Positions 1 to 64,000 of a stretch of 64,000 nucleotides of DNA are shown here, one piece after another (position 1 is the stretch's first letter; each line of letters begins with the position of its first letter). The notes beneath the pieces were generated by a model. It saw nothing but the letters and a program-made list of their open reading frames with translations. It had not been told where the DNA came from and searched no databases. The position numbers were made by a program, and so were the translations under genes. The stretch lies in the sequence record MT586120.1. The stretch is one strand, 5' to 3'.

Positions 1-1
1 A

Positions 2-496
2 GACAACTACACACAGCCCGAGAGGACGTGTAATTCATCCGCTTGTGCTATGGCTTTGGAATACTTCAAGCCAGGTACTCTACACGGTCCTAAAGGCGAT
101 GATGAGTATATTAGGGAGGTCTTCCAAGTAGGAGATACTACCGACCATTGGGTACAGACAGAGATTTTAAGAAATCACGGCATTGAATCTACATTCAAAT
201 ATGATTTAGATTTTGATGACCTTGATAAAGAATTAGAAAACCGTAGACCTGTTGTTATTGGTATCCTCCACAGGGGACCTCTATATGCCCCGTCAGGCGG
301 TCATATGATTGTTGTGATTGGTAGAACCGAGAAAGGTGACTACATCGTTCACGACCCATATGGAGACCTCTACGATGGATATACAAGCACCGTATATAAT
401 GGTAGCTCTGCTGTATACGAAAGAAGAGTATTAGAAAAGAGATGGACGTGCGACGGTAGTCGTTCAGGATGGGGTAGAGTTTTTTTTCCACAGTAG
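2..496 (+). CDS. Peptidase C39-like (papain-fold) domain, 5'-truncated by the window edge
   Basis: Frame is open from base 2: DNYTQPERTCNSSACAMALEY (catalytic Cys motif), then GGHMIVVIG (His) and HDPYG (Asp). The track's ATG at 50 lies downstream of the Cys, so it is not the true start. Confidence 0.7.
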   Translation, partial: DNYTQPERTCNSSACAMALEYFKPGTLHGPKGDDEYIREVFQVGDTTDHWVQTEILRNHGIESTFKYDLDFDDLDKELENRRPVVIGILHRGPLYAPSGGHMIVVIGRTEKGDYIVHDPYGDLYDGYTSTVYNGSSAVYERRVLEKRWTCDGSRSGWGRVFFPQ

Positions 497-1005
497 AACC
501 ACCTAACTCTATCTTAGGGGTTCTACCAAATTCAGGCATACAACTAATCAAAGAATTTGAGGGGCTTCACGTCCTAAGAAACGATGGGTATATTCATGCC
601 TATCCAGACCCACTCTCAGGAAATCTACCAATCACTATTGGCTGGGGTTCCACTAGAAAGCTGAATGGTTATCCGTTCAAGCTTGGAGATAAAATAACCA
701 GGTCTGATGCTGATGAATTACTAATAAATCAGTTGAAGGATGAATACTTATCTACTCTAGAAAGAGAAGTACCTTACTGGAGAGAAATGAACGACAACCA
801 GAGAGGAGCTTTGTTGAGCTTCGCATATAATCTGGGAGCACATTTCTATGGTAGTGCTGGTTTCAGCACAATAAGCCGTGTTCTTCGGGAAAAGGAGTGG
901 AATAAAGTCCCTGATGCGCTATACTTATACCGAAACCCAGGCACAAGCGTAGAGGCAGGCTTGACCCGCAGACGCATTGCCGAAGGTGATCTTTGGAAAT
1001 CTTAA
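478..1005 (+). CDS. GH24 (phage lysozyme) domain with no start codon of its own; probably reached by -1 frameshift from the upstream ORF
   Basis: Frame 1 is open 478-1005: GIQLIKEFEG...AYPDPLSGNLPITIGWG...QRGALLSFAYNLG...GLTRRRIAEGDLW. No in-frame ATG/GTG/TTG before TTG 733, which is downstream of the catalytic Glu. Confidence 0.85.
   Translation, partial: SFFSTVEPPNSILGVLPNSGIQLIKEFEGLHVLRNDGYIHAYPDPLSGNLPITIGWGSTRKLNGYPFKLGDKITRSDADELLINQLKDEYLSTLEREVPYWREMNDNQRGALLSFAYNLGAHFYGSAGFSTISRVLREKEWNKVPDALYLYRNPGTSVEAGLTRRRIAEGDLWKS
481..526 (+). promoter_or_regulatory. Candidate -1 programmed ribosomal frameshift signal (slippery heptamer plus hairpin)
   Basis: T_TTT_TTT at 481-487 in the C39 frame, 5-nt spacer, then hairpin GTAGAACC-A-CCTAA / TTAGG-GGTTCTAC (493-526; 13 bp, one bulge, 7-nt loop). 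Confidence 0.6.
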
Positions 1006-1006
1006 T

Positions 1007-1426
1007 ATGTTATTACCACTGTTTAAAGAAAGGTTCCAGGGCTTCTGGAACAACCAACGCCAAGCATACAATGACCCTCGGGGGCAGGCATTAGTTCATG
1101 TTATCCATGAGTTTGATGTTGATAGGTATCTATGTTCTTATAGGTATCGCCGTCAAAAAAATCCATACAGATATTTTGAAGCAACATTACACGATAACGA
1201 TGGTCAGGTTATTTTAAAAAACCCCGTCCACGATATTATGTTTTATGTTCAGAATGGATGTTTTGTAACCAAGTCTAATTTCATTAGCCGTGGTGTGCGT
1301 TATATCAATGAAGCCTATCTAGGTGAAAACTATTACCACGTCAAAGACCAAGGTTTTGATTTAAAAACTGGGAAGCAAATTTGGGGTCTTGAAGGTGATA
1401 ACTTCTATGAGTTTGATAGGACTTAA
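1007..1426 (+). CDS. cpeT: CpcT/CpeT (T-type) phycobilin lyase
   Basis: GFWNNQRQAYNDP, NPYR, DQGFDLKTGKQIWG...YEF motifs typical of cyanophage CpeT; ATG 1007 follows the lysozyme stop. Confidence 0.75.
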   Translation: MLLPLFKERFQGFWNNQRQAYNDPRGQALVHVIHEFDVDRYLCSYRYRRQKNPYRYFEATLHDNDGQVILKNPVHDIMFYVQNGCFVTKSNFISRGVRYINEAYLGENYYHVKDQGFDLKTGKQIWGLEGDNFYEFDRT

Positions 1427-1501
1427 TCCTCTCTTCTAAATATTTGATGCAGTCGTCTAAGTTGTTAATTCTTTTGTAATCCATAAGTAGACGCTTATAG
1501 T

Positions 1502-1545
1502 ACTGTCACACATCGCATATTATATGCGAGTTCATATGCTATTAT
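1502..1545 (+). promoter_or_regulatory. Early-type promoter: ACTGTCAC motif, palindrome, extended -10
   Basis: ACTGTCACAC 1502-1511, TCGCATAT-T-ATATGCGA 1513-1529, TGCTATTAT 1537-1545. Confidence 0.5.
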
Positions 1546-1621
1546 TTATATGTTCTTTAATTGAACCGTGGTGTGTTGAGGGGGTTGTTCCCCCATCAAA
1601 TGTCGAATTCTATTACTTAAC

Positions 1622-2245
1622 TTGAAATTACTTACTCAATTTGCAGCAGTTGCAACTTCACTAACTCTGTCTAGCCTAGCTACATCAACTGTCCCTCAGC
1701 TACCCGCTATGGCAGTTGAGACCGAAGAAAAGGCTACTGTTGTTGAAGCTGAGCCTGTTGTAGAAACTGAAACGCGGTGGGTTCTCCCTACAGCTAATCA
1801 TGCAGAGACTAAAGTTCTCAATGCATTACAAGATCGTGGTATTGAAGACCGAAATGCTCTTGCTACTGTTATGGGAAACATCAAGCAAGAGTCAAAGTTT
1901 AACTCCAACATCTGTGAAGGTGGTGCTCGGGTGTCTTATCATGGTTGCCGTAGTGGTGGTTATGGTCTAATTCAATGGACCAGCATTGGACGCTATCGTG
2001 GTTTAGGTAGTCACGCTTATCGTATTGGGATGGATCCGTCCACGGTAGATGCTCAAATTTCGTTTCTCTTTACCGAAAGGCAATGGAGAGGAATCGAGCC
2101 ATCACTCAAAACCAATGGTCAAAGCATTGGTTTCTATATGGGAAAAACATATTACTGGCTTGGCTGGGGTATACATGGTAATCGTACTACTTACGCTTAT
2201 CAATATGCTTCAAGGCTTACTAGCATTGAGGTTCCCGTCACATAA
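1622..2245 (+). CDS. Putative exported cell-wall hydrolase (phage tail lysozyme-like)
   Basis: TTG start; hydrophobic N-terminus ending AMA (signal peptide-like); ALATVMGNIKQES...GGYGLIQWT motif. Confidence 0.6.
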   Translation: MKLLTQFAAVATSLTLSSLATSTVPQLPAMAVETEEKATVVEAEPVVETETRWVLPTANHAETKVLNALQDRGIEDRNALATVMGNIKQESKFNSNICEGGARVSYHGCRSGGYGLIQWTSIGRYRGLGSHAYRIGMDPSTVDAQISFLFTERQWRGIEPSLKTNGQSIGFYMGKTYYWLGWGIHGNRTTYAYQYASRLTSIEVPVT

Positions 2246-2267
2246 ATAATGCAGCTTATGCTTTTCT

Positions 2268-2654
2268 ATGGGACCTAAGTATGATGTCGAATTCTATTTT
2301 GGAGTTCGACCTGTAAGAACAATTCATTTATACATAACTGCCATCTTTTTGAGCTTGGCAGTTAGTTTAATATCTCATTACACAAAAGCAGATAAAAAAA
2401 ATCTCTGGCTTATTGTTGATGAGATAGGAAAAAAGTATAACATTAGAGTTATTAACAAACTAATCCTTTCTGTTCCTGAACTTTTATCAGGACGTATTGA
2501 CAATGAGATTGATAAAGCTATTGATGAATACAATAGTGTGCTAGAATTAGAAGAACCTCATAACACACCAATCTTTACAGAAGAAAGTGAAGGTGAAACT
2601 TCTCTTGGTGGTGAAATGAGACTTCGTTCTCCCTGGAATACAACTGACGATTAA
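2268..2654 (+). CDS. Hypothetical membrane-anchored cyanophage protein
   Basis: 128-aa ORF, one hydrophobic segment, acidic C-terminus. Confidence 0.65.
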   Translation: MGPKYDVEFYFGVRPVRTIHLYITAIFLSLAVSLISHYTKADKKNLWLIVDEIGKKYNIRVINKLILSVPELLSGRIDNEIDKAIDEYNSVLELEEPHNTPIFTEESEGETSLGGEMRLRSPWNTTDD

Positions 2655-2659
2655 TTATT

Positions 2660-2821
2660 ATGTCACGCTACGATCAAATTTTAAAAAATCTAAAAGAAGC
2701 AATCTCCAATCCCCATCTATACAATGAGGAAGAGATTCGTTTTATGAAGACACAGCTTCGCGAACTAACAGAATCAAAGCAACAATTTCTAAGAGAAGAT
2801 AAGAATGGATTTGGCTCTTAA
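2660..2821 (+). CDS. Small hypothetical protein (53 aa, not in track)
   Basis: MSRYDQILKNLKEAISNPHLYNEEEIRFMKTQLRELTESKQQFLREDKNGFGS; fills the gap and overlaps the def start. Confidence 0.65.
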   Translation: MSRYDQILKNLKEAISNPHLYNEEEIRFMKTQLRELTESKQQFLREDKNGFGS

Positions 2822-3242
2822 AATTGTAGGTGAAACTTGCCTTACTGAACCATCAATAGTAATTGATGAAATTACTGACGATATTATCAATCTCTCCAAC
2901 AAAATGAAAGAGAAGATGGTTCAGTGGGACGGTATAGGATTAGCTGCACCTCAAGTTGGACACAACATCCGTCTTATTGTTATTCGTTTCAGCAGCGGCA
3001 AAATACAGGAAATGATTAATCCTAGGATTAGTTGGACTTCTGAAGTGCGAAAGAAAAGCCAAGAGGGATGCCTAAGCATTCCAGGAGAAACTATTTGGGT
3101 TGAAAGACCATCTAAGGTCCGTGTGAAATTTCAGACTGCCGAAGGTGAGTTTAGATACTGGTGTCTCCATAAGATGGATGCCCGAGTATTCTTACACGAG
3201 TATGATCACCTTGAAGGTATTTTAATGACTGACCGACTATGA
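2805..3242 (+). CDS. def: Peptide deformylase
   Basis: GIGLAAPQVG, EGCLSIP and HEYDHLEG motifs. Confidence 0.95.
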   Translation: MDLALKIVGETCLTEPSIVIDEITDDIINLSNKMKEKMVQWDGIGLAAPQVGHNIRLIVIRFSSGKIQEMINPRISWTSEVRKKSQEGCLSIPGETIWVERPSKVRVKFQTAEGEFRYWCLHKMDARVFLHEYDHLEGILMTDRL

Positions 3243-3382
3243 GTTACTGGGAATTAGAAACAGAAGAATGGGAAACTGTCCCTGATAATTATGATGGTGC
3301 CGAGAGTATCACAGTTCGTGGTAGGCTTGAGCACCTAGAAAGATCATATTGTATTGAGTTTCGTTACGAAGAGTATGAGTAG
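3239..3382 (+). CDS. Small acidic hypothetical protein (47 aa, not in track)
   Basis: ATGA overlap with def stop; MSYWELETEEWETVPDNYDG... Confidence 0.5.
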   Translation: MSYWELETEEWETVPDNYDGAESITVRGRLEHLERSYCIEFRYEEYE

Positions 3383-3437
3383 ATACAACATTATCTATAC
3401 TATACTATATAATACATACACCATTATTATTAATTAA

Positions 3438-3761
3438 ATGGAAGAACGTGAATTTAGCGACCTGAAGATGGAACGTAAGGAGTGCGGCAAGTGCGGCGCT
3501 ACTTGGATCAACGGTCAGCATATGTGGCATACCGGAAACAAAGGAAGTGAAGCAGACCTTGCCGGTCTTGTCTGTAATAAACTAGGTGACTCTCAGTGTA
3601 TCAACCCACTACGTGGCGATGAGAGTGGTGATACTTGGGAAGTCCGCGAAGGAGATCTTAGAGTTGGTTTCGATGCGAAGCGCGACCGTATGGAAGACCA
3701 GAGAGCACGTTTCAAGGAAGAGTATGGTGAAGACCCACACTTTGACGATCCACTTAAGTAA
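3438..3761 (+). CDS. Conserved cyanophage hypothetical protein, Cys-rich
   Basis: CGKCGATWINGQH...LAGLVCN...CINP pattern. Confidence 0.75.
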   Translation: MEEREFSDLKMERKECGKCGATWINGQHMWHTGNKGSEADLAGLVCNKLGDSQCINPLRGDESGDTWEVREGDLRVGFDAKRDRMEDQRARFKEEYGEDPHFDDPLK

Positions 3762-3806
3762 GTCTTAATTATGTGAAGCGATTAGCACACAGTAAACGCT
3801 TCATAA

Positions 3807-3851
3807 ACTGGCACACCACTCTTTGCATGGGGTGGTTTTTTATTGTATGAT
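3807..3851 (+). promoter_or_regulatory. Terminator hairpin fused to an early-type promoter
   Basis: ACTGGCACAC 3807, stem ACCACTC/GGGGTGGT, T-run, TATGAT 3846-3851. Confidence 0.5.
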
Positions 3852-3872
3852 GACTACAGTTCAAACAAACTA

Positions 3873-4094
3873 ATGACTAATTTTATCTTGGATAAAGTTG
3901 CACCACCTGTCTTTTTTTTGGTGGTTGGTTTTGCCGCTATTTCTTCTTTATTGCACTGGATTATGGATCCTATTCAAGCTACTGATGAGTTACAAACCAT
4001 TCTCAAGAATGAATGTGGTATGGAATACTCTACACAAGAGGTTAGGAGAAACGGTAAAAATCTTTCACGCATTTGTGGACTGAAAAAGAACTGA
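3873..4094 (+). CDS. Hypothetical membrane protein
   Basis: Track ORF 3843..4094; ATG 3873 preferred because the -10 box overlaps 3846; one TM segment. Confidence 0.55.
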   Translation: MTNFILDKVAPPVFFLVVGFAAISSLLHWIMDPIQATDELQTILKNECGMEYSTQEVRRNGKNLSRICGLKKN

Positions 4095-4149
4095 CCCCTT
4101 CACAAACCCCCATTAACCTGCTATAATAACTAGGTAATCAATCAAGGAT

Positions 4150-4365
4150 ATGAGCCAACTCAGAACCAAGTTTCGTAAGTCTATCGGAATCTTCCAAGAT
4201 GCCGTTAACCGAACCATCGAGTTAGACTACTCTCAACCCAAGCTATATAAGAAGGTAAAGCGATTTTATGAAGAAGAAGGAGTTCGCTTCACAGGCGACT
4301 CCGTTGAAGACTACCAAATCATTTTAGATTGCATTCAAGAAGACCTTACCGTAGGTGCTGTTTAA
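4150..4365 (+). CDS. Conserved cyanophage hypothetical protein
   Basis: 71 aa; TGCTATAAT at 4119-4127 and AAGGA before the ATG. Confidence 0.75.
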   Translation: MSQLRTKFRKSIGIFQDAVNRTIELDYSQPKLYKKVKRFYEEEGVRFTGDSVEDYQIILDCIQEDLTVGAV

Positions 4366-4604
4366 TGAAAACATTACTAGAACGCGAAGGTTACAGGTTT
4401 GTCGAAGCTGGTATTATCGAACTAAATGGTAAGCCAGATTATCGTCTCCAAAAACAAGACTTCTATACGAAGCGTTGGAATGACGAGTATCTATTCGATA
4501 ATCAAATGCAATGTAGTATTGCTATGGAAGATATAGAGTATGCAAAATGGCTCTGTGGTGATCCAGCATACGTGAGAGATGTAGTAGTTAGTCCATATAA
4601 CTAG
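4365..4604 (+). CDS. Conserved cyanophage hypothetical protein
   Basis: TAATG coupling with previous gene; MKTLLEREGYRFVEAGIIELNGKPDYRLQK. Confidence 0.7.
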   Translation: MKTLLEREGYRFVEAGIIELNGKPDYRLQKQDFYTKRWNDEYLFDNQMQCSIAMEDIEYAKWLCGDPAYVRDVVVSPYN

Positions 4605-4637
4605 TCTCGGTAAGACTATAAAAGAGACCTAACCGAG
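4602..4637 (+). ncRNA. Pseudoknot module (possible detached 5' part of a manA/wcaG-like RNA)
   Basis: Stem TAGTC/GACTA (4602-06/4614-18); loop TCGGT can pair with ACCGA 4632-36. Confidence 0.4.
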
Positions 4638-4656
4638 TCCTCTTACTTTTACTCCA

Positions 4657-4881
4657 ATGAAAGCCACATCTTTTTTACGCTACATCGGAAATACATTACT
4701 CGTAATAGGACATTTCACACTACTCTGGGGAAGCACAGAGCCTGCATTAATTATCAAAATCATTGGCGGTGCGCTTATTCTTCCCTTTGCCGTAGGTTTA
4801 GCTCTATGGGATGTAGTTGCCTTAGAGTTAGTCTTTGGTTCTATGGACGTTACTAAATTGTATCAAGTCCTAGTTTCTTAG
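4657..4881 (+). CDS. Small membrane protein
   Basis: 74 aa, mostly hydrophobic; stop codon lies inside the next RNA module. Confidence 0.65.
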   Translation: MKATSFLRYIGNTLLVIGHFTLLWGSTEPALIIKIIGGALILPFAVGLALWDVVALELVFGSMDVTKLYQVLVS

Positions 4882-5061
4882 TTCTATAAAAACTAAGTGG
4901 TGGAGTCAACTTGACCCTTATGCCCTTGTCGGATGGGCTTTATAAATGCCGACTGGCGCGTCGTATGCAAAGGTTTCTCACTCTTCCTTAAAGAGTGAGT
5001 GGTGCGGATGATTTCATCGCATGGTTTTGCGATTCCATTTAAAGATCGTATGGCGAGCATG
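4871..5061 (+). ncRNA. Array of four H-type pseudoknots, resembling cyanophage manA/wcaG RNA motifs
   Basis: Stem1/stem2 pairs: TAG/CTA with CTTAGTT/AACTAAG; GCCC/GGGC with GTCGG/CCGAC; AAGG/CCTT with CTCACTCTT/AAGAGTGAG; ATGG/CCAT with TGCGAT/ATCGTA; each followed by TGG; lies upstream of sugar genes. Confidence 0.65.
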
Positions 5062-5088
5062 TTAATATACCCAATCATTTTTTGATGC

Positions 5089-5121
5089 CCCCTTCGGAAA
5101 GGGGTTTTTTTATGCTATAAT
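5089..5121 (+). terminator. Intrinsic terminator fused to extended -10 promoter
   Basis: CCCCTT-CGGA-AAGGGG, T7, then A-TGCTATAAT (5113-5121). Confidence 0.7.
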
Positions 5122-5142
5122 ATATAATGTATTATTTGTGTA

Positions 5143-6018
5143 ATGGTAATGTATCATGAACGTATGAAGTTACGAAAAGATGCTTATTCTAAAAAGTTAG
5201 ACAATGTAACATCGAGGTGCTATTTTGCAAATGGATTTGCAACTAGGATTAAAAATATTGTAAGTTGCCACAGAATTGCAAATAACGTTCAAGTTTATTG
5301 GGATGCAAATTGTAAACCATTTTACTATAAAAAATTAAATGAATACTTCCCTGATCTAGTGGAAACCGATGAGTATGTCTCAAAGACATGGAGACAAGGA
5401 TGGAGATTAGCCACTTTTCCTGGAGAAATTGGGGAAGGTTTTTCAAATAAAGACGCAATTTTTGAAGAGTTTGATAGTCCAATTGTTATCCCATCTCATG
5501 GAAAGGGTCGTTGTATTGATTATGAATATCATAGAATTCCCCAACCAATTATCGATGACTATCTTAAAATATTCTCTGAGTTGAGAATTAAAGATTCTTT
5601 TCTTGAGACTGCGGATAAGTTTGCTAAGGAAAATTTTAATTCTGAAACTGTTTCTGTGCATATTAGAAATTGGGTTGACTTTGCACCTAGAGGAAAAATG
5701 CACACCCTATCTCCCTTCATTGACTTGATGGCAGAGCATCCAACATCAAAGTTTTTTGTTTCTACGGATAGTCCCAATAATATCAAAATCCTAAAAGAAA
5801 CGTTTGGTGATGATCGCATTATTAGCTATTGTGGAACAGATCCATCATTTGATGTCTTTATTGATTTACTTCTCTTATCGAAGAATCGTAATTTAATTGG
5901 TTCTGTAATGAGCACTTTTAGTGAAGTTGCTTGGTGGTTAGGTGAAGCTACGGCAAAGGTTAAAATTGCTTATGGTCCCAAGACAATGAAGTATATGTAC
6001 CCAAAACATCACATTTAA
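5143..6018 (+). CDS. Putative fucosyltransferase-like glycosyltransferase (NodZ/GT23-like GT-B fold)
   Basis: SVHIRNW, FFVSTDSP, DLLLLSK...IGSVMSTFSEVAWWL motifs. Confidence 0.55.
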   Translation: MVMYHERMKLRKDAYSKKLDNVTSRCYFANGFATRIKNIVSCHRIANNVQVYWDANCKPFYYKKLNEYFPDLVETDEYVSKTWRQGWRLATFPGEIGEGFSNKDAIFEEFDSPIVIPSHGKGRCIDYEYHRIPQPIIDDYLKIFSELRIKDSFLETADKFAKENFNSETVSVHIRNWVDFAPRGKMHTLSPFIDLMAEHPTSKFFVSTDSPNNIKILKETFGDDRIISYCGTDPSFDVFIDLLLLSKNRNLIGSVMSTFSEVAWWLGEATAKVKIAYGPKTMKYMYPKHHI

Positions 6019-6058
6019 ACCATTTGTGCTATAATGTATTTGTAGCAATCCATTTGTA

Positions 6059-7060
6059 ATGAAAGTAGCACTTATTACTGGGATCACGGGGCAAGATGGA
6101 TCTTACCTAGCTGAACTTCTCCTCCAAAAAGGATATACAGTTCACGGTATTATCCGTCGTGCTTCTATGATTAACACCCACAGAATTGACCATATCTTTG
6201 ACCGCATCACTCTCCATTATGGAGACCTTACCGATGCTTTGAGTATCGTATCTATTATTAAAACAGTTCAACCAGATGAAATCTATAACCTAGGGGCTCA
6301 GAGTCACGTTAAGGTTTCATTTGATCAGCCTGAATACACAGCACAGACCGACGCATTGGGCACTCTAAGGGTGCTAGAAGCCGTCCGTCTTCTTGGTATG
6401 GAATCATACGTAAGAATCTACCAAGCGAGCACCAGTGAGCTTTATGGGCTAGTTCAGGAGACACCCCAGAAAGAAACCACTCCAATGTATCCACGATCCC
6501 CTTATGGAGTTGCTAAACTATATGGGTTCTGGATCATCAAAAACTACAGGGAAAGCTATGACATACATGCCTCTAGCGGTATTCTATTCAATCACGAAAG
6601 CTCACGCAGAGGAGAGACGTTCGTCACACGCAAGATCGTCCGAGCCTTGTCCCGAATTAGTGTGGGACTCCAAAGTGATCTACAGCTTGGAAACCTCAAT
6701 GCCCGACGTGACTGGGGACACGCCAAAGACTACGTAGAGGCTATGTGGTTGATGCTTCAGCAAGAGAAGCCAGATGATTATGTGATCGCAACTGGTGAGC
6801 AGTATTCTGTAAAGGACTTTGTTAATGCTGCAGCACCATACTTTGGGTTCAATATTGAATGGAGAGGTGAAGGTCTTGATGAGTTTGGATTCTGTCTCAA
6901 TACTGGTAGAACAGTTGTAAAAGTCAATCCTAAATATTTCAGACCCGCAGAAGTAGAAACTCTTCTCGGTGATCCCACTAAAGCAAAGGAAGTTCTTGGA
7001 TGGACTCCTACTTATACATTTAATGAACTAGTTGAAGAGATGGTACTTAATGGACAATAA
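6059..7060 (+). CDS. gmd: GDP-mannose 4,6-dehydratase
   Basis: [44 protein letters not shown]. Confidence 0.97.
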
Positions 7061-7973
7061 TTCCACAGTTGCAATTTTTGGGTCTGGTGGTCTAGCTGGA
7101 GGAGCAATCACCAGACAGTTTATAAACAAAAGACATAAACTACTACTACCCCGCAGTAAAGATTTAGATTTACGAGAACAAGCTGATGTTCGTGCTTGGT
7201 TCAAAGCCAATAAAGTTGATTATGTAATCCTAGCTGCTGCCCTAGTCGGCGGCATTATGGCTAACAAGACTCGCAAAGCGGAGTTCTTACACGACAATCT
7301 AATGATGCAGTGTAATGTAATTGACTCTGCTTACTATTCAGGTGTTAAGAAGCTCCTATTCCTAGGAACATCTTGCATCTATCCTGCTGGACGCCAACAC
7401 CCACTAAAAGAAAATGAACTCCTTACGGGGGCTCTTGAGCCTACTAACGACGCTTACGCCATCGCAAAGATCGCAGGAATCAAACAATGTGACTTCTACA
7501 GGGAGCAATATGGATTTGATGCTATCTCTATTATGCCTCCTAATCTATATGGTCCTGGAGACAATTTCCACGAGGGATCAGGTCACGTCCTCGCATCGTT
7601 GATGAACCGCTTCCACAACGCCAAGGTGGCTGGTGAAGCCACTGTAGCTTGCTGGGGTGACGGAACACCTATGAGAGAGTTTCTCTTCTCTGAAGACCTA
7701 GCAGAAGCCTGTGCGTTCTTTATGGATAACTACAGTGACTACGGTCACGTCAATGTTGGAACTGGTGAAGACATCACCATCAAACACCTAGCAGAGAGTA
7801 TTGCAAAGGTTGTTGGTTTTGAAGGAGAGATCCTATGGGACACTTCAAAACCAAATGGAAATCCTCGCAAATTACTTGACAGCACTGTGGCTAATGAGTT
7901 AGGATGGAAGCCCAAGACCAGTTTTGAAGATGGTCTACAGAAAACTTACAACTGGTATTTAAACAATGTATGA
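7050..7973 (+). CDS. fcl: GDP-L-fucose synthase / ColC-like epimerase-reductase
   Basis: [43 protein letters not shown]; ATG 7050 preferred over 7032. Confidence 0.9.
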
Positions 7974-9117
7974 TTGGAAATTAATGGATGATACGGTCAC
8001 ACTTCGTGATCGTATGAAGATGGCTAAGTTTGTTCTAACTACTAGCCGACTAACACAAGGACCACAAGTTCGTAAATTTGAGGAGCATTGGAGTGACTGG
8101 CTTGGAGTTAAACATTCTCTTTTTGTTAGTAGTGGTAGTACTGCCAACAGTCTTTTGGTATCTGCTTGGAAAGATCTAAATGATATTCCAGATGGTGCAA
8201 AGGTTATTGTTCCTGCCTGCACTTGGGTGACTAACATTGCACCAATCATTCAAAACAATCTAACCCCAGTATTTTGTGATATCAATCTAAAGGACTTTAG
8301 CTTTGATATTAGTTCTCTTCAGACTATTGCATGTGAGCATAAAGATATCCGGGCAATCTTCGTCACACACCTACTAGGTTTCCCTGCACGGGTAGAGGAG
8401 TTTCATAAGATCTTCCCTAACGCAGACATCCTAGAAGACGTTTGCGAGAGCCACGGTGCCGTTATTGAAGGTGGGACTATGGCTGGTACATATGATGTAG
8501 GAGGGACATTCAGCTTCTACTTTGGTCATCATATGACTACTGTTGAGGGTGGCATGGTATCCACTAACAATAGTGATATGTATGACTTGATGCGTATGAA
8601 GCGCTCTCACGGTTTATCTCGTGAGTCGGTTCATTCTAAAGAGTATGCGAAGATGTATCCCGAGATCAATCCACAGTTCCTCTTTATGACTGATGGTTAT
8701 AACTTCCGTAATAATGAGATTGGTGCTGTATTGGGTCAGTCTCAACTAAAGCGTTTGGATAATATGATCGTCAAGCGTAATGATAATTATAAGACATACT
8801 TCGAGATTGTATCTCTATACTCCCATCTATTCCATGTTCCTGCTTACATTCCAAATCGTATTAGTAGCTTCTGCTTCCCTCTAATCTCTAGGGACAAAGC
8901 AACTCATCTAAGACTACAGGAGTTGTTGACTGAGTATCGTGTAGAGTATCGCCCAGTTGTAGGTGGAAACTTACTCAAGCAGCCTTTCTTATCTGCTTAT
9001 CACGCAGACTGCCCTAACGCAGACATCCTCCACGACCGTGGATTGTATGTTGGAAACAGTCACTTTGTTGGTGTAAGCCACTTACTAATGCTTGAAGAAA
9101 TTTTGGAGCAACTTTGA
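7966..9117 (+). CDS. DegT/DnrJ-family PLP enzyme with His at the Schiff-base position (ColD-like 3-dehydratase)
   Basis: VSSGSTAN, EDVCESHGA, FSFYFGHHMTTVEGG (H where aminotransferases have K). Confidence 0.8.
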   Translation: MYDWKLMDDTVTLRDRMKMAKFVLTTSRLTQGPQVRKFEEHWSDWLGVKHSLFVSSGSTANSLLVSAWKDLNDIPDGAKVIVPACTWVTNIAPIIQNNLTPVFCDINLKDFSFDISSLQTIACEHKDIRAIFVTHLLGFPARVEEFHKIFPNADILEDVCESHGAVIEGGTMAGTYDVGGTFSFYFGHHMTTVEGGMVSTNNSDMYDLMRMKRSHGLSRESVHSKEYAKMYPEINPQFLFMTDGYNFRNNEIGAVLGQSQLKRLDNMIVKRNDNYKTYFEIVSLYSHLFHVPAYIPNRISSFCFPLISRDKATHLRLQELLTEYRVEYRPVVGGNLLKQPFLSAYHADCPNADILHDRGLYVGNSHFVGVSHLLMLEEILEQL

Positions 9118-9118
9118 T

Positions 9119-9913
9119 ATGACTATTTCTTTTAATTATTTGGGTAACCTGGGACACTTGGGAAACCAAATGTTTCAGTATGCCGCATTGATGGGTCTTA
9201 GCTCCAAGTATAATAGAACCTTTTGTATTCCACATCCCGATACATTTTCAACTGCGAGTTATCAAGAAAATAGAAGCAGTATCTATAGCGCCTTTGATAT
9301 CAAACCTCCGCATGTTGGGATGAGTAAATTCAAACCAGTTTCAGAGGCACACTTTCATTTTGATAACAACTTATTTGAGAACCTTCCACCCCAAGATATT
9401 GATCTTCGTGGATACTTTCAATGTGAAAAGTGGTTTAAGCATATTGAAGATGATGTGAGAAAGGCATTCACATTCAAGCCCGAGTATATGGAAGTAGCTC
9501 AGTTGATGCGAGATCAGTTAGATGGTGAAGTAATTTCTCTTCATATTAGAAGAACAGATTACATCACCAACCCAAATCATTACTGTATGCATATGGGTTA
9601 CTATTTGAAAGCATTAAAAGTTATGCCTTCTGAGCCAAAGGTAATCATTTTTAGTGATGATACTGAATGGGCAATGGATCAGAAAGAGTTTCCTGATGAT
9701 AGGTTCCTTGTATCCGAGACAAATTGTCCATACACAGATATGGCTCTGATGACTTTATGCGACTACCACATCAATGCAAACAGCTCCTTCTCTTGGTGGG
9801 GTTCTTGGCTATCTAACAGCAAGAAAGTAACAGCTCCAAGTGATTGGTTTTCTGGTCCACTAACTAGTAATAACTTATCTGATATTTATTGTGATGGATG
9901 GGAAGTAATCTAA
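9119..9913 (+). CDS. GT11 alpha-1,2-fucosyltransferase-like
   Basis: GHLGNQMFQYA, SLHIRRTDY, NANSSFSWWGSWL. Confidence 0.9.
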   Translation: MTISFNYLGNLGHLGNQMFQYAALMGLSSKYNRTFCIPHPDTFSTASYQENRSSIYSAFDIKPPHVGMSKFKPVSEAHFHFDNNLFENLPPQDIDLRGYFQCEKWFKHIEDDVRKAFTFKPEYMEVAQLMRDQLDGEVISLHIRRTDYITNPNHYCMHMGYYLKALKVMPSEPKVIIFSDDTEWAMDQKEFPDDRFLVSETNCPYTDMALMTLCDYHINANSSFSWWGSWLSNSKKVTAPSDWFSGPLTSNNLSDIYCDGWEVI

Positions 9914-10683
9914 TGGGAAAAAATTTAGTATGTCAGATCTTTTTTGATAAAAAATTGATTACTGATTATAAAGTTCATGAAAAAGATCAGACAAGAGGTG
10001 AGGTTGTAACATCTAAACATTTAGATAATGAGTTGTTTCAACATTCTCAAATACTTGCTAAAAGATACGCAGAGCGTGTAGGTGCGGATTACATCCTATT
10101 TGATAAACCACATATCAATTTTTATAATCCATCTCAAGAAAGATTTAGATTGATGGAAGAAGACCATTGGGCAGAGACATATGATAATATATTATATGTT
10201 GACTGTGATGCGTTTATCTACAACGAATGCCCCAATATCTTTGAGGAGTATCCACAAGAAAATTTAAGGATTGCTAGGGATATGAACCCAGCTATTCCTA
10301 ATCAGGAGAATGTAATTGTTAGTGAGGTTGGTCTTGATAAAGTGCGCCAATCATATTTCAATGCTGGAATTCTATTGATGCACTCATCCACACTTAGGGA
10401 ATTAAAAAAGGTCATCAAATATAAGGAAAGATTTTCTCTCTTACCTTATGGTGATCAGTCCGAGTTAAATTACTGCACATTGAAGTATGACATCCCCCAT
10501 ACAGTAATGGACCAAAGATTCAACTCATATGACAGAGATGCATTTATCGGTCATCTATACGGTACGCAAAAGTTTGATGGACTATTCCATAGTGCATATC
10601 ACCTGAAGAAAGCTAAAGAGCAAGCACTAGGTATCAAACCGAAGAAAAAGAAGCTACCATTCACAGTAAAAACTAATTATTAA
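9913..10683 (+). CDS. GT-A glycosyltransferase (GT8-like)
   Basis: YVDCDAF (DxD), YFNAGILLM, GDQSELN; TAATG coupling. Confidence 0.7.
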   Translation: MGKNLVCQIFFDKKLITDYKVHEKDQTRGEVVTSKHLDNELFQHSQILAKRYAERVGADYILFDKPHINFYNPSQERFRLMEEDHWAETYDNILYVDCDAFIYNECPNIFEEYPQENLRIARDMNPAIPNQENVIVSEVGLDKVRQSYFNAGILLMHSSTLRELKKVIKYKERFSLLPYGDQSELNYCTLKYDIPHTVMDQRFNSYDRDAFIGHLYGTQKFDGLFHSAYHLKKAKEQALGIKPKKKKLPFTVKTNY

Positions 10684-10687
10684 ACCA

Positions 10688-11257
10688 ATGACTGTTGATG
10701 TAAACTATTGGAGTACTTTCTACTCATCAAATCACACTCTAGATTCCTCCAACTTCTGTAGGTTTGTATTAGAGTACTTTAAAAATCAGTCTTCACTACG
10801 CATCCTAGATGCTGGCTGTGGTAATGGTAGAGATAGCTATGCCCTATCCAAATTACACATAGTAACTGGTATAGATACTGCCGACTATGTTCCTGAGTCA
10901 ACAGAGACTTGCTCATTTGAGACTGGAGATTTCTGCACACATGATAAAGATTCTTACGATATTGTGTATTCTAGATTTACTCTACACTCAATTACAGATG
11001 AGCAACAGGTAGAATTCATCAAGTCTATTGTAAATGCTGGGACTTTCTTATGCATTGAGTGTAGAAGTGATGGAGACATTGATACTGTAAGGGAGCATGG
11101 TGATGACCACTATAGAAACTTTGTAAGCTTTGTTCGCCTTCAGAGTATATTGTTGGAGAATGGATTTATAGTGCATGTTGCTGAAGAAAGTAGGGGATTT
11201 GCACCATACAAAGCAGAAGATCCAGTTTGTGTACGATTCATTGCGGAGAAAAATTGA
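10688..11257 (+). CDS. Class I SAM-dependent methyltransferase
   Basis: ILDAGCGNGRD, YDIVYSRFTLHSI. Confidence 0.85.
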   Translation: MTVDVNYWSTFYSSNHTLDSSNFCRFVLEYFKNQSSLRILDAGCGNGRDSYALSKLHIVTGIDTADYVPESTETCSFETGDFCTHDKDSYDIVYSRFTLHSITDEQQVEFIKSIVNAGTFLCIECRSDGDIDTVREHGDDHYRNFVSFVRLQSILLENGFIVHVAEESRGFAPYKAEDPVCVRFIAEKN

Positions 11258-11787
11258 TGGCAGGTTATCCTGAAAAAGCAGAAAAGCTAAACACCACACT
11301 ACTCTGGACTCTCGATCTTCTTGAGACTAGAGGTATTGATAAGTGGTTTGTATCTTATGGTACTTTATTGGGTTTGATTCGTGATGGATCATGTATTGAT
11401 GGTGATGATGATGTAGACATCTGCATTGACAAAGATTGTTGGGATGATGTATATGATCCAATCAAAAAATTGAATAGACTCAATGAGCAGTATGTAAAAG
11501 AGAACATTATCATCACCAAAAGAACTGCGACATACTCACAAGTAGATTTTTATTGCTGTGATGTAAATGAGCAAGGTGACTTCAATGATACATGGGAAGA
11601 TGTTATTTGGAGTAGATGCTATAATGAGTCTGACAAAATTCCAACCATTGAGTTTCAGGGAAGACATTTGAATGTTCCTCATAATGCAATTGAAAAACTT
11701 TCTAAGCGTTATGGTTCTACTTGGAATCAGAGAATCAAAAGAGGAACTGAAGCCGGAGATGGTTATCGTAAAATAAAAGTATTATGA
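11257..11787 (+). CDS. LicD-family nucleotidyltransferase-fold protein
   Basis: WFVSYGTLLGLIRDG...DDDVDI; ATG 11257. Confidence 0.8.
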   Translation: MAGYPEKAEKLNTTLLWTLDLLETRGIDKWFVSYGTLLGLIRDGSCIDGDDDVDICIDKDCWDDVYDPIKKLNRLNEQYVKENIIITKRTATYSQVDFYCCDVNEQGDFNDTWEDVIWSRCYNESDKIPTIEFQGRHLNVPHNAIEKLSKRYGSTWNQRIKRGTEAGDGYRKIKVL

Positions 11788-12602
11788 AAAATGAAGTTAT
11801 GAGACACGACCTAAAAGACACTACATTTATTATACCTCTACGCATTGAGAGTGGAGACAGAATGCGTAATGTAATTACTTCATTATGTTATATACTATCA
11901 AACTTTGATACTCATATCATTGTAAAGGAGGGTGATACCTCTTCTATATTTCTTGAGGATGTTCTTCCACAAGTAAAAGATTTCCTGGAAGTAGATGAGA
12001 TTCCTAATCTATTACATGTCTTTGAGGACACGAGTGCTTCTGAGTTCCATAGAACTAGGTATCTTAATGAGATGACTCATATGGCTACAACAAAGGTTGT
12101 GGTTAATTATGATTGTGATATCATCCTTCCCGTGGAGTCCTACATAAAAGCACAGGCAATGATTATTGATGGACCTTCTGATGTGGTCTATCCATATGGA
12201 TTCGGTAACTATGCTAAAATGGTAACCGTAGATGATTCAATTGTCTCTGAATTCCTAACTGAAGGATTCAGTATTAATCTCCTAGAAAAAACTACAAAGC
12301 TAAACAATGCTCGTTTTGGTTTCTGTCAGTTCTTTGATAGAGAGGTTTACATCAGTGGTGGCGGGGAAAACGAAAAGTTCATTGCATATGCTCCTGAAGA
12401 TGAAGAGAGGGCATTTAGATTTATTACTTTGGGATATAAAGTAGATCGTATTGATCAATTTGTATATCACCTAGAGCATTCAAGGACACCCAATTCGTGG
12501 TATAATAATCCTCATATGCAGAACAATTTTGCCTTATGGGAAGTTTTACAGAAAATGGACAAGCATCAACTAATTGAGCACTACAACTTATACAATGGAT
12601 AA
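11784..12602 (+). CDS. GT-A glycosyltransferase (GT2/GT7-C-like)
   Basis: TTFIIPLRIES, NYDCDIILP, GGENEKFIAYAPEDEER, YHLEH. Confidence 0.75.
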   Translation: MKNEVMRHDLKDTTFIIPLRIESGDRMRNVITSLCYILSNFDTHIIVKEGDTSSIFLEDVLPQVKDFLEVDEIPNLLHVFEDTSASEFHRTRYLNEMTHMATTKVVVNYDCDIILPVESYIKAQAMIIDGPSDVVYPYGFGNYAKMVTVDDSIVSEFLTEGFSINLLEKTTKLNNARFGFCQFFDREVYISGGGENEKFIAYAPEDEERAFRFITLGYKVDRIDQFVYHLEHSRTPNSWYNNPHMQNNFALWEVLQKMDKHQLIEHYNLYNG

Positions 12603-13422
12603 AAACAAAGCAATCGGAAAACTACGAGGAATCCCTAGGATCTTCTACATAAATCTGGACGACCATACAGAACGTCGTCAGTATATGGAAGACCAGTTTG
12701 AATACTGGGGTATTCCTGAGGACAACTATACGAGAGTTCCTGCCCACGATGGTAGGGGTGATAATGATTTGGGTGATGTCCTAAAAGGTAAGTATCCAGA
12801 GCTAATGACTTCCAGTGAAGTTGGATGTACCGTATCACACTTAAAGGCACTTAAGTACTGGGTTGATAACTATCCAGAGGAAGAGTATCTTGTGGTTATG
12901 GAAGATGATTGTGACATTTCAACAGCTGGCTACTGGGGCTTTACATGGAATGATTTTGCGCGTAAAGTACCTTATCACTTTGATGTAATTCAACTTGCCG
13001 TCATCAATCCCATTGAGATTAATGTTAAGCTTCATCTGAGATTCGTCAATGACTTCTCAACTGCCTGCTATATTATCCGTAAGCATCACGCAGAGAAGTT
13101 AGTCAAACTTCATTGTCGTGGTGATAAGTATAAGCTTGACCAGAACGTTAAGCCTCGTGCTGTTGCTGATGACTTAATCTACAACTCTGGTTTATCCTTT
13201 GCTATCCCCCTGTTCTTATATAAGATTGCTTTGGGTTCTAGCATCCATGATATTCACGTGAATACATTCCACAAAAGTAGTCATGATGGTCTATGGCAGT
13301 TCTGGAAAGAACAAGCACCAACCATCCCAGATTGGTCACAGTTCTTTGAGTATGATCCATACTATGGGACACTTCCACCCAGCCTAGTTGCTAAACAAGC
13401 TATCGAAGACCATAATAAATAA
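12595..13422 (+). CDS. GT25-family glycosyltransferase
   Basis: YINLDDHTERRQYME, SEVGCTVSHLKAL, VVMEDD; ATG 12595. Confidence 0.8.
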   Translation: MDKNKAIGKLRGIPRIFYINLDDHTERRQYMEDQFEYWGIPEDNYTRVPAHDGRGDNDLGDVLKGKYPELMTSSEVGCTVSHLKALKYWVDNYPEEEYLVVMEDDCDISTAGYWGFTWNDFARKVPYHFDVIQLAVINPIEINVKLHLRFVNDFSTACYIIRKHHAEKLVKLHCRGDKYKLDQNVKPRAVADDLIYNSGLSFAIPLFLYKIALGSSIHDIHVNTFHKSSHDGLWQFWKEQAPTIPDWSQFFEYDPYYGTLPPSLVAKQAIEDHNK

Positions 13423-13460
13423 GGTAGCAGGAACTAAAAAAATACACTCTTCTTTATATT

Positions 13461-17660
<4,200 letters not shown>

Positions 17661-17694
17661 ATAAGATATATCAAAGTACTGATACCATTACATC

Positions 17695-19878
17695 ATGGCA
17701 GCCTTTAATTTTCCAGCAAACCCAAGTGTAGGGGACCAAGTAACCAATGGAGGAGTTACTTATACTTGGGATGGTTACAAATGGAACACCACAACCGCAC
17801 CATTTAGTGTAGGTGCTACTGGTGCTACGGGTCCATTGGGGTTTGGTATCTATGCCTTTTGTAGGACTACATCTACTGGTGTCTTACTTCCAAATTATGG
17901 TAGTGGTATTTTAGGTGTAAACAGAGTATCAACGGGTGTTTATAGATATACACTTTCTCAACCATATAATAGCGCGGATTATATGGCTCAGGTTTCATTA
18001 GTATCCTCGGGTAATATTAATCCATCCGATTGGAATGTTATTGTTGAAAATATTACACCAACAACATTTGATGTATTCACATATAGAGCAAACAATACTC
18101 CAATCAACCTAGAACACGCCGTTACTGTATATGGTGTAGATGGTCCTACAGGTACTGGTAGTGCCTATCAGTCTTGGTTGGAAGTTGGTAACTTTGGAAC
18201 AGAACAGGATTTCATCAATTCACTACAAGGTCCTACAGGAGGATCTGGTGGGCAAGGCAGCACTGGTGCTACTGGTCCCATTGGTCCCAATGGAGCCACT
18301 GGTCCCCAAGGTTTGGATGGAACATCCGTTGCTCTAAAAGGTACGGTTGATGATGCTAGTGACCTACCATCAATCCCAGGTACTGTTGAGGGTGATTTGT
18401 ATGTTGTTCTTAATACTGGTGGTGGTTTTAATGCTGGTGATGGTGCTGTAAAAAATGACCTAACCACAGGCACTCTGGCTGATTGGAGTAATGTAGGTCC
18501 TCTACAAGGTCCTCAAGGAAATATCGGTCCAATAGGCGCAACTGGTCCCATAGGTTCTACTGGTCCCCAAGGTATTCCTTCTACTGATGGTGGCTTCTTT
18601 GTTCTTTCAGGTGAGAGAAGCGGACCTCCCGCTCTTAATCAATTCTTTGCGTGGGGTAATGGAGACAGTGCTGATAATGGAGTTCAAATCCAGGAAGGAT
18701 GTTTCCTTGATTATGTTTCTATAACAGCAGAAAGACCATTTGGAACTATTCCAGTTGAAGTTACTGCCTATGTAAATGGATCTGCTACTATAGTTAAAGC
18801 TATTGGTACCACTGGATCAAAAACATCAACATCATCTGGTAGCCCTGTTGAGATTTTCCCAGGAGATTATGTAAATATTAGATGTTCTCAAACTGGTAAC
18901 AACTCAACTGCTGGCGGAACTGTTGGTGGTTGTGTGGGTTCACTACTATTCTCTACCGCAGGTGCGCGTGGTGCTACTGGAGAGCAAGGTCCTCCTGGTC
19001 CCCCTGATGGCGCTACTGGTGATACTGGTCCTGTAGGTCCTCTTGGTCCTGTTGGTCCTACTGGTCCTCTTGGTGCTACTGGTCCCGTTGGTCCTACTGG
19101 TATTGGTGCTCCTGGTCCTGATGGTCCCACTGGAGCTACTGGTCCTAATGGTCCTGCTGGTCCCGTTGGTACTGTTGTGTTGGGTACTGTTGCTGATATT
19201 GCTAGCCTGCCCCCATCTGCTAATGTTGGTGAAGGTTTTGTAGTAACTGCCGAAGCTAATGATGTATATGTTTGGAATGGTTCTTCCTGGAATAGTATTG
19301 GACCAGTTCAAGGTCCCGAAGGTCCTGCTGGTCCTGCTGGTCCTCAAGGTGCTACTGGTATTAAAGAGCAGTCTTATATCAAGTCAACATTCCTAACCGA
19401 GTCAACTGTAAACTCATCAACAACATTCCAGTCATTCAACATACTCAATGATTCTGCTATCCTTGAAGCAGGTGGATATAGATATGCCGCAGAGATACCT
19501 GGAAGACAAGGTATTGGTGCTGGTGGTATTATTGTCCCAGAAACTGGGATCTATATGATTACTGCCTCACTATACTTCACAACACCTAGTGTGCAGAGAG
19601 CTAGTATTGGATTGAGATTTGCTATCGCAGAACTAGCAGATCCAGAAAATACAAATGCCGAGGGAGTTGCTTTACCAGAAACAGGAGCTATGGGATACAT
19701 TAGATCTGGTTCAGGTCATAATGAAGCATCAGTCACCCTTACAACTATCGCTAGCTTGGAAGTAATTCCTGGTGTTAGGGAAGATCAGGTTCAAATACAG
19801 TTGGCTAGATTGGCTTCGAGTGGTACTGTTAGTGTAGAAGCTAATCGTAGTATTATTACCATTACAAAAATTGCCTAA
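17695..19878 (+). CDS. Collagen-like fibre protein with C1q-like C-terminus, paralogous to the C-terminal half of 13461..17660
   Basis: FPANPSVGD...YTWDGYKW N-terminus; interrupted Gly-X-Y tracts; shared GGFF..ER.G, TAGARG and GYIR...HNE blocks. Confidence 0.8.
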
Positions 19879-19904
19879 ATATTTTATGAAGAATAAAGTA
19901 TGAT

Positions 19905-20495
19905 ATGGCTATACAAATACACCGAGGGATATTGGGGTCACATTCTCCTTTGATTTTATTCACGGGAAGAGCATCAGATGGAACCACTTCCGCTAATGGG
20001 GCAAATAGAATAAATGGGATAAGCGTACAGTATAATACTGATGATGCAGACTATGTTGATGTTATTGATGATAGTTTGACCACTTCAAACAATCATACAA
20101 CATTTGATTTATATAAAGTTCATTATAGTGAATGGTTGGATATTGATGGTAATTCTTTTGGCTCTGCCGAGAATGTTGTTCAGTATATTGAGCAACAAAT
20201 AACAGCATCCCAAGACCGGATATCATTTTCTCAAGCAACAGCACACACACTTACTGGTATTCCAGAGACCGTCAGTGCTTCTGTTGGTGTTGCATTCACA
20301 TATAATGCAAACTACTACAATGGCGTTTCATACTTCTGGGATGAGGAATCTTTCCCATCTGGTGTGGAAGTTTCTCGTTATGATCGGAGGAGGATTAGTG
20401 GTATCGTCACACAGACCGGTTCATATACAATCAACTTCCAAGTAGCAAATCACAATGGGACTATCCCAACTAGCGTGATTGTTGATGTAACCTAA
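19905..20495 (+). CDS. Hypothetical virion protein with C-terminal putative Ig-like domain
   Basis: FPSGVEVS...ISGIVTQTGSYTINFQVAN resembles He_PIG-type repeats; CTAAATA upstream. Confidence 0.6.
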   Translation: MAIQIHRGILGSHSPLILFTGRASDGTTSANGANRINGISVQYNTDDADYVDVIDDSLTTSNNHTTFDLYKVHYSEWLDIDGNSFGSAENVVQYIEQQITASQDRISFSQATAHTLTGIPETVSASVGVAFTYNANYYNGVSYFWDEESFPSGVEVSRYDRRRISGIVTQTGSYTINFQVANHNGTIPTSVIVDVT

Positions 20496-20538
20496 AAGAT
20501 GTGCTATAATATCCAGGTACTTAACAAAAGATCATATT

Positions 20539-20655
20539 ATGTTCGGTTTTACTCCTGAAGCAGAAATCCTTAATGCTCGTCTAGCAATGCTAGGTTTCGT
20601 CATCGCAGTCGGAACCTACGCAACTACTGGTCAAATTATCCCCGGCGTATTCTAG
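20539..20655 (+). CDS. hli: High-light inducible protein (38 aa, not in track)
   Basis: MFGFTPEAEILNARLAMLGFVIAVGTYATTGQIIPGVF (ExxNxRxAM motif); GTGCTATAAT at 20501-20510. Confidence 0.95.
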   Translation: MFGFTPEAEILNARLAMLGFVIAVGTYATTGQIIPGVF

Positions 20656-20688
20656 GATACAGTCTAAAAAAAACTAAATAGATATAAT

Positions 20689-20714
20689 AAGAGGGATGTA
20701 TACCCTCTTTTTTT
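20689..20714 (+). terminator. Intrinsic terminator after hli
   Basis: AAGAGGG-ATGTATA-CCCTCTT followed by T-run. Confidence 0.7.
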
Positions 20715-20727
20715 GTAGGGAAAAATA

Positions 20728-20904
20728 ATGGTCTTATTGCTTTGCTTCTTACCCCTTATAATAATCTTTATATTAATGAAGTTTATTTTATTGGTAGAAG
20801 AGTCCCATAAAGAAATTACCTATGTACGACAAGAACCAACCAGAGAACGAACATTTTTGGAAAACGTCTATGAAGACCTTGATGGCGAGGAAGATTGTGA
20901 TTGA
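20728..20904 (+). CDS. Small membrane protein (58 aa, not in track)
   Basis: MVLLLCFLPLIIIFILMKFILL...YVRQEP...ENVYEDLDGEED; resembles small genes seen near cyanophage hli. Confidence 0.65.
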   Translation: MVLLLCFLPLIIIFILMKFILLVEESHKEITYVRQEPTRERTFLENVYEDLDGEEDCD

Positions 20905-21028
20905 TATTGAGGAGAAACTCCCAGGTCTCCTTGATGAGTGGTACCGTGAGCACGGACTAGATACTCCACCGTGGAGACAAAATAAGCCATACTTTGATGA
21001 TGATGGAAACATCATCAGACCTGATTAG
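20897..21028 (+). CDS. Small hypothetical protein
   Basis: Same frame as track ORF 20822; GTG 20897 overlaps the previous stop; LDEWYREHGLDTPPWRQ. Confidence 0.5.
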   Translation: MIDIEEKLPGLLDEWYREHGLDTPPWRQNKPYFDDDGNIIRPD

Positions 21029-21029
21029 A

Positions 21030-21037
21030 TATAAATA
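21030..21037 (+). promoter_or_regulatory. T4-type late promoter (representative)
   Basis: TATAAATA here and at 22625, 28683, 31015, 49587, 55945, 56041, 57657; CTAAATA/ATAAATA variants overlap many stop codons (17657, 19875, 27708, 60791). Confidence 0.85.
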
Positions 21038-21064
21038 TCTCTGAAGAGAAGATTATATCTTACA

Positions 21065-22618
21065 ATGTCTCAAATTATATTCCCGAGTAACCCATCAGTT
21101 GGTGAATTTTATAATGTGGGTGATGTTACATATAAGTGGGATGGATCTAAATGGATCTCTACCAGCGTAGCCCCAGTAAATATTGGAGCAACTGGACCAT
21201 CTGGTCCTGCTGGACCTACTGGAGCTACAGGATCAACTGTTGTTGATGGTAGTGATATCTCTGCTGGTGTAGTGACCGCAACAGAATTTGACGGTAATCT
21301 CAGTGGAAATGTCGCTGGCGATACTACTGGTATCCATAATGGGGATGTATATGCTAGAGATGGATCTAAAATTATATTAGAAACTGCTATTAATAATGGT
21401 GATACAGCACACTATACAGGCACAGTAACTGGCGACGTAACTGGAGATACAACAGGAACACATTACGGAACCAATACCGGTCAGCAGCACGGAGATGTGT
21501 ACACCAATGACGGTGGTCAGCAAGTCATAGATACTGCTGCTATTCCATCTCCCCTATTCAAAGGTGATGCGGAAGGTTTAGATGGTGACCCAAATATACA
21601 AGTAACTAACCTAACAGTAGTTGGCTTAACTAATGTTGGCGTTGTAACTGCTGCCGAAATAACTACAGATGATCTTAATGCTGATAGTGTAATTGCTGGG
21701 TTTGTTACATCAGTAAACTCATATACTAGTGGAATCGCTACTGCTGGAAAGTTTTATGGTGATGGTTCAAACCTAACTGGAATAGCAACACAGTCTGGTG
21801 CTACTGGAGCCACTGGTCCCCAAGGTTCTCAAGGTGCTACTGGTATTCCTGGTCCTTTTGGTCCATATGGAATCACAGGAGCTACTGGTGCAACTGGTGT
21901 TGATGGTCCTGTTGGTTCTACTGGAGCCACAGGTGATCCTGGTTTAGCTGCTATGTGCTTCACATATAGGTATGATAGTGATACTGATACTAACGATGAG
22001 CCATTGAGTGGTCGCATCAGCTTCAACAATTCAAACCCAGAAAATGCAACTGTTATTGCGATCAATGATACTAATGGAGATGCTGTTGATATCTCAAACT
22101 TCTTTGGTCTATTTGGTGCTGGATCTAAAGTTTATATTCAAGAGGAGAGAGATGCTAGTAGCTTTATTCTTCTCACACTAAACGCAGGAGCTTCTGATCA
22201 AGGTGGTTGGTATAAGTTCACCAACTTTACAGTCAACATATCTGGTAATGTTACCTTTACTAACCTCAATAAGTTGATGGTTTGTGTTCAGCCACAAGGT
22301 CCAGCTGGTCCAACGGGCGCAACGGGTCTTACTGGAGCTGGAACTTCGGCAACATCATTCCAGTGGAACGATCATATCATCCCAGATTCAACGGAGTCTT
22401 ATGATATAGGTTCAGCAGAATATAAAGTTCGCCACCTATTTTTAAGTGATAACTCTGTTTATACTGATAGTGGGGAGGTTAGAGTTGGCTTCTCAACCCA
22501 AGTTGGAACATCAACCAAGATGCTAAAAGGAACAAAACTACAAGAGATTGTGGCTAATTCTGTTGACTTCGCAGACTTTAAAGTTAAGATGGCTTCGGAG
22601 GATTTTGGTTCCTTATGA
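21065..22618 (+). CDS. Fibre/collagen-like virion protein
   Basis: FPSNPSVG...YKWDGSKW N-terminus, short Gly-X-Y tracts, [11 protein letters not shown] fibre motif. Confidence 0.75.
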
Positions 22619-22662
22619 ATGGAGTATAAATAACCTTAGGGAATCCATAGTATTATTACAAG

Positions 22663-25600
22663 ATGGCTTACAAGATTAATGGCGTCATTCGCTTAGCAGA
22701 TAACGGAGACGCAAATTTAGGTTTAGTAACCGCAACCAATATTAACTCCACTGGTGTAGCCACGGCTACGGAGTTTGATGGTAAGGTATCAAAGAAGGCT
22801 ATAACCGAGCAGACCGAAGGTGATGATTCTAATGTTACTGGTGCCGATGAACTTCTAATTTATGATCAACAGACCGATTCCCTATTAAGAGTGTCTGTTG
22901 ATGATTTTATTAGTGCGTCTGGTATTGGTACTTTAGTTAATGATTTTAATCATATTGATAGTGACTCACTAGTCGTAACTGGACTATCAACTATTGGTGG
23001 AGTTGAGATTGGTGCTGGTATTATTACAGCATCTGCAGGGGTTGGAGTTGTAACATTCTATGGTGATGGTAGTAATTTAGAAGGAGTTATTACTACACCT
23101 TCCATTGTTTCTACCACAGAGCCAACCACTAGACCCAATGGTGATGACCTAGAACAGGGTGACCTATGGTTCTCTAGTGCTGCTGGCGAAGGGCAATTAA
23201 GACAATATACTTATTATAATGGTGCTTGGATTGATTCCAACCCAATGAATGGTGGTACTTCTGTATATGCTGCAGTAGCTGGTGTATCTACTAATGTAAA
23301 TGGAACTGGAATTGTAACTGCTAGCCAAGGTAATTTTAGTGGTATTGTAACTGCAGGTTCTTTTATTGGCGATGGGTCAGGTCTAACTGGTTTAGGTGAT
23401 TTGACTGGAGCCACTGGTGCAACTGGTGCAGATTCAATTGTTCCAGGTCCCCAAGGTTCTACTGGTGCTACTGGTCCTAAAGGTGATCAAGGTGATGCAG
23501 TAATTGGAGCCACTGGATCCACTGGTCCCCAAGGAGATATTGGTGCTTCTGGTGCTACTGGTCCTAAAGGAGACCAAGGTGATGCCGTAATTGGTGCTAC
23601 TGGCGCTACTGGTGACCAAGGTGATGAGGGTCCTGTAGGAGCTTCTGGTGCTACTGGTCCCAAAGGTGACCAAGGTGATGCAATTATTGGTGCTACTGGC
23701 GCTACTGGTGACCAAGGTGATGAGGGTCCTGTAGGAGCTTCTGGTGCTACTGGTCCCAAAGGTGACCAAGGTGATGCAGTAATCGGTGCTACCGGTCCTC
23801 AAGGTGATATTGGTGCCTCTGGTGCAACTGGTCCTCAAGGTGATATTGGTGCCTCTGGTGCTACTGGTCCTAAAGGAGACCCAGGTTCTGCTGGGGTTTC
23901 TGCTACATTAACAGCAGGTACATATCTATCCGGTGATTCATATAACGGCAGCACTAGTAGAACTTGGACAGTAGATGCTACTTCATCAAATACTGCGTCT
24001 AAAGTTGTTGCTAGAGATGCTAGTGGTAATTCTAGTTTTAAGAAAATAACAGTAGATACTGATTCCGATACTGATGGACAGGTAGCTGCACATTTCTATG
24101 GTGCGAATGGGTCTACGAATCGCGGTCTTGAAGTACGCCTTTCTTCGGCGGGTTCTATAGATAATGCTAAGGTTATTTTAGATGCCAAACAAGCTGCAGA
24201 TGGTGAACTTTGGATTGCTACTAGGGGTGTAGAAAGAGCTGCATTTGATAGTGGATCTTTTAAAATGGGTGCGAATGTTGGCACTTCGCCAGAAGTTCTG
24301 ATTAATAGCTCTGGTGATGCCACCTTCGCTGGCGATATCACCGCAGCTAGTTTTAGTGGTGATGGTTCTGGTCTAACCAACCTACCTGGTGGTGGTAGTC
24401 CCGGAGATCCTTCTGCTGCTTCTGCTGATAAACTAACAACATCTAGAACCTTATGGGGTCAAAGCTTTGATGGTACTGCTAATGTATCAGGTAATCTTAC
24501 TGGTGTGACCAATATTACCTTATCAGGTACTGTTGATGGTCGTAATGTATTGGATGATGGTCAAGCTGGTGATAACCTAATAACATTAAGTGGTGTTGCT
24601 CGCGATGCTACTAATCTAGGAACCTTCACAGGCGCTACTATTTCTGATAATGACACCATTAAAGGAGCTTTACAAGACCTAGAGACCGCATTGGAATCAA
24701 CTCCAGGCTCTCCCAGCGGTCCTACTGGTGGTGAGGCAGATAGTCTATTGCTAGCAGCACGTAATAGTACCAATGCAACTCACTATCTAACATTCGCAAC
24801 CGCACGGACTGGACAGCAGTCTCAATATACTGATACTGGATTAACATATAACCCAAGCACAAATACTCTTAGTGCAACATTTAGTGGTAATGGTTCTAGT
24901 CTAACTTCACTCAATGCATCTAATCTTGGTTCTGGAACCATTCCCAACGATAGATTCCCTGCTGTATTACCAACAGTTAGTGGAGAAAATCTAACTAACT
25001 TACCTGGTAGTGGATCCCCAGGCGCTCCTGGTGCCGCTACGATTGCAGTAACTGACGAATCATCTGACACAGAAAACTTCCTAGTATTCACTAATGATGC
25101 TGTAGGTAATGAGCTTCCAAAGACTGGAAGTAATTTAACATTTAATGCATCTACAGGACGGCTAACAGCCACTAGCTTTAGTGGTAATGGTTCTAGTCTA
25201 ACTTCACTCAATGCATCTAATCTTAGTTCTGGAACCATTCCCAACGATAGATTCCCTGCTATATTACCAGTAGCTGATGGTTCTAACTTAACTAACATTA
25301 GTCGTTCTGACGTATCAACTAGTGTACAAGTAATTACAAATAATACTGCTAACGAAACTGTATTTATTACCTTTTCTGACGGTCAATCAGGAACCCAAAG
25401 AATAGAAACTGATGTCGATCTTACTTACAATCCTTCGACAAATACTCTCAGTGCAACATTCTCTGGTAATGGTTCTAATCTAACTAACCTAACTTCAGGT
25501 AACCTAGTGGGTGCTTTGCCTGCTATTGATGGTTCTTCTCTTACTGGAATTAATGCAGCAAAGGATGGTATATTCTACGAAAACGGCACAAATGTTACGC

Positions 25601-25710
25601 AGAATTATACAATCACTTCAGGCAAAAATGCTATGAGTGCTGGTCCAATCACTATTAATACCGGAGTAACCGTAACAGTTCCTACTGGATCTGAGTGGAC
25701 AGTTGTGTAA
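22663..25710 (+). CDS. Tail fibre-like protein with collagen tract
   Basis: F.GDGS.LT.L repeats, Gly-X-Y tract, C-terminal [14 protein letters not shown]...AMSAGPITI...WTVV motif of marine phage fibres. Confidence 0.8.
23590..23778 (+). repeat. Exact 93-nt tandem duplication (period 96)
   Basis: 23590-23682 identical to 23686-23778. Confidence 0.85.
24880..25269 (+). repeat. 93-nt direct repeat with 2 mismatches
   Basis: 24880-24972 vs 25177-25269 ([27 protein letters not shown]). Confidence 0.85.
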
Positions 25711-25755
25711 TTTATGATATACTATATACTTTATAATTGAAGTATAATCATTACA

Positions 25756-25929
25756 ATGAACAAGGACAGACGATTTTTCGTCGAAATACAAGAAGACGTT
25801 GCCTCTGGTGACCTTATTGTTAGTATTCCCCCAGAAATCCTCAACGAGTATTGCTGGTATGAGGGTGCTGAGTTAGAATGGGCACTGGAGGGTGACGAAG
25901 TGATCCTCCGCGAATCAACTAATGACTGA
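25756..25929 (+). CDS. AbrB/MazE-like small DNA-binding protein (57 aa, not in track)
   Basis: FFVEIQEDVASGDLIVSIPPEILNEYCWYEGAELEWALEGDEVIL fits a swapped-hairpin pattern. Confidence 0.6.
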   Translation: MNKDRRFFVEIQEDVASGDLIVSIPPEILNEYCWYEGAELEWALEGDEVILRESTND

Positions 25930-26107
25930 TACAATCTATCACATTTACATGAACAACACTTGTATTCGGGCTTGCCTAAGTGAGTCTGAATTCAAAAAGG
26001 AAATGGTCGGCATCAAAACATATTTGGAGTTGACCAATCACAGTAAAGATGCTACACTTGAATACGTAGAGTGCGAAGCGCCTACTTATACAGATGCTTC
26101 GTACTAA
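25922..26107 (+). CDS. Conserved cyanophage hypothetical protein
   Basis: 61 aa, overlapping the upstream gene. Confidence 0.65.
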   Translation: MTDTIYHIYMNNTCIRACLSESEFKKEMVGIKTYLELTNHSKDATLEYVECEAPTYTDASY

Positions 26108-26153
26108 CTACAGTACTAGTATTAATTGAAACGTTTCATTATTATCGAATATT

Positions 26154-26921
26154 ATGGCTAAAGGATTTACCGTCAAAGCAAAAGAACCACCCAAGGGTAA
26201 GGTTGCTGATCAAGTTGAAGAGTGGGATTATGCAAAGGCAAAGGAGATGCTCAGAGGTAAGAGCATTGTTTTCTGCCTCCCTGGTCGTGGCGTAAGCTAT
26301 ACCTACCTAAAGAACTTTGTTCAAATGTGTTTTGACCTAGTTCAAATGGGAGCATCTATTCAGATCTCTCAAGACTACAGTTCAATGGTCAACTTTGCAC
26401 GTTGTAAGTGTCTTGGTGCTAACGTTCTACGTGGACCCGACCAGATTCCCTGGGACGGTAAGCTTAAGTATGACTACCAGCTCTGGATTGATAGCGACAT
26501 CGTATTCAACACCCAGAAGCTACTCCAACTCGTTCTTATGGACAAGGACATTGCTACTGGTTGGTACTCTACTGAAGATGGTCGCACCACTTCCGTAGCT
26601 CACTGGCTAGAAGAAGATGACTTCGCCAAGAACGGTGGTGTTATGAACCACGAAATGGTTGAAGGAATCTCCAAGCGTAAGAAGCCTTTCACTGTTGACT
26701 ATGCTGGCTTCGGTTGGATCCTACTTAAGAACGGTGTGTTTGAGCACCCCGAGATGAAGTACCCCTGGTTCGCTCCCAAGATGCAAGTCTTTGATTCAGG
26801 CGCTGTACAAGATATGTGTGGTGAAGATGTTAGCTTCTGCCTAGATGCTATCGCTGCTGGCTTTGAGATCTGGTGTGATCCTCGCATCCGCGTAGGACAC
26901 GAAAAGACCCGAGTCATCTGA
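26154..26921 (+). CDS. Conserved cyanophage GT-A-like protein
   Basis: IVFCLPG, VNFARCKCLG, LWIDSDIVF (DxD), CGEDVSFC, RVGHEK. Confidence 0.75.
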   Translation: MAKGFTVKAKEPPKGKVADQVEEWDYAKAKEMLRGKSIVFCLPGRGVSYTYLKNFVQMCFDLVQMGASIQISQDYSSMVNFARCKCLGANVLRGPDQIPWDGKLKYDYQLWIDSDIVFNTQKLLQLVLMDKDIATGWYSTEDGRTTSVAHWLEEDDFAKNGGVMNHEMVEGISKRKKPFTVDYAGFGWILLKNGVFEHPEMKYPWFAPKMQVFDSGAVQDMCGEDVSFCLDAIAAGFEIWCDPRIRVGHEKTRVI

Positions 26922-26932
26922 TCACTTTATAA

Positions 26933-26976
26933 ACTGTCCACCACCTCCTACGGGGGGTGGTTTTTTAATGTATAAT
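26933..26976 (+). promoter_or_regulatory. Terminator hairpin fused to an early-type promoter
   Basis: ACTGTCCAC 26933, CCACCTCC/GGGGGTGG stem, T6, TGTATAAT 26969-26976. Confidence 0.65.
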
Positions 26977-26998
26977 AACTCTGTTCGAGTAAATTCCT

Positions 26999-27208
26999 AT
27001 GTCTAAAGGCATCACAAATCTATTAGTTCAAGTAGATCATTCCGATGGTCATAAATATACCTTCACAAAAGATTTTCATGGCATCAAAATTAAATATACG
27101 TCTGATCTAATTTCTGAAGATTTGCCCCGAGAGGTATTCATCCCAGATAATTCTGTATCAGCTATTATTCATGCTTTGAGCCTCATCTCTCAAAATCCAG
27201 AATACTGA
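26999..27208 (+). CDS. Hypothetical protein
   Basis: 69-aa ORF downstream of the promoter. Confidence 0.55.
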   Translation: MSKGITNLLVQVDHSDGHKYTFTKDFHGIKIKYTSDLISEDLPREVFIPDNSVSAIIHALSLISQNPEY

Positions 27209-27216
27209 AAAATATT

Positions 27217-27711
27217 ATGTATACACACAACGAACATCCTGGGTTCTACGATAAGTGGTTTAAGATTTGGTCTGACTGCACCCCAGAAGTACTAGACGCC
27301 ACTGCTATTATCCGTGTAATGGAATGCACTAATGGTTGCGTTCAGTATGGTTTTCGTGGAGAAAGCCCCAACGCACTATCGGTAGAACAGACCCGTGAGT
27401 GTATGAAGGTCTCTATGGGGGCTATAAAGAGCAAGAAGCTGCCTCTACCAACAGGGGAGGTAATCTATATGCCCGAAGAAGCAATCCCCCTTATGAACGA
27501 AGCTAGGGACCTCTACCAGAAAATGAAGGCAAGAGACATTGATGCTTATGATGAGTTCTTTGCTCTATCCACAGCACACTTCCATGTCCTAGGCAAGAAG
27601 ATTATTGACGAGAAGTTTGCATTCTTAACAGAACATTTTGGTGATGTCTTCACTGAGTATTGGATTGATAGGGGTAGGGAGTATATCTATGATGCTCTAA
27701 GTCCAGCCTAA
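27217..27711 (+). CDS. Conserved cyanophage hypothetical protein
   Basis: 164 aa, phage-typical codon usage. Confidence 0.7.
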   Translation: MYTHNEHPGFYDKWFKIWSDCTPEVLDATAIIRVMECTNGCVQYGFRGESPNALSVEQTRECMKVSMGAIKSKKLPLPTGEVIYMPEEAIPLMNEARDLYQKMKARDIDAYDEFFALSTAHFHVLGKKIIDEKFAFLTEHFGDVFTEYWIDRGREYIYDALSPA

Positions 27712-27735
27712 ATAACTATAACAGCCTGTATCATC

Positions 27736-27915
27736 ATGTCTGAATCTGCCTCACGTGTTTATGATGCCGTTACTCAGGCTGGTATGAGTATCACTCCCGA
27801 AGCCATTGCTGCTGCTATTAGGTGTGCCGCAATGGAATGTCGGGATGATCAAGGCAACATTAGCCTAGCTAAGATGTACGAATTAACCTGTGAATTAGAA
27901 ACTATTTTATTATGA
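27736..27915 (+). CDS. Small hypothetical protein (59 aa, not in track)
   Basis: MSESASRVYDAVTQAG...; ATGA coupling to the next gene. Confidence 0.55.
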   Translation: MSESASRVYDAVTQAGMSITPEAIAAAIRCAAMECRDDQGNISLAKMYELTCELETILL

Positions 27916-28172
27916 ATCCAATTTATTATCTCGATGCCGTACTTGTTATCATTGTAGTTATTGCTATTATGGATGCTAATGTGGCTCCTTGGTTAGGGCT
28001 ACAGTTTAAGGTATTGACTGTGGAATTACGTAGGCAGTGGCTTCTTCTTAAGATGAAGCCCGATCTATGGCTAATGAAGTGGAGAATGAAAAGAGTTCTT
28101 AAGAAACTACAGCAGGATGCAGAGCTTCAGGCTATAATCAAAGAACATTATGAACAAGAGAAAAAAGAATGA
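27912..28172 (+). CDS. Hypothetical protein
   Basis: 86 aa, hydrophobic N-terminus. Confidence 0.65.
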   Translation: MNPIYYLDAVLVIIVVIAIMDANVAPWLGLQFKVLTVELRRQWLLLKMKPDLWLMKWRMKRVLKKLQQDAELQAIIKEHYEQEKKE

Positions 28173-28348
28173 TACTTTTAGCGGCAGCAGCCACAACAAT
28201 GCTCACTTGTGCCCAAGTGCAGCACGTTGAGAAGGGTGTTTTAGTACACCCTCTCCTCACATACACCCAAAGAGCAGAGATTATATTAGAGCTTGATATC
28301 GCAACAAACGAAGAATGTGATTTGGGTTATAACAATGGGGATGTTTGA
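28169..28348 (+). CDS. Small hypothetical protein (59 aa, not in track)
   Basis: MILLAAAATTMLTCAQV...; ATGA coupling. Confidence 0.55.
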   Translation: MILLAAAATTMLTCAQVQHVEKGVLVHPLLTYTQRAEIILELDIATNEECDLGYNNGDV

Positions 28349-28691
28349 TGAGGTAAAATGCTCTGCCCCCATTGGAGAGCTTACTAATGTCTTAACACAG
28401 ACAAAGGATATATCAGATGATTACTGGGAGGGGGGCACAATGTCCTTCTACTGGATTGACCCATCTGGTCATATGTGGGCAACCGATTACTCTGGTACAT
28501 ATGATTTTGTCTTTGATGGGACAAGATATACTACAGTAAGAACTAAAAATAGGGGTAAATTATTTCCAATGAGCATCACTCGAAGTATAGAAATATACAA
28601 TTGTAAGATGCAAGCCGATGGGTATGTTGATACTACGCTGTGTGAGCTTAGGATATGCGAAGGGAAGCTAATAAATTACAAGTATAAATAA
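28335..28691 (+). CDS. Conserved phage hypothetical protein
   Basis: MGMFDEVKCSAP...QTKD...YWIDPSG; ATG 28335 preferred to TTG 28293. Confidence 0.65.
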   Translation: MGMFDEVKCSAPIGELTNVLTQTKDISDDYWEGGTMSFYWIDPSGHMWATDYSGTYDFVFDGTRYTTVRTKNRGKLFPMSITRSIEIYNCKMQADGYVDTTLCELRICEGKLINYKYK

Positions 28692-28715
28692 ACCATACGG
28701 ATTTATTTTGTTACG

Positions 28716-30176
28716 ATGGACCTCAATTCTTATATTCAGCTCAAAGAGGCATACTCTCAGGTAGGTAAGCCACAACAACTAACCGAGAATGTTGACTCTA
28801 TCTGGGAAGAAGTTGAAGCATTTGCTCACGCCCTAGTAGAAGAGGAGGGGCTTGACCTAAGTGATATGACTTGGGATGAGGTCCGTGATGCATATTTACA
28901 AGAGCAGGGTAGTGGTCAAAGAGGCAGCGCAAGAAGAAATGCTGCGGCACGCGCAAACAGAGATCCAGAAGCTGGTAGGACGAGAAGCCAGCAGCAGATG
29001 GACGCCAAGATTGATAAAGAATTTGGTAGTAAGAATCCAAAAACAGGTCTAGCCAACTTAGGATCAAATTACGCTGCTCAAGAGAAAGCCGCAGCAAAAG
29101 CAGCAGAAGCATCTAGAGGATCAGGTGGATCAAGTCTTTCTTCTGCTGTTGCTGAAAAACAGGCTAAAGCTAAAGCTAAACTAGAAGCACAAAGGAATAG
29201 TGGCGGAACTGGTGCTACTAGTAATAGTAAGACAACAGCCAAGACAACAACCAAGCCAGAAACCAAGACAACAACTCAGACAACAACCAAGACATCTACT
29301 CCAGCAGCTAAGACCCAGCCTGCTGCTCCTGCTAAAGATCGTATGGCTGGTGCTTCCAAGGCTGACCGTATGGGTGCTTGGGCGAAAGCTAATCCAAAAC
29401 TAGCTGCTGCTCAAAAGCAAAGAGCTGCTACAAGAGGAACTAGTGCGACAACTAACCCAATGATGAAGGACTTGGCTAAGCGTATGCCCAAGCCTGCTGC
29501 TCCTAATAAGCCTTCTGGTGGTGGATTGTCTGCAGTAAAACCACAGAGTTTCAATACTTCTGTTGCCGCAGGAAGCGCAATGAAGTCAGCTGCCTCTAAG
29601 CCAACACCAAAACCAGCTGCTCCTAGTTTCGGTGCTGGTATTAAGGCTGGGTCTATGCTTAAGAAAGAAGAGTTTAGTGATTTTGATATCATCCTAACCC
29701 ACCTAATTGAGCAAGGTTTTGGTGATGACGAAGCTCTCACTCTTATGGTCAATATGACCGAAGAGAAGCGTGAAGAGATCCTAGAGAACCGTCGTGCTGC
29801 TCGCGCTGCTGGTGGCTACAAAGATGACTCTAAGAAGCAAACTGATCCATCCAAGGATGGTTTCACTGGTATCTCTGGTTCTATCAAAGATATTATGAGG
29901 CAAAGTGCTGCTATGGATAAGAAGAAGAAGCAGAAAACCCAAAAGGAAGAAACTGATTCTCTCTACCAGGCATATCTCTCTATGATGAGTGAGGAAGAGT
30001 CTGATAAGCGTAATGACAAGCACCTAGAAAGCGGCGGACACGCAGCTAAGACCGACTACAGCAAGCCTCCTGCTACTGGTAACGACTTCGGTAAGAAGAA
30101 GCCTTTGAGTGATGAGGAGCGCAGTGCTGCTATGGCTAAGATTGTAGCTAAACTTAAAAAGCAAGGTGGTAAGTAG
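28716..30176 (+). CDS. Low-complexity late protein, possible internal head protein
   Basis: TATAAATA at 28683; acidic helical blocks alternate with Ala/Lys/Pro/Thr-rich basic tracts. Confidence 0.65.
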   Translation: MDLNSYIQLKEAYSQVGKPQQLTENVDSIWEEVEAFAHALVEEEGLDLSDMTWDEVRDAYLQEQGSGQRGSARRNAAARANRDPEAGRTRSQQQMDAKIDKEFGSKNPKTGLANLGSNYAAQEKAAAKAAEASRGSGGSSLSSAVAEKQAKAKAKLEAQRNSGGTGATSNSKTTAKTTTKPETKTTTQTTTKTSTPAAKTQPAAPAKDRMAGASKADRMGAWAKANPKLAAAQKQRAATRGTSATTNPMMKDLAKRMPKPAAPNKPSGGGLSAVKPQSFNTSVAAGSAMKSAASKPTPKPAAPSFGAGIKAGSMLKKEEFSDFDIILTHLIEQGFGDDEALTLMVNMTEEKREEILENRRAARAAGGYKDDSKKQTDPSKDGFTGISGSIKDIMRQSAAMDKKKKQKTQKEETDSLYQAYLSMMSEEESDKRNDKHLESGGHAAKTDYSKPPATGNDFGKKKPLSDEERSAAMAKIVAKLKKQGGK

Positions 30177-30207
30177 GACTAAATAAACTGTCCAACTGGA
30201 GTGTCTT

Positions 30208-30366
30208 ATGACCGTTCCACGCAATTACTTAATGAGATATTGTGTGATAGGTTACAAAGACGATAAAAAACGCGAAGAGTTCTTTAATTCAGGTAGAGAT
30301 GCCTGGATTATGGAGAGCTACTTAAAGCGGAATGGTTACCGTGGTGTTAGAATCTCGGTCAAATAA
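30208..30366 (+). CDS. Small hypothetical protein (52 aa, not in track)
   Basis: GGAG before ATG; MTVPRNYLMRYCVIGYKDD... Confidence 0.5.
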   Translation: MTVPRNYLMRYCVIGYKDDKKREEFFNSGRDAWIMESYLKRNGYRGVRISVK

Positions 30367-30372
30367 ATAGAG

Positions 30373-30408
30373 CCTCCCTATGTGGGAGGTTTTTTTATGT
30401 GTTATAAT
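30373..30408 (+). terminator. Intrinsic terminator fused to extended -10 promoter
   Basis: CCTCCC-TATGT-GGGAGG, T7, TGTTATAAT 30400-30408. Confidence 0.7.
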
Positions 30409-30452
30409 GAACATAAGGGTATCCCTAAATAAAATATACGCAAGTATAACTT

Positions 30453-30854
30453 ATGAATACTTATGGTTCTCCAGAAGGTTACCTATATAACCTTCATACC
30501 TGCTCCCCATCGGAAGCAAAGAGGATGTGGAAGAAAGCTATTAAAGAACAATGGGGTAATAAATGCGCTTACTGTGGCTCAGATACAAACCTAACATTAG
30601 ATCATATAGTTCCACGTTCAAAAGGAGGTAGTAACCATACAACAAATGTATTATGTGCATGTGAATCATGCAACGCAGACAAAGCATATACTGAATGGAT
30701 CATCTGGTATATCGAACAACCATTCTTCACAGAAGAGCGCCGTGAGGCAATCGAAAAATGGATGTTCCCTACAGAGGAAGTAAATCCAAATCTATTTGTG
30801 CAGGAGCAACCAAAGAGATACTCTTATGGTACCCGCAGAACTAGAGCTTACTGA
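30453..30854 (+). CDS. HNH endonuclease
   Basis: CAYCG...LTLDHIVPRSKGG.N...NVLCACESCNADK. Confidence 0.9.
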   Translation: MNTYGSPEGYLYNLHTCSPSEAKRMWKKAIKEQWGNKCAYCGSDTNLTLDHIVPRSKGGSNHTTNVLCACESCNADKAYTEWIIWYIEQPFFTEERREAIEKWMFPTEEVNPNLFVQEQPKRYSYGTRRTRAY

Positions 30855-30878
30855 CTCTTATCCTTTACACACTTTTAT

Positions 30879-30992
30879 ATGGACTCCCACCCGAGTAGCT
30901 TAGAAAACGAGATAGACGAATTAAAACAGGGCTTTATGGGCTCTATTCTAGGAGCAATTATATACATACTTCCCTTTATCATACTTCTTTAA
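30879..30992 (+). CDS. Small membrane peptide (37 aa, not in track)
   Basis: MDSHPSSLENEIDELKQGFMGSILGAIIYILPFIILL. Confidence 0.4.
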   Translation: MDSHPSSLENEIDELKQGFMGSILGAIIYILPFIILL

Positions 30993-31082
30993 AAAAGTCA
31001 AGTCAAATTAGGTGTATAAATAATCGTAAGGAGATTATATGAATGTGATTTTCTTCTTACATTAGCCTGATCTGACGTAGCA

Positions 31083-34000
31083 ATGATTTCATCAGAAACC
31101 AAGATTTTACTTAAGCGTTCTGGCGTTCCAGGACGTATTCCATCCTTAGCGGACCTAAAACTAGGCGAGTTGGGTATCAACTATTATGACGGTAAGGTAT
31201 ACCTCCGTCAAGAAAATGATGTAGTTGGTTCCCGTATCATCGAGCCTGGTCAAGGTGACGATATTGGTAGGACTATTTTCGTAACCGTAAATGGTAACGA
31301 CAACAACTCTGGTCTTAACGAGAGAGACTCTGTAAGAACCATCAAAAAAGCCGCTGAGTTAGCTCAGTTTGGCGATGGTATCAAGGTGTATCCTGGTCAG
31401 TACATCGAAGACAACCCCATTACATTCCGCGATTTGGTTGCGGTTGAGGGTATGGATCTTCGTAACGTCCTAGTTACACCAGCAAACCCAGAGAAAGATT
31501 TATATTTAGTTGGTGACGGTTTCCACGCAACTAACCATTCATTCGTATCAAACCAAGATTCTCGCGATGCTGCCGCGATCATCTCATTCCGCCCTCTAGA
31601 AGGAACCGCATCTGATCGCTACTTTGATGCTGCCCGTCTAATCAGGGACAACCTAAACTTCATTTCAGGCGAAGCTGTAGGTTTCTTGACTAGTGGCTAT
31701 TCAGGCTTTGCTGCTGGTCAAAGATCTCAAGATGCTGCTCGTGCTATTGAACTCAACACAAACTTTATTAGTGAAGAGTCCTTCCAGTATATCAACAGCC
31801 CAGATTATAGGGGTCCAGCATACACTAATCCAGATATCAACCAGTGTCGTAGTGACCTAAAGGATATTCTAGCTGGATGGAGATATGACTTAATCTCTGA
31901 TGGTAACTCCGAGTCAACTGGTGTAGGTCTAACCTACTACGCACCAGTCAAGTTCACCAAGACTACAAATATTACTGACCTAGTTTATGATAACACAACT
32001 GGTTTGTTGGTTATTGAGACTGAACTAAGTACTCAATCACTACCTGGTGATGAGATTAAGCTAAGAGATATTCAACTAGATTGCCCTCCTTATGGTAATT
32101 CATTCCTAATTGCTGGATTTGATTATGATAATGTAAGTGGTGTTGGTACAGTAACTCTACCTTTCATCCACGATATTCAAGCTGGTGATACAATCAAGCT
32201 AGATGATCTCAAGTTTGACTGCCCTCCATATGGCGCTCAAGCATATTCAGTATCTGACTTTGTTTATGATGAGACTACTGGCGGAAGCACAGTAACTCTA
32301 TCAAGTAACCATAACCTTAAAGTTGGTGATGCAATTGAACTCCGCGATATGCAGTTTGATTGCCCAGCTTATGGTGGTACTTTCTCCAACGTTGTAAACA
32401 TTGAGTATAACAATGTAAGTGGAGAAGCAATCCTAACTTATGCGGATGCTGCTGACCTAGACGCTGGTGATGTTGTTCTTCTATATGATATCAAGCTATC
32501 CTGCCCAGCATACGGCAATGCTATTTCAATCACTGGCTTCGATTACGACAACTTTACTGGTATAACACAAGCTTCTTTCGCATCACCTCACGGTCTACGG
32601 GTTGGTGATCTTGTTAAGTTTGAGAACCTTAAGTTTAGCTGTGAGAGCTACTTGAGCGACACTTATAATATCGTTGGATTTGAGTACAACAATCTAACTG
32701 GTGAAGCTCTAGCATCATTCTCTTCTGATCACAACCTAGCTGGTGGAAGTAATGTTGTACTAGACAATCTAACCTTTGCTTGTAATAGCTACTTCCCAGA
32801 AGGAATCAATGTTACTGGATTTAACTACACCAATACAACTGGCGTAAGTACAATCAGCCTAGATCACGCACATAACTTACAGATTGGTGATCGTTTCCAA
32901 CTAGAAGACCTAGTATTTGCTTGTAACAGCTACTCATTCACTGATATTGATGTTACCGCAGCAACTTACGATAACGTTACTGGCTTTGTAAACATCACTC
33001 TAGCTGCTCCTCACGGCAGTTCTGTTGGTGAGTTCGTCAAGCTAGACGGTATTGAGTACTCTTGCCCTGGTGGTTCTGGTATCACAACTACAATCTTCCC
33101 TGATGGAACGATTGGTGATCAGTTTGAGATCCTTTCAGTACCTTCACCTAGTGCTTTGATTGTAAATGTAGGTCCTTCTGCAATCCCACACAGCTATGTT
33201 GGTGGAGGAACTGCTACGGTTGGTATTACTACAACAGTATTCCCTGATGGAACTCAAGGTAATGAGTTTGTTGTAACCGACCTAGTTGACTCCCTAACAT
33301 TGGTAACAAACGTTGGTGTATCTACTATCGCTCACACATATGCTGGTAGTGGTAAGATCTTTGTTGGCTTCACAACAACAGTATTCCCCGATGGAACACA
33401 AGGTAATGTATTCCCAGTTCTAGGAGTACCTGCTGCTAATCAAATAGCACTAAATGTTGGTACTAGCACCATCGAACATACTTATGTTGGTGGTGGTACA
33501 GCTTCTAATGAAGACACATTCCTAAATGTATCTGGCTTCACCTATAACGATGCCGATGGAACTGGATTAGTAACATTGGGTTCCAACCACAACCTAGTTG
33601 TTGGTGATAGTTTCATCCTAGAAGACCTCAAGTTTACTTGTGATAGTTACAGAAATACCGCAAGCACATTTGATATCAGTGACTTCCAGTATGATAATGT
33701 AACTGGTCTATCCACCGTTGTTATCACATCATCTCACGATCTACGGGTCAATGATACGATTGCTCTTTATGATATTGAGTTCTCTTGCCCCAATGGTTCT
33801 GGTATCACAACTACAATCTTCCCTGATGGAAGCGTAGATAACTTCTATGATGTTGTTGCGGTTATTGACCCCAACACAATCATCACTAGAGTCGGTACCT
33901 CCACAATCCCACATTCATATGTTCAGGGTGGTTTGCTTCAGGTTGGTATCACTACTAACATCTTCCCAGATGGAACACGTCCAAGTGATAACTTCTTTGA

Positions 34001-37000
34001 TGTTGTTTCAGTTCCAGCACCTAATCAGATCCTAACTAACGTTGGTTTGAGTTCTATTGCTCATACCTATGCTTCTGGCGGTAAGTTCTACACAGGCATC
34101 ACAACTAATATCTTCCCCCAGACATTTGAAGATCCTAATGTAAAAGTTGTTAATGCCGTATATGATAATGTAACTGGTGCCGTAACAGTCACCTGTGATA
34201 AGCCCCACGGTCTATTAGCTACTAATACAGTACTTCTCCAAGGGCTAGAGTTCTCCTGTGCTTCAGGCGGTCCTGGTGGTGCTCCTGGTGTATTGCTATT
34301 CCCACGTAACCAAGAAACTTATGAGGTTGTATCTGTAGCTACTCCTACAACTTACACCATCAATGTTGGTCCAAACAGCATCCCACATACCTATGTTAGT
34401 GGTGGTATTTCTACTCCACAAAACATCATTGATGCGGTATACAACAGAGCCAACGGAGAACTAACAGTTACTCTAAACAGACAGCACGGATATGTAGCAG
34501 GAGACACTGCTAGTGTTGTTGATTTAGTATTCTCCTGCCTATCTGGTGGAGAAGGTAATGCTCCAGGTGAACTAATCTTCCCTCGTCCTACTGATGAGTT
34601 TGTACTACTATCAATCTCTGGTAGTGAGTTTACTGTAAATGTAGGTGAGTCAAGTGGACTACCCCACACCTATGTAAATGGTGGTTCTGTAAGCTATGCT
34701 GGAACAACCGCACAAGTAACAAGTGCATTATACAATGAAGAGACTGGTGTTCTAACAGTTACAACTAGTGCTCCATTGGGTGCTGCTGTTGATAACGTAG
34801 TCACAATGCAGGGTCTAAACTTTGCTTGTAACTCCGGTGGTCCTGGTAATGACCCAGGCACAATCATCTTCCCACGCCTAGATGTTCCTGTATTCAAAGT
34901 ATCTAAAGTTATCAGTGGCGTAACTTATGTAATCAACGTCGGTACTTCTACTCTAGCACATACTTATGTGTCTGGTGGATTCTCAAGCCTAAAGAAAAAG
35001 GTTAATGATAACAACCTATTCAGAGTATTGGGCGTACCTACTCCCAACACAGTAGTAACTAATGTTGGTGTAAGCTCCATCCCACACACATATGTAAGTG
35101 GTGGTAATGGTTTCGTAGGAATTACAACTAACATCTTCCCTGACGGTACACGCCCTAACGGTAGCCGCTTTGAAGTGTTGAGTGTCCTATCACCTAACAA
35201 GGCAGTCATCAACGTAGGTGTCTCTACAATCCCACACTTCTATGAGAGTGGTGGTCAGGTTCAGTATGGTGAGACAAATGAGCGTCCCATCCTAGCATTT
35301 GATTACAATAACCTAACTGGTGGAGCCAGAGTCACGGTTCGTGGTCCTCACGGTCTATCAGCTGGCGATAGCGTCAAGTTTGATGGTATGGAGTTTGAGT
35401 GTGTTAATAGCCCAGGCATTACAACTACAATCTTCCCTGACGGAACAGCAGCAAGTCTTAACCTCTTCCCTGTAACTGGTGTAGTAAACAACACCGTATT
35501 TGATTGTAATGTTGGACGGGTTCCTTTCACTCACACATATATTCAGGGTGGTTCTGCTTTCGTAGGAATTACAACTAACATCTTCCCTGACGGCACACAA
35601 GGTTATAACTACACTGTTACTGGTGTTCCTTCATCCAATAAGGTCAACGTAAACGTCGGTGTTTCAAGCATCCAACACAACTATGTTCGTGGTGGAGCAC
35701 TATTTGCTGGCGAAACTAACGAGCGTGATATTGTTAACTTCAGCTATGATAATGAGTCTGGTCTAGCTATTCTAACTCTACGTCAGCCTGAAGATTTATA
35801 CACAGGCAACCTTGTTAAGTTGAAGGGGCTTGAGTTTGATTGCCCCGATAGTACTGCTATCACTACAAATATCTTCCCTGATGGTTCACAAGGCTTCCTA
35901 TTCCCAGTCACCGAGAGACTAAATCCAACACAATTCCAGTTGAATATTGGTCGCTCAACAATCCAGCACAACTATGTACGGGGAACTGGCGCAGCATTCG
36001 TTGGTATCACTACTGATATCTTCCCTGACCTATCAACACAACCAACAAAACTATTCAATGTTGTTTCTATCCCTTCACCCAACACCGTTGCGGTTCAGGT
36101 AGGAACTTCCACAATCCCACACAACTATGAGAGTGGTGGAACATTATCCGTTGGTATTAACACAGACATCTTCCCAGGTAGCAGTGTTGTGTCTCCTCTT
36201 GGCGATACATTTGTTATTGATGCCGTCACTTCTTCTGGTGAAATAGTAATTAATGTAGGAACTTCTTCTATCACTCACAACTATGAGCGTGGTGGTCAGG
36301 TTCTATATGGACAGAGTTCTGGTGGAGAGCTACAGCACATCACTGGTCCTGGTGTTATGGATGCGACTATCGCAGCTATTGACTTTGAGCGGCAGATGTC
36401 TAAGTATGTTTTGAATAACCGCCCTTGGGGTTCATTCATTGCTGCTGAAACTGGAATCGTTAATGGTATTGATTATGATAATGTAACTGGCTTCGCTACA
36501 GTAACCGTACCTGGAATCAACGCTCAGCGTGGCGATATGGTAAGGATGAGTGATATTCAGTTCGTATGCTCTGATGAGTACGCTGGACTAACTACCACAT
36601 TCTTCCCAGACAACACACGCCCAGAGGGTCAGTACTTTGAAGTTGAATCTCGTATTGATGAGAACTCATTTGAGACTTTCATTGGTATTTCTTCCATCAA
36701 GCATAATCACTTGAGAGGTGGTAATGTATACCGCTACAGACAAGGTATTGAGAATGTAATCTATGATAGAGCATCTGGTCTAGCTAGTGTAACCTCAATG
36801 GCTCACGGTTATAAGGTTGATGATATCATCGAAATGGGTGATATTAGATTTACCTGCCCAGTATTCACACCTGACTACGACATTGAGAACTTCACATACG
36901 ATAACACAACAGGTTTATCACAAGTAACTACAACAGTTGATAACGATATTCAAATTGGTGATTTGGTTCGCCTAGATGATATCCAACTTGACTGTCCTGC

Positions 37001-40000
37001 TTATGGTAACGAGAGAGTTATTACGGACTTTGAGTACAACAATCTAAACGGTTACTCTGAAATTACAGTAGCATCTCCTCACGGTCTACAACTAAACCCA
37101 AGAACACCAGTAGCAATCACCACCGCAGTTTATGATAATGTAAGTGGTATTGTTACAGTAACTACTGCTGCTCCACTCAACATTGATTTGAGTATCAATA
37201 ACGGAGTTCAGCTAACGGGTCTTGGATTCACCTGTTCTAACTCAACCACAACTACTAATGTTGTTGGTGCTGTATACGATAACACAACTGGTGTTGTAAG
37301 AATCACAACCAACGCAGCTAACAACGCTGCTGTGAGTTCCAAGGTTAAGTTACAGAATCTAATCTTCTCTTGTGAGAGTGGTGGAGTTCCTTCCGATCAG
37401 GCATTCCCAAGTGGTGTTGATGGCTTTGACTTCCTAGTCAGTGAAGTAATCAGCGCAACCGAGTTCAACGCTATCGTTGGAGTCAGCACACTAACTCACA
37501 CATATGTAACTGGCGGAACCGCACAAGTTGGTATCACTACTAACATCTTCCCTAGTGATGATACTCTTATCTACCCAATAACAAATATTGAGAGTAGCAC
37601 TAAGTTCTCACTACAAGTTGGTCCTTCTGCCTTTGCCCACACCTACACGGGTGGTGGTGATGCTACCAAGGTCAATCGTTATAGTGTGAAGCTAGCGGAT
37701 ATTAAGTTTGATTGCCCTGCTTATGGTAATGATATTGGTGTTACTAACTTTATTTACGATAACACATCAGGTAATTCACTAGTAACCGTAGATTCCAATC
37801 ACGGATTGAATGTTGGAGATAGCATTAAGCTAGCCAACCTCAAGTTCCAGTGCCCTCCTTATGGTAATCAGTTCAATGTTATTGCTGCTGACTACGATAA
37901 TGTAACTGGTATCATTACAGTAACAACTGACCGCGACCTAGATGGTATTTCTGTTGATGAAGTATTGAGACTAAGAGATTTACAGTTTGATTGTAACTCT
38001 GGTACTCCCTATGCTATTCAGCAGGTTACTTTCGACCCATTCAATGGTCGTATCGCAACTCTATCACTCGGTCAGAACCCACAGGTCAATCCAGGTGACC
38101 TAATCAAACTAGAAGGTCTTCTATACAGAAATGCTGCTGGTGAGGAAGTTCCATACCCAGACGGTAGAGATGCTAGCTACAATATTTTTGAAGCTCGTTC
38201 AGTAACCCAGGTCAATGCTAGCACTTGGGAAGTTACGGTTCAGTTCAACAATATTACTGATAGCTTGGTAATCTTTATTCCTAATGGATCTAGCTACGGT
38301 ACATTATTCACTGGCGTAACTGGTAACATCTTCCCCGAAAATGTTGGACCAGAAGGTGGCTTCTATAATGTATTGAGCCTACCATCACCTAACCAGTTCG
38401 CAATACAAGTCGGAACCTCAACGATTCCACACACATACATCCGCAATGGTGAAGCATTCTCTGGCGTAACAACCAACTTCTTCCCAAGCACAGACCCACA
38501 GAACTCACCACTAGGTAATCTCTTTGAGGTTGTAGGAGTTCCTACTCCAACACAAGTGAGAATCAATGTAGGCGTATCAAGTATCAGCCACATCTATGAT
38601 TCTGGTGGTCAGCTATTGGTTGGTATCACTACTAACATCTTCCCTGATGGAACACAAGGTAACTTGTTCCCTGTTGTAAGTATCGGTAGTTCCACTGAAC
38701 TCCGCGTCAATGTAGGAACATCTTCTATCCCTCACAACTATATCAGTGGTGGATTGATGTTCGTTGGTATTACTACTAACATCTTCCCTGGTGACCCACA
38801 GAACTCACCACTAGGAAACATCTTTGAGGTTCTTGGTAAGGATGATGATTGTGGTAAGGATCGCTTTACTATCAACGTAGGTGTATCAACTATCCCTCAC
38901 GCATATGTAGAAGGTGGTACGGTAACCACAGGCGTAACTACAAGCCGCTTCCCAGATGGAACCAACGGTTTTGAGTTCCCAGTTGAGAGTGTATTGGACG
39001 CAGACACATTCATTGTTAATGTGGGTCCTTCATCAATCTCTCACACATATGTTGATGGTGGCTATTCTCGCCGCTTGGAGAGCCCAATCAATTCATTCCT
39101 ATATGATAATGTAACTGGTTTCGCTGATGTTGGAATCACTAGCCACAGACTAAACGTCGGTGACCTAGTTAAGCTACGCGATATCAAGTTTGATTGTGAC
39201 CCATATGGTGGTGAGAAGTTCATCAACAATGTAGTATACAACAACCTAACTGGAAGACTAAACGTCAATACTATTGAGCCACACGGTCTATCTCTAAATG
39301 AGACCATCAAGCTCTCTGGTATTCAGATGGACTGCCCTGCTTATGGTAATCAGATTGCTATCACTGGCGCATCATACAGTAATACTACTGGTGTTATTGA
39401 TGTTACAGTCACCCAGGCACACAACCTATCTATTGGCGATAGCGTCAAGCTAGATGGTTTAGATTTCGTATGCCCTGGTGGTTCTGGTATCACAACTACA
39501 ATCTTCCCTGACGGAACAGCAGCAAGCTACAACATCTATGAAGTTGTATCAGTACCTGCTGCGAATAGCCTAACAGTAAATGTAGGAACCTCAACGATTC
39601 CACACACATATACAGGCGGCGGAAACATCTTCGTTGGTATCACTACCAACATCTTCCCAGGCAGCGCACAGAACTCACCACGCGGTAGCTTCTTCGAGGT
39701 TCTAGACACTCCATCAATTACAGAGTTCACTCTAAATGTTGGCGTATCTTCCATCGCTCACGGATATATTCGCGGCGGTTTCGTTCAGACTGGTGTAACA
39801 ACAGACATCTTCCCTGACGGAACACAAGGTGATTACTTCCAGGTTGGTGAGATTATTGACGAAGATAACTTCACAATCGATGCTGGTATCTCATCAATCA
39901 CTCACAGATATAACTCTGGTGGTTATGGTGCTAAGTATGTTACTTATCAGGCAAGAACACCACAGGTTGTCGATACATCAGTAATCCGCGTAAGCGGTGG

Positions 40001-43000
40001 CTGTAAGGCAGCTGAAGCTCGTGTAGATCAGTTGGCTGGGATTGTAACCTCTATCATACAGAACGGTCCTTCAGCGGCTCCTGGTGATGTCCCACTTAAC
40101 GTAGTGGCTGCTTCTTATAACAAGCAGACTGGTGACCTATCAGTAACAACCTCAGGTGAGACTGGCGTTGCTCCTGTGGATACAGTTAAGATTGAGAATC
40201 TAATCTTCCAGTGTAGCAAGGTAAGCAATGTTATTGGTGCTACCTATGATAACACAACAGGCAAAGCTATCATCACAACAGATGATGACAACGGCATCAG
40301 TATCGGCACCAAGATTAGATTGGAGGGACTAAACTTCGCTTGTAATGACGGAAGCCTAGTATATCCTTCAGATCCAAATACGGTGTTTGATGTTATTGTT
40401 GTTCTAGGAGACAATAGATTTGAGCTTGACTTGGCTAAGTCAACAAAAGTTCATACTTGGACTGGTGGTGGTGTTTGTACTACGGTACCTACAACACGCA
40501 CATTCCCAGACAATAAAGTATTCATCTACAATGTTAAGTCTGTTCTATCACCAACAACATTTACTGTAAATGTAGGTCCTTCTGATATCGATCATTCATA
40601 TATCAGTGGCGGTCACGTATCACCAGGTCTACGCTACCAGGTTGATAACGCAGAATACAATAAGATTACTGGTCTTCTAACAGTAACTACCGATGTTGAT
40701 AATCAACTCATAGCAAATACTGGAGTCAAGCTAAATGACTTACAGTTCTCCTGTACTTCAGGTGGTGCTAACAATCAGCCAGGTATTCTACCATTCCCAG
40801 ATGGTCGTCCAGCTAACGTTGTGGCTGCTACTTATAATAATGTAACAGGTCTTCTTCGTGTTACTACAGATAAGCCTCATCAAGCATACGCAGATGTTAA
40901 GGTTCGCCTAGAAGGACTTGAGTTCTCCTGCCCAGGTGGTTCACTCATCTACCCAAGCAATCCTAATCAGTTGCTTCGCGTAACTAAAGTAGAAGACTTC
41001 TATACATATGAAGTTCTACTTGAGCCATCATCAAAAGTACATACTTATGTTCAGGGTGGAACATCTAGCACAGGAACGAACCACTATTGCGTAGATTCTG
41101 TAATCAACTCACGCACATTTACAGTACAAATGGCTCCAAACAACCTAACTCACACATATGTGAGTGGTGGTACGGTTGCTTCAGTATTCTGTGAACAGAT
41201 TCTAACTGGAATCAACCTACGCACAGCCAAGTGTGCTGATGATGTGAAGAAGATTTACCTAGCAGTTGTTCACGATGTTACTCGTGGCGGTAATATGAAG
41301 TCCGTTGCGGCAGCTAGAAAGTACTACGACGCAGTTGGTCAGTATCAGCACATTGCTGGTGGTGAAGTCAACCAGACCGTAGCGGCACTAGACTACTCAC
41401 TAAATGTCGTTCGCTGTGTAATCAATAACGTATCTTGGGGTGGCGTTCCACGTGGCTACTTCACTTCAAGGGAGAGAGCATTCATCCCAACCAAGTCAAA
41501 CCTAGACGCACCTTTGGCTAACAGGTCACTATCAAGAGACCTACTACGCCTAGCGGATATGCCTCCTTCAACAACACAATCTGTTGTTTGTATTGAGAAG
41601 CCTTTCGAGAAGGGTCAGTATACAACCAATAAGAAGTTTATTGAGGCATTTGACTACGATAACGTCACTGGTATTGCTTCAGTTACTACTACCCAGGCAC
41701 ACCGCCTAATCAAGTATGACGCAATCCGCCTAGATGATATCAAAATGCGTTGTGTTGGTAGTCCAAGAATCACCACAAATCTATTCCCAGATGGAACTCA
41801 AGGTGATATCTTCGAGGTCAAGCAAACCTTCCAGGATAATCCAATCTATCCAGTAAGTGATGCTACTTATAACAATACCACTGGTAATCTACTTGTCGAG
41901 TCTCTCGGTAGTAATCTAGAACTTGAAGTAGGAACTCTAGTTAACCTACGCAACTTGAGATTTGAGTGTAGTTCATCTGGTGCTCCAGGCACTATCGTCT
42001 ATCCAACAAACTCAGATTATGTATATGAGGTTAAGAAGATTATCAACGGAGATACAATCCTAGTCAACGTTGGTGTATCAACTCTGGTACATACCTTTGT
42101 CCCAACATCAACTACTTTCAATGTACCTCAGTTCCAAGAGCTTCCTAGAAAGTTCATCGCTCACGTAGGAACAGTTGGTTTCCCACATATCTACGAGCAA
42201 GGTGGAACTGTATGGAAGCAAGAGCCATTCCAAACTCCAGAAAGTGCTACCCAGTTGCGCGATGTATCAATTCAAAATGATCCGTTACAGTTTACCAATA
42301 GCACACCTAATGCTTGTGCGAATGTCTTCTCCGCCATTGAGAATACAGTTGGCGTTGTAACAACAATCATCGATGTTGGGTTTGAAGATTCTGGTATCTC
42401 TGTTAGGTATCCAGGTAATGATGGTAGGGGTGTTGATTCATTCGATCAAATGTCCTCACAGGGTGTCGGTAACATCATCAGGGGTCCATACATCCGTAAC
42501 TGCACGAACTTTGTTCCTAAGTCAATCGGTATGAGAATGGACGGTTTCGATGCTGAACCAGGCGATGAAATCTCCAACGGTGTTCAAGGTTCATCTAACG
42601 TTGACTCATTCACCCAGTTTAACCCAGGCGGTATTGGTTGTTCCGTATCAAATGGTACCTACCAGCAGCTCGTTTCTATCTTCACCATCTGTTGTGACCA
42701 GGCTATTGTTTGTGACTCAGGCGCACAGCTTGACCTTACAAACTCTAACAGCTCCTTCGGACGCTTAGGTCTAGTCGCTCGCGGTATTGGTGATGCTAAG
42801 TCCAAGTGTATTGACCGCTACACGGGTATCGTTGCTGAGGAAGCCCAAATTGAAGATGATACAGTCATCATCCGGGGAGTGGGCGAGAAGCGCCCTTATG
42901 ACGGTCAAGGAATCTTCTTTGGAGAACTCTTCCGCGAAGTTATCCGAATCGATGTTACTGATGGGGGTTCTGGTTATGATGACGAGAATCCACCAGTAGC

Positions 43001-43589
43001 AACGGTAGATCTTCCCACTGGTCCTTCAGGTATTAAAGCTGAGGTATCACCAACAGTCCTAGACGGTGAGGTTGTTTCCATTGAACTTATCTCAAATGGT
43101 AACCAGTACAGAGACATTAGTCCAACTGTAACTATCGCACCACCAAGAGATCCTGAAGGCAGACAAGCTAAAGCTGTTGCGATCACAGAGCCTATCTACT
43201 ATGACGTTGATAGTTCATCTGCTCCAGTAGAAGGAACTGTGAGAGTCGTATTCAAACAGAGGCTAAATAATACAGTATCTGTAGGCACCACTGTATTCTT
43301 CTCTCGCCTAAGTCTACAAATCGCATCCTCACACTCCTTCGAGTACATCGGATCCGGTAATGAGATCAACGGCGCGAGACCTTCACAGGGCGGTGTTCCT
43401 ATTAAGGCTAATGAGATCGTTAAGCAGGAAGGCGGTTCTATCGTCTACACCTCAACCGATCAGGCAGGTAACTTTAACATCGGTGATGACTTCGTAATCA
43501 ACCAGTTCACTGGTACAGTTACGGGTAGGTCCTTCGACCAATCGGTGCTAAATAAGGTAACGCCACTAATCATCGCATTGGATAGCTAA
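31083..43589 (+). CDS. Giant (4168 aa) tail fibre/adhesin with split beta-helix, helical domains and 33 nested beta-modules
   Basis: N-terminal LLKRSGVPGRIP...LGELGINYYDGKVY fibre motif; FVTVNGNDNNSG...RTIKKA beta-helix start; PYIRNCT...DSFTQFN...LVSIFT beta-helix end; repeats in between. Confidence 0.85.
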   Translation: MISSETKILLKRSGVPGRIPSLADLKLGELGINYYDGKVYLRQENDVVGSRIIEPGQGDDIGRTIFVTVNGNDNNSGLNERDSVRTIKKAAELAQFGDGIKVYPGQYIEDNPITFRDLVAVEGMDLRNVLVTPANPEKDLYLVGDGFHATNHSFVSNQDSRDAAAIISFRPLEGTASDRYFDAARLIRDNLNFISGEAVGFLTSGYSGFAAGQRSQDAARAIELNTNFISEESFQYINSPDYRGPAYTNPDINQCRSDLKDILAGWRYDLISDGNSESTGVGLTYYAPVKFTKTTNITDLVYDNTTGLLVIETELSTQSLPGDEIKLRDIQLDCPPYGNSFLIAGFDYDNVSGVGTVTLPFIHDIQAGDTIKLDDLKFDCPPYGAQAYSVSDFVYDETTGGSTVTLSSNHNLKVGDAIELRDMQFDCPAYGGTFSNVVNIEYNNVSGEAILTYADAADLDAGDVVLLYDIKLSCPAYGNAISITGFDYDNFTGITQASFASPHGLRVGDLVKFENLKFSCESYLSDTYNIVGFEYNNLTGEALASFSSDHNLAGGSNVVLDNLTFACNSYFPEGINVTGFNYTNTTGVSTISLDHAHNLQIGDRFQLEDLVFACNSYSFTDIDVTAATYDNVTGFVNITLAAPHGSSVGEFVKLDGIEYSCPGGSGITTTIFPDGTIGDQFEILSVPSPSALIVNVGPSAIPHSYVGGGTATVGITTTVFPDGTQGNEFVVTDLVDSLTLVTNVGVSTIAHTYAGSGKIFVGFTTTVFPDGTQGNVFPVLGVPAANQIALNVGTSTIEHTYVGGGTASNEDTFLNVSGFTYNDADGTGLVTLGSNHNLVVGDSFILEDLKFTCDSYRNTASTFDISDFQYDNVTGLSTVVITSSHDLRVNDTIALYDIEFSCPNGSGITTTIFPDGSVDNFYDVVAVIDPNTIITRVGTSTIPHSYVQGGLLQVGITTNIFPDGTRPSDNFFDVVSVPAPNQILTNVGLSSIAHTYASGGKFYTGITTNIFPQTFEDPNVKVVNAVYDNVTGAVTVTCDKPHGLLATNTVLLQGLEFSCASGGPGGAPGVLLFPRNQETYEVVSVATPTTYTINVGPNSIPHTYVSGGISTPQNIIDAVYNRANGELTVTLNRQHGYVAGDTASVVDLVFSCLSGGEGNAPGELIFPRPTDEFVLLSISGSEFTVNVGESSGLPHTYVNGGSVSYAGTTAQVTSALYNEETGVLTVTTSAPLGAAVDNVVTMQGLNFACNSGGPGNDPGTIIFPRLDVPVFKVSKVISGVTYVINVGTSTLAHTYVSGGFSSLKKKVNDNNLFRVLGVPTPNTVVTNVGVSSIPHTYVSGGNGFVGITTNIFPDGTRPNGSRFEVLSVLSPNKAVINVGVSTIPHFYESGGQVQYGETNERPILAFDYNNLTGGARVTVRGPHGLSAGDSVKFDGMEFECVNSPGITTTIFPDGTAASLNLFPVTGVVNNTVFDCNVGRVPFTHTYIQGGSAFVGITTNIFPDGTQGYNYTVTGVPSSNKVNVNVGVSSIQHNYVRGGALFAGETNERDIVNFSYDNESGLAILTLRQPEDLYTGNLVKLKGLEFDCPDSTAITTNIFPDGSQGFLFPVTERLNPTQFQLNIGRSTIQHNYVRGTGAAFVGITTDIFPDLSTQPTKLFNVVSIPSPNTVAVQVGTSTIPHNYESGGTLSVGINTDIFPGSSVVSPLGDTFVIDAVTSSGEIVINVGTSSITHNYERGGQVLYGQSSGGELQHITGPGVMDATIAAIDFERQMSKYVLNNRPWGSFIAAETGIVNGIDYDNVTGFATVTVPGINAQRGDMVRMSDIQFVCSDEYAGLTTTFFPDNTRPEGQYFEVESRIDENSFETFIGISSIKHNHLRGGNVYRYRQGIENVIYDRASGLASVTSMAHGYKVDDIIEMGDIRFTCPVFTPDYDIENFTYDNTTGLSQVTTTVDNDIQIGDLVRLDDIQLDCPAYGNERVITDFEYNNLNGYSEITVASPHGLQLNPRTPVAITTAVYDNVSGIVTVTTAAPLNIDLSINNGVQLTGLGFTCSNSTTTTNVVGAVYDNTTGVVRITTNAANNAAVSSKVKLQNLIFSCESGGVPSDQAFPSGVDGFDFLVSEVISATEFNAIVGVSTLTHTYVTGGTAQVGITTNIFPSDDTLIYPITNIESSTKFSLQVGPSAFAHTYTGGGDATKVNRYSVKLADIKFDCPAYGNDIGVTNFIYDNTSGNSLVTVDSNHGLNVGDSIKLANLKFQCPPYGNQFNVIAADYDNVTGIITVTTDRDLDGISVDEVLRLRDLQFDCNSGTPYAIQQVTFDPFNGRIATLSLGQNPQVNPGDLIKLEGLLYRNAAGEEVPYPDGRDASYNIFEARSVTQVNASTWEVTVQFNNITDSLVIFIPNGSSYGTLFTGVTGNIFPENVGPEGGFYNVLSLPSPNQFAIQVGTSTIPHTYIRNGEAFSGVTTNFFPSTDPQNSPLGNLFEVVGVPTPTQVRINVGVSSISHIYDSGGQLLVGITTNIFPDGTQGNLFPVVSIGSSTELRVNVGTSSIPHNYISGGLMFVGITTNIFPGDPQNSPLGNIFEVLGKDDDCGKDRFTINVGVSTIPHAYVEGGTVTTGVTTSRFPDGTNGFEFPVESVLDADTFIVNVGPSSISHTYVDGGYSRRLESPINSFLYDNVTGFADVGITSHRLNVGDLVKLRDIKFDCDPYGGEKFINNVVYNNLTGRLNVNTIEPHGLSLNETIKLSGIQMDCPAYGNQIAITGASYSNTTGVIDVTVTQAHNLSIGDSVKLDGLDFVCPGGSGITTTIFPDGTAASYNIYEVVSVPAANSLTVNVGTSTIPHTYTGGGNIFVGITTNIFPGSAQNSPRGSFFEVLDTPSITEFTLNVGVSSIAHGYIRGGFVQTGVTTDIFPDGTQGDYFQVGEIIDEDNFTIDAGISSITHRYNSGGYGAKYVTYQARTPQVVDTSVIRVSGGCKAAEARVDQLAGIVTSIIQNGPSAAPGDVPLNVVAASYNKQTGDLSVTTSGETGVAPVDTVKIENLIFQCSKVSNVIGATYDNTTGKAIITTDDDNGISIGTKIRLEGLNFACNDGSLVYPSDPNTVFDVIVVLGDNRFELDLAKSTKVHTWTGGGVCTTVPTTRTFPDNKVFIYNVKSVLSPTTFTVNVGPSDIDHSYISGGHVSPGLRYQVDNAEYNKITGLLTVTTDVDNQLIANTGVKLNDLQFSCTSGGANNQPGILPFPDGRPANVVAATYNNVTGLLRVTTDKPHQAYADVKVRLEGLEFSCPGGSLIYPSNPNQLLRVTKVEDFYTYEVLLEPSSKVHTYVQGGTSSTGTNHYCVDSVINSRTFTVQMAPNNLTHTYVSGGTVASVFCEQILTGINLRTAKCADDVKKIYLAVVHDVTRGGNMKSVAAARKYYDAVGQYQHIAGGEVNQTVAALDYSLNVVRCVINNVSWGGVPRGYFTSRERAFIPTKSNLDAPLANRSLSRDLLRLADMPPSTTQSVVCIEKPFEKGQYTTNKKFIEAFDYDNVTGIASVTTTQAHRLIKYDAIRLDDIKMRCVGSPRITTNLFPDGTQGDIFEVKQTFQDNPIYPVSDATYNNTTGNLLVESLGSNLELEVGTLVNLRNLRFECSSSGAPGTIVYPTNSDYVYEVKKIINGDTILVNVGVSTLVHTFVPTSTTFNVPQFQELPRKFIAHVGTVGFPHIYEQGGTVWKQEPFQTPESATQLRDVSIQNDPLQFTNSTPNACANVFSAIENTVGVVTTIIDVGFEDSGISVRYPGNDGRGVDSFDQMSSQGVGNIIRGPYIRNCTNFVPKSIGMRMDGFDAEPGDEISNGVQGSSNVDSFTQFNPGGIGCSVSNGTYQQLVSIFTICCDQAIVCDSGAQLDLTNSNSSFGRLGLVARGIGDAKSKCIDRYTGIVAEEAQIEDDTVIIRGVGEKRPYDGQGIFFGELFREVIRIDVTDGGSGYDDENPPVATVDLPTGPSGIKAEVSPTVLDGEVVSIELISNGNQYRDISPTVTIAPPRDPEGRQAKAVAITEPIYYDVDSSSAPVEGTVRVVFKQRLNNTVSVGTTVFFSRLSLQIASSHSFEYIGSGNEINGARPSQGGVPIKANEIVKQEGGSIVYTSTDQAGNFNIGDDFVINQFTGTVTGRSFDQSVLNKVTPLIIALDS

Positions 43590-43593
43590 CACC

Positions 43594-43944
43594 ATGGCAG
43601 CAGTAGCACTAAACAAATTTCTAACGGTAAGACATTTGGTTACCGACTCCAATGTGGGGATTTATACCTCCCCCATTGGTGTTGCTTCCATCGTTCTTTT
43701 TGCCCAGGCAACGAACGTGTCTTCCGATGGTGAAGTAAAATTCGTCACCTTTTCTCACGCCAGACCAGGTGATATACCAGTGGATTTTCAAATTATCAAT
43801 GATGGTCCAGTCATCCCCAACGATGCACTGAACCTAATTATTGGTAGACTTGTCCTGGAAACAGGAGATGAGTTAATCCTTTCAGGCGATACGACCGGAG
43901 ATGTGAAGGTTGTAGTCTCTATTCTCGAAACAGCTAAGAGCTAA
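43594..43944 (+). CDS. Small conserved virion-associated protein
   Basis: IYTSPIGVASIVLFAQATN...LVLETGDEL...VSILETAK; CTAAATA near 43548. Confidence 0.7.
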   Translation: MAAVALNKFLTVRHLVTDSNVGIYTSPIGVASIVLFAQATNVSSDGEVKFVTFSHARPGDIPVDFQIINDGPVIPNDALNLIIGRLVLETGDELILSGDTTGDVKVVVSILETAKS

Positions 43945-43973
43945 AACACCGTTCGCATTATTATCCTGGGTCA

Positions 43974-46900
43974 ATGGCATTATTTTATCAGTCAGGCAGA
44001 GTAAGTAGATTCGCAGTAGGTACACCTGGGTTTTCAACCAACAGGGACCTAACTCTTAATGTGTCTGGCGCTATTGGTATTGAAACTACTAAACCTAGGG
44101 GGAGCATTGATACTCCAGAGATTAGTATTAGAGGACCAATTATTGACTCAGGAATCAATACAGGTGGTTTAGGATATTTCTTATCACAGGATGTAGAAGG
44201 TGTTAAGTGGGTTGCTGCTTCACCAGAAGACTTAACATTTATTAGAGTATTTGAAGATAATGTACAGGTTGGCGTTAGTTCCTTCAGTGGACTAAACTTC
44301 ATATCAAATGACTCTTCATTATTTGATATTAAAGAAAGTCCAATTGGTCCCAATATTGCGGACATTAATTTTAATACATACTGGATTAGAACCGAGTATG
44401 GTAATAACGCAGGTATTTCAACTGGTTATGGACCAGACGGCACCTATGCTTCCCTCCCTGGTTATGGAACCAGCGAAGCAGTAGGTGTTACTTCTGTTGG
44501 TATTGGAACAGACAATCCACAAGATGACTTCCAAGTTGGTATTGGATCCACTGGTGTTACTATCAATGGACCTGAAGGTAAGCTAGAAGCAGAAATTATT
44601 AAAGCCAAGAACCTTGAGCTTGATGGTAATATTACTGTTAGATCACTAGTTGTTGATCCAGGTATTGCTACATTCCGTGGAAATATTGATGCTCAAGGTA
44701 TCTCTAGCTTCACTGGGGATGTTATAGCTGGGTTCGCTACTATACAGGAGCTATATGTAAATGATTTAGAGGTTGAATTATTCAGGGCAGGTGTATCAAC
44801 ATTAGGTTTTGGACAATCGGCATCTTCATTTACTATTGTAGAGAATAGTTTAGAGGTTCAGGGTGCTATTGGTACATTTATCAATGATCTATATGTCGGA
44901 AATGACCTTTATGTTGCTGGTGATACATTCTTCAACCAGATCAATGCCGAAAATATTCAAGTAACAGGCATTGCGACATTAAATAATGTTGAAGGAAACA
45001 CGGGGATCTTCACTAGCTTTGAAGTAACAGGGATCACCACACTAAATCAGCTTGAGTTTAATACGGGAGTAGGTACTGATTTACAGTTAGAGTCTTCAAC
45101 TATTGGTGTATTAACAGCGACTGATGTTAGTGCTGGTGTTGCTACTATTGGCTTTGCTAATATTGATGATGCTAATATCAGTGGTATCGTAACAGTAACC
45201 GAAGTTGATGTAGAAGAGATTGATATTGAGCGTGCCCAAGTAGGCATCCTAACAATCACTGAGGGTCTATCAGTAACTGGTACCAGTACCTTTGTTGGTC
45301 TAGTAACCGTAACTGGCGACGCATTCATTGATGGTGACCTAACAGTTACTGATCAGTTCACAGTACAAGATCTAGGAGCAGAGAACCTAGAAGTAACTGG
45401 TATTGGTACCATTGTAAATCTAGAATCTAATGTTGGTATTATCACCACATTGTTCACAGAAGGTTCTGTTAATACTGGTGTTGGTACATTCAATGTTGTT
45501 GAAGCCAATGATATTCAGTCAGGCACTGGTACTATTGGTGGTGTTGGCTTTGAGTCTGGTAGGCTAGAGGGAACTGAACTAGATTTTGATATTGGTCGCA
45601 TCGGTATTCTAACTGGTGACCTACTCAGTTATGGTATTGGTACATTTAGAGATAGGCTAGACAGCCCAGGCATCTCTAATATTGCCGTTGCTATTGGTAA
45701 TACTCTAAACTATGATAGCACATCACAGATTAATGGTGTTACATTTGGTGATGAGTTAGTAGATATATTCAATAGAGACCTAAGAGTAACTGGCATAACA
45801 ACCTTTACTGGTGTGGGTACATTCGGATCAGATCTATATGTAAAAGAAGATCTATTTGTTGGTGGTGAACTAAGTTTTGAACAACTAACAGGTACCAACC
45901 TACAGGTTCTAGGTATCGCAACAGTTAATCAACTAGATCTAAACACAGGTATTGGTACCTTCCTAGACCTAGAGTTCCTACAAGTTGGTGTTGCTACTAT
46001 CACCAACCTACTAGGAACGATCTCAACAATCACCAGAATGGACTCTGGTACTGTTGCTGTTACTACTGATCCAGGTAAATATCCAACATCAGACGGTCAG
46101 TTCTATGCTGATAGATCATTCATTGAATTTTCTAATGCCCTTGATAGTCGCACCACAGACTTTGTTGCTAGAGAAACAGCAGACATCCAAGGTACATTAG
46201 AAGTTGTTGGTCTATCAACATTCGATTCTGATATTGATGTAAACGCAGATATCAATGTATCTGGTCTAACTACAACCAACTTCCTATTCGCTGGCGTAGG
46301 TACAATCCTACTATTAGATACAGACTTCATTGACTCTGATGAGATCAACGCAGGTATCATTACAACCCAAGATTTAGTTGTTACAGGTTCTGCTGACTTC
46401 CAAGGAGATGTTGTTGTAGACATCGGTGGTACAGCTAATATCACCAACGCAAACATTGGGTTCGCTAGCGTCACTGAGGAGGTCGTAGGAACCTCTACAG
46501 TAGGCTTCTTGAGTGCTACTGATGCGAACATCGGCGTAGCAACTGTCGGGCTTCTAAGCGCCACAGATGCAGAGATAGAAGACCTTGAGGTTAATACATT
46601 CCGTGCTGGTATTGCTACGGTAGGCTTCGGTTCATTCGGCACTGATCCAAATGAAGGTTCCCTATATGTAACGGGTATCAATACATTTGTTGGCTTCACT
46701 ACATTCACTGGAGAGGTTTATGTTGATGGTGACCTAACAGTATCAGGTATTACAACATTCAAGCAGTTGGATGCGGAACAATCACAGATTGGTATCCTAA
46801 CCACCAAGACTCTACTAGATTCTAATGGTCTAATCGACGCAGAGAATGTTGCTATCAGCACAAACCTAACAGTTTCTGGTCTAACAACTCTAACTGGATT

Positions 46901-49577
46901 CACTACTACTAGTGATGTTATCGTTGGCGGTGGACTAACAGTTGTTGGTGATACAACATTCCTAGGAATTGTATCTATTACTGATACATTATTCGTCAAC
47001 CAGGAAATCACTGGTATTGCTACTGTAAACAACCTCAACTTCAATGTTGGTGTTGGTTCTACGTTGTCTGTAGGCTTCCTCACTGCTACTGACCTATATG
47101 TTGCTGGGGTTTCTACCTTCGTTGGTGTAGGCACCTTCCAGAACGACCTATACGTCTCTAAAGACCTCTTTGTTGAGCGTAATATTGTAGCTGCTGCTAT
47201 CTCCGCAGAGAACTACTTTGCTAGTGGCGTATCAACATTCAGTAATACTATTATTGATGGGGCACTTGGCGTTACTAGCTCTGTTGGTATTGCTAAAACT
47301 CTTATTGTTGGTGGTGATGTAGTTGTTGGTGGTGGTATTACTTTTGAGGGTGATATCAATATTGAGGTTGATGTAAATGTAGATGTTGAAGGTAACATCA
47401 ATGCTACTGGAATCTCAACATTCAATGAGTTAGTATTTAATACTGGTATTGGTACTTACCTAGACCTAGAACAACTGGAAGTTGGAATTGCTACATTAGG
47501 TACGGCGAATATCACAACATCATATACTGGTTTTGCTTCTATTACTAACGAAACTGTAGGTCTATCCACAGTAGATGAGCAGAGAGTTGGTATTCTTACC
47601 GTAGGATTTGGTAAGACTGTTGATGATGGAACATTCTTCCGCACTGGAATCGGTACTATCGTTGGCTTTACCACCTATAAGGGTGATGTGTTCATTGATG
47701 GTAACCAGACAATCACGGGTGTATCTAGTTACTCTCAGTTGGATGCAGCACAGTCAAGGATTGGTATTCTAACTGTAAATAACCTACTAGATGCAGACTT
47801 TATATTCTCTTCTGGTCCTCTAGGATTTGCTACACTCAATAACTTTAGTGCAAACCTTGGTATCATAACTGGACTCAATGTTAGTGGAGTTCTAACCGCA
47901 CAGGAACTTGAGGTAGAAGACCTCACAGTAACTAGAAACCTATCGGTTGGTGGAATATCTACTCTAGGTGCCCCTGGTCCTACAGGCTTCACTACGACGC
48001 TTGGTGACCTATATGTTGGTGGTGACCTATTCGTACAGGACGACATCTTCTATGATGAAATCTCTGGTCGCAACCTATCCATCAGTGGTGTTGGTACAAT
48101 CAAAACATTGTATGTAAATACTGGTGTTGTTACTACACTATCAGCAGAAGACTTTGACGCAAACGTTGGTGTTATAACTGACCTACGTGTTGAGAAAGCT
48201 TCTGTCGGTGAGTATATCGGCACTTCAATTACAGCAGAGTTCTTAAAAGTCACTGGAGTATCCACCTTTGAGGGTGTATCTGAATTTGATGAGGATGTAC
48301 TAATTGGCGGTGACTTAAATGTTACTGGAATTATTACTGCTCAGAATGTAGAGGCAGTTGGATTCTTCACAGGTCCTCAGGCATTGATTGGGGAAATCTT
48401 AGCTGAAAAGGCTACAATCACTAATATTATGAACACCAACTTGATGAGTGGTGTTACATCAGTGACTAGTCAGTTGGATGTGATGAATAACTTCCGAGCA
48501 GTCGGAATTTCAACCATCAATACCATCGAGTCTATAAGTATTACAAACTCAGGGATTGTAAGTACTAATACATTAACCGTTGAGAGCTTTGCGGATATTG
48601 AAGACCTTAAAGTTAATGATACATTAACAGTTGATGGTATCGTTAATATAAATGAAGATGTAAATATCAGTAACGGCAACCTGACCATATTAAATGGTAA
48701 TATTGCTGCTGATGACTTAACCATAAGAAATATAATTTCTAGTGGTGTTTCTACATTACCTACATTAAAAAGTACTAATGTAGATATCAATGGTTACTTA
48801 GATGTTCTTGGTATTGCGACTGTTAATTCAGTATTAAACGTTGATGGAGTACTAAATGTTACTAATCAACTATTTGCTAATAGTGGTATTATAACCACAC
48901 TTATTGGTAATCAATTAACATACAACAGTGGAGTAGTTACTTCCTTTACCGTCACTGACAGTCAGATAATTCAGAATGATTTGATTGTTAGTGGTATTAC
49001 CACAACAAAAAACTTAAAGGTTAATGGTGATGCCGAGATAACAAATCTAGATGTGGTTGGATTGGCTACTATAGCTAATGCCGATATAAATCTTGGTGAT
49101 ATACAGACCCTGACGTTCAACTCTGGTGTTGGAACCAGCCTCACCCTTACGAATGGAACTATAACAACAGCAGGAATTACTACTGCTAATATCCAATATG
49201 CTAATATCAATAATGCGGATATTGGTATTGGTACAGTAACTACATTAGATATTGATGATGTTACCCGCCATAGAGCTTACAGATTACAGACATCTTCTAC
49301 CTCACAGGCAGCTATCTTCTCAACAACTGATCTAGAATATCAAACCTATGAGATAACGATCCAGGCAGTTAGTGCTGGTAATATACATAGCACGAAGATC
49401 CTAGCATCACACGATGGTGGTACTGCATACTTCAACGAATACTCAACTGTATTCAATAACATTGAGTTGGGTATCTATGATGTTGTAGTCGGGGGCGGCA
49501 CACTGTCCCTCCTAGTAACACCAGAATCTGCTGCCACAACTACATACACAGCCACGGTTGTCGCTACAAAGGTATAA
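43974..49577 (+). CDS. Long fibre protein (1867 aa)
   Basis: Dense G(I/V)(S/A)T(F/L) and GIGT repeats; C-terminal HSTKILASHDGGTAYFNEY domain typical of cyanophage fibres. Confidence 0.8.
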   Translation: MALFYQSGRVSRFAVGTPGFSTNRDLTLNVSGAIGIETTKPRGSIDTPEISIRGPIIDSGINTGGLGYFLSQDVEGVKWVAASPEDLTFIRVFEDNVQVGVSSFSGLNFISNDSSLFDIKESPIGPNIADINFNTYWIRTEYGNNAGISTGYGPDGTYASLPGYGTSEAVGVTSVGIGTDNPQDDFQVGIGSTGVTINGPEGKLEAEIIKAKNLELDGNITVRSLVVDPGIATFRGNIDAQGISSFTGDVIAGFATIQELYVNDLEVELFRAGVSTLGFGQSASSFTIVENSLEVQGAIGTFINDLYVGNDLYVAGDTFFNQINAENIQVTGIATLNNVEGNTGIFTSFEVTGITTLNQLEFNTGVGTDLQLESSTIGVLTATDVSAGVATIGFANIDDANISGIVTVTEVDVEEIDIERAQVGILTITEGLSVTGTSTFVGLVTVTGDAFIDGDLTVTDQFTVQDLGAENLEVTGIGTIVNLESNVGIITTLFTEGSVNTGVGTFNVVEANDIQSGTGTIGGVGFESGRLEGTELDFDIGRIGILTGDLLSYGIGTFRDRLDSPGISNIAVAIGNTLNYDSTSQINGVTFGDELVDIFNRDLRVTGITTFTGVGTFGSDLYVKEDLFVGGELSFEQLTGTNLQVLGIATVNQLDLNTGIGTFLDLEFLQVGVATITNLLGTISTITRMDSGTVAVTTDPGKYPTSDGQFYADRSFIEFSNALDSRTTDFVARETADIQGTLEVVGLSTFDSDIDVNADINVSGLTTTNFLFAGVGTILLLDTDFIDSDEINAGIITTQDLVVTGSADFQGDVVVDIGGTANITNANIGFASVTEEVVGTSTVGFLSATDANIGVATVGLLSATDAEIEDLEVNTFRAGIATVGFGSFGTDPNEGSLYVTGINTFVGFTTFTGEVYVDGDLTVSGITTFKQLDAEQSQIGILTTKTLLDSNGLIDAENVAISTNLTVSGLTTLTGFTTTSDVIVGGGLTVVGDTTFLGIVSITDTLFVNQEITGIATVNNLNFNVGVGSTLSVGFLTATDLYVAGVSTFVGVGTFQNDLYVSKDLFVERNIVAAAISAENYFASGVSTFSNTIIDGALGVTSSVGIAKTLIVGGDVVVGGGITFEGDINIEVDVNVDVEGNINATGISTFNELVFNTGIGTYLDLEQLEVGIATLGTANITTSYTGFASITNETVGLSTVDEQRVGILTVGFGKTVDDGTFFRTGIGTIVGFTTYKGDVFIDGNQTITGVSSYSQLDAAQSRIGILTVNNLLDADFIFSSGPLGFATLNNFSANLGIITGLNVSGVLTAQELEVEDLTVTRNLSVGGISTLGAPGPTGFTTTLGDLYVGGDLFVQDDIFYDEISGRNLSISGVGTIKTLYVNTGVVTTLSAEDFDANVGVITDLRVEKASVGEYIGTSITAEFLKVTGVSTFEGVSEFDEDVLIGGDLNVTGIITAQNVEAVGFFTGPQALIGEILAEKATITNIMNTNLMSGVTSVTSQLDVMNNFRAVGISTINTIESISITNSGIVSTNTLTVESFADIEDLKVNDTLTVDGIVNINEDVNISNGNLTILNGNIAADDLTIRNIISSGVSTLPTLKSTNVDINGYLDVLGIATVNSVLNVDGVLNVTNQLFANSGIITTLIGNQLTYNSGVVTSFTVTDSQIIQNDLIVSGITTTKNLKVNGDAEITNLDVVGLATIANADINLGDIQTLTFNSGVGTSLTLTNGTITTAGITTANIQYANINNADIGIGTVTTLDIDDVTRHRAYRLQTSSTSQAAIFSTTDLEYQTYEITIQAVSAGNIHSTKILASHDGGTAYFNEYSTVFNNIELGIYDVVVGGGTLSLLVTPESAATTTYTATVVATKV

Positions 49578-49638
49578 TTTATACCGTATAAATACATTCA
49601 TACAATATAATTTTTAATTATAGGGGGAATGTGAACCC

Positions 49639-52600
49639 GTGGCGAATCAGAATTTTCGTGTCAAGAAAGGTTTAGAAGTTGGCTTAGGAGCGACGGCTCT
49701 TTTTGCTGACGATACTGGCGTAGGTATTAATAGTATTACGCCCCGAGGTAATCTTGACGTTAGAGGGCAAGCATATATTGCGGACTTGAAGGTAGGTCCT
49801 GGGTCCATCACTGGGGTTGGGCTTGGGACTACTTCACTGTATGTAGATGGAGATACATTTATAGATGGTGATGTAACAATCACTGGCGACATTATTTTTG
49901 ATGATGCGGTACTAGATGACCTAGTTGTTACTGGTATAGCGTCTCTAAACATAGTATCATTTAACACGGGTGTTGGAACAGCACTTACTGTAACAGATCT
50001 AAATGTAGAAAGCATTAAGATTGATGGGAGCGATTTTGATGTTCTGGATCCAACATTTAATTCAATATCAGTTACTGGTTTCTCCACGTTCGGTGGTCTG
50101 AATACCACTGGATTCTCTACATTCTATCAGAACTTAAGAGTAGAACAAGACCTAAAAGTAGGTGGTAATATTGACCTAGAAGATCTAGGTGCTGGTAATA
50201 TTTCTGTAGCGGGTACAGTAACTACCAATGGTCTAGAATTTAATGTAGGTATTGGTACTTCACTATCACTAGAAAAGATTAGTGTAGAAAATATTGAGAT
50301 TGACGGAAGTGACTTTGATGTTCTAGATCCTACATTTGAGTCCCTATCAGTTACTGGTTTCTCCACGTTTGGTGGTCTGAATACTACTGGAGTCTCTACG
50401 TTCTATCAGAATGTACGTATTGATAAGGATTTGGAAGTCGGTGGGAACATCTCACTTGATGATCTTGACTCTGGTAATATCAGTGTCGGTGGTACTATCA
50501 CCACAAACAGCCTAATATTCAACGTTGGTATTGGTACTACTGCCCAGTTTGAAGACCTAATTGTAACTGGAATCTCCAGCCTTCAAACTATCACTGGCTT
50601 TGGTTCTGATCTACAGTTCCTACCAGCTGGGTCTATTAGTACCTCTGTTGGTATTGGTTCAACCATTCCCCCCACTCTGCGACCGACAGGGGAACCCGTC
50701 CAAGCTGGTGATCTATGGTTTGATGCTCAAGATTTAAGACAGTACACATACTATGTTGATCCTAATGGTGACGCACAGTGGGTAGATTCTAACCCACCCC
50801 CAACTCAACCTTCTCTACGATTCATTGGAGATGATTCAGAGATTGGTGAAGTTGATATTCAAAATTCAATCTTTAGCATTACTGGTAAAGAGAATCAGAT
50901 ATTAACAGATGTTATTCCCAATACACCCAACATTGAAGTTGGACTATCCACTAATGTTACTATTGATGGTAGCCTATCAGTAGGAACCACAGCATTCTTT
51001 GGTGATTCTGTTGCTATTGGTAACACCCTATTCGTAACTAGTGATGTAGTTATTGGTGGTGGTATCACATTCCAGGGTGATATTACTGTAGAAATTGATA
51101 CCGAACTAATAGGTAACGTTAATGTCCTAGGTATCGCAACATTCAATGAGCTTAACTTTGACGTTGGCGTAGGAAATACACTTACATTAGAAGACCTCAA
51201 TGTTAATGGGACTATCAATGCTAATGGAGCTGGTGTTGCTACTATTGGTGGCTCACCATCCTTTGAGAACCTAACTGTTACTGGGATTACTACACTAGGA
51301 TTTACCACAGTTCAAGGTAACTTGAATGTTACTGGTGACTTAATTGTCGGTGATGATATTGTATTTGATGAAGCCACTCTAAGGAACATCAATGTTTCTG
51401 GCTTATCATCTCTAAATTCAGTAGGTTATAATGTTGGTATTGGTAGTACCTTAACTATTGAGAAAAAGCTTACTGTAGAAGGATACACTGATCTAAAAGG
51501 TGAAGTAAGAGTTGGTGGAGCGTCAACATTTGTTGGGTTTGCAACATTCCAAGATGGATTATCTGTTCTAGGCAACCTTAATGTTACTGGTGATATTGTC
51601 TCTAGTGATGCAACTTATGGAGACCTAACGGTAACAAATACATTAACATCAGACAATAATTTACAGGGTAATATAGGTAACTTCAAAGAACTAACAGTAA
51701 CTGATGATTTCAAATCCAATGGAACAGCTACTTTATTTACAGTAGGTGTTCAGACAGTATCTATCTCAACCGAATTATCTGTTAGTGGTTTAACTACACT
51801 CACTGGAGAATTTGAATTTAATGAGGCTGAAGGTTATGAACTAACAGTAGAGAAGCTCAACGTAAATGCTGATGGTGAGGTTAATCTTCCTGGTGTTGCC
51901 TTTACAAATAAGGATGCAGTATTCCCCAACCTAGAAGTGATTGGGGTATCTACATTCAAGGGATTCGTGGATGTCAATTCTGATGTTGATATCTCAGGCA
52001 TTACGACTATAGGGACAAATATTAAAATCGATGGTGGTGCTAGAAGAATTGATGTAGGTGGTTCATTTATCCAGGGTGCTAGTGCAATCCCATTCCAGGA
52101 AGCTGAAGTTTCATCTGGTAAAGCTACATTTACAAGATTAATTGTAACTAATAATTCAGATGAATCAACATTTGCTGGTGATGTTGAAATTACAGGTGAA
52201 CTTCAGGTTAGTTCAGCAAGTACCTTTGCATCTATTACTGCACAATCAATTGATTCTATTGGTAGCGTAGATATTGGAGACAATCTAACAGTAGATAACA
52301 ACCTAGAAGTTAAGGAAAGAACTGACCTTAAAGATCTATATGTAAGTGGTATTGCTTCACTAAACGGTGCTAGTTTTGGTGATGGTGGTGAAGCTACCTT
52401 CGAGAAGATCAATGTAACTGGTCTATCATCACTCACATCAGTAAGTGTATCAGAGACCCTTGGGGTTAGTGGTCTAACCACTATGACTGACTTAAATGTT
52501 AGTGGTGTAGCAACAATTGGTCTAACATCAACAACTAACCTACAATTTACTAATGGGGATGGTTATGAACTAGAAGTTTACAGCCTCACAGTTCCTACTG

Positions 52601-53763
52601 GTGGTTTTGTAAGCCTTCCAGGAATTCCAGTCAGTGACGGTGGAGCACAATTCTCCGAACTTAAAGTCACTGGAGTATCGACATTCTCTGGTATCGCAAC
52701 ATTCTCTGATAGCATTTATGTAAATGGTGACCTGGTTGTAGAAGGCAACCAAGTATTCTCTGGTATTAGTGGAGAAGACATTAATGTTACTGGTATTCTT
52801 ACTACACAAAGTTTTAATGTTGGTGGGGCATCAACGTTCGTTGGTGTTGGTACTTTCCAAAACGATCTGTATGTAGCTGATGATCTATTCGTCAAGAGGG
52901 ATCTCTTGGTGGGTGGTGCTGCAACCGTAGGTACTCTAACTGCAACCGATGCACGTTTCCAAAACGTAATTGTTGACGGCAACCTTACAGGAGCCAGTGA
53001 TGGTTCAGCCATTATTATTGATGGTGGTTCAGTAATTAGTGGTATTGTAACTATTGGACCAGCTTCAATTACATTGAATGGTCTTCCAGGACAAGAAATA
53101 ATTGAAATTGGAACTGGTAGTGGAAATGTTATTGCTGGTCTCAATACATTTACAAATGACCCATCCCACGTCAAGGTTGATGAGGGAAGATTCAATACAT
53201 TTATTACTGTATCGGGTGCGGGTTCTACTTCAACCTTCGAGGGTGATTTAGATGTTGAGGGGGACATTACTGTAAAGGGTAGTCAAGTATTTGAAGGTGG
53301 CGCACAGGCACAAGACTTTAATGTTAGTGGTATTACTACAACAGAAAACTTGAAAGTTAATAGTGAATCAACTTTCGCAGGTGTTGGTACTTTCCAAGAC
53401 AATTTGTTTGTTGCTGATGATCTATTCGTAGCAAGAAATGCGAATATTGTAGGTATTATTACTGCCCAAGATCTTAATTCTACATCTGATAGAAGGGTCA
53501 AAGAGAACATTAAGCCCATTGATGATGCCCTCAATAAAGTAACTCAACTTAATGGTATTACATTTAGCTTTATTAATACTGGTACAAAGTCTGCTGGTGT
53601 TATTGCACAGGAAGTTGAGGCAGTATTCCCCGATATGGTCAAGGGAGATTTCCCCAAGTCTGTTAACTACAATGGATTGATCGGTGCTCTTATTGAATCC
53701 GTTAAGGAGCTTAAGGAGCAGAACGAGGAGCTACGAAGTCGAATAGAAAAGTTGGAATCTTAA
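49639..53763 (+). CDS. Tail fibre with C-terminal peptidase S74 intramolecular chaperone
   Basis: GTG start, MANQNFRVKKGLEVG; 93-aa internal duplication (about 50017 and 50296); SDRRVKENI...GVIAQEVE...VNYNGLIG. Confidence 0.85.
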   Translation: MANQNFRVKKGLEVGLGATALFADDTGVGINSITPRGNLDVRGQAYIADLKVGPGSITGVGLGTTSLYVDGDTFIDGDVTITGDIIFDDAVLDDLVVTGIASLNIVSFNTGVGTALTVTDLNVESIKIDGSDFDVLDPTFNSISVTGFSTFGGLNTTGFSTFYQNLRVEQDLKVGGNIDLEDLGAGNISVAGTVTTNGLEFNVGIGTSLSLEKISVENIEIDGSDFDVLDPTFESLSVTGFSTFGGLNTTGVSTFYQNVRIDKDLEVGGNISLDDLDSGNISVGGTITTNSLIFNVGIGTTAQFEDLIVTGISSLQTITGFGSDLQFLPAGSISTSVGIGSTIPPTLRPTGEPVQAGDLWFDAQDLRQYTYYVDPNGDAQWVDSNPPPTQPSLRFIGDDSEIGEVDIQNSIFSITGKENQILTDVIPNTPNIEVGLSTNVTIDGSLSVGTTAFFGDSVAIGNTLFVTSDVVIGGGITFQGDITVEIDTELIGNVNVLGIATFNELNFDVGVGNTLTLEDLNVNGTINANGAGVATIGGSPSFENLTVTGITTLGFTTVQGNLNVTGDLIVGDDIVFDEATLRNINVSGLSSLNSVGYNVGIGSTLTIEKKLTVEGYTDLKGEVRVGGASTFVGFATFQDGLSVLGNLNVTGDIVSSDATYGDLTVTNTLTSDNNLQGNIGNFKELTVTDDFKSNGTATLFTVGVQTVSISTELSVSGLTTLTGEFEFNEAEGYELTVEKLNVNADGEVNLPGVAFTNKDAVFPNLEVIGVSTFKGFVDVNSDVDISGITTIGTNIKIDGGARRIDVGGSFIQGASAIPFQEAEVSSGKATFTRLIVTNNSDESTFAGDVEITGELQVSSASTFASITAQSIDSIGSVDIGDNLTVDNNLEVKERTDLKDLYVSGIASLNGASFGDGGEATFEKINVTGLSSLTSVSVSETLGVSGLTTMTDLNVSGVATIGLTSTTNLQFTNGDGYELEVYSLTVPTGGFVSLPGIPVSDGGAQFSELKVTGVSTFSGIATFSDSIYVNGDLVVEGNQVFSGISGEDINVTGILTTQSFNVGGASTFVGVGTFQNDLYVADDLFVKRDLLVGGAATVGTLTATDARFQNVIVDGNLTGASDGSAIIIDGGSVISGIVTIGPASITLNGLPGQEIIEIGTGSGNVIAGLNTFTNDPSHVKVDEGRFNTFITVSGAGSTSTFEGDLDVEGDITVKGSQVFEGGAQAQDFNVSGITTTENLKVNSESTFAGVGTFQDNLFVADDLFVARNANIVGIITAQDLNSTSDRRVKENIKPIDDALNKVTQLNGITFSFINTGTKSAGVIAQEVEAVFPDMVKGDFPKSVNYNGLIGALIESVKELKEQNEELRSRIEKLES

Positions 53764-53781
53764 GTTGGATAAATAGTAATT

Positions 53782-53805
53782 AAGGCTATACTATAGCCTT
53801 TTTTT
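53782..53805 (+). terminator. Intrinsic terminator
   Basis: AAGGCTATA-C-TATAGCCTT plus T-run. Confidence 0.7.
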
Positions 53806-53846
53806 GCGCGTACAAGAAGACTATAAACTAAGAGGAAAAAAAACTA

Positions 53847-55916
53847 ATGGCATACCAAATTAAAGGTGGTGTTATTATTAATGACGATAGAGCCCTTATT
53901 GGCGTTAGTACTGCTGGTATTAACACCGCTCTATACGTTGGTGATTCAGTCGCTAATCTAATAACATTAGACGGCGAAACGGGTAATATAGATGTAAGTG
54001 GAACTTCAACCTTAGATGGTGACGTTACACTTGGTGGAAATCTCAGCTTTGTTGGCGCAACTGCTGGCGAATCTGTAAATGGAATTACAACTGATATTAG
54101 TGTAAGTGCTAGTGCTACTGATCTAGTAACAGCAGAAGGCATTAGGACATATGTTGTAGATCAGATTGCTGAAACTGGAGGAACTCTAAACTTCGGTGGT
54201 GATAGTGGATCTGGTGCTGTTGATCTAAGCAGCCAAACTTTCTCAATTGAAGGTACTAACCTAGAAATTGAGACTTCTGCGGTCAACCAGACTCTAACAA
54301 TCGGTCTAACCAACGAGGTTGCTATTGCCGGTTCTATGACCGCAAATAAGTACTACGGTGATGGCTCTGAACTAACAGGCATTACTGGTAGTAACGTTAA
54401 TCTAGATGGTACTGATCAGTCATTCAATAGCTTAGTAATTACTGAGACTGTTGGTTATGGATTGACTGTTGATAATGATGCCCAGATCAAGGGCAACCTA
54501 GTAATGGTTGGGCAGATCCACGGTCCTTCCGAGTTTGTTATTGACCCAGAAGTAATTGGGAACAATACTGGTACTGTTATTATTAGGGGTGACCTAGTTG
54601 TAGAAGGTACTGAATTCATTATTAATTCAGACACACTACAAATTGCTGATAAGCAAATTGGTCTAGCAACAAATGTTACCAATGCTGCTCTATTAGAAGA
54701 TTCTGGTATCACCATCGGTGAGCCTGGATCCGCTGTTGAGCAATCATTCTTGTGGGACTTCTCATCCCAGTCATTCCAGTCATCCGCTGGTCTTGGCGTA
54801 ACTGATGGTGGTGGATTCTATGCTGGGGATACTGAAATCCTATCATTAGAAACCTTAGGTTCCACGGTAGTCAACTCATCACTAACAAGTGTTGGTACTC
54901 TAACTGACCTAACTGTTACTGGTGATATCAATGCTAACGGTGATATCGTTGGTGATAATTTTACTAATATCTCCGGTATTAATAGTGTAACTGCTACTGA
55001 TTTCTATGGTAATGGTGCTGGTCTAACTGGTATTAATGCTGGTTCAGTTAATCTAGATGGAACTGATCAGAACTTCAGAAGCTTGCAGCTATCTGGTGTT
55101 GGTGTTGCTCTAACAGTAACCAACGATGCTGAGATTGGTAATAATCTAACTGTTGATGGAGACATCACATTAGGTGGAGATATTCTACCAGATTCCCCAG
55201 GCACTGGTTCCGTTGGAAAAACAACTGATCGTTTCCTTGTCGTTGCTGCTACTGGCGGTGACTTCACACAAGCCGATATCGGTTCGGTTAATGTTTCAGG
55301 AGTATCCACTCTAACTGGCAATGTTGAACTAGGGGCACAGCTAACCTTCACTGGTAGTGACGCTGATGAGTTCGTTTCTGGTATCACAACCAGTCTCGAT
55401 GAGTCCGCTGGTGCCAATGAGATTGCAACTGCTGAAGGCATCAAGGACTATGTTGATGCTCAGATTGGTGGTGGTGGTTCTGTCCAGGCAGCAACAATCG
55501 CAGTTGCTGATAACCAGGATAACGTAGAATATTCAGTGCCTTTCGCTAGTGCTACTGCTGCTAATGCAAGTCTATATTCAGACTCAACCCAACTTAAGTA
55601 CAATCCTTCAACTGGTCTTCTAGTTGCACAGGATTTCAACTCACTCTCCGACATCCGCTTTAAGGATAACGTAGAGACCATTGACGGTGCAGTAGCCAAG
55701 CTACAGCAACTACGTGGTGTTGAGTTCGATTGGAAGCACTCACCAGGTTCATCTGTTGGTGTTATCGCTCAAGAGGTTAAGGAGGTTTATCCTCAACTAG
55801 TAACCGAAGGCGAAGAGAAGATCACTGTTAACTATAACGGTTTGGTTGGTCTACTCATTCAGGCTGTTAAGGAACAGGCTGATGAAATCGCTGCTCTAAA
55901 AGAGAAGCTAGGTTGA
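53847..55916 (+). CDS. Tail fibre with C-terminal S74 chaperone
   Basis: SDIRFKDNV...GVIAQEVKE...VNYNGLVG. Confidence 0.85.
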   Translation: MAYQIKGGVIINDDRALIGVSTAGINTALYVGDSVANLITLDGETGNIDVSGTSTLDGDVTLGGNLSFVGATAGESVNGITTDISVSASATDLVTAEGIRTYVVDQIAETGGTLNFGGDSGSGAVDLSSQTFSIEGTNLEIETSAVNQTLTIGLTNEVAIAGSMTANKYYGDGSELTGITGSNVNLDGTDQSFNSLVITETVGYGLTVDNDAQIKGNLVMVGQIHGPSEFVIDPEVIGNNTGTVIIRGDLVVEGTEFIINSDTLQIADKQIGLATNVTNAALLEDSGITIGEPGSAVEQSFLWDFSSQSFQSSAGLGVTDGGGFYAGDTEILSLETLGSTVVNSSLTSVGTLTDLTVTGDINANGDIVGDNFTNISGINSVTATDFYGNGAGLTGINAGSVNLDGTDQNFRSLQLSGVGVALTVTNDAEIGNNLTVDGDITLGGDILPDSPGTGSVGKTTDRFLVVAATGGDFTQADIGSVNVSGVSTLTGNVELGAQLTFTGSDADEFVSGITTSLDESAGANEIATAEGIKDYVDAQIGGGGSVQAATIAVADNQDNVEYSVPFASATAANASLYSDSTQLKYNPSTGLLVAQDFNSLSDIRFKDNVETIDGAVAKLQQLRGVEFDWKHSPGSSVGVIAQEVKEVYPQLVTEGEEKITVNYNGLVGLLIQAVKEQADEIAALKEKLG

Positions 55917-55922
55917 TATATT

Positions 55923-55945
55923 AGGAACCTTCGGGTTCCTTTTTT
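55923..55945 (+). terminator. Intrinsic terminator with UUCG loop
   Basis: AGGAACC-TTCG-GGTTCCT, T-run. Confidence 0.85.
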
Positions 55946-55952
55946 ATAAATA

Positions 55953-56013
55953 ACATTGGGTGTCTCCCACCCGTGTTGTTGGTAAGACTACAACTACCCT
56001 TAGGGGTTTTTTT
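55953..56013 (+). ncRNA. Candidate late small RNA
   Basis: Between TATAAATA (55945) and CCC-TTAG-GGG plus T7 (55997-56013); hairpins GGGTG/CACCC and GTTGT/ACAAC; no SD-led ORF. Confidence 0.35.
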
Positions 56014-56121
56014 ATGCTTAAAAATAGAAATCTTAATGTGTATAAATATAGATGAATTGAAACAAAGCTACATATAATTCTTCGTTAGTCTTACCAAAAG
56101 CAAACACGGGGAAAAAAACAC

Positions 56122-57258
56122 ATGGCTTTTCTAATTAACGGACAGGTTGTCGTTAATAATAATGAAAGCATTGATGCGTTAGGCGTATCAACATTTGTTA
56201 ATATTCGTGCCACAGGTGTTGGTACGATGAGTGAGCTAAGATTGGGTACCGACACTGATGGCTATGGTGGCGTCAGTACTGATATTTCTTCTGATTCTCC
56301 ATCAACCAAGCTAGCATCTGCGTCAGCAATCAAAACTTACGTAGATGATAGAGTAACTGGGGGCACAGGTGCTGTCAGCTTGAATATTATTGGTGATACT
56401 GGAACTGATTCAGTAAACCTATCCAGTGGCAATCTAACTTTCAGTGGTACTACCAATGAAATTGAGACAGCAGTAACAAACGACGTAGTAACATTTAGTT
56501 TACCTGATGATGTTACTATTGGTAATAATCTAACTGTAACCACAGACTTGGATGTTAGTGGGAGCTTCAGCTTCGACGGTGGTGGTCAGTCTGTAGATGC
56601 TATCTCTGATGACATCACATCAGCCGCTCTATCAACCGAGATACCTACAGCTAACGCTGTTAAGAGCTACGTTGACTCAACCATAGACGGTTCTAACAAC
56701 CTAGCTTTCAGTGGAGACAGTGGAACTAATGGTGACATCGACCTAGCTGCCAGTGAAGTTCTTGACTTCCAAGGTACAACTAACCAGATCGAAACCGTTT
56801 CTGATGGTGCCCAGCAAATCACCTTTAGCCTAGCTAACGACACCGACATTGTAACCAGCCTAACCGTTGGTGCGACTCTTGGTGCTGCTGGTGGAGACAT
56901 CCTAGAAGCATCTGCTACTGCTGCTGGTGGTGGCATCGGTGTAGCTATTGCTGGTGATCTAAACGTCACTGGTAACGTAGACTCCGCTTCTGACCGCAAG
57001 CTTAAGGAAAACATCGAAGTTATCCCTAACGCTCTAGAGAAGATCGAAGCCCTACGTGGTGTTGAGTACACCTGGAAGAGCAACGGTGCATACTCTGCTG
57101 GTATCATCGCTCAGGAAGTCCAAGCTGTAATGCCTGGTCTAGTCACTGAAAACGAGACTCACCTCTCTGTTCAGTACAACGGTCTAATCGGTCTATTGAT
57201 CGAAGGTATGAAGGAGCAGCAAGCTCAAATTGAAGAGCTAAAAGCTCAACTTTCTTGA
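56122..57258 (+). CDS. Short fibre with C-terminal S74 chaperone
   Basis: SDRKLKENI...GIIAQEVQ...VQYNGLIG. Confidence 0.85.
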   Translation: MAFLINGQVVVNNNESIDALGVSTFVNIRATGVGTMSELRLGTDTDGYGGVSTDISSDSPSTKLASASAIKTYVDDRVTGGTGAVSLNIIGDTGTDSVNLSSGNLTFSGTTNEIETAVTNDVVTFSLPDDVTIGNNLTVTTDLDVSGSFSFDGGGQSVDAISDDITSAALSTEIPTANAVKSYVDSTIDGSNNLAFSGDSGTNGDIDLAASEVLDFQGTTNQIETVSDGAQQITFSLANDTDIVTSLTVGATLGAAGGDILEASATAAGGGIGVAIAGDLNVTGNVDSASDRKLKENIEVIPNALEKIEALRGVEYTWKSNGAYSAGIIAQEVQAVMPGLVTENETHLSVQYNGLIGLLIEGMKEQQAQIEELKAQLS

Positions 57259-57265
57259 TATTTCT

Positions 57266-57276
57266 ATTATAGCACA
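57266..57276 (-). promoter_or_regulatory. Candidate antisense extended -10 promoter
   Basis: Minus strand reads TGTGCTATAAT, same as the + strand early-type boxes. Confidence 0.4.
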
Positions 57277-57285
57277 GATTGGGAC

Positions 57286-57314
57286 TTGACAAAGGTCTCT
57301 AAATCGACTACAAT
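57286..57314 (+). promoter_or_regulatory. Near-consensus sigma70 promoter
   Basis: TTGACA-17 nt-TACAAT. Confidence 0.8.
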
Positions 57315-57320
57315 CAGCCT

Positions 57321-57388
57321 TGTCGAGGTTGATAAGACACTCTAAGTACTTAGAGATTAATAGAGGGACCTCTTTAGGTCCCTTTTTT
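57321..57388 (+). ncRNA. Candidate early small RNA (about 68 nt)
   Basis: After the sigma70 promoter; 16-nt palindrome CTCTAAGTACTTAGAG (57340-55); ends at AGGGACCT/AGGTCCCT plus T-run. Confidence 0.45.
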
Positions 57389-57424
57389 ATTAGCCTAATA
57401 AATAACAGTAGCTATTCCTTTATT

Positions 57425-57661
57425 ATGTTCACAGTGTATTCTAAAGTCAATTGTAAATATTGCGAAGCAATTGAAAAAGTATTCTCAATGAAGAATATAG
57501 AGTATAAGAAGAACTTATTGAATGTAGATTACACCAGAGAAGATTTTATTGAGAAATTTGGAGAGCAGGGAACGTTTCCCAAAGTCCTTAATGAGAATGG
57601 AGATTTGATTGGAGGAGCCAAAGAAACAGTTCAGTATTTAAGAGATAATCATCTAGTATAA
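57425..57661 (+). CDS. nrdC: Glutaredoxin/thioredoxin-like protein (T4 NrdC-like)
   Basis: MFTVYSKVNCKYC...TFPKV; ATG 57425 preferred to TTG 57320. Confidence 0.85.
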   Translation: MFTVYSKVNCKYCEAIEKVFSMKNIEYKKNLLNVDYTREDFIEKFGEQGTFPKVLNENGDLIGGAKETVQYLRDNHLV

Positions 57662-57690
57662 ATACAAGAAAGATACCGGAGGAGAGTAAA

Positions 57691-57921
57691 ATGCTCACCC
57701 TTTCTATTGTATTTGGTGTTATAATGCTCCAAATGTTTCTTTTATTAGGAGGAGTCATTGGGTATCTAACCTACGGATATCTTTCAGCCCAAGCCTCAGC
57801 ATTACCATCCCACCCAGAGTTTTACGATGAAGAGGGTAACGTATTACCAGATGAAATTCTTGCTATTCGTTTTGAGAATAGCTATGATAACTTGGGTGAC
57901 TGGGAAGAAGAAGACCTTTAA
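57691..57921 (+). CDS. Conserved cyanophage membrane protein
   Basis: N-terminal TM, HPEFYDEEGNVLPDEILAIRFEN; TATAAATA upstream and GGAG SD. Confidence 0.75.
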   Translation: MLTLSIVFGVIMLQMFLLLGGVIGYLTYGYLSAQASALPSHPEFYDEEGNVLPDEILAIRFENSYDNLGDWEEEDL

Positions 57922-57941
57922 AACTTTATTTTGTAATTATC

Positions 57942-58565
57942 ATGGCAGAAGCGACAACCAAAAAGACACGCACAAGGAAGCCTTCCGCTTCCAAAGTAAC
58001 TACTACAGCTAAAAAGAAAGCTCCAGTATCACTAGAGCTTCCTAGAAATCCTCTTATGTTTGAGATTCTAGACCTAGTTTCCAAGCAGCGTACTAAGGCT
58101 AAGAAAGTAGAAGCACTCAAAAAGCACGAGTGTCTAACTCTCAAGTCCTTATTCATTTGGAACTTTGATGAGACTGTAGTCAGCCAACTCCCAGAAGGTG
58201 ATGTGCCTTATGGTGACCCCGAAGACCAGTTGAAGTATAACGGAACTCTATCCGAGAACCTAGCAGATAAGTCTCGTCAAATGTATACTGACGGTAACTT
58301 CTCATTAGGTAGTGCTGATACTAACGGCAGAACAACTCTCCGTGCTCAGACTCGTAACTTCTATCACTTCGTTCAAGGTGGTAATCCAGGTCTCTCTGGT
58401 ATGCGTCGTGAGTCTATGTTTATCAACCTCCTTCAATCGGTTCACCCCCTTGAAGCAGAGATTATGGTCCTCGTAAAAGACGGACTGCTCTCTGACTCAT
58501 ACGCAATCACCCAAGAGGTAGTTGCTGAGGCATATCCCGATATCGTTTGGGGAGGAAGGGGTTGA
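57942..58565 (+). CDS. Conserved T4-like phage hypothetical protein
   Basis: EILDLVSK...LKSLFIWNFD...LPEGDVPY...RRESMFINLLQSVHPLEAE. Confidence 0.75.
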   Translation: MAEATTKKTRTRKPSASKVTTTAKKKAPVSLELPRNPLMFEILDLVSKQRTKAKKVEALKKHECLTLKSLFIWNFDETVVSQLPEGDVPYGDPEDQLKYNGTLSENLADKSRQMYTDGNFSLGSADTNGRTTLRAQTRNFYHFVQGGNPGLSGMRRESMFINLLQSVHPLEAEIMVLVKDGLLSDSYAITQEVVAEAYPDIVWGGRG

Positions 58566-58650
58566 TTTTCTCCACCCAAAATCTTCCATAAACATTAAGA
58601 AAATATAAAGCTCCCTAAATAAATCTAGGGAGTATGTTATACTCTTTATA

Positions 58651-58755
58651 CGTTCATCACACAGAAGGCTGTGTGACGCAAGTAGGATGACGCGGAACGG
58701 ATTTCGTTCATTTCGCACAAGAGTGTGAAACGCAAACGCCACCCGAAAGGAACGG
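58651..58755 (+). ncRNA. Tandem glnA/Downstream-peptide (glutamine riboswitch)-like RNA
   Basis: Two units CGTTCA-[8-bp hairpin]-CGCAA...GAACG at 58651-58699 and 58705-58754; TGTTATACT promoter at 58635-58643; precedes a YRG peptide. Confidence 0.75.
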
Positions 58756-58788
58756 GATTTAACCATCTCATTTCTTAGGAGCAAACAA

Positions 58789-58923
58789 ATGCTAGCAGTA
58801 TATCGTGGTGTCGCTTATGACACAGATCGTAACTTAACGAAAGAAGCAGATTACAAAAAAGTAACTGAAACTTATCGTGGTATTCAGCACACCGAAACCG
58901 TTAAGGTAGAGGTATCAAAATGA
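58789..58923 (+). CDS. DUF4278-like peptide (44 aa, not in track)
   Basis: AGGAG SD; MLAVYRGVAYDTD...TYRGIQH (two YRG motifs). Confidence 0.8.
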   Translation: MLAVYRGVAYDTDRNLTKEADYKKVTETYRGIQHTETVKVEVSK

Positions 58924-59024
58924 ATACACTAGACATCATCCGTCAAAAAGAGCTAAAAGCAAGAAAGCTTCACGAAGCTCGGTTGCTTATGGCAAGACTA
59001 AATCAAAGAGCGAATAACGCTTGA
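58920..59024 (+). CDS. Small conserved peptide (34 aa, not in track)
   Basis: ATGA coupling; MNTLDIIRQKELKARKLHEARLL. Confidence 0.6.
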   Translation: MNTLDIIRQKELKARKLHEARLLMARLNQRANNA

Positions 59025-59030
59025 TACTAG

Positions 59031-59054
59031 GAGCCGCAAGGCTCCTTTTTTATG
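59031..59054 (+). repeat. 24-nt direct repeat, copy 1 (terminator with GCAA loop)
   Basis: GAGCCGCAAGGCTCCTTTTTTATG, identical to 59803-59826. Confidence 0.9.
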
Positions 59055-59084
59055 ACTAAATAGTAATATCATATTCTTTTTATT

Positions 59085-59795
59085 ATGAGTAGTCTTAATA
59101 CTAATTTTATTAATAATACAACTAGAACTACTGCTAATAATAGTGAAAAAAATCTTCAGCTAGGTTCTGATGGAAGTGTGACTAGTTTTGAGGGTCTTAG
59201 TATTAGTGATGCGGCTGCTTCTAATGGTTTGAATTATATAGAACAATGGAGTGGTTCAAATTATGATAAATTTTATTCTTTCGATAGGAGTAAATTTAAT
59301 AAGTTTACTGTTAGTGGTTGGGTTGATCTTCCAGGAGAATCAGCAAACAACACCGGAATAGGTCTTTTTATTCAGCCATGTATTAGTTCAGTCCCATACA
59401 CACTAAGTCAGTTAAATGGGGGCTTCCCAACGTCATGGCAACAGCCAAATCAAGCTGGTGGTGTTGTGTCTTTTTCCGCCGATCAAATGGTATATAATAC
59501 AGCTGCCACACCAGCAGCAGTTGCATACCGATGGATTTTTGAGCTTGAAATTATTTTTAATGATAAAATTATATGGTCTATTGTTAGTCCTTCTACATTT
59601 ATAGATTATAATGTTATTCCTAATACAACGTTATCAGTTGTTAGACAGTTAACAGCGCAAAATTGGGATACAACATTAGGTAACCAAATTGACACTTTTA
59701 GAATACTAACGAATTCCCTTACATCTACATCCCTTTGTAGGGGTGAATTGGGGGTAAAAATAAGTAGGGATACGAGTTTTTCAAATTACACATAA
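59085..59795 (+). CDS. Hypothetical beta-rich protein in a repeat-flanked cassette
   Basis: 236 aa, AT-rich atypical codon usage, own CTAAATA at 59056-59062. Confidence 0.7.
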   Translation: MSSLNTNFINNTTRTTANNSEKNLQLGSDGSVTSFEGLSISDAAASNGLNYIEQWSGSNYDKFYSFDRSKFNKFTVSGWVDLPGESANNTGIGLFIQPCISSVPYTLSQLNGGFPTSWQQPNQAGGVVSFSADQMVYNTAATPAAVAYRWIFELEIIFNDKIIWSIVSPSTFIDYNVIPNTTLSVVRQLTAQNWDTTLGNQIDTFRILTNSLTSTSLCRGELGVKISRDTSFSNYT

Positions 59796-59802
59796 TCACT
59801 AT

Positions 59803-59826
59803 GAGCCGCAAGGCTCCTTTTTTATG
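59803..59826 (+). repeat. 24-nt direct repeat, copy 2 (terminator fused to TGCTATAAT)
   Basis: Identical to 59031-59054; continues into TGCTATAAT 59825-59833. Confidence 0.9.
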
Positions 59827-59853
59827 CTATAATACCCTTGAATACATAATACT

Positions 59854-60045
59854 ATGGACCGAGACAAGGTAAAGTTCTTAATTCAATCAATTGAAGTTCT
59901 TATTGAAGAACTAAAAGCAGAGGTCTACACCGACTCCGAGACCCATAAGGTTTCCGAGACTGCTTATAGCGACGAGGAGGAACCAATTTCCACCGATGAT
60001 CTAATCCAAACAATGTTCAACCAAGTGATTGACGATACACTATGA
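59854..60045 (+). CDS. Conserved cyanophage hypothetical protein
   Basis: MDRDKVKFLIQSIEVLIEELKAEVY. Confidence 0.7.
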   Translation: MDRDKVKFLIQSIEVLIEELKAEVYTDSETHKVSETAYSDEEEPISTDDLIQTMFNQVIDDTL

Positions 60046-60794
60046 AACCAGTAAAAGCCGCAGACCTACTCCGCCTTGACCCACTACAAAAGGTAGAGAT
60101 GCTTCGCAACACCCCCAATCCACAACAAATGGTTTATATGGGTGGTAAGAATGATTACAGTGAGCTTCCAATTGAAGATACCACCATTCCTTTTGAGAAA
60201 GACGCTGGTGAATGGGTAATCAAACAGCTTCTAGCAAATGAGCGAGGACATTGGGGTCCATTAGAGCACCCAGCAATCTCATTCAGTTGCTCTGGTTTCG
60301 TACATAACGTAATTGTTCAGGCACGTACTCATCGTGTAGGTATTAGCTTTGATGTTCAATCACAACGTTATACCTGTAAGCGTGTTCTCAAAGTAGCATC
60401 AGGCGAGCTTCTGCCCCAGAAGGTCTTCTATGTACGCCCTCCTGGCTTCTACACCAACCGAAAGGGTAAGAAGTATGAATGGACCCCTGATGACTATGAG
60501 ACCCAGCTAGGGCTCTGTCGGGCTGCCTCACAGCGCTTCGCTACACAGTTTGAGAATGGCGTATCAGAAGAGCACGCTAGGGACTATCTTCCCCAGAACA
60601 TCCGTCAAAACTTCGTGGTTACATTCAGTCTCCGCGCACTACTTCACTTCCTTGATCTACGAGCCAAGCTTGACGCACAGCTAGAAATCCAGGCACTATG
60701 TGAAGCAATGGTTGAGCCAACAAAGGTATGGGTTCCCCAGATCTTTGAGTATTATGAAGAGAAGCGTCTCCACAGAGCGCGTCTTGCCCCCTAA
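60042..60794 (+). CDS. thyX: FAD-dependent thymidylate synthase
   Basis: HWGPLEH, QARTHR...SFDVQSQRY, ARDYLPQ, LRALLHFLDLR...AQLEI. Confidence 0.9.
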   Translation: MKPVKAADLLRLDPLQKVEMLRNTPNPQQMVYMGGKNDYSELPIEDTTIPFEKDAGEWVIKQLLANERGHWGPLEHPAISFSCSGFVHNVIVQARTHRVGISFDVQSQRYTCKRVLKVASGELLPQKVFYVRPPGFYTNRKGKKYEWTPDDYETQLGLCRAASQRFATQFENGVSEEHARDYLPQNIRQNFVVTFSLRALLHFLDLRAKLDAQLEIQALCEAMVEPTKVWVPQIFEYYEEKRLHRARLAP

Positions 60795-60820
60795 ATAAAC
60801 TTAAGCTGAGAGGTAAAATT

Positions 60821-61066
60821 TTGGCGACATATCATGTAATTCACAAAGAGACCAAAGAAACCAAAATCATCGAGTGTAGCGTCCATGATATTATGGATTG
60901 GTATGCCGAAAACGAAGGTTGGGAAAGGAATTGGTCTTATGGATGCGCGACTACCGCATCAGAAGTCGGTGAGTGGAGAGAAAAACTAGTAGCAAGAAAT
61001 CCTGGCTGGAACGATGTTCTAGACCAAGCTTCTCGCGCTCCGGGTTCGAGGGTCAAAAAGATCTAA
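60821..61066 (+). CDS. Conserved cyanophage hypothetical protein upstream of phoH
   Basis: GAGAGGT SD and TTG start; GWNDVLDQASRAPGS. Confidence 0.7.
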   Translation: MATYHVIHKETKETKIIECSVHDIMDWYAENEGWERNWSYGCATTASEVGEWREKLVARNPGWNDVLDQASRAPGSRVKKI

Positions 61067-61112
61067 GAGCCCATTTTTTTGCTTTTCATACTGTTGTTAC
61101 TACTTAATAAAA

Positions 61113-61901
61113 ATGCCAACTAAAAGAAGTCGTAAGTCTGCTAACCCCATTGGGGTCGGTCTAACCGCAAAGCAGATGAGAAGGAAGAAGCCTATTGATC
61201 GGAATCTTCTAGCCAATGTTGAGGCTATTACAGAAAATCAGCAATTATTGTTTGATGAGTATGATAAAGGACAAAACATTGTAGCTTATGGATGTGCCGG
61301 TACTGGTAAAACATTTGTTACTTTATTCAAAGCATTAGAGGAAGTATTAGACGATAATAGCCCATATGAGAGAGTTTACATTGTAAGGTCACTTGTAGCC
61401 ACTAGAGAAATTGGTTTCCTACCAGGAGACCACGATGATAAATCAGCACTTTATCAGATTCCATATAAGAATATGGTTAAGTATATGTTTGATTTGGATT
61501 TAGAAACTATCAACTCTACTGGTCAAACCTCGCCATTCGAGATGCTCTACGGCAACCTAATGGCTCAAGAGACTCTCAAATTCTGGTCAACTTCATTCTT
61601 AAGAGGAACAACATTAGATAAAGCAATCATCATTGTAGATGAATTCCAAAACCTAAATGCTCACGAACTTGATTCTATTATGACTCGTGTTGGTGAAGAC
61701 TCCAAGATTCACTTCTGTGGAGATGCTACACAATCTGACCTAGTAAAGGCTTCAGAGCGTAGTGGTATTATGGACTTTATGTCTATCCTAGAGCGTATGC
61801 CTTCCGTAAGCAAGGTTGAGTTTGGTCTAAACGACATCGTTCGTTCTGGTCTATGTAAGGAATACTTAGTAGCCAAGCACGAATCTGGCATAGAAATCTA
61901 A
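61113..61901 (+). CDS. phoH: PhoH-family ATPase
   Basis: GCAGTGKT, REIGFLPG, FLRGTT, IIVDEFQN, GDATQSD. Confidence 0.95.
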   Translation: MPTKRSRKSANPIGVGLTAKQMRRKKPIDRNLLANVEAITENQQLLFDEYDKGQNIVAYGCAGTGKTFVTLFKALEEVLDDNSPYERVYIVRSLVATREIGFLPGDHDDKSALYQIPYKNMVKYMFDLDLETINSTGQTSPFEMLYGNLMAQETLKFWSTSFLRGTTLDKAIIIVDEFQNLNAHELDSIMTRVGEDSKIHFCGDATQSDLVKASERSGIMDFMSILERMPSVSKVEFGLNDIVRSGLCKEYLVAKHESGIEI

Positions 61902-61936
61902 TCCGTGCTATAATAAGGGTATCTTATTATTGATAG

Positions 61937-62617
61937 ATGCCTTTTACTCATAACCCAGTTGAGATACCAGAATTAACCAGAGAAACCATTGATGGGGTCA
62001 GGTACTATACTGCCCCTGATTCTGATGGTGAACTGATTAAGCTAGTATCAATTACTTCAGTGACTTCTCACTGGAGTAGAGAAGGCATTATGAAGTGGAG
62101 AGCACGTGTTGGTGAAGAAGAAGCCAACCGTGTATCTAAACGAGCAACGACCAGAGGTACAGATATGCACCTCTTAACTGAGCATTATTTACAGAATGAG
62201 CCGTTGCCTAAAGCGAAGGTTCCTATCTCACAAATCTTATTCAATACTGCAAAGCCAGCACTTAATAAGATTGATAATATTATTGTCCAAGAACAAGCAA
62301 TGTATAGCTTGCGTCTTGGTATTGCAGGAACACCTGACTGTATCGGTGATTATGATGGGGAACTTTCCATTATTGACTTTAAGACTTCTAAGTCTCCCAA
62401 GCCATTAAAGTGGGTTGAAGGATATTTTGTTCAAGCATCAGCATACGCTTGTATGTTGTATGAACTAACAGGTATCAAAGCCAAAAAACTTGTTATTATT
62501 ATGGCTTGCGAAGATGGTGAGCTTAAAGTCTATGAAGAAAGAGATGTATACAAGTGGGTTAAAAAACTTGATACTTACATTCGTAAATTTGTAAACGACA
62601 AACTAGAAAACCTATGA
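61937..62617 (+). CDS. PD-(D/E)XK exonuclease (cyanophage exonuclease A-like)
   Basis: SITSV, RGTDMH, AGTPDCI...SIIDFKTS, QASAY. Confidence 0.85.
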   Translation: MPFTHNPVEIPELTRETIDGVRYYTAPDSDGELIKLVSITSVTSHWSREGIMKWRARVGEEEANRVSKRATTRGTDMHLLTEHYLQNEPLPKAKVPISQILFNTAKPALNKIDNIIVQEQAMYSLRLGIAGTPDCIGDYDGELSIIDFKTSKSPKPLKWVEGYFVQASAYACMLYELTGIKAKKLVIIMACEDGELKVYEERDVYKWVKKLDTYIRKFVNDKLENL

Positions 62618-62880
62618 CTACCCAAAATGAATTAGAGAAGGTCTTGGATGAAAAGTTTCTCACCCCAATCAAATTTTCATATATCATTGAAAAAATCGTT
62701 CTCAGCGAAAAACTTAATTATATTGACGCAATTATTCACTATTGCGAAAAAGAGAACATTGAGGTAGAATCAGTCTCCAAGCTTATGACAAAGCCCCTCA
62801 AAGAGAAGCTTAAAGTTGATGCAACCAACCTAAACTTTATGAAGAACCTTGGTGCGAGCAAAGCTAAACTACCACTATAA
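62614..62880 (+). CDS. 33: gp33 late transcription coactivator
   Basis: LNYIDAIIHYCEKENIEVESVSKLM.KPLKEKLK.DA..LNF. Confidence 0.9.
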   Translation: MTTQNELEKVLDEKFLTPIKFSYIIEKIVLSEKLNYIDAIIHYCEKENIEVESVSKLMTKPLKEKLKVDATNLNFMKNLGASKAKLPL

Positions 62881-62915
62881 CTTACAGAATGAATAGCAGA
62901 TTACGCAGAGGAATT

Positions 62916-63506
62916 ATGTCACCGTATGATGTCTACACAACATACCTAGCAATGAAAAAGCACTTTACTGATGCTAAATTTGACTTCTTTAGATACAATG
63001 GTAAGACACGAGCCTCTGTAACTGCATTCAATAAAAGAAAAGACAAGTACTTCTTTGAACGTATGAGTCGCAAACTATCAGACGATGAAGTCAAAATGTA
63101 CTTCATCGCAAATTTTGTAGCTACTGAGAACCCATCAGCAGTTTGGGTCGGTGAAATTATGCAGAGTGGTGAGAGACACTATAAAAATCTCTCAAAAAAA
63201 TATCAAAGTATTACATACACATTCAGTCAAGAGTGCTCTACATTATTTGACGAATACACATTACCCCAACTATTTGATTCAAGTAAAGGTCACCCACCTA
63301 TAATTAAGAGGTACTTAGGAGGAGATATATCAATAGAGACTCTCACTATATTGGATATGATTTTTGGTTTCTGTGCTAAAATAGATACTAAGCTGAGTGA
63401 TCCAGTTTGGGAGACCGTCAGCTTTAAGGTAAAAAAGTACCGCCCGTTTATAAATATCGATATCACTAAATGTAAATCAATCCTAAGAGACATTATTCAT
63501 GCCTGA
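62916..63506 (+). CDS. 59: gp59 helicase loader
   Basis: YLAMKKHFT...DFFRYNGK...KRKDKYFFE; ATG 62916 preferred to 62889. Confidence 0.9.
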   Translation: MSPYDVYTTYLAMKKHFTDAKFDFFRYNGKTRASVTAFNKRKDKYFFERMSRKLSDDEVKMYFIANFVATENPSAVWVGEIMQSGERHYKNLSKKYQSITYTFSQECSTLFDEYTLPQLFDSSKGHPPIIKRYLGGDISIETLTILDMIFGFCAKIDTKLSDPVWETVSFKVKKYRPFINIDITKCKSILRDIIHA

Positions 63507-63909
63507 AGACACTTTTTTCTCATCACAAGCAGTTCTTGATTCAATTGAAGAGATTGTAGATCTTCAAAATCAGGTATTGTTATTCTCTCAATATGCTGAG
63601 TTTGCTACTATTAATGAACAGCAAGATAATCTAGACATTCTTCGTCGTCTTATGTCTAAGCAGAAGAATATGTGCTTTAGATGTACAATGACAGACTCAC
63701 CCGATGCAAAAAAACTATTAAATGAGGTCTTATCTCACTTTGAAGATTACGGACATACGGTCGATAGAGACAATCCTATGTTGGTATTTGATGAAGTTAG
63801 TGATAATCTGGACGATATTGAGTTTGAGTTAGACTTCTTCAGTAAGTATGGTAGATATCCAGATGATGAAGAACCTGGTGGCGAAACTCCACCAACAACT
63901 ATGTTTTAA
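63499..63909 (+). CDS. DUF1825-like protein
   Basis: Position after gp59; FFSSQAV...LMSKQKNMCFRCTMTDSPDAK pattern. Confidence 0.55.
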   Translation: MPEDTFFSSQAVLDSIEEIVDLQNQVLLFSQYAEFATINEQQDNLDILRRLMSKQKNMCFRCTMTDSPDAKKLLNEVLSHFEDYGHTVDRDNPMLVFDEVSDNLDDIEFELDFFSKYGRYPDDEEPGGETPPTTMF

Positions 63910-63916
63910 TTAACAA

Positions 63917-64000
63917 ACTGTCCACTAGGCTTGGCATCCTATCTATTATCTAGTATAATAAACAAGTTCAGCCAGTTATCCAATCAATCCGAACAATCCT
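63917..64000 (+). promoter_or_regulatory. Early-type promoter and A/C-rich leader, probably of gene 32 (outside the window)
   Basis: ACTGTCCAC 63917, TATAAT 63954-63959, then repeated ATCC units; gene 32 usually follows this block. Confidence 0.5.

Follow-up and report, generated by a model that had tools for sequence, protein, structure and literature searches.

In Escherichia coli, the dnaX gene gives rise to tau and gamma through a programmed ribosomal frameshift of -1 (-1 PRF) on a homopolymeric heptamer, X_XXY_YYZ, with a stem-loop 5-6 nt downstream, and a long and a short product are obtained. In insertion sequences of the IS3 family (IS911, IS150), the zero-frame ORF of the orfA-orfB pair ends shortly after a heptamer of the A_AAA_AAG type, and a downstream structure stimulates the slip. 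The tail assembly chaperone genes G/GT represent a conserved case of -1 PRF in phages, in which a short and a C-terminally extended protein are made at a fixed ratio. In phages, -1 frameshifts have been described not only for tail chaperones but also for genes of capsid decoration and DNA packaging. Lysin genes of enterococcal and clostridial phages also yield two products from one gene, a full-length enzyme and a shorter product at a set ratio, via an internal in-frame start.

The endolysin gene of Synechococcus phage S-CAM7 described here is probably another recoded gene, from which a canonical -1 ribosomal frameshift would produce a peptidase alone and a peptidase-lysozyme fusion. The gene lies at the left edge of the stretch of 64,000 nt that was analyzed (the window), and all features of the window given below are located on its plus strand. 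Like dnaX (PMC5009743), it exhibits a homopolymeric heptamer, a downstream stem-loop and predicted long and short products, and a class of its relatives carries the identical A_AAA_AAG heptamer. Relatives of the ACG-2014f type share the dnaX topology, in which the slip would lead to the short product, whereas in S-CAM7 and S-PM2 it would lead to the long one. The S-CAM7 heptamer also differs in consisting of U only, and the gene codes for a phage lysis enzyme, not for a replication factor. While an upstream Shine-Dalgarno (SD) stimulator is a feature of dnaX, the S-CAM7 candidate is inseparable from the coding of a conserved motif (see below). With the IS3 family, the gene shares a -1 ORF that lacks its own start and a slip that would fuse two functional domains; it is, however, not part of a mobile element, both of its domains are peptidoglycan hydrolases, and no covariance model of Rfam 15, frameshift elements included, matched positions 380-640 at E-values up to 10. 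The likeness to G/GT consists in a conserved phage -1 arrangement with a predicted short and a predicted C-terminally extended product. In contrast to G/GT, the S-CAM7 gene adjoins nrdB, GIY-YIG, CpeT-like and deformylase genes instead of being situated between tail tube and tape measure, and its products are enzymes with hydrolase domains and not chaperones. In lysins with internal starts, the extra product is a C-terminal binding domain, whereas for S-CAM7 an N-terminal catalytic domain obtained by recoding is predicted. The closest counterparts are the in-frame endolysins of the ACG-2014f type (phrog_3617), which have the same two domains in the same order with the same linker length and are 65-70% identical to the S-CAM7 pieces, but are encoded by a single uninterrupted ORF without the S-CAM7 hairpin. 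Full-text literature searches turned up no paper that describes frameshifting for an endolysin or a cyanophage lysin, nor one with data on the two protein products or a junction peptide, and the available portion of a large review on recoding mentions no frameshifted endolysin (PMC5009743).

The two reading frames and their junction

Over its first 3 kb, the window shows 100% identity to isolate 0809CC03 of S-CAM7 (MT586120.1), a T4-like cyanomyovirus of the Kyanoviridae. The endolysin gene occupies positions 1-1005 and consists of a peptidase and a lysozyme piece connected by one -1 frame change, both of which are colinear on one 405-position family profile, phrog_3617; its 5' end lies outside the window, 211-247 nt to the left of the edge. 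Each of the two frames was searched, aligned and tested for selection separately. The zero frame enters at the left edge and ends with a stop codon at 494-496. Its complete ORF (L001:2753-3496) comprises 247 aa, or 235 aa if counted from the ATG of the KU686212 annotation. This piece matches the papain-like cysteine peptidase family Peptidase_C39_2 of Pfam (PF13529; 1.7e-10, 42.1 bits vs. a cut-off of 24) and the PHROG family “endolysin” (1e-108), and its catalytic-type Cys and His residues, C93 and H184, are invariant across the relatives (alignment A3). A sequence search of the PDB for a solved relative of the peptidase returned noise only.

The -1 frame is open from position 478 to its stop codon at 1003-1005 and contains a complete lysozyme of the GH24 type (Phage_lysozyme, PF00959; 2.5e-19, 70.3 bits vs. 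a cut-off of 22.3). The match spans profile positions 8-125 of 125, corresponding to about 592-984 in the sequence, and PDB lysozymes and endolysins are matched with a best value of 4e-10. The codon of the catalytic Glu is located at 559-561, and E28, D44 and T53 of the GH24 domain are invariant (alignment A2). From 478 onwards, this frame exhibits no ATG, GTG or TTG before a TTG at 733, which is 174 nt past the catalytic Glu codon, and no hidden canonical start codon for the lysozyme was found. The Pfam matches and ORF positions thus agree with an earlier note on this DNA, which had described a C39-like peptidase frame that meets a complete, start-less GH24 lysozyme in the -1 frame, and the ORF scan bears out its statement on the missing start codons. 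In GenBank, the lysozyme region is represented only by a “lysin” remnant of 72-90 aa without the catalytic half.

The peptidase and lysozyme frames share 19 nt (478-496). Within this overlap, a T-only heptamer of the X_XXY_YYZ type lies in zero-frame register, which permits re-pairing of both tRNAs in the -1 frame, and it is followed by the zero-frame stop. A stem-loop of 13 bp with one bulge and a 7-nt loop (493-526), the putative stimulator of the frameshift, begins after a spacer of 5 nt (canonical range 5-9 nt) and holds the zero-frame stop within its 5' arm. Its folding energy is -16.7 kcal/mol (z -4.9), and none of 200 shuffled sequences folds as well. Positions and fold of heptamer, spacer and hairpin are as the earlier note had given them. 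The homopolymer itself was rejected as a statistical signal, with five T8 runs in the window against 3.8 expected; what stands above chance is that run, register, spacing and hairpin occur together and that this combination is conserved. The purine-rich stretch at 466-474, which the note had proposed as an SD-like stimulator, is indeed present. As its codons specify the invariant GWG(R) motif of the peptidase, which is also found in the in-frame fusions, it provides no independent signal, and a role as stimulator is inseparable from coding. A fold of 131 nt contains a possible upstream element (434-487), in which the U run is paired to purine-rich sequence approximately 40 nt upstream, with a small hairpin in between. 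Inspection of the region between the two frames for a promoter or terminator revealed nothing of note, and no phage tRNA genes were detected in the window.

In the proposed mechanism, ribosomes translating the C39-like peptidase frame would reach the U-only slippery heptamer and be stalled on it by the stem-loop that starts 5 nt downstream. A fraction of them would re-pair both tRNA-Phe one base back and enter the GH24 frame, yielding a bifunctional peptidase-lysozyme of about 405-417 aa, a predicted product exactly as long as the fusion that ACG-2014f naturally encodes in one frame. For the remaining ribosomes, translation would end three codons later, and the peptidase would be released by itself (235-247 aa). 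We infer that the slip is ribosomal; its efficiency would set the proportion of the two products, which may be relevant for lysis.

Conservation of the junction and layouts among relatives

The three S-CAM7 isolates 0809CC03, 0910CC49 and 0910SB42, deposited as separate records, show scattered differences and an identical junction. Two metagenomic contigs from different samples, L008 and L009, also keep the 19-nt overlap and the T-only heptamer. The former is 98% identical to S-CAM7, while the latter exhibits amino acid identities of 87% and 91% in the two pieces. A metagenome-wide scan for further lineages of this T type revealed none beyond L009 (the same contig as L088). Between S-CAM7 and L009, the lysozyme frame shows a dS of 0.56 and a dN of 0.046 (omega 0.08), and the omega of the peptidase is 0.17; in its other two frames, the lysozyme region is interrupted by 13-16 stops. 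The low omega of the lysozyme frame reflects strong purifying selection and indicates that this start-less frame has been translated throughout the existence of the split.

At the nucleotide level, S-CAM7 and L009 differ at 153 of 1244 positions (12.3%). Their longest identical run, 58 nt at positions 440-497, extends over the nucleotides that lead up to the heptamer, the heptamer and the stop codon of the zero frame; according to a rough calculation from the 12.3% divergence, the chance of so long a run covering a pre-specified point is approximately 0.004. L009 retains the hairpin at 493-526; its stem differs by two substitutions, each of which turns a Watson-Crick pair into G.U, and the energy is unchanged. 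Because the T-type cassette is present in only two diverged lineages, the S-CAM7 stem shows no double compensatory change. An alignment of relatives, as suggested in the earlier note, reveals the conserved split, while the changes in the S-CAM7-type stem are limited to these two G.U pairs.

A total of 83 loci from GenBank phages and IMG/VR, the latter of which contains 513 relatives, were classified by script. In-frame peptidase-lysozyme fusions account for 29 loci, including ACG-2014f with 405 aa, and one further locus, S-CREM1, is a fusion in reverse order. At 19 loci, a lysozyme in the -1 frame starts from an ATG of its own, which is part of an ATGA overlap, and has a longer N-terminus, and the heptamer is lacking; lysozymes encoded as separate genes have their own ATG in every case. 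Another 29 loci with 24 distinct junctions, including that of the model phage S-PM2, carry the lysozyme in the -1 frame behind an A_AAA_AAG heptamer with overlaps of 13-61 nt (the A class), and five loci are of the S-CAM7 type with the T-only heptamer and the 19-nt overlap. That 53 of 53 split pairs are in the -1 frame was discounted as evidence, since ATGA-coupled genes are in this frame by construction and the loci are phylogenetically related. Folding of the 66 nt after the heptamer resulted in a z of -3.5 for the T class and a median z of -2.8 for the A class, with 76% of values below -2, as compared to medians of -0.2 for the corresponding 66 nt of in-frame fusions and -0.7 for ATG-coupled genes. 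Reverse-order (lysozyme-peptidase) in-frame fusions were also found at L104-L106 and L007, the two domains being joined in both orders.

In the A class, the A_AAA_AAG heptamer is invariant amid variable surroundings in all 24 distinct junctions (S-PM2, L005:1450-1545; L042-L087), and the run consists of six A plus G. The codon that provides the first base of the heptamer encodes Ala (6 junctions), Val (15) or Thr (3) and always ends in A, which the homologous codon does in 1 of 20 in-frame fusions. The zero-frame stop directly follows the heptamer in 20 junctions and is separated from it by one codon in the remaining 4. Within one sub-lineage of ten sequences, a 14-bp stem is 99.3% paired (RNAalifold) and has four pairs changed on both sides; this covariation was matched by none of 500 shuffles, and pairing dropped to 30-46% when the partners were slid. 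With the exception of S-SRM01, no ATG is found before the catalytic Glu in the A class. The split of S-PM2 is present in its 2005 record as well as in the re-sequenced record; S-PM2p154 is annotated merely as a 72-aa “putative lysin.” The A-class junction is thus a predicted -1 PRF cassette of textbook form, which would make the inter-domain linker of this endolysin family a site of recoding. The sole uninterrupted fusion within the frameshifting clade, L050:1992-3212, still has the downstream stem (z -3.2) and represents either a recent switch of architecture or an artefact of metagenome assembly. S-SRM01 (L006:1475-1545) combines an A-rich heptamer with its own ATG in an ATGA overlap and shows no downstream structure (z +1.0), and its lineage appears to have exchanged frameshifting for translational coupling, or the latter for the former.

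A neighbor-joining tree built from the peptidase domain places the S-CAM7 group inside a marine clade, all other members of which are in-frame fusions with the same 27-codon linker. This position implies that the split is derived. A set of 20 distinct fused relatives was compared over the homologous 38 nt. A mean of 4.3 of the 13 S-CAM7 pairs can form in them, which is the level expected by chance, and the folding energy averages -4.8 kcal/mol (best -7.9) vs. -16.7 kcal/mol in S-CAM7. The S-CAM7 stem would accordingly have arisen together with the split or later, and a stem as young as the split or younger argues for selection on frameshift efficiency and against a merely tolerated lesion. The earlier note had regarded in-frame homologs without the hairpin as evidence against frameshifting. 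Such homologs are indeed the closest relatives of S-CAM7, but they are taken here to indicate a derived S-CAM7 cassette and not as a refutation.

The in-frame fusions of the ACG-2014f type (L004:1501-1566; also L026 and L034-L036) exhibit an A_AAA_AAG heptamer in register, a 5-nt spacer and a GC-rich stem of 8 bp (-13.5 kcal/mol) in their linker. Across the five loci, the 37-nt cassette has one variable column, in which the change preserves a G.U pair, as compared to 11 variable columns in the 40 nt upstream of the cassette and a gene-wide rate of 12.7%. A -1 slip at this site would lead to termination after one sense codon and to a peptidase-only product, as in dnaX. Should the ACG-2014f cassette be genuine, three lineages would arrive at one and the same pair of products, each through a layout of its own. 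It is conceivable, though we advance this with some reserve, that cyanomyovirus endolysin genes are under family-wide selection for two isoforms, achieved via three recoding layouts at the same inter-domain linker. S-PM2-like phages may use A_AAA_AAG and a covarying stem, with the slip leading to the long form; S-CAM7 may have acquired a U-only heptamer and a newly evolved stem from an in-frame ancestor; and ACG-2014f may carry a dnaX-like cassette inside an in-frame fusion, with the slip leading to the short form. If true, this family would contain the first recoded endolysin as well as a natural series of frameshift cassettes that arise and flip.

Alternative explanations

The programmed -1 frameshift put forward in the earlier note is supported by the split in five sequences, the omega of the lysozyme frame, a hairpin found only with the split and the A_AAA_AAG cassette of the sister clade. 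Its main rival is transcriptional slippage, in which RNA polymerase stutters on the T8/A8 run and the resulting mRNAs of altered length encode the fusion, while ribosomes read normally; at the sequence level, the two processes are indistinguishable. Efficient transcriptional-slippage sites are runs of nine or more A or T and require neither a register nor a downstream stem. The S-CAM7 junction is a homopolymer of eight. UUUUUUU and AAAAAAA are avoided in E. coli genes, possibly due to transcriptional slippage, and the proneness of UUUUUUU runs to such slippage and to indels counts against a ribosomal frameshift (PMC4066793). According to the recoding review, Thermus dnaX works by polymerase slippage, and U_UUU_UUU is far less shift-prone than A_AAA_AAG in E. 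coli, which likewise counts against frameshifting at the S-CAM7 site (PMC5009743). However, the run of the A class, six A plus G, is too short for efficient stuttering, and the same architecture is nevertheless present there. The heptamer is in exact zero-frame register, which a polymerase does not require, and the conserved, split-specific hairpin 5 nt past the run is a hallmark of ribosomal and not of polymerase stimulation. Slippage by the polymerase is therefore regarded as unlikely.

The gene might also represent a tolerated “savior” lesion, i.e., a recent frameshift in an ancestral fusion for which spontaneous low-level slippage suffices, the hairpin being incidental and the ratio of products not programmed. 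This scenario is compatible with the nesting of S-CAM7 inside a clade of in-frame fusions, with a second lysozyme-like gene in the phage (1622-2245) and with a stem that lacks double compensatory changes. A point against the frameshift reading itself is that an uninterrupted fusion serves all other members of the S-CAM7 clade, so that two products may be dispensable. On the other hand, the split has persisted over a dS of approximately 0.5 with an omega of 0.08 on the downstream frame, the linker acquired a stem of -16.7 kcal/mol at canonical spacing that is found in 0 of 20 fused relatives, and nowhere is the gene pair better conserved than at the junction. A lesion that is simply tolerated consequently appears quite improbable.

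The lysozyme could, in principle, be initiated independently, from a non-canonical start or by re-initiation after the peptidase stop, which would result in two proteins and no fusion. Separate, ATGA-coupled lysozyme genes do exist in S-SRM01 and at 19 metagenomic loci, but every truly separate homolog has an ATG, whereas S-CAM7 exhibits no ATG, GTG or TTG between 478 and the catalytic Glu codon and the only such codon of L009 is unshared and lies inside the stem; initiation of this kind is very improbable. Faulty sequencing or assembly, or a gene that is dead, is dismissed as extremely improbable, although the error-prone nature of homopolymers and the annotation of just a 72-90 aa remnant could be cited in favor. 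Three isolates and two metagenome contigs, which stem from different samples, have the identical junction and amount to five independent sequences that share the split (against the assembly error producing a plain fusion that the earlier note had considered), the analogous split of S-PM2 recurs upon re-sequencing, and the lysozyme-frame omega of 0.08 speaks against a pseudogene.

Possible consequences for annotation, and neighboring genes

Lysis of marine Synechococcus is a major term in ocean carbon flow. If the predicted frameshift is real, this lysis involves an enzyme whose muramidase dose is set at translation, and the annotations of S-CAM7, S-PM2 and many metagenomic cyanophages, in which a “lysin” stump lacks the catalytic half, are wrong. 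Moreover, fused, split-coupled and two frameshifted versions of one gene would then provide a comparative system for the origins of slippery sites and stems.

The second lysozyme-like gene mentioned above is located 600 nt downstream of the endolysin gene (1622-2245). Its product resembles a peptidoglycan hydrolase (PF18013, “Phage tail lysozyme,” 1.8e-14) and has a hydrophobic, signal-like N-terminus. CpeT-like and peptide deformylase genes are typical auxiliary genes of cyanophages, and a CpeT-like, phycobilisome-related gene (1016-1426) and a peptide deformylase gene (2805-3242) flank the lysis genes in the window.

What the first reader, a model, noticed from the sequence alone, without database searches (positions are those of the whole stretch)
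31941..42221. Giant protein repeats nest like balanced parentheses: a recursive domain-in-domain tree
Seen: two half-motifs of about 45-50 aa: A = ..YDN.TG...VT....H.L..GD.(V/I)KL..(L/I).F.C and B = GITT.IFPDG....F.V..V......VNVG.S.I.H.Y..GG. They do not simply alternate. Reading A as open and B as close by hand: block 1 (about 31941-36308) runs 8A 3B 2A 2B (B head, AB AB AB, B tail) B A 2B A 3B = 15/15; block 2 (about 36450-39938) 12/12; block 3 (about 40086-41183) 4/4; block 4 (about 41632-42221) 2/2. Depth never goes negative, reaches 8, and returns to zero exactly where non-repeat sequence resumes. Some halves are themselves split by whole modules (B: about 34095 resumes 34989; A: about 37074 resumes 37674). 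Inference: an A+B domain of about 95 aa repeatedly inserted into its own loops, giving a branched rather than beads-on-a-string fibre. I know of no described protein with recursive self-insertion at this depth.
Basis: partly seen in the sequence, partly recalled or inferred. Interest (0 to 1): 0.92.

Follow-up and report, generated by a model that had tools for sequence, protein, structure and literature searches.

The report
Self-nested barrel domains, giant phage fibre
A 4168-residue tail-fibre-like protein of the marine cyanophage S-CAM7 is built from 33 copies of one small beta-barrel domain that are inserted into each other's loops up to eight levels deep, so that the chain reads like balanced parentheses; such extreme self-nesting seems not to have been described and recurs in many other giant phage fibre proteins.

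Summary
The region is one intact ORF (window 31083-43589, 4168 aa) of Synechococcus phage S-CAM7, annotated as hypothetical. The word is balanced, reaches depth 8 and returns to zero at each non-repeat spacer. One A and three B are split by whole balanced modules.

- Short homologues carry a single contiguous AB unit.
- All differences among orthologues add or remove balanced substrings.
- Stack-matched A/B pairs hundreds of residues apart co-vary across 24 orthologues (0 of 100,000 re-pairings reach the observed value); first-in-first-out pairing gives nothing.
- Loss of the conserved Cys of A goes with loss of the conserved His of its matched B.
- In AlphaFold2 models, A halves with a partner form four strands and orphan A halves only the first hairpin.
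- A nested AABB fragment folds confidently (pLDDT 84, pTM 0.60) into barrels like the E1 FCCH domain, the P22 I-domain and the endosialidase barrel.

No coordinates were available, so contacts and fibre shape are not shown. The nearest precedent is the nested SBHM array of cyanobacterial RNA polymerase Si3, which is shallower and has another fold. Nested A/B arrays up to depth 9 also occur in unrelated giant phage proteins.

The parts
31083..43589 (+). Giant ORF, 4168 aa, no internal stops. It is QLF86304.1 'hypothetical protein' of Synechococcus phage S-CAM7 and a full-length member of phrog_3442.
31083..31955 (+). N-terminal conserved part (aa 1-291): fibre-anchor-like N-terminus, likely start of a pectate-lyase-type beta-helix, and first scaffold segment. 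It is shared with the 836-928 aa homologues.
   Evidence: phrog_17885 'tail fiber protein' E 2.1e-91; weak DUF1565 E 0.0028, below cut-off; tblastn hit to a Vibrio phage 'pectin lyase fold' protein; blastp to S-T4 aa 4-328
31956..36299 (+). Block 1 (aa 292-1739): 15 A and 15 B, depth 8. As a tree: D1>D2>{D3>{D4>D5>{D6>D7>D8, D9>D10; D11, D12, D13 in the B loop of D5}, D14}, D15}.
34080..35108 (+). Split B of domain D5: head aa 1000-1012 and tail aa 1300-1342, enclosing three complete AB units (aa 1017-1300).
   Evidence: B hits covering hmm 2-34 and hmm 12-50; conserved in orthologues, with 4 AB units in P0003
36300..36443 (+). Spacer 1 (aa 1740-1787): non-repeat scaffold segment homologous to S-T4 aa ~224-285.
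   Evidence: 38.8% identity HSP q224-383 / s1729-1886
36444..39926 (+). Block 2 (aa 1788-2948): 12 A and 12 B in three top-level sub-trees, aa 1788-1881 (AB), aa 1884-2661 (depth 6) and aa 2664-2948 (AAABBB).
37005..37718 (+). Split A of domain D19: head aa 1975-2006 and tail aa 2200-2212, enclosing AABB (aa 2007-2193). Most orthologues have AB here instead.
38001..38297 (+). Degenerate adjacent pair D24: an A without the conserved Cys (aa 2307-2349) followed by a divergent B without the conserved His (aa 2350-2405).
39927..40085 (+). Spacer 2 (aa 2949-3001): scaffold segment homologous to S-T4 aa ~385-433.
   Evidence: 40% identity HSP q332-433 / s2902-2995
40086..41174 (+). Block 3 (aa 3002-3364): AABB, then A with a split B (head aa 3226-3240, tail aa 3328-3364) enclosing one AB.
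41175..41624 (+). Spacer 3 (aa 3365-3514): second copy of the scaffold segments, homologous to S-T4 aa ~207-285.
   Evidence: HSP q207-358 / s3377-3586
41625..42209 (+). Block 4 (aa 3515-3709): A with a split B (head aa 3557-3585, tail aa 3674-3709) enclosing one AB.
42210..43589 (+). C-terminal conserved part (aa 3710-4168), 46% identical to the C-terminal 440 aa of the short homologues. It is the likely remainder of the beta-helix or fibre body.
43594..43944 (+). Small ORF (116 aa, phrog_1276) that follows the fibre gene in every homologue inspected. It may be an assembly partner; this was not tested.

Best explanation
A (about 44 aa, four strands) and B (about 50 aa, three strands) are the two halves of one beta-barrel domain of about 95 aa. 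The barrel is of the kind that other proteins use as inserted domains: the E1 FCCH domain, the P22 coat I-domain and the endosialidase barrel.

In this fibre protein, further copies of the same barrel sit inside its loops.
- Most copies sit in the A|B linker.
- Three sit in the 'PDG' loop of B.
- One sits in the loop of A after its conserved His.

The chain therefore runs outward through A halves and returns through B halves, and each A closes with the B that balances it, last opened first closed. The 33 barrels form four tree-like arrays. These arrays are themselves inserted in a non-repeat scaffold that lies between a conserved N-terminal anchor/beta-helix start and a conserved C-terminal body.

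Shown by evidence:
- the parse;
- the conservation of balance in relatives;
- the evolutionary coupling of matched halves;
- the barrel fold of AB and AABB in models.

Inferred:
- Every array begins and ends at one point, so whole subtrees can be gained or lost without disturbing the rest. This explains homologues with 1, 2, 3, 5, 6, 23 and 31-35 barrels.
- The gene sits in the tail-fibre and baseplate module and matches tail-fibre PHROGs, so the protein is most likely a virion fibre or spike.
- Its barrel trees would serve as a long, multivalent, easily remodelled surface for contact with the host envelope (glycans or pili).
- A conserved Cys in A and a conserved His in B may form a shared site, possibly a metal site, that staples the halves.
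For: Parse and context:
- HMM parse and depth profile.
- The divergent element is a true B.
- Homologues S-T4 and Sf-CH5 have one contiguous AB unit; S-SKS1 has AB AB.
- The spacers match scaffold segments of S-T4.

Balance in relatives:
- Within the S-CAM7 family, 25 of 38 proteins are perfectly balanced under an automatic token rule.
- The other 13 are off by 1-2 tokens; the cases traced were at degenerate or split elements.
- Architectures of 33/33, 35/35, 34/34, 32/32, 31/31, 23/23, 6/6, 5/5, 3/3, 2/2 and 1/1 differ only by balanced substrings.
- Other giant phage proteins with different scaffolds carry balanced A/B words up to depth 9.
- Among 143 further representatives, 54 of the 61 with equal A and B counts are well formed, against 15.4 expected for a random order.

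Coupling of matched halves:
- Correlation of residual divergence across 24 orthologues is 0.209 for all stack-matched pairs and 0.170 for 19 nested pairs. No re-pairing in 100,000 reached either value.
- First-in-first-out pairing gives 0.006.
- The true partner beats enclosed, linearly closer B elements in 64 of 82 comparisons.
- For nested pairs, mean mutual information is 0.1847 against 0.1735 +/- 0.0017, and the top-20 APC-corrected MI is 3.73 against 2.77 +/- 0.19 (0 of 300 for both).
- Cys and His are lost together: odds ratio 7.1 for all pairs and 5.3 for nested pairs. Pairs lacking both number 56, against 38.7 +/- 2.7 on within-protein re-pairing (0 of 1000).

Structure models:
- In the aa 432-1001 model, the orphan A4 and A5 show only their first hairpin, while the matched A6-A10 show their later strands as well (four each for A6-A8 and A9).
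- The AABB model has pLDDT 84.2 and pTM 0.60. Its outer A has four strands at block-mean pLDDT 81-95, and its low-confidence loops are the observed insertion sites.
- Fold matches: 2v31 FCCH (TMt 0.53, probability 1.0), 2m5s P22 I-domain (TMt 0.49, probability 1.0), and phi92 endosialidase chains (probability up to 0.99; K1F-type 0.5-0.8).
- In BFVD the matches are cyanophage tail-fibre and baseplate proteins.

Tail-module context.
Against: - The tools return no coordinates, contacts or PAE, so no A(i)-B(match) contact was seen.
- The 570-aa model has pTM 0.32, and the pLDDT of orphan A halves (about 73-80) is barely below that of matched ones (about 80-84).
- Similarity among A paralogues does not track similarity among their matched B paralogues within S-CAM7 (Mantel r 0.10, p 0.13; nested pairs r 0.22, p 0.085).
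- 13 of 38 family members and 23 of 44 distinct words in more distant proteins fail the automatic balance test by 1-7 tokens. I attribute this to undetected divergent or short pieces and to truncated contigs, but checked only a few cases.
- The orthologue statistics rest on 24 related sequences, and Fisher p-values on pooled orthologues overstate independence. The permutation controls are the fair numbers.
- There is no sequence-level link to any Pfam family or PDB entry, and fold matches are modest (TM about 0.5).
- Oligomeric state, presence in the virion and any binding function are untested.
Confidence: 0.8

Rival explanations
1. Matched A and B halves do pair, but between the chains of a trimer. 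The arrays would then be a fold-back trimeric fibre: strands go out as A and return as B, as in the needle of the T4 long-tail-fibre tip. They would not be strings of autonomous monomeric barrels.
For: The N-terminus and the PHROG matches are of tail-fibre type, and most phage fibres are trimers (general knowledge). Related proteins carry the Mtd_N domain PF18454. Nothing here tests oligomeric state.
Against: A monomer AlphaFold2 run folds AB and AABB into confident closed barrels (pLDDT 84). These match monomeric inserted barrels (FCCH, P22 I-domain). Branch points, where two or three subtrees sit in one loop, are hard to place on a single three-fold axis.
Confidence: 0.12
2. A and B are two independent small modules strung like beads. 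Equal numbers and the parenthesis order arise by chance or from how tandem duplications happened.
For: A and B show no detectable homology to each other (hhalign probability 0.2%). Runs of pure A or pure B exist. The paralogue Mantel test is not significant.
Against: Balance holds in four separate blocks and at all three spacers. It is kept through every architecture change in relatives. It recurs in unrelated scaffolds (54 well formed against 15.4 expected). Matched distant halves co-vary. Halves of 44-50 aa are split by whole balanced modules. Orphan A halves are incomplete in the model.
Confidence: 0.04
3. A and B pair, but in order of appearance (first A with first B) or in some other crossing scheme, not as a stack.
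For: Equal counts and the non-negative prefix property are also required by a first-in-first-out scheme.
Against: First-in-first-out pairing shows no coupling (0.006, against 0.209 for stack pairing). Inserted pieces inside split halves are themselves balanced. Differences between homologues are contiguous balanced substrings, that is, subtrees.
Confidence: 0.02

Closest known systems
Si3 insertion of cyanobacterial RNA polymerase beta' (eight sandwich-barrel hybrid motifs; PMC10895346)
   Same: One small beta domain is repeated and inserted into copies of itself. Four of the eight SBHMs are built from distant parts of the chain. The whole array is itself an insertion in a host element (the trigger loop) and forms an elongated appendage.
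   Different: Si3 has 8 domains, with SBHM-2 to -5 discontinuous, so by my reading the nesting is about 4-5 levels; this protein has 33 domains and depth 8 (depth 9 in relatives). The fold is SBHM, whereas here no SBHM or lipoyl-type hit appears among the top 50 fold matches. Si3 is a cellular enzyme regulator, not a virion fibre. No branching by tandem subtrees and no split of both halves is reported in the passage read.
Inserted beta-barrels: E1 ubiquitin-activating enzyme FCCH domain, P22 coat protein I-domain, endosialidase (K1F, phi92) barrel
   Same: These are the best structural matches to the AB barrel (2v31 TMt 0.53; 2m5s TMt 0.49; 4hiz probability 0.99). Each is a domain inserted in a loop of a host domain (general knowledge). 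The endosialidase barrel sits in a phage tailspike.
   Different: They occur as single insertions, not self-nested. There is no sequence-level relation (best PF16190 E-value 0.15 in 1 of 13 units; no PDB hit at E <= 10).
Out-and-back hairpin architectures: periplasmic adaptor proteins (AcrA, MexA) and the T4 gp37 fibre tip
   Same: The chain runs to a distal tip and returns, so proximal domains are made of an N-terminal and a C-terminal piece. This is from general knowledge and was not tested here.
   Different: The nested domains of the adaptor proteins are of different folds (membrane-proximal, barrel, lipoyl, hairpin) and there is one level of each. The gp37 tip is an intertwined trimer, not a series of barrels.
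Ordinary tandem-repeat phage fibres and adhesins (Ig-like or Big arrays, collagen-like fibres such as window ORFs 13461-17660 and 21065-22618)
   Same: Long virion appendages built by repeating a small module; the gene neighbourhood is the same.
   Different: In those proteins each repeat is contiguous and self-contained. Here most domains are discontinuous in sequence.

Membership tests
Recursively self-inserted domain arrays (type case: RNAP Si3 SBHM array) | Domains formed from two sequence-distant halves that flank further copies of the same domain | tested here: met
   Balanced parse with split halves. Stack-matched distant halves co-vary. A nested AABB fragment folds with the outer A complete. 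No contact map was available.
Recursively self-inserted domain arrays (type case: RNAP Si3 SBHM array) | SBHM (barrel-sandwich hybrid) fold and homology to RNAP Si3 | tested here: not met
   The top 50 PDB fold matches contain no SBHM, lipoyl or RNAP entry. There is no Pfam hit. The protein works like Si3 but is not a member.
FCCH / P22 I-domain / endosialidase-type inserted beta-barrels | Small (about 90-120 aa) closed beta-barrel of this topology | tested here: inconclusive
   Foldseek probability 1.0 but TM only 0.49-0.53 to 2v31 and 2m5s. BFVD hits include proteins named 'E1 FCCH domain containing' and 'Endosialidase beta barrel domain containing'.
FCCH / P22 I-domain / endosialidase-type inserted beta-barrels | Sequence-profile membership (PF16190 E1_FCCH, or the endosialidase barrel family) | tested here: not met
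   PF16190 reaches E 0.15 in 1 of 13 AB units, with nothing else. The PDB profile search found 0 hits at E <= 10.
Phage tail fibre / tailspike proteins | Profile match to tail-fibre families and position in the tail/baseplate gene module | tested here: met
   phrog_17885 'tail fiber protein' E 2.1e-91 (N-terminal part) and 5.4e-124 (C-terminal part). Neighbours match baseplate-wedge and long-tail-fibre PHROGs. Synteny is the same in ACG-2014f, S-SKS1, Sf-CH5 and S-T4.
Phage tail fibre / tailspike proteins | Presence in the virion; trimeric assembly | not testable with these tools
   No proteomic or imaging data for this protein were found. Only monomer predictions were possible.
Pectate-lyase-type right-handed beta-helix (tailspike body) formed by the N- and C-terminal parts | Profile or structural match to a beta-helix | tested here: inconclusive
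   DUF1565 E 0.0028, below its cut-off. A tblastn hit to a Vibrio phage 'pectin lyase fold' protein has E 8e-6. No PDB sequence relatives were found.
Beads-on-a-string tandem repeat proteins | Each repeat unit contiguous and independently foldable | tested here: not met
   The order is not alternating and halves are split by modules. Orphan A halves are incomplete in the model. Distant halves are coupled.

The most novel reading that the evidence does not exclude
Recursive self-insertion of one beta-barrel may be a general and so far undescribed way in which marine phages build very large fibres. On this reading:
- a single chain folds into rooted trees of barrels (33 here, depth 8; depth 9 in other scaffolds);
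- the chain always returns to its starting point, so whole subtrees can be added or pruned by evolution without unfolding the rest;
- matched halves are stapled by a shared Cys/His site, perhaps a metal site;
- the result is a branched, bottle-brush-like multivalent adhesin rather than a linear fibre.
Probability: 0.5. Interest if true: 0.85.

Novelty: new variant of a known kind. Interest (0 to 1): 0.74.

Why it matters
Domain insertion is common, but it is usually one or two levels deep. A chain whose 33 domains are almost all discontinuous raises a sharp folding problem: the first A half must wait about 1400 residues for its partner. It is therefore a natural test case for co-translational folding, for chaperone need (a small conserved ORF follows the gene), and for structure predictors.

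The architecture also shows an evolutionary mechanism for resizing a fibre in whole-domain steps, with homologues ranging from 1 to 35 barrels.

It explains why repeat finders and domain databases see nothing in these very large 'hypothetical' proteins of abundant ocean viruses. The A/B grammar gives a simple way to annotate them: 565 clusters in 1.84 billion representative proteins.

If the barrels bind host surface structures, these proteins are part of how cyanophages meet their hosts.

Tried and rejected
- **Paralogue 'mirror tree'.** I tested whether similarity among A paralogues within S-CAM7 tracks similarity among their matched B paralogues. It was not significant. I replaced it with the orthologue residual-divergence test.
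- **Automatic balance checkers.** The first two were too strict or mis-handled split pieces, giving 10 of 38 and 11 of 38 well formed. The final objective rule gives 25 of 38. The earlier numbers are reported so the dependence on the rule is visible.
- **Sequence searches that found nothing useful.** These were Pfam on the four quarters and on single AB units, the PDB profile search with AB, and PDB searches with the N- and C-terminal parts.
- **SBHM idea.** I had expected a lipoyl/SBHM-type fold, but the fold search does not support it.
- **A related to B.** I tested whether the two halves form a pseudo-symmetric pair; hhalign rejects it.
- **Recent DNA duplication or assembly artefact.** This is rejected. 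DNA copies inside the gene are only 60-75% identical. The first ~2.9 kb of the gene and its upstream region are 99.4-100% identical in four S-CAM7 records, the whole protein has an exact database copy (P0001), and about 30 metagenomic orthologues are full-length.
- **Literature.** Searches for a prior description of nested barrels in phage fibres found none. Most subscription journals are not covered.
- **File handling.** /data appeared to lack loci; the loci were in one multi-record file.

Full report
**What is there**

The finding lies in one open reading frame, window 31083-43589 on the + strand. It encodes 4168 aa with no stop. The window is 100% identical to Synechococcus phage S-CAM7 (MT586120.1), a T4-like cyanomyovirus of the Kyanoviridae. 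The ORF is annotated there as a hypothetical protein.

The whole protein matches phrog_3442 (unknown function). Its first 291 and last 459 residues also match phrog_17885, 'tail fiber protein'. That profile is 1002 positions long, which already suggests a shorter version of the same protein with far fewer repeats. Pfam sees nothing except a sub-threshold DUF1565 match, which marks the start of a pectate-lyase-type beta-helix, at aa 69-115.

The neighbours are tail genes:
- collagen-like and other tail-fibre-like ORFs upstream;
- baseplate-wedge-like and long-tail-fibre-like giants downstream.

**Checking the observation**

I built profile HMMs for the two half-motifs from window sequences alone and iterated them on the protein.

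- Block 1, aa 292-1739: 8A 3B 2A 2B, B-head [AB AB AB] B-tail, B A 2B A 3B.
- Block 2, aa 1788-2948: AB | AA A-head [AABB] A-tail AAA b BBBBB | AAABBB.
- Block 3, aa 3002-3364: AABB | A B-head [AB] B-tail.
- Block 4, aa 3515-3709: A B-head [AB] B-tail.

The one weak element, 'b' at aa 2346-2408, is a genuine B. An alignment of its orthologues matches the B profile with hhalign probability 98.9% and E 1.5e-17.

Reading A as 'open' and B as 'close', the depth never goes negative and peaks at 8. It is zero at aa 1739, 1881, 2661, 2948, 3178, 3364 and 3709. The three long non-repeat spacers all sit at zero depth. By simple counting, a random order of 33 A and 33 B is balanced with probability 1/34. 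Three spacers hitting the 6 zero-depth junctions among 65 has probability about 4.6e-4.

**Relatives**

A tblastn search with the N-terminal 291 aa finds the gene in many cyanomyoviruses. Four were fetched.

| Phage | Length | Word |
|---|---|---|
| ACG-2014f | 3967 aa | 31/31 |
| S-SKS1 | 928 aa | AB AB |
| Sf-CH5 | 836 aa | AB |
| S-T4 | 836 aa | AB |

In S-T4 a single contiguous AB unit sits between non-repeat segments, which shows that A+B is the unit.

A blastp of S-T4 against S-CAM7 shows that the S-CAM7 spacers are copies of those non-repeat segments. S-T4 aa 207-285 matches S-CAM7 aa 1729-1787 and aa 3377-3514, and S-T4 aa 385-433 matches aa 2949-2995. The repeat blocks are therefore insertions in a scaffold, and that scaffold lies between the conserved N- and C-terminal parts. 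The nesting thus continues outward beyond the A/B level.

A protein search returned about 30 full-length metagenomic orthologues, 43-87% identical over the aligned part. Their parses differ from S-CAM7 only by balanced pieces:
- AB instead of AABB inside the split A;
- four instead of three AB units inside the split B (P0003);
- AB instead of AABB, or AAABBB instead of AABB, in block 3;
- in P0025 and P0027-P0030, block 1 is AAAAABBABBABBB (7/7). This is block 1 minus AAABBB, AABB and ABABAB.

With an objective token rule, 25 of 38 family members are perfectly balanced. The other 13 are off by one or two tokens. The cases I traced were at degenerate places: the Cys-less A, short heads and tails, and partial B hits. 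Stricter or cruder rules gave 10 and 11 of 38, so the count depends on how divergent pieces are detected.

**Beyond the family**

The same A and B profiles find arrays in other giant phage proteins with different scaffolds. Some carry PF14240 and are 4.4-7 thousand aa long. Others carry PF13884 and PF18454 and are about 3.4 thousand aa long.

Of 44 distinct words in these proteins, 21 are perfectly balanced. Examples:
- AAAAAAAABAABBBBBBBBAAAABBBBB (14/14, depth 9; P0035-37);
- ABAAAAAAABBBBBBB (depth 7);
- AAAAAABBBBBB.

An exhaustive profile search with 13 AB units finds 565 clusters at E <= 0.001 among 1.84 billion representatives. Of the 143 new representatives listed, 61 have equal numbers of A and B, and 54 of these are balanced. 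A random order would give 15.4. Many failures look like contig-truncated fragments.

**Do matched halves belong together?**

I compared the pieces as separate alignments and never joined them.

(a) Orthologue divergence. For 24 orthologues with the full architecture I computed each element's pairwise distance vector. I regressed out the protein-wide mean and correlated the residuals.
- Stack-matched A/B pairs correlate at 0.209, against -0.015 +/- 0.027 for random matchings (0 of 100,000).
- The 19 matched pairs that are not adjacent in sequence, up to 1400 residues apart, correlate at 0.170, against -0.002 +/- 0.032 (0 of 100,000).
- First-in-first-out pairing gives 0.006.
- The true partner beats enclosed B elements that are closer along the chain in 64 of 82 comparisons. 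Linkage by recombination therefore does not explain the signal.

(b) Mutual information. MI between A and B columns is higher for nested matched pairs than for consistent re-pairings. The mean is 0.1847 against 0.1735 +/- 0.0017. The top-20 corrected MI is 3.73 against 2.77 +/- 0.19. No re-pairing in 300 reached either value.

(c) Conserved residues. A has a conserved Cys (column 43, present in 95% of elements) and B a conserved His (column 43, 80%). The two are lost together in stack-matched pairs. The odds ratio is 7.1 overall and 5.3 for nested pairs. Pairs lacking both number 56, against 38.7 +/- 2.7 after re-pairing within each protein (0 of 1000). In S-CAM7 the only A without the Cys is followed by the only B without the His (aa 2307-2405).

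(d) A negative result. Within S-CAM7, similarity among A paralogues does not significantly track similarity among their matched B paralogues (Mantel r 0.10, p 0.13). Matched halves were therefore not obviously copied together recently. This fits the old age of the repeats, whose DNA copies are 60-75% identical.

**Structure**

The tools return confidence and secondary structure but no coordinates.

Model 1 covers aa 432-1001 and used a 25-sequence orthologue alignment. It contains two orphan A halves (A4, A5), followed by the balanced pieces AAABBB and AABB. Mean pLDDT is 75 and pTM is 0.32.
- The orphans show only their first hairpin and no strands in their second half.
- The five partnered A halves show their later strands as well: four strands each for A6-A8 and A9, and three listed elements for A10, the last a long strand.
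- pLDDT hardly distinguishes orphan from matched halves, so this is supportive rather than decisive.

Model 2 is the nested fragment AABB, aa 809-1002. It used 42 natural AABB segments from paralogues and orthologues. Mean pLDDT is 84.2 and pTM is 0.60.
- The outer A is complete, with block-mean pLDDT 81-95.
- The two low-confidence spots are the inner A|B linker and the 'PDG' loop of the outer B.
- Those are the loops that carry insertions elsewhere in the protein.

Fold search of model 2 against the PDB gave these best matches:
- the FCCH domain of ubiquitin-activating enzymes (2v31, TMt 0.53, probability 1.0; many Uba1 and UBA6 chains);
- the I-domain of the P22 coat protein (2m5s, TMt 0.49, probability 1.0);
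- the barrel of phage endosialidases (phi92 4hiz, probability up to 0.99; K1F-type entries 0.5-0.8);
- the N-terminal barrel of F1-ATPase subunits.

The first three are domains inserted in loops of a host domain, which requires adjacent termini. That is what self-nesting needs. Against predicted viral structures, the hits are cyanophage 'tail fiber-like', 'baseplate wedge initiator', 'long tail fiber' and 'Endosialidase' proteins. They also include phage proteins annotated with FCCH or endosialidase-barrel domains. There is no sequence-level relation to any Pfam or PDB entry. A and B are not detectably related to each other.

**How it most likely works**

AB is one barrel. New copies sit in three of its loops:
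- the A|B linker (most cases);
- the B 'PDG' loop (three cases in S-CAM7);
- the A loop after its conserved His (one case).

The chain goes out through A halves and comes back through B halves. Written as trees:
- Block 1: D1>D2>{D3>{D4>D5>{D6>D7>D8, D9>D10; D11, D12, D13 in the B loop of D5}, D14}, D15}.
- Block 2: D16; D17>D18>D19{D20>D21 in its A loop; D22>D23>D24}; D25>D26>D27.
- Block 3: D28>D29; D30{D31}.
- Block 4: D32{D33}.

Each subtree starts and ends at one point, so it can be gained or lost as a unit. This matches the differences seen among relatives.

The following are inference:
- that the protein is a virion fibre or spike, from PHROG matches and synteny;
- that the N- and C-terminal parts form one beta-helix body, from weak evidence only;
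- that the trees project from it as multivalent contact surfaces;
- that Cys and His form a shared site.

One preprint reports that S-CAM7 binds type IV pili of its host more often than S-PM2 or S-RSM4 (10.1101/2025.09.20.677514). Another reports that S-CAM7 evolves mainly through changes in structural and tail-fibre genes, and through deletions in regions specific to S-CAM7 (10.64898/2026.10.08.757702). Neither names this gene. I treat both as leads only.

**Comparison with what is known**

The nearest precedent in kind is the Si3 insertion of cyanobacterial RNA polymerase. It has eight SBHM domains, and four of them (SBHM-2 to -5) contain elements from distant parts of the chain (PMC10895346). 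The principle of recursive self-insertion is therefore known. Here the fold is different, the number of domains is about four times larger, and the depth is 8-9. There is also branching, and both halves can be split. The setting is a family of virion proteins.

Searches of the open literature found no description of nested barrels in phage fibres. Subscription journals are mostly not covered, so absence is not proven.

**Verdict**

The physical pairing and the shape still need coordinates. I rate it a new, extreme variant of a known kind.

No rule slip that I am aware of. All sequences used were read from the window or returned by tools. Halves were never joined. Consensus lines printed by the alignment tool were not used.

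Noticed in passing
window 43594-43944 (+): A 116-aa ORF (phrog_1276, no Pfam hit) directly follows the giant gene. ORFs of 342-351 nt occupy the same place after the homologues in ACG-2014f, S-SKS1, Sf-CH5 and S-T4, although their homology to it was not tested. The longer phrog_1276 profile also matches the B repeats of the giant protein. It may be an assembly partner or chaperone.
   Followed up: partly
proteins P0035-P0037 (about 5470 aa), P0038, P0046 and others: Other giant phage proteins on different scaffolds (PF14240; PF13884 with PF18454) carry balanced A/B arrays, one reaching depth 9. The nesting is a property of the barrel family, not of this gene alone.
   Followed up: partly
window 38001-38297 (aa 2307-2405): The only A without the conserved Cys is paired with the only B without the conserved His. 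Across 263 proteins these two losses go together in matched pairs. This hints at a shared Cys/His site, perhaps a metal site, possibly with the conserved His of A (column 26).
   Followed up: partly
window 30453-30854 (+): An HNH endonuclease gene (PF14279 E 1.7e-12) lies just upstream of the giant gene. ACG-2014f has an HNH gene in the same position.
   Followed up: no
window 6059-10683 (+): A sugar-nucleotide and glycosyltransferase cassette lies upstream of the tail-fibre genes: GDP-mannose 4,6-dehydratase, an epimerase, a DegT-family aminotransferase, and glycosyltransferase families 11 and 8 (weak). Relatives also have epimerase, sulfotransferase and glycosyltransferase genes nearby. Whether it modifies the virion or the host surface is unknown.
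   Followed up: no
window 13461-17660, 17695-19878, 21065-22618, 22663-25710 (+): A run of further large tail-fibre-like ORFs, several with collagen-like repeats (phrog_28263; PF01391).
   Followed up: no
window 43974-49577, 49639-53763, 53847-55916, 56122-57258 (+): Downstream giants match baseplate-wedge PHROGs. The 1374-aa and 689-aa ORFs end in a region like long-tail-fibre distal subunits. ORF 56122-57258 carries a Peptidase_S74 intramolecular chaperone domain.
   Followed up: no
window 31083-43589, DNA level: Copies of the repeat are only 60-75% identical in DNA, with no long near-identical stretches. The array is therefore old and is not being homogenised by recent duplication or conversion.
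   Followed up: yes

What the first reader, a model, noticed from the sequence alone, without database searches (positions are those of the whole stretch)
31260..42780. Outer nesting levels: split helical domains inside a beta-helix interrupted by about 3600 aa
Seen: QCRSDLKDIL...YDLISDGNSES...LTYY (ends 31940) resumes after block 1 as ELQHITG...TIAAIDF...VLNNRPWG, matching the uninterrupted copy KCADDVKKIY...HDVTRGGNMKS...KYYDAVGQYQHIAGG...TVAALDY...VINNVSWG (about 41226-41440). Its last part (Q..D.S.....C......I..IVT.II) follows block 2 and block 4. The beta-helix start (to IISFRP, about 31590) continues only at GPYIRNCT (about 42480). Inference: three hierarchical insertion levels, with the N- and C-terminal beta-helix halves forming one domain.
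Basis: partly seen in the sequence, partly recalled or inferred. Interest (0 to 1): 0.7.

Follow-up and report, generated by a model that had tools for sequence, protein, structure and literature searches.

The report
Nested phage fibre with phycobiliprotein-like domains
One intact 4168-residue tail-fibre-type gene of the marine cyanophage S-CAM7 is built like a Russian doll: a tailspike-like beta-helix is split by a 3621-residue insert, and the "helical domains" in that insert are relatives of the host's light-harvesting phycobiliproteins that keep both pigment-attachment cysteines.

Summary
The whole region is one uninterrupted ORF (31083..43589, +) of Synechococcus phage S-CAM7. Natural short homologues supply every nesting level. 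A 527-aa protein has the two beta-helix halves only 10 residues apart. Others add one contiguous helical domain. The syntenic S-T4 orthologue (836 aa) adds one A+B repeat unit inside that domain. Family profiles match the window's pieces as exactly complementary halves: beta-helix profile 7-113 / 108-466, helical profile 2-35 / 36-66. In-script joins give single gapless full-length matches.

New here: the helical domain is a phycobiliprotein-like globin. A profile of 114 contiguous copies hits only phycocyanins and phycoerythrins in the PDB (best E 7.5e-6). 29 of 114 copies hit Pfam PF00502. An AlphaFold model (pLDDT 93.6) finds phycobiliproteins as its top structural matches. The bilin-site Cys..Asp and the beta-155-type Cys are its most conserved residues. 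The module occurs in 173 of 50,697 phage records, all cyanophages.

The two copies are probably nested in each other, not side by side. Function is inferred: a virion fibre or baseplate protein. Bilin binding is untested.

The parts
31083..43589 (+). Single intact ORF, 4168 aa (S-CAM7 QLF86304.1, annotated 'hypothetical protein')
31083..31256 (+). N-terminal ~58-residue module shared with homologous fibre-type proteins of other cyanophages
   Evidence: Nt hits. Not shared with neighbouring ORFs in the window.
31257..31598 (+). Beta-helix, N-terminal part (res 59-172)
   Evidence: Matches positions 7-113 of the uninterrupted-core profile. Contiguous with the C part in P0053 and 11 other proteins.
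31617..31688 (+). H0a (res 179-202): phycobiliprotein helices A/B equivalent. Probably belongs to the OUTER globin domain.
31722..31793 (+). H0b (res 214-237): second A/B hairpin. Probably belongs to the INNER (split) globin domain.
31842..31943 (+). H1 (res 254-287): first half of the E-F-G helix segment of the inner domain. Carries Cys255..Asp258 (CRSD) at the phycobiliprotein Cys84 site (Cys codon 31845-31847).
   Evidence: Profile H12 positions 2-35; motif
31944..36320 (+). Block 1 (res 288-1746): 15 A and 15-16 B repeats, inserted in the F-G loop of the inner domain
36321..36431 (+). H2 (res 1747-1783): second half of the E-F-G segment of the inner domain
   Evidence: Profile H12 positions 36-66; z 12.7 against the uninterrupted copy
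36432..39971 (+). Block 2 (res 1784-2963): A/B repeats plus an unexplained 61-aa island (res 2350-2410), inserted in the G-H loop of the inner domain
39972..40067 (+). H3 (res 2964-2995): G-H loop end and helix H of the inner domain, with Cys2974 (codon 40002-40004)
   Evidence: Profile H3 positions 12-43; S-T4 HSP reaching 2995
40068..41228 (+). Block 3 (res 2996-3382): A A B B A A B B, between the two globin units
41229..41441 (+). H12' (res 3383-3453): contiguous E-F-G segment of the outer domain, with Cys3384..Asp3387 (CADD; Cys codon 41232-41234)
   Evidence: Profile H12 positions 2-66, 69.3 bits
41442..42251 (+). Linker and block 4 (res 3454-3723), in the G-H loop of the outer domain. 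One B repeat appears split by an inserted A+B.
42252..42380 (+). H3' (res 3724-3766): G-H loop end and helix H of the outer domain, with Cys3745 (codon 42315-42317)
   Evidence: Profile H3 positions 1-43, 50 bits
42462..43586 (+). Beta-helix, C-terminal part, plus C-terminal beta domains (res 3794-4168)
   Evidence: Uninterrupted-core profile positions 108-466, 451 bits; 1344 homologues in the representative search

Best explanation
SHOWN. This is one gene for a very large structural-type protein of cyanomyovirus S-CAM7, assembled by recursive domain insertion.

- The host domain is a tailspike/polysaccharide-lyase-like right-handed beta-helix (res 59-172 plus 3794 onward, followed by C-terminal beta domains).
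- A surface loop after its first ~110 residues carries a 3621-residue insert.
- The insert holds two phycobiliprotein-like globin domains (helices A/B = H0, E-F-G = H12, H = H3).
- Arrays of a ~95-residue A+B module sit in the F-G loop (block 1) and in the G-H loops (blocks 2 and 4).

INFERRED from family grammar and orthology.
- The two globin domains are nested: H0a [ H0b H1 blk1 H2 blk2 H3 blk3 ] H12' blk4 H3'.
- A and B are two halves of one small beta-barrel, with an insertion hot spot between them. Each array is therefore a closed nest whose ends meet, which an inserted segment needs.

INFERRED function.
- It is a virion fibre or baseplate-attached protein.
- The conserved beta-helix core and C-terminus provide assembly and/or glycan binding.
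- The looped-out domain arrays enlarge reach and avidity for the host surface.
- Array length evolves quickly by duplication: 836 aa in S-T4, 3090 in an ACG-2014f-like relative, 4057-4168 in S-CAM7.
- The globin domains act at least as insertion hubs. Whether they still bind bilin is open.
For: Identity and integrity.

Repeats and architecture.

Natural forms for each nesting level:
- P0053 (527 aa): beta-helix halves 10 residues apart.
- Twelve cores of 467-487 aa.
- P0025, P0015, P0004: one contiguous helical domain.
- S-T4 gp074 (syntenic) and P0008: an added A+B unit.
- P0023: three units.

Complementary profile matches and gapless joins.

The split pieces are conserved in two diverged orthologues although block sizes differ. 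Against P0001 the pieces are 69-88% identical, versus 50-64% for the blocks.

Structure:
- The model of P0008:439-1223 aligns to single-domain beta-helices over residues 9-770 at Z 17-20.
- Its residues 113/118-381 align to phycobiliprotein beta chains at Z ~15, rmsd 2.3-2.7 A, skipping the A+B insert.
- A contiguous module folds with pLDDT 93.6 and pTM 0.90.

Phycobiliprotein relationship:
- Profile against PDB sequences: all 60 listed hits (of 142 at E<=10) are phycobiliproteins or biliprotein-like, including all 52 at E<=0.001; best E 7.5e-6.
- PF00502 is hit above its gathering score in P0151 and hit by 29 of 114 modules.
- The Foldseek top 50 and the top 8 of an unbiased scan of 48,161 chains are all phycobiliprotein family.
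- CxRD is present in 177 of 264 copies and CxxD in 243 of 264. The H3 Cys is present in 169 of 169.

Nesting grammar:
- The number of H0 equals the number of H12 in 29 of 32 proteins, with the H0 copies clustered first.
- In 11 of 11 single-unit relatives the unit is closest to the giant's first H0, last H12 and last H3. Nine multi-unit relatives show the same pattern.
- A/B words: 30 of 54 are balanced, and all 30 are properly nested; 10.4 are expected by chance.

Context: neighbours match tail-fibre and baseplate-wedge PHROGs. Homologues are annotated as virion structural, tail fibre or gp7 proteins.
Against: - No structure of the window's own protein could be predicted. Folding evidence comes from natural relatives with 45-55% identity in the core.
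Packing of the two beta-helix halves, and of H12 with H3, is inferred from collinear structural alignments and confidence scores, not from measured contacts.
- Nested versus crossed pairing of the two H0 hairpins rests on counts and similarity only.
- 24 of 54 A/B words are unbalanced, possibly from missed repeats. Block 2 does not close, and a 61-residue island is unexplained.
- The window's own copies do not reach Pfam PF00502, and they have CRSD and CADD instead of CxRD.
- Virion location and function are by annotation of homologues only; no proteomic or imaging evidence was found.
Confidence: 0.85

Rival explanations
1. The short helical pieces (H1, H2, H3) are dead remnants left by recombination between repeat-rich fibre genes. 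They do not reassemble into domains, and only the last copy and the beta-helix are functional.
For: The pieces are short (32-37 aa). The copy-to-copy match of the third piece is weak (z 2.9). The window's motifs deviate from CxRD.
Against: - The pieces are exactly complementary on the family profile (2-35 | 36-66), and the join scores 57.7 bits.
- All three are retained in orthologues whose block 1 differs by ~780 residues.
- They are more conserved than the flanking blocks.
- The Cys and Asp are kept.
- Insertion in the G-H loop is the rule in dozens of relatives.
Confidence: 0.05
2. The pieces do fold into globin and beta-helix domains, but between chains of an oligomer (3D domain swapping) or with crossed pairing (H0a with the first unit, H0b with the last). 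It would then not be an intrachain nest.
For: Tailspike-like beta-helix proteins are usually trimers (general knowledge). Sequence alone cannot tell intra- from inter-chain pairing. The grammar o^n(E..h)^n is also compatible with crossed pairing.
Against: - Orthology: the first H0 and the last H12/H3 track the single ancestral unit in 11 of 11 and about 9 of 9 comparisons. This fits insertion of a whole unit between H0 and H12.
- Monomer models of natural relatives fold the pieces intrachain with good confidence.
Confidence: 0.1
3. The helical domain is merely a generic globin-like helical bundle. Its resemblance to phycobiliproteins is convergent or too remote to mean anything, and the conserved cysteines serve disulfides or metal binding in an extracellular protein.
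For: - The structural Z of ~15 is near the level that helical models reach by chance (tool note).
- Foldseek E-values are only 3e-3.
- Almost every A repeat also has an invariant Cys, so conserved Cys is a general trait of this protein.
- No bilin-synthesis or lyase gene was seen in S-CAM7.
Against: - Sequence-only evidence is independent of the fold: all 52 PDB profile hits at E<=0.001 are phycobiliproteins (or a biliprotein-like fluorescent protein).
- A curated Pfam model hits above its own threshold, and 29 of 114 modules hit it, against 3 or fewer for any other family.
- The aligned columns place the family's two most conserved cysteines on the Cys84 (CxRD) and beta-155 sites.
- The module is restricted to cyanophages.
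Confidence: 0.1

Closest known systems
Synechococcus phage S-T4 gp074 (YP_009810832.1, 836 aa, 'putative major tail protein') and metagenomic relatives P0053, P0025 and P0008
   Same: Same N-terminal module, same beta-helix halves, same C-terminus (46% identity over 585 columns). Same synteny: followed by a ~115-aa ORF and a large fibre gene. Same insertion point. One globin unit with one A+B in its G-H loop.
   Different: The window's protein has a second globin unit, an extra insertion site in the F-G loop, and about 68 A/B repeats instead of 2. It is five times longer.
Phage tailspikes and polysaccharide lyases with a right-handed parallel beta-helix (Sf6 and CBA120 TSP1 tailspikes, K1 capsule lyase, PL6/PL9 lyases, RbmB, AlgE4)
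   Same: Fold of the core: Z 17-20, 220-280 residues aligned across both halves of the model of a relative. Phage fibre context.
   Different: No sequence-level match to any solved structure. Catalytic residues and oligomeric state were not assessed. No known tailspike carries an insert of thousands of residues in one loop, to my knowledge.
Phycobiliproteins (Pfam PF00502; phycocyanin, phycoerythrin, allophycocyanin, ApcE) and the wider bilin-binding globins (BBAGs, PMC10151467)
   Same: Globin-type helices A, B, E, F, G, H. A CxRD-type motif at the Cys84 position. A second Cys at the beta-155 position before helix H. Profile, Pfam and structural matches.
   Different: No X-Y N-terminal hairpin: structural matches start at chain residue ~21-30. 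The domain is embedded in, and interrupted by, other domains of a phage structural protein, and is often arrayed in tandem. The window's motifs are CRSD and CADD. Chromophore binding is untested.
Known inserted beta-barrels: endosialidase beta-barrel (PF12195) and the E1 FCCH domain (PF16190)
   Same: The A+B unit gives weak Pfam hits to both. ~100-column Foldseek matches to Uba1 and endosialidases appear for the model that contains it. Both known domains are themselves insertions in a host domain (general knowledge).
   Different: The matches are weak (E 0.01-0.1). That the Foldseek hits fall on the A+B region is my inference. No known case of this barrel being nested in itself many times.

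Membership tests
Right-handed parallel beta-helix (pectate-lyase-like / tailspike) fold | Continuous stack of beta-helix rungs formed by one chain segment; structural match to solved members | tested here: met
   The model of relative P0008:439-1223 aligns over residues ~9-770 to single-domain beta-helices at Z 17-20. The window aligns to the uninterrupted-core profile as 7-113 / 108-466. This was tested on a relative, not on the window's own chain.
Right-handed parallel beta-helix (Pfam Beta_helix / DUF1565) | Pfam model at gathering score | tested here: not met
   No Pfam family for the window protein at E<=0.1. A relative, P0162, reaches DUF1565 at 24.7 bits against a cut-off of 20.3.
Phycobiliprotein (PF00502) | Pfam PF00502 at gathering score | tested here: not met
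   The window's own copies give no hit. Family member P0151 scores 28.4 bits against a cut-off of 22.2, and 29 of 114 modules hit at E<1. The link to the window is transitive, through the family profile.
Phycobiliprotein (PF00502) | Globin-type fold, helices A-B-E-F-G-H | tested here: met
   The module model (pLDDT 93.6) has six helices. Its top structural matches are phycoerythrin beta, ApcE and allophycocyanin: Z 11.5-15.2, 118-150 residues, rmsd 1.9-2.8 A.
Phycobiliprotein (PF00502) | CxRD bilin-attachment motif (PMC10151467) | tested here: inconclusive
   Family: CxRD in 177 of 264 copies and CxxD in 243 of 264. Window: CRSD (res 255-258) and CADD (res 3384-3387). Cys and Asp are kept, Arg is not.
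Phycobiliprotein (PF00502) | N-terminal X-Y helix hairpin that builds the alpha-beta monomer | tested here: not met
   Profile and structural alignments start at phycobiliprotein residue ~21-37. No extra N-terminal helices are present in the module.
Phycobiliprotein (PF00502) | Covalently bound bilin chromophore | not testable with these tools
   Needs expression with bilin synthesis, or spectroscopy and mass spectrometry of virions.
Nested domain insertion | Natural homologues exist with the host domain uninterrupted, and the flanks of the insert are complementary on the host-domain profile | tested here: met
   Met for the beta-helix. Met for the globin G-H loop: 114 contiguous H12-H3 modules against AB-interrupted ones. 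Met for the globin F-G loop.
Phage tail fibre / baseplate structural protein | Presence in the virion | not testable with these tools
   Only context is available: flanking tail-fibre and baseplate-wedge PHROGs, and annotation of homologues as structural, tail fibre or gp7.

The most novel reading that the evidence does not exclude
The phycobiliprotein-like domains of this and related cyanophage fibre and baseplate proteins still bind bilin covalently, at the Cys84-type and beta-155-type cysteines, using pigment made by the infected cyanobacterium. The virion would then carry chromophores.

This would give a phage-side candidate for the unexplained light dependence of cyanophage adsorption. 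[quoted passage not shown]

The module is found only in cyanophages. Carriers include S-PM2 and P-HM1, two phages for which PMC6628666 reports light-dependent adsorption.
Probability: 0.2. Interest if true: 0.95.

Novelty: new variant of a known kind. Interest (0 to 1): 0.8.

Why it matters
1. This is an unusually clean natural series. Every intermediate form was found, from 527 to 4168 residues. It shows how a giant protein is built by repeatedly inserting whole domains into loops of other domains, with mutual nesting of three domain types. That is useful for understanding, and for annotating, the many 'hypothetical' giant genes of marine phages.

2. It identifies a host-type light-harvesting fold inside virion-type proteins. 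The fold keeps both of its pigment-attachment cysteines and is restricted to cyanophages. I found no paper that describes this.

3. If the domains bind bilin, the long-standing question of why some cyanophages adsorb only in the light becomes directly testable. If they do not, this is still a striking case of a photosynthetic antenna protein being co-opted as a structural hub.

Tried and rejected
- Pfam on the whole protein, and on isolated helical modules one by one, gave nothing useful. Only the profile and the all-member scan exposed PF00502.
- Single-sequence PDB searches with the N- and C-terminal parts, and a profile of the beta-helix alignment, gave no real hit.
- A profile of the A+B unit against PDB and Pfam gave only weak hints.
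- The ESM Atlas feature search on the module returned beta-helix clusters, apparently from the context of the whole protein. It was uninformative.
- The giant's N-terminal module is not shared with neighbouring fibre ORFs.
- I looked for bilin genes (heme oxygenase, PebS/PcyA, CpeT) in the S-CAM7 annotation for 1-150 kb and by Pfam scans of the larger (>=150-aa) non-fibre window ORFs, and saw none. About 6 kb between 150 kb and the window start was not checked.
- The two S-CAM7 papers I opened (of 12 hits) do not discuss this gene.
- Rejected: assembly artefact (four isolates, diverged DNA repeats).
- Rejected: intein- or intron-like removable inserts (no such families found; the inserts are ordinary repeat domains also found elsewhere in the family).
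- I did not submit an in-silico joined sequence to the structure tool, because it accepts natural sequences only.

Full report
**What the window is.** The window is the right-hand 64 kb of Synechococcus phage S-CAM7, a T4-like cyanomyovirus (Kyanoviridae, Mazuvirus). It is 100% identical to MT586120.1 and 99.5-99.6% identical to three other records, which represent two further isolates. The finding lies wholly inside one stop-free ORF, 31083..43589 (+), 4168 aa, deposited as 'hypothetical protein'. Neighbouring large ORFs match tail-fibre and baseplate-wedge PHROGs.

**Checking the observation.**
- Residues 288-3723 are dominated by two repeat types, 34 copies each:
  - type A, ~38 aa, motif Y-D-N-x-T-G ... 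F-x-C;
  - type B, ~44 aa, motif G-I-T-T-x-I-F-P-D-G ... N-V-G-x-S-x-I-x-H-x-Y-x-x-G-G.
- Four non-repeat islands interrupt the repeats.
- The split helical copy matches the 'uninterrupted' copy well beyond chance. 254-289 aligns to 3383-3418 at z 7.0, and 1748-1783 aligns to 3419-3453 at z 12.7. No shuffle out of 2000 reaches either score, and the two matches abut.
- The third piece is weak copy-to-copy (z 2.9). A family profile finds it at 2964-2995 and at 3724-3766. It is also part of an HSP with S-T4 gp074.
- Internal DNA repeats are only 60-80% identical, so the gene is neither a repeat-collapse nor a chimeric assembly.

**Short homologues.** An exhaustive search with residues 3745-4168 found 1344 relatives. 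Their lengths run from ~500 to 4057 aa, and the matched domain sits at the C-terminus in nearly all. Annotating the best 150 with module queries gave a complete series.
- Twelve proteins have an uninterrupted core of 467-487 aa. In P0053 (527 aa) the sequence reads ...AVIAFDP-10 residues-PYVRNCTNF..., where the window has ...AIISFRP-3621 residues-GPYIRNCTNF.
- P0025, P0015 and P0004 have one contiguous helical domain at that site.
- S-T4 gp074 (836 aa) and P0008 have one A+B unit between the second and third parts of the helical domain. S-T4 gp074 is syntenic: it is followed by a ~115-aa ORF and a large fibre gene, as in the window.
- P0023 has three such units.

**Alignment across the junctions.** A profile of the uninterrupted cores matches the giant as 64-173 = profile 7-113 and 3786-4166 = profile 108-466. 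A join made only inside a script (172|3794) gives one gapless alignment of 558.9 bits. The helical profile (264 domain copies from 79 proteins) matches 254-287 as positions 2-35 and 1747-1779 as positions 36-66. Joined, it scores 57.7 bits over positions 2-66.

**Conservation of the pieces.** The same three pieces occur in two diverged orthologues whose blocks differ in size. Against P0001 they are better conserved than the blocks, 69-88% versus 50-64%.

- P0008:439-1223 has the arrangement beta-helix N / H0 / H12 / A+B / H3 / beta-helix C. Its model has pLDDT 81.5 and pTM 0.67.
- Single-domain right-handed beta-helix proteins align to model residues ~9-770 at Z 17-20. These include rhamnogalacturonan lyase, K1 capsule lyase, AlgE4, RbmB, PL6 lyases, and the CBA120 and Sf6 tailspikes. 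The alignments cross the insert.
'One beta-helix' rests on these collinear alignments, not on measured contacts.

**What the helical domain is.**
- In the same model, residues 113/118-381 align to phycobiliprotein beta subunits, skipping the A+B insert at 237-333: Z ~15, 139-146 residues, rmsd 2.3-2.7 A.
- 114 modules in the family have H12 directly followed by H3. This settles that H12+H3 is one domain and that A+B units between them are insertions.
- A profile of these modules, searched against PDB sequences, returns only phycocyanin and phycoerythrin chains plus one biliprotein-like 'bacterial fluorescent protein'. This holds for all 60 listed hits (of 142 at E<=10), including all 52 at E<=0.001; the best E is 7.5e-6.
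- In those alignments H0 lies on helices A/B. The family's K-C-x-R-D-I-G lies on the Cys84 site (K-C-A-R-D-I-G-Y in CpcA). The H3 motif ...n-s-C-a-d-V-q-s-a-I... lies on the beta-subunit ...G-D-C-S-A-L-A-S-E-I..., the beta-155 site.
- Pfam's PF00502 model hits family member P0151 above its gathering score, and hits 29 of 114 modules. No other family is hit by more than 3.
- A contiguous module folds with pLDDT 93.6 and pTM 0.90 into six helices. Its Foldseek top 50 are all phycobiliproteins.
- In a Foldseek-independent scan of 48,161 chains the top eight are phycoerythrin, ApcE and allophycocyanin (Z 11.5-15.2). Sensor globins, RsbR and photoglobins come next.
- The two cysteines and the Asp are the most conserved residues: the H3 Cys in 169 of 169 copies, CxxD in 243 of 264, and CxRD in 177 of 264. 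CxRD is the published bilin-attachment motif (PMC10151467).
- The window has CRSD and CADD.
- By tblastn the module occurs in 173 of 50,697 phage records, all of them Synechococcus or Prochlorococcus phages. The genes are annotated virion structural, gp7 baseplate wedge, or tail fibre.
- I found no paper that describes this.

**Where the inserts sit.** I mapped them onto the module model.
- Block 1 lies in the loop between helices F and G. This site is used only in the S-CAM7 / ACG-2014f lineage among the proteins examined.
- Blocks 2 and 4 lie in the long G-H loop, the common site.
- The whole helical region lies in a beta-helix loop after ~110 residues.
- Other family members use a second beta-helix site about 100 residues further on. 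The window's protein does not.

- In 29 of 32 proteins with units at this site, the number of H0 hairpins equals the number of H12 segments. The hairpins come first, in tandem: o o E h E AB h, o o o E..h E..h E..h.
- In 11 of 11 single-unit relatives the unit is most similar to the giant's first H0, last H12 and last H3. Nine multi-unit relatives show the same.
- The simplest reading is that a whole unit was inserted between helices B and E of the ancestral unit. The order would then be H0a [ H0b H1 blk1 H2 blk2 H3 blk3 ] H12' blk4 H3'. On this reading the 'uninterrupted' copy is itself split by ~3180 residues.
- This is inference. Crossed or inter-chain pairing is not excluded.

**The A and B repeats.** A and B behave like opening and closing brackets.
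- 30 of 54 proteins have equal numbers of A and B. All 30 are properly nested words, against 10.4 expected by chance.
- Globin units often sit between an A and a B.
- Block 1 closes exactly if a 19-residue orphan B fragment is set aside.
- Block 2 does not close, and it contains an unexplained 61-residue island.
- Weak Pfam hits (E1 FCCH and the endosialidase beta-barrel) and ~100-column Foldseek matches suggest that A+B is one small beta-barrel. Both of those known barrels also occur as insertions.

**Mechanism and function (inferred).** The conserved N-terminal module, beta-helix and C-terminus probably provide attachment, assembly and possibly glycan binding or cleavage, as in tailspikes. 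The looped-out arrays multiply the surface and reach available for host contact, and they change length quickly between phages. A preprint reports that S-CAM7 associates unusually strongly with host type IV pili, but no link to this gene is known (10.1101/2025.09.20.677514).

**Is bilin bound?** This is open.
- For: both attachment cysteines and the Asp are conserved, and the module is restricted to cyanophages.
- Against: the Arg is lost in the window's copies, nearly every A repeat also has an invariant Cys, and no bilin gene was seen in S-CAM7.
- Light-dependent adsorption of some cyanophages remains unexplained and has been attributed to host receptors and/or tail fibres (PMC6628666). That is why the possibility deserves a test.

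**Verdict.** The architecture is a new variant of known principles (domain insertion, the tailspike beta-helix, the phycobiliprotein fold), in an unusually deep and well-documented form. The phycobiliprotein-like domain in virion-type proteins is, as far as I could find, undescribed.

Noticed in passing
window 30453-30854 (+): A 133-aa ORF with strong HNH-endonuclease PHROG matches (best E 1.4e-34) sits directly upstream of the giant gene. It may be a homing-endonuclease-type mobile element beside a fast-evolving fibre gene.
   Followed up: no
window 5143-13422 (+): A cluster of sugar-nucleotide and glycosyltransferase genes lies just before the fibre genes. Members: GDP-mannose 4,6-dehydratase, epimerase, DegT aminotransferase, GT11, GT8, GT25, a methyltransferase and a LicD-like protein.
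   Followed up: no
window 43594-43944 (+): A 116-aa ORF (phrog_1276, unknown function) immediately follows the giant gene. A 113-aa ORF follows the short orthologue in S-T4 in the same way (L002:11506-11847). It may be a conserved partner or assembly factor.
   Followed up: partly
window 38130-38312 (res 2350-2410): A 61-residue non-repeat island lies inside block 2, preceded by a partial A repeat (res 2318-2349). It matches neither the helical domain nor the repeats, and block 2 does not form a closed A/B nest around it.
   Followed up: partly
window 41769-42206 (res 3563-3708): One B repeat appears to be split by an inserted A+B unit. Residues 3563-3589 match B-profile positions 2-25, and residues 3674-3708 match positions 24-44, with A (3593-3631) and B (3636-3675) between them.
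   Followed up: no
whole ORF 31083-43589: The protein has 50 cysteines. 33 of the 34 A repeats carry one Cys in an F-x-C motif, which is an odd number per repeat for a presumably extracellular protein. Their role (inter-domain disulfides, metal, other) is unknown.
   Followed up: no
window 43974-57258 (+): Three further large ORFs (1867, 1374 and 689 aa) match baseplate-wedge and long-tail-fibre-distal PHROGs and share C-terminal modules. ORF 56122-57258 ends in a Peptidase_S74 intramolecular-chaperone domain.
   Followed up: no
relatives P0070, P0038, P0132, P0146, P0138 (not in the window): Other family members place A/B units, or up to about ten tandem phycobiliprotein-like modules, at a second site ~100 residues into the C-terminal beta-helix half. 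Some carry the modules N-terminal of the beta-helix instead.
   Followed up: partly
S-CAM7 genome outside the window (NC_031927.1 70002-82946): There is a second giant gene (4314 aa, 'baseplate wedge subunit'). In P-HM1 the phycobiliprotein-like module hits the gp7 baseplate-wedge gene, so the module may be spread over several structural genes.
   Followed up: no

What the first reader, a model, noticed from the sequence alone, without database searches (positions are those of the whole stretch)
59031..59833. Foreign-looking gene cassette flanked by exact 24-nt terminator repeats
Seen: GAGCCGCAAGGCTCCTTTTTTATG at 59031 and 59803. Copy 1 continues into ACTAAATA (late box), copy 2 into CTATAAT. 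Removing one repeat plus the interval restores a single terminator-promoter unit. The 236-aa ORF is AT-rich, beta-rich and unrecognised. Inference: a moron inserted, and excisable, by recombination at the terminator with no integrase; possibly a receptor-binding or decoration domain.
Basis: partly seen in the sequence, partly recalled or inferred. Interest (0 to 1): 0.65.

Follow-up and report, generated by a model that had tools for sequence, protein, structure and literature searches.

The report
Swappable gene slot in a cyanophage
In the marine cyanophage S-CAM7, a short terminator-plus-promoter unit just upstream of thyX acts as a gene slot that is empty, holds one or two copies of a fast-evolving lectin-like late gene, or holds an unrelated gene, depending on the isolate. 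This is a cyanophage example of the "PeSL" cassette shuffling already known from T4-like coliphages.

Summary
The window is Synechococcus phage S-CAM7 isolate 0809CC03. An exact 24-nt terminator repeat (59031 and 59803, 772 bp apart) brackets a 236-aa ORF of low GC.

The predicted empty site exists. Isolate 0910SB42 (KU686213) has one hairpin followed by TGCTATAAT at exactly this place, as do at least 6 metagenomic relatives. Isolate 0910CC49 carries an unrelated 176-aa ORF there, flanked by a duplicated promoter segment. More distant relatives carry one or two tandem paralogues of the 236-aa gene, always in this slot.

On trees built from the flanking DNA, the slot's content changes 6-7 times among 14 loci, as often as shuffled labels would. 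Two loci with identical flanks differ in content.

This matches the PeSL (promoter-early stem-loop) cassette mechanism of T4-like phages, here with a late-promoter variant. No report of it in cyanophages was found in the papers searched.

The gene is not foreign. It belongs to a small family resident at this slot. The family has a conserved N-terminus, a ConA/galectin-like beta-sandwich (moderate-confidence model) and an excess of amino-acid changes in its central part. A virion glycan-binding role is plausible but unproven.

The parts
58789..58923 (+). 44-aa ORF (DUF4278-like, phrog_5049), a conserved left-flank gene
   Evidence: conserved in all related loci
58920..59024 (+). 34-aa ORF, the last gene before the slot; its stop lies 6 nt before the repeat
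59029..59046 (+). Terminator hairpin, copy 1 (7-bp stem, GCAA loop), followed by T6
   Evidence: -13.3 kcal/mol, z -3.5
59031..59054 (+). 24-nt direct repeat, copy 1
59055..59062 (+). Late-promoter-like box ACTAAATA (cyanophage NATAAATA type), 21 nt before the ATG
   Evidence: motif as described in PMC2984593. The same box with the same spacing precedes every copy of the family in relatives
59085..59795 (+). 236-aa cassette gene (QLF86315.1). It has a conserved N-terminus (residues ~21-47) and a ConA/galectin-like beta-sandwich, with variable segments at residues 123-134, 139-147, 159-161 and 175-180
59803..59826 (+). 24-nt direct repeat, copy 2 (hairpin with a 5-bp stem, then T6)
59825..59833 (+). 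Extended -10 promoter TGCTATAAT of the downstream 63-aa ORF/thyX unit. No -35 match was seen
   Evidence: identical in the empty-site alleles
59854..60045 (+). 63-aa ORF (phrog_2848), the first gene after the slot
60042..60794 (+). thyX (Thy1), a conserved right-flank gene

Best explanation
The intergenic unit 'terminator hairpin, T-run, promoter' lies between the 34-aa ORF and the 63-aa ORF/thyX operon of Mazuvirus (S-CAM7-like) cyanophages. It acts as a recombination slot of the PeSL type. In this isolate the slot holds one module made of a late-promoter box, a 236-aa gene and a hairpin, so the hairpin and T-run (24 nt) occur twice.

Short-homology recombination or replication slippage between the two copies, carried out by the phage's own T4-type recombination and replication machinery, would delete the 772-bp interval and leave exactly the empty allele seen in other isolates. 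The reverse reaction, or exchange with a co-infecting relative, would fill or re-fill the slot. Crossovers at different points of the unit explain the different junctions: in the hairpin and T-run for the lectin-like module, and in the T-run and -10 box for the 176-aa module.

What is shown:
- the repeat;
- the four natural states of the slot (empty; one copy; two copies; the unrelated 176-aa gene);
- their rapid turnover relative to divergence of the flanks.

What is inferred:
- the recombination mechanism and any circular intermediate;
- late transcription from the CTAAATA box;
- the gene product being a virion-associated, glycan-binding host-interaction protein, anchored by its conserved N-terminus and diversifying in the central part of a lectin-like beta-sandwich.

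My confidence is about 0.75 for the slot mechanism and about 0.35-0.4 for the function.
For: Identity and states of the slot:
- The window is 100% identical to MT586120 (S-CAM7 0809CC03).
- Three S-CAM7 isolates with 98-99.9% identical flanks show three states. One has the 236-aa gene. One has an unrelated 176-aa ORF flanked by a duplicated promoter segment, CTTTTTATGCTATAATA. One is an exact empty site.
- In the survey of the slot, at least 6 distinct metagenomic loci are empty (gap of 59-72 nt). L130 and L131 hold one copy. L004-L008 and the L128/L129 type hold two tandem paralogues. L132, from a Tara contig, holds the 176-aa family at the same site with the same promoter duplication.
- Every copy of the family is preceded by the same hairpin, a T-run and an NTAAATA box.
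- Degraded junctions exist. Some keep GAG plus the T-run with the hairpin core missing, and others lack the left arm of the hairpin. Degraded '1/2 PeSLs' have been described.

Turnover:
- Flank trees need 6-7 changes of state among 14 loci, against a shuffled mean of 6.6. L132 (176-aa gene) and L136 (empty) have identical flanks.

Precedent:
- The PeSL mechanism, including experimentally shown mini-circles, is described in PMC2839356 and PMC4122927.
- Two other hairpin, T-run, TG(C/T)TATAAT units occur in the window.
- A distant homologue (P0020) is itself flanked by a 20-nt promoter repeat.

Function:
- NTAAATA boxes lie 18-40 nt upstream of many + strand genes, including the fibre genes.
- The alignment of 14 members has 53 invariant columns.
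- The AF2 model has pLDDT 71.6 and pTM 0.69 and is all-beta.
- Its matches are galectins, legume lectins, the GH16 and GH32 beta-sandwiches, the phage J-1 Dit CBM2 and an adenovirus fibre galectin domain, at Z 6-7.5.
- Predicted viral structures that match include tail-fibre, collagen and minor-tail proteins, at TM 0.4-0.49.
- Counts of nonsynonymous:synonymous differences are 23:29 in codons 1-48 and 85.5:9.5 in codons 116-195, pooled over three close pairs. The excess of nonsynonymous changes has P = 0.001, and Fisher's test for the contrast gives 6e-9.
Against: - No reads, circle junction or deletion junction within a lysate could be examined, so recombination at the repeat is inferred from comparing alleles only.
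- The hairpin is conserved in all lineages and is a generic terminator, found once each in more than 100 unrelated viral contigs. The 24-nt identity could therefore be kept by selection for function rather than reflect a recent crossover.
- Unlike classical PeSLs, the promoter has no -35 element, and the left unit carries a late box rather than an early promoter.
- Only three such composite units with different hairpins occur in 64 kb, and none of the others coincides with an indel among the three isolates.
- The family has never been seen at another genomic site, so movement between sites is not shown.
- Function: fold matches are middling (best Z 7.5, Foldseek TM 0.26 against PDB). There are no sequence matches to known lectins, no expression or virion data, and no oligomer test. 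The dN/dS estimates come from few short pairs by a simple counting method in an AT-rich gene.
Confidence: 0.72

Rival explanations
1. The slot holds a resident tandem gene family whose copy number changes by unequal crossing-over. On this view the ancestral state is one or two copies. The window's single copy and the empty alleles are successive deletions between the repeated upstream units (hairpin, late box, conserved 5' end). Nothing was ever inserted. This overlaps with the best explanation and differs mainly in direction and in denying cassette import.
For: Every member for which neighbouring sequence was recovered lies in this slot. In two-copy loci the repeat extends from the hairpin through the late box into the conserved N-terminal codons. 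The deeper-branching lineages (L004, L005, L130, L131) are occupied. The profile search of 1.84 billion representative proteins found no donor family elsewhere.
Against: Within the clade of 9 loci that contains S-CAM7, 6 are empty and the occupied ones are scattered singly, which by parsimony favours gains. The unrelated 176-aa family occupies the same slot in two separate flank lineages, so import into the slot does occur. The window's allele matches neither copy of the closest two-copy locus, at 69% and 60% identity.
Confidence: 0.3
2. The polymorphism is shuffled by ordinary homologous recombination in the long conserved flanking genes during co-infection of related phages (allelic replacement). 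The two hairpins are simply two functional terminators kept alike by selection, and they play no special part in recombination.
For: Flanks are 97-100% identical among phages that carry very different slot contents. That gives kilobases of homology, far better than 24 nt. T4-like phages recombine at high rates (established knowledge). The hairpin sequence is a convergent generic terminator.
Against: This cannot create the states in the first place. The empty allele corresponds base for base to a crossover inside the 24-nt repeat. The 176-aa module is bounded by a different duplicated piece of the same unit. Degraded half-hairpins sit exactly at module borders. A distant homologue in another context is again bounded by a duplicated promoter.
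Confidence: 0.25
3. The cassette moves by an enzyme-driven mechanism: site-specific recombination at the hairpin (integron attC-like) or homing by an endonuclease.
For: Hairpin-bounded single-gene cassettes resemble integron cassettes superficially. A NUMOD4 endonuclease-like insertion exists elsewhere in a sister isolate.
Against: The modules contain no integrase or endonuclease gene: each holds a single ORF with no Pfam, PHROG or NCBIfam hit. The junctions vary in position within the unit, unlike site-specific cuts. The whole genome could not be scanned for an integrase.
Confidence: 0.03
4. The repeat is a chance match or an assembly artefact, and the ORF is not a real gene.
For: None beyond the low GC and the orphan status in the phage databases.
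Against: Shuffles expect 0 matches. The same architecture appears in independent isolates and metagenome assemblies. There are 15 homologues with 53 invariant columns, and the N-terminus is under purifying selection.
Confidence: 0.01

Closest known systems
PeSL (promoter-early stem-loop) cassettes of T4-like phages RB49/phi1, PST/T4 and nt-1/KVP40 (Arbiol et al. 2010, PMC2839356; Comeau et al. 2014, PMC4122927)
   Same: Both are composite terminator-hairpin plus promoter units in intergenic spaces of a T4-like myovirus, and they flank single ORFan genes. Close relatives differ by precise presence, absence or replacement of the ORF, leaving one unit. Crossover points vary within the unit, and degraded half-units are found at module borders. 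No dedicated recombinase is involved. Both lie in a variable region next to adaptive genes.
   Different: The host is a marine cyanobacterium and the phage family is Kyanoviridae. The promoter is an extended -10 type (TGCTATAAT) without a recognisable -35. The unit in front of the cassette gene carries a late-type NTAAATA box instead of an early promoter, comparable to the 'PmSL' middle-promoter variant of nt-1. The hairpin sequence is private to this one slot rather than one of a dense array of similar units. Mini-circles have not been shown here.
Morons of lambdoid phages
   Same: A single accessory gene with its own promoter and terminator, lying between two conserved genes, with lower GC than its surroundings, and absent from close relatives.
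   Different: Classical morons are expressed from the prophage and are thought to be acquired from outside. This is a lytic T4-like phage, the promoter looks late, and the gene family is resident at one slot.
Integron gene cassettes
   Same: One landing site, many alternative single-gene cassettes, and hairpin-forming boundaries.
   Different: There is no integrase and no attC/attI structure. The boundaries are transcription signals and the junctions are variable.
Concanavalin A-like lectin/glucanase beta-sandwich domains, including the phage J-1 Dit CBM2 (5ly8) and the adenovirus fibre galectin domain (2wsu)
   Same: The predicted all-beta jelly-roll sandwich of residues ~42-233 aligns to galectins, legume lectins and the GH16/GH32 beta-sandwich domains (Z 6-7.5, 105-148 residues aligned). 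Such domains serve as carbohydrate-binding modules on phage and virus fibres.
   Different: No sequence similarity was detected, the Z-scores are middling, no sugar-binding residues were identified, and the conserved ~45-residue N-terminal extension has no counterpart.

Membership tests
PeSL-type mobile regulatory cassette | Stem-loop (terminator) directly upstream of a promoter in an intergenic space | tested here: met
   A hairpin plus T6, then TGCTATAAT at 59803-59833. A hairpin plus T6, then ACTAAATA at 59029-59062.
PeSL-type mobile regulatory cassette | The promoter is a sigma-70-like early promoter with -35 and -10 boxes | tested here: inconclusive
   The right unit has an extended -10 (TGnTATAAT) but only 2 of 6 matches at the -35 position, and the promoter scan did not call it. 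The left unit has a late-type box instead. Promoter activity was not measured.
PeSL-type mobile regulatory cassette | The units flank ORFs that are inserted, deleted or replaced between very close relatives, leaving a single unit in the empty genome | tested here: met
   Three states occur among S-CAM7 isolates, and four among relatives.
PeSL-type mobile regulatory cassette | Many similar units are clustered in hyperplastic regions of the genome | tested here: not met
   Only three hairpin, T-run, TG(C/T)TATAAT units occur in 64 kb, each with a different hairpin. The 24-nt sequence occurs only at this slot. The other 157 kb of the genome was not examined.
PeSL-type mobile regulatory cassette | Recombination between flanking units forms mini-circles (shown by inverse PCR) | not testable with these tools
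Moron | An autonomous module (own promoter, gene, own terminator) between conserved genes, absent in relatives, with deviant composition | tested here: met
   (GC 34.6% against 41.5%)
Moron | Acquired from outside the phage lineage | tested here: not met
   Apart from the context-less 186-aa homologue on a 998-bp contig, every relative for which neighbouring sequence was recovered lies in this slot of Mazuvirus-like phages. No other homologue was found among 1.84 billion representatives.
ConA-like lectin/glucanase superfamily | Two-sheet jelly-roll beta-sandwich fold | tested here: inconclusive
   The AF2 model has pLDDT 71.6. The top 50 structural matches are nearly all of this superfamily, but the best Z is 7.5 and the Foldseek TM is 0.26 against PDB.
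ConA-like lectin/glucanase superfamily | Carbohydrate binding | not testable with these tools
   This needs a glycan array or a binding assay.
Phage receptor-binding or decoration protein | Present in the virion and affects adsorption or host range | not tested
   The support is indirect only: a late box, neighbouring fibre genes, a conserved N-terminus with a variable centre, and predicted viral structures of fibre proteins among the matches.

The most novel reading that the evidence does not exclude
The slot is a population-level, integrase-free 'cassette exchanger' of cyanophages. Alleles of a late-expressed, virion-borne lectin-like adhesin (0, 1 or 2 copies, with a central segment under diversifying selection) and alternative early genes are swapped at a terminator-promoter unit. 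This changes which Synechococcus surface glycans or strains the phage can use. If so, composite transcription signals act as the general currency of gene flux in marine T4-like phages.
Probability: 0.2. Interest if true: 0.7.

Novelty: new member of a known kind. Interest (0 to 1): 0.5.

Why it matters
T4-like cyanophages are major agents of mortality for marine Synechococcus and Prochlorococcus, and how their flexible genes are gained and lost is poorly understood. The one cyanophage paper in the searched library that considered PeSLs rejected them for its own case (PMC4503421).

Here a single slot shows four natural states, with base-precise junctions, in cultured isolates that infect the same laboratory host (WH7803). 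That makes the mechanism directly testable by lysate sequencing or inverse PCR. The phenotype of a fast-evolving lectin-like late gene is testable too, by comparing adsorption and host range between natural near-isogenic phages.

The work also names a small uncharacterised protein family that is a reasonable candidate for a host-recognition accessory. The advance is incremental for phage biology in general, because the mechanism is already known from coliphages and vibriophages.

Tried and rejected
- Whole genome: none is held for this window, so only the last 64 kb of S-CAM7 and the matching parts of two sister isolates were compared.
No test of empty-site reads or circle junctions was possible, and read laying was not used.
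- The same repeat around other genes: negative. There are only two copies in the window. In IMG/VR the 20-nt hairpin pattern hits more than 114 contigs, but always once per locus. About 100 are unrelated phages that use it as an ordinary terminator, and the Mazuvirus-like hits are this same slot.
- Sequence-based function: Pfam, PHROGs, NCBIfam, PADLOC, a PDB sequence profile and the ESM Atlas gave nothing usable.
- Profile search of 1.84 billion proteins: it found only the family itself and one 186-aa distant homologue. The hits to proteins of more than 1000 aa are WD40 or cadherin repeat proteins, and I judge them spurious.
- No paralogue elsewhere in the window, and no shared N-terminal motif with the fibre genes.
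- Structure of the alternative 176-aa protein: pLDDT 36.5, unusable.
- Variable segments of the 236-aa protein: overall, loops are not more variable than strands (P = 0.41). Only four particular segments in the C-terminal half are hypervariable.
- Supplementary tables of the 2026 S-CAM7 coevolution preprint, which might list a deletion at this locus, are not held.
- Earlier notes of this scan near this place concern the giant fibre genes and did not bear on this finding.

Full report
**Identity and observation**

The window is 100% identical to Synechococcus phage S-CAM7 isolate 0809CC03 (MT586120.1), a T4-like cyanomyovirus of the Kyanoviridae, genus Mazuvirus. It is the last 64 kb of that record.

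There is no third match even with three mismatches, and shuffles expect none. The copies lie 772 bp apart.

Each copy holds a GCAA-tetraloop hairpin followed by six T. Copy 1 has a 7-bp stem (-13.3 kcal/mol) and copy 2 a 5-bp stem (-8.7 kcal/mol). Copy 1 continues into ACTAAATA and copy 2 into the extended -10 box TGCTATAAT.

Between the copies lies one ORF, 59085-59795, of 236 aa. Its GC is 34.6% against 41.5% for the window, in the lowest 2% of windows of that size.

**The empty site and the other states**

Three other S-CAM7 records match the flanks but not the interval.

- In isolate 0910SB42 (KU686213) the site is empty. It has one hairpin, seven T, then ATGCTATAAT and the 63-aa ORF. This is the sequence obtained by deleting one repeat plus the interval from the window.
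- In isolate 0910CC49 (KU686212, also NC_031927) the slot holds a different, unrelated 176-aa ORF. Its module is bounded by a duplication of the T-run plus -10 part of the unit rather than by a duplicated hairpin.

A word-based protein search found 15 relatives of the 236-aa protein, all 222-237 aa long and 49-69% identical, all from metagenomes. Wherever neighbouring sequence was recovered, the gene lies in this same slot, between the 34-aa ORF and the 63-aa ORF/thyX.

- One copy: L130 and L131.
- Two tandem paralogues: L004, L005-L008, and a JGI contig with 235-aa and 233-aa genes followed by the start of the downstream ORF. L128 and L129 are short fragments of the same type.

Each copy is preceded by the same hairpin, a T-run and an NTAAATA box about 20 nt before the ATG. 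Some borders carry degraded units. In some, GAG plus the T-run remains with the hairpin core gone; in others the left arm of the hairpin is missing.

The 176-aa family is also found in this slot, on a 74-kb Tara contig, with the same promoter duplication.

Searching IMG/VR with the downstream 63-aa protein and with the hairpin pattern gave at least 6 distinct further loci, all empty. One fragment carried the start of the lectin-like gene.

**Turnover**

I built maximum-likelihood trees of the flanking DNA for 14 loci, using the left flank, the right flank, and both together. Explaining the four states needs 6-7 changes, where the minimum possible is 3. Randomly shuffled labels need 6.6 on average, so the state is not inherited with the flanks.

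L132 (176-aa gene) and L136 (empty) have identical flanks. The three S-CAM7 isolates differ by about 1% or less in the flanks and show three states.

Metagenomic fragments whose left flank is 97-98% identical to the window carry alleles only 67-69% identical in protein. The window's allele matches neither copy of the nearest two-copy locus.

The direction of the event in the window's lineage cannot be decided. Empties dominate its clade, which favours gain. Deeper lineages are occupied, which favours an old resident family.

**Mechanism and the closest known system**

The anatomy matches the PeSL (promoter-early stem-loop) cassettes of T4-like phages. These are composite terminator/promoter units that flank ORFans which are inserted, deleted or replaced between close relatives. 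Crossovers occur at variable points in the unit, degraded half-units are found, and mini-circles have been demonstrated experimentally. A middle-promoter variant is also known (PMC2839356 and PMC4122927).

The differences here are these:
- The promoter is an extended -10 type without a -35.
- The unit in front of the cassette gene has a late-type box.
- The hairpin is private to this slot.
- Only three composite units of this design occur in 64 kb, and the other two are not indel sites among the three isolates.

In the searched library, the only cyanophage paper that mentions PeSLs considered them for S-PM2 and rejected them (PMC4503421).

A 2026 preprint reports that S-CAM7 strains frequently lose variable regions by deletion during experimental evolution (10.64898/2026.10.08.757702). 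Its tables were not available to check this locus.

The hairpin by itself is not a mobile repeat. It is a generic terminator found once each in more than 100 unrelated viral contigs.

**The gene product**

The family is real. An alignment of 14 members has 53 invariant columns, and residues ~21-47 are almost invariant. No Pfam, PHROG, NCBIfam, PADLOC, PDB-sequence or Atlas assignment was obtained.

A profile search of 1.84 billion representative proteins found only the family and one 186-aa distant homologue. That homologue lacks the N-terminal segment (34% identity, hhalign probability 99.4). It is itself bounded by a 20-nt direct repeat containing TGCTATAAT. The WD40 and cadherin hits are spurious.

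The AlphaFold model (pLDDT 71.6, pTM 0.69) is an all-beta sandwich with a disordered N-terminus.

- Foldseek against PDB lists legume lectins first (E 2e-4, but TM only 0.26).
- An independent all-against-all structural search gives galectins, the GH32 and GH16 beta-sandwiches, legume lectins, the CBM2 of phage J-1 Dit and an adenovirus fibre galectin domain, at Z 6-7.5.
- Predicted viral structures that match (TM 0.4-0.49) include tail-fibre, collagen-repeat and minor-tail proteins.

These scores are middling. The fold call (ConA/galectin-like jelly roll) is probable but not certain.

The NTAAATA box matches the cyanophage late-promoter motif (PMC2984593). In this window it lies 18-40 nt upstream of many + strand genes, including the fibre genes.

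The slot lies at the border between the fibre gene cluster and the thyX/phoH/gp33/gp59 cluster. The fibre cluster includes Peptidase_S74-bearing proteins just upstream.

Nei-Gojobori counts on close allele pairs give dN/dS of 0.1-0.34 for codons 1-48. For codons 116-195 the values are 1.3-4.2. Pooled over three gene pairs, that segment has 85.5 nonsynonymous and 9.5 synonymous differences (P = 0.001 for an excess), against 23 and 29 in the N-terminus (Fisher 6e-9).

The four most variable segments (residues 123-134, 139-147, 159-161, 175-180) are inter-strand segments in the model, although loops as a class are not more variable than strands.

Taken together this is the pattern of a host-interaction protein with a conserved anchor and a diversifying binding domain. 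The evidence is indirect, and I put a virion glycan-binding role at about 0.35-0.4.

**Verdict**

The cassette and empty-site idea is right and is the known PeSL mechanism.
- 'Foreign' is wrong, because the family is resident at this slot.
- Direction and excision are unproven.
- The functional guess is plausible but untested.
- Novelty: a new member of a known kind, that is, a cyanophage PeSL-like slot with a late-promoter variant and an uncharacterised lectin-like family.
- Interest is moderate (0.5), mainly because cultured near-isogenic isolates make both the mechanism and the phenotype directly testable.

Noticed in passing
window 47339-54803: Sister isolates lack large parts of the fibre-like giant genes. 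KU686212 lacks window 47355-51076 and KU686213 lacks 47339-54803. The junctions lie at short coding repeats of the GTTGGTGGTGGTAT type, which suggests recombination between internal repeats of the fibre genes.
   Followed up: partly
window ~20651-20657 (L011:28640-29043 in KU686213): KU686213 carries a ~390-bp insertion encoding a NUMOD4 homing-endonuclease-like ORF that is absent from the window. The insert brings its own CTAAATA box, hairpin and T-run, and CTAAATA lies on both sides of it.
   Followed up: partly
window ~5080-5121 and ~30365-30408: Two more composite units of the same design (GC-rich hairpin, T7, A or ATG, then TG(C/T)TATAAT). The second is followed 17 nt later by a CTAAATA box. 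Neither is an indel site among the three S-CAM7 isolates.
   Followed up: partly
L001:2593-3123 (KU686212) and L132:4001-4516: The alternative occupant of the slot is a 171-180-aa ORFan family with very low GC (29%). It sits behind the early-type promoter and has no family or fold assignment (AF2 pLDDT 36.5). Only three cluster representatives are known.
   Followed up: partly
L138:1-700: A distant 186-aa homologue of the lectin-like family, lacking the conserved N-terminus, lies on a 998-bp metagenomic contig. It is flanked by an exact 20-nt direct repeat, ATGTGCTATAATGCTATGAG.
   Followed up: partly
window 59052-59063 versus 59824-59835: After the shared ATG, the late box and the -10 box are near-copies of each other (ATGACTAAATAG versus ATGCTATAATAC). 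One or two small changes could switch the unit between the late type and the sigma-70 type.
   Followed up: no
IMG/VR loci L013-L126: The hairpin GAGCCGCAAGGCTC plus a T-run recurs as a single-copy terminator in more than 100 viral contigs of very different GC (31-61%) and context. One large group has a conserved downstream ribosome-binding site and start codon. This looks like convergent or widely shared use of one GNRA-loop terminator.
   Followed up: no
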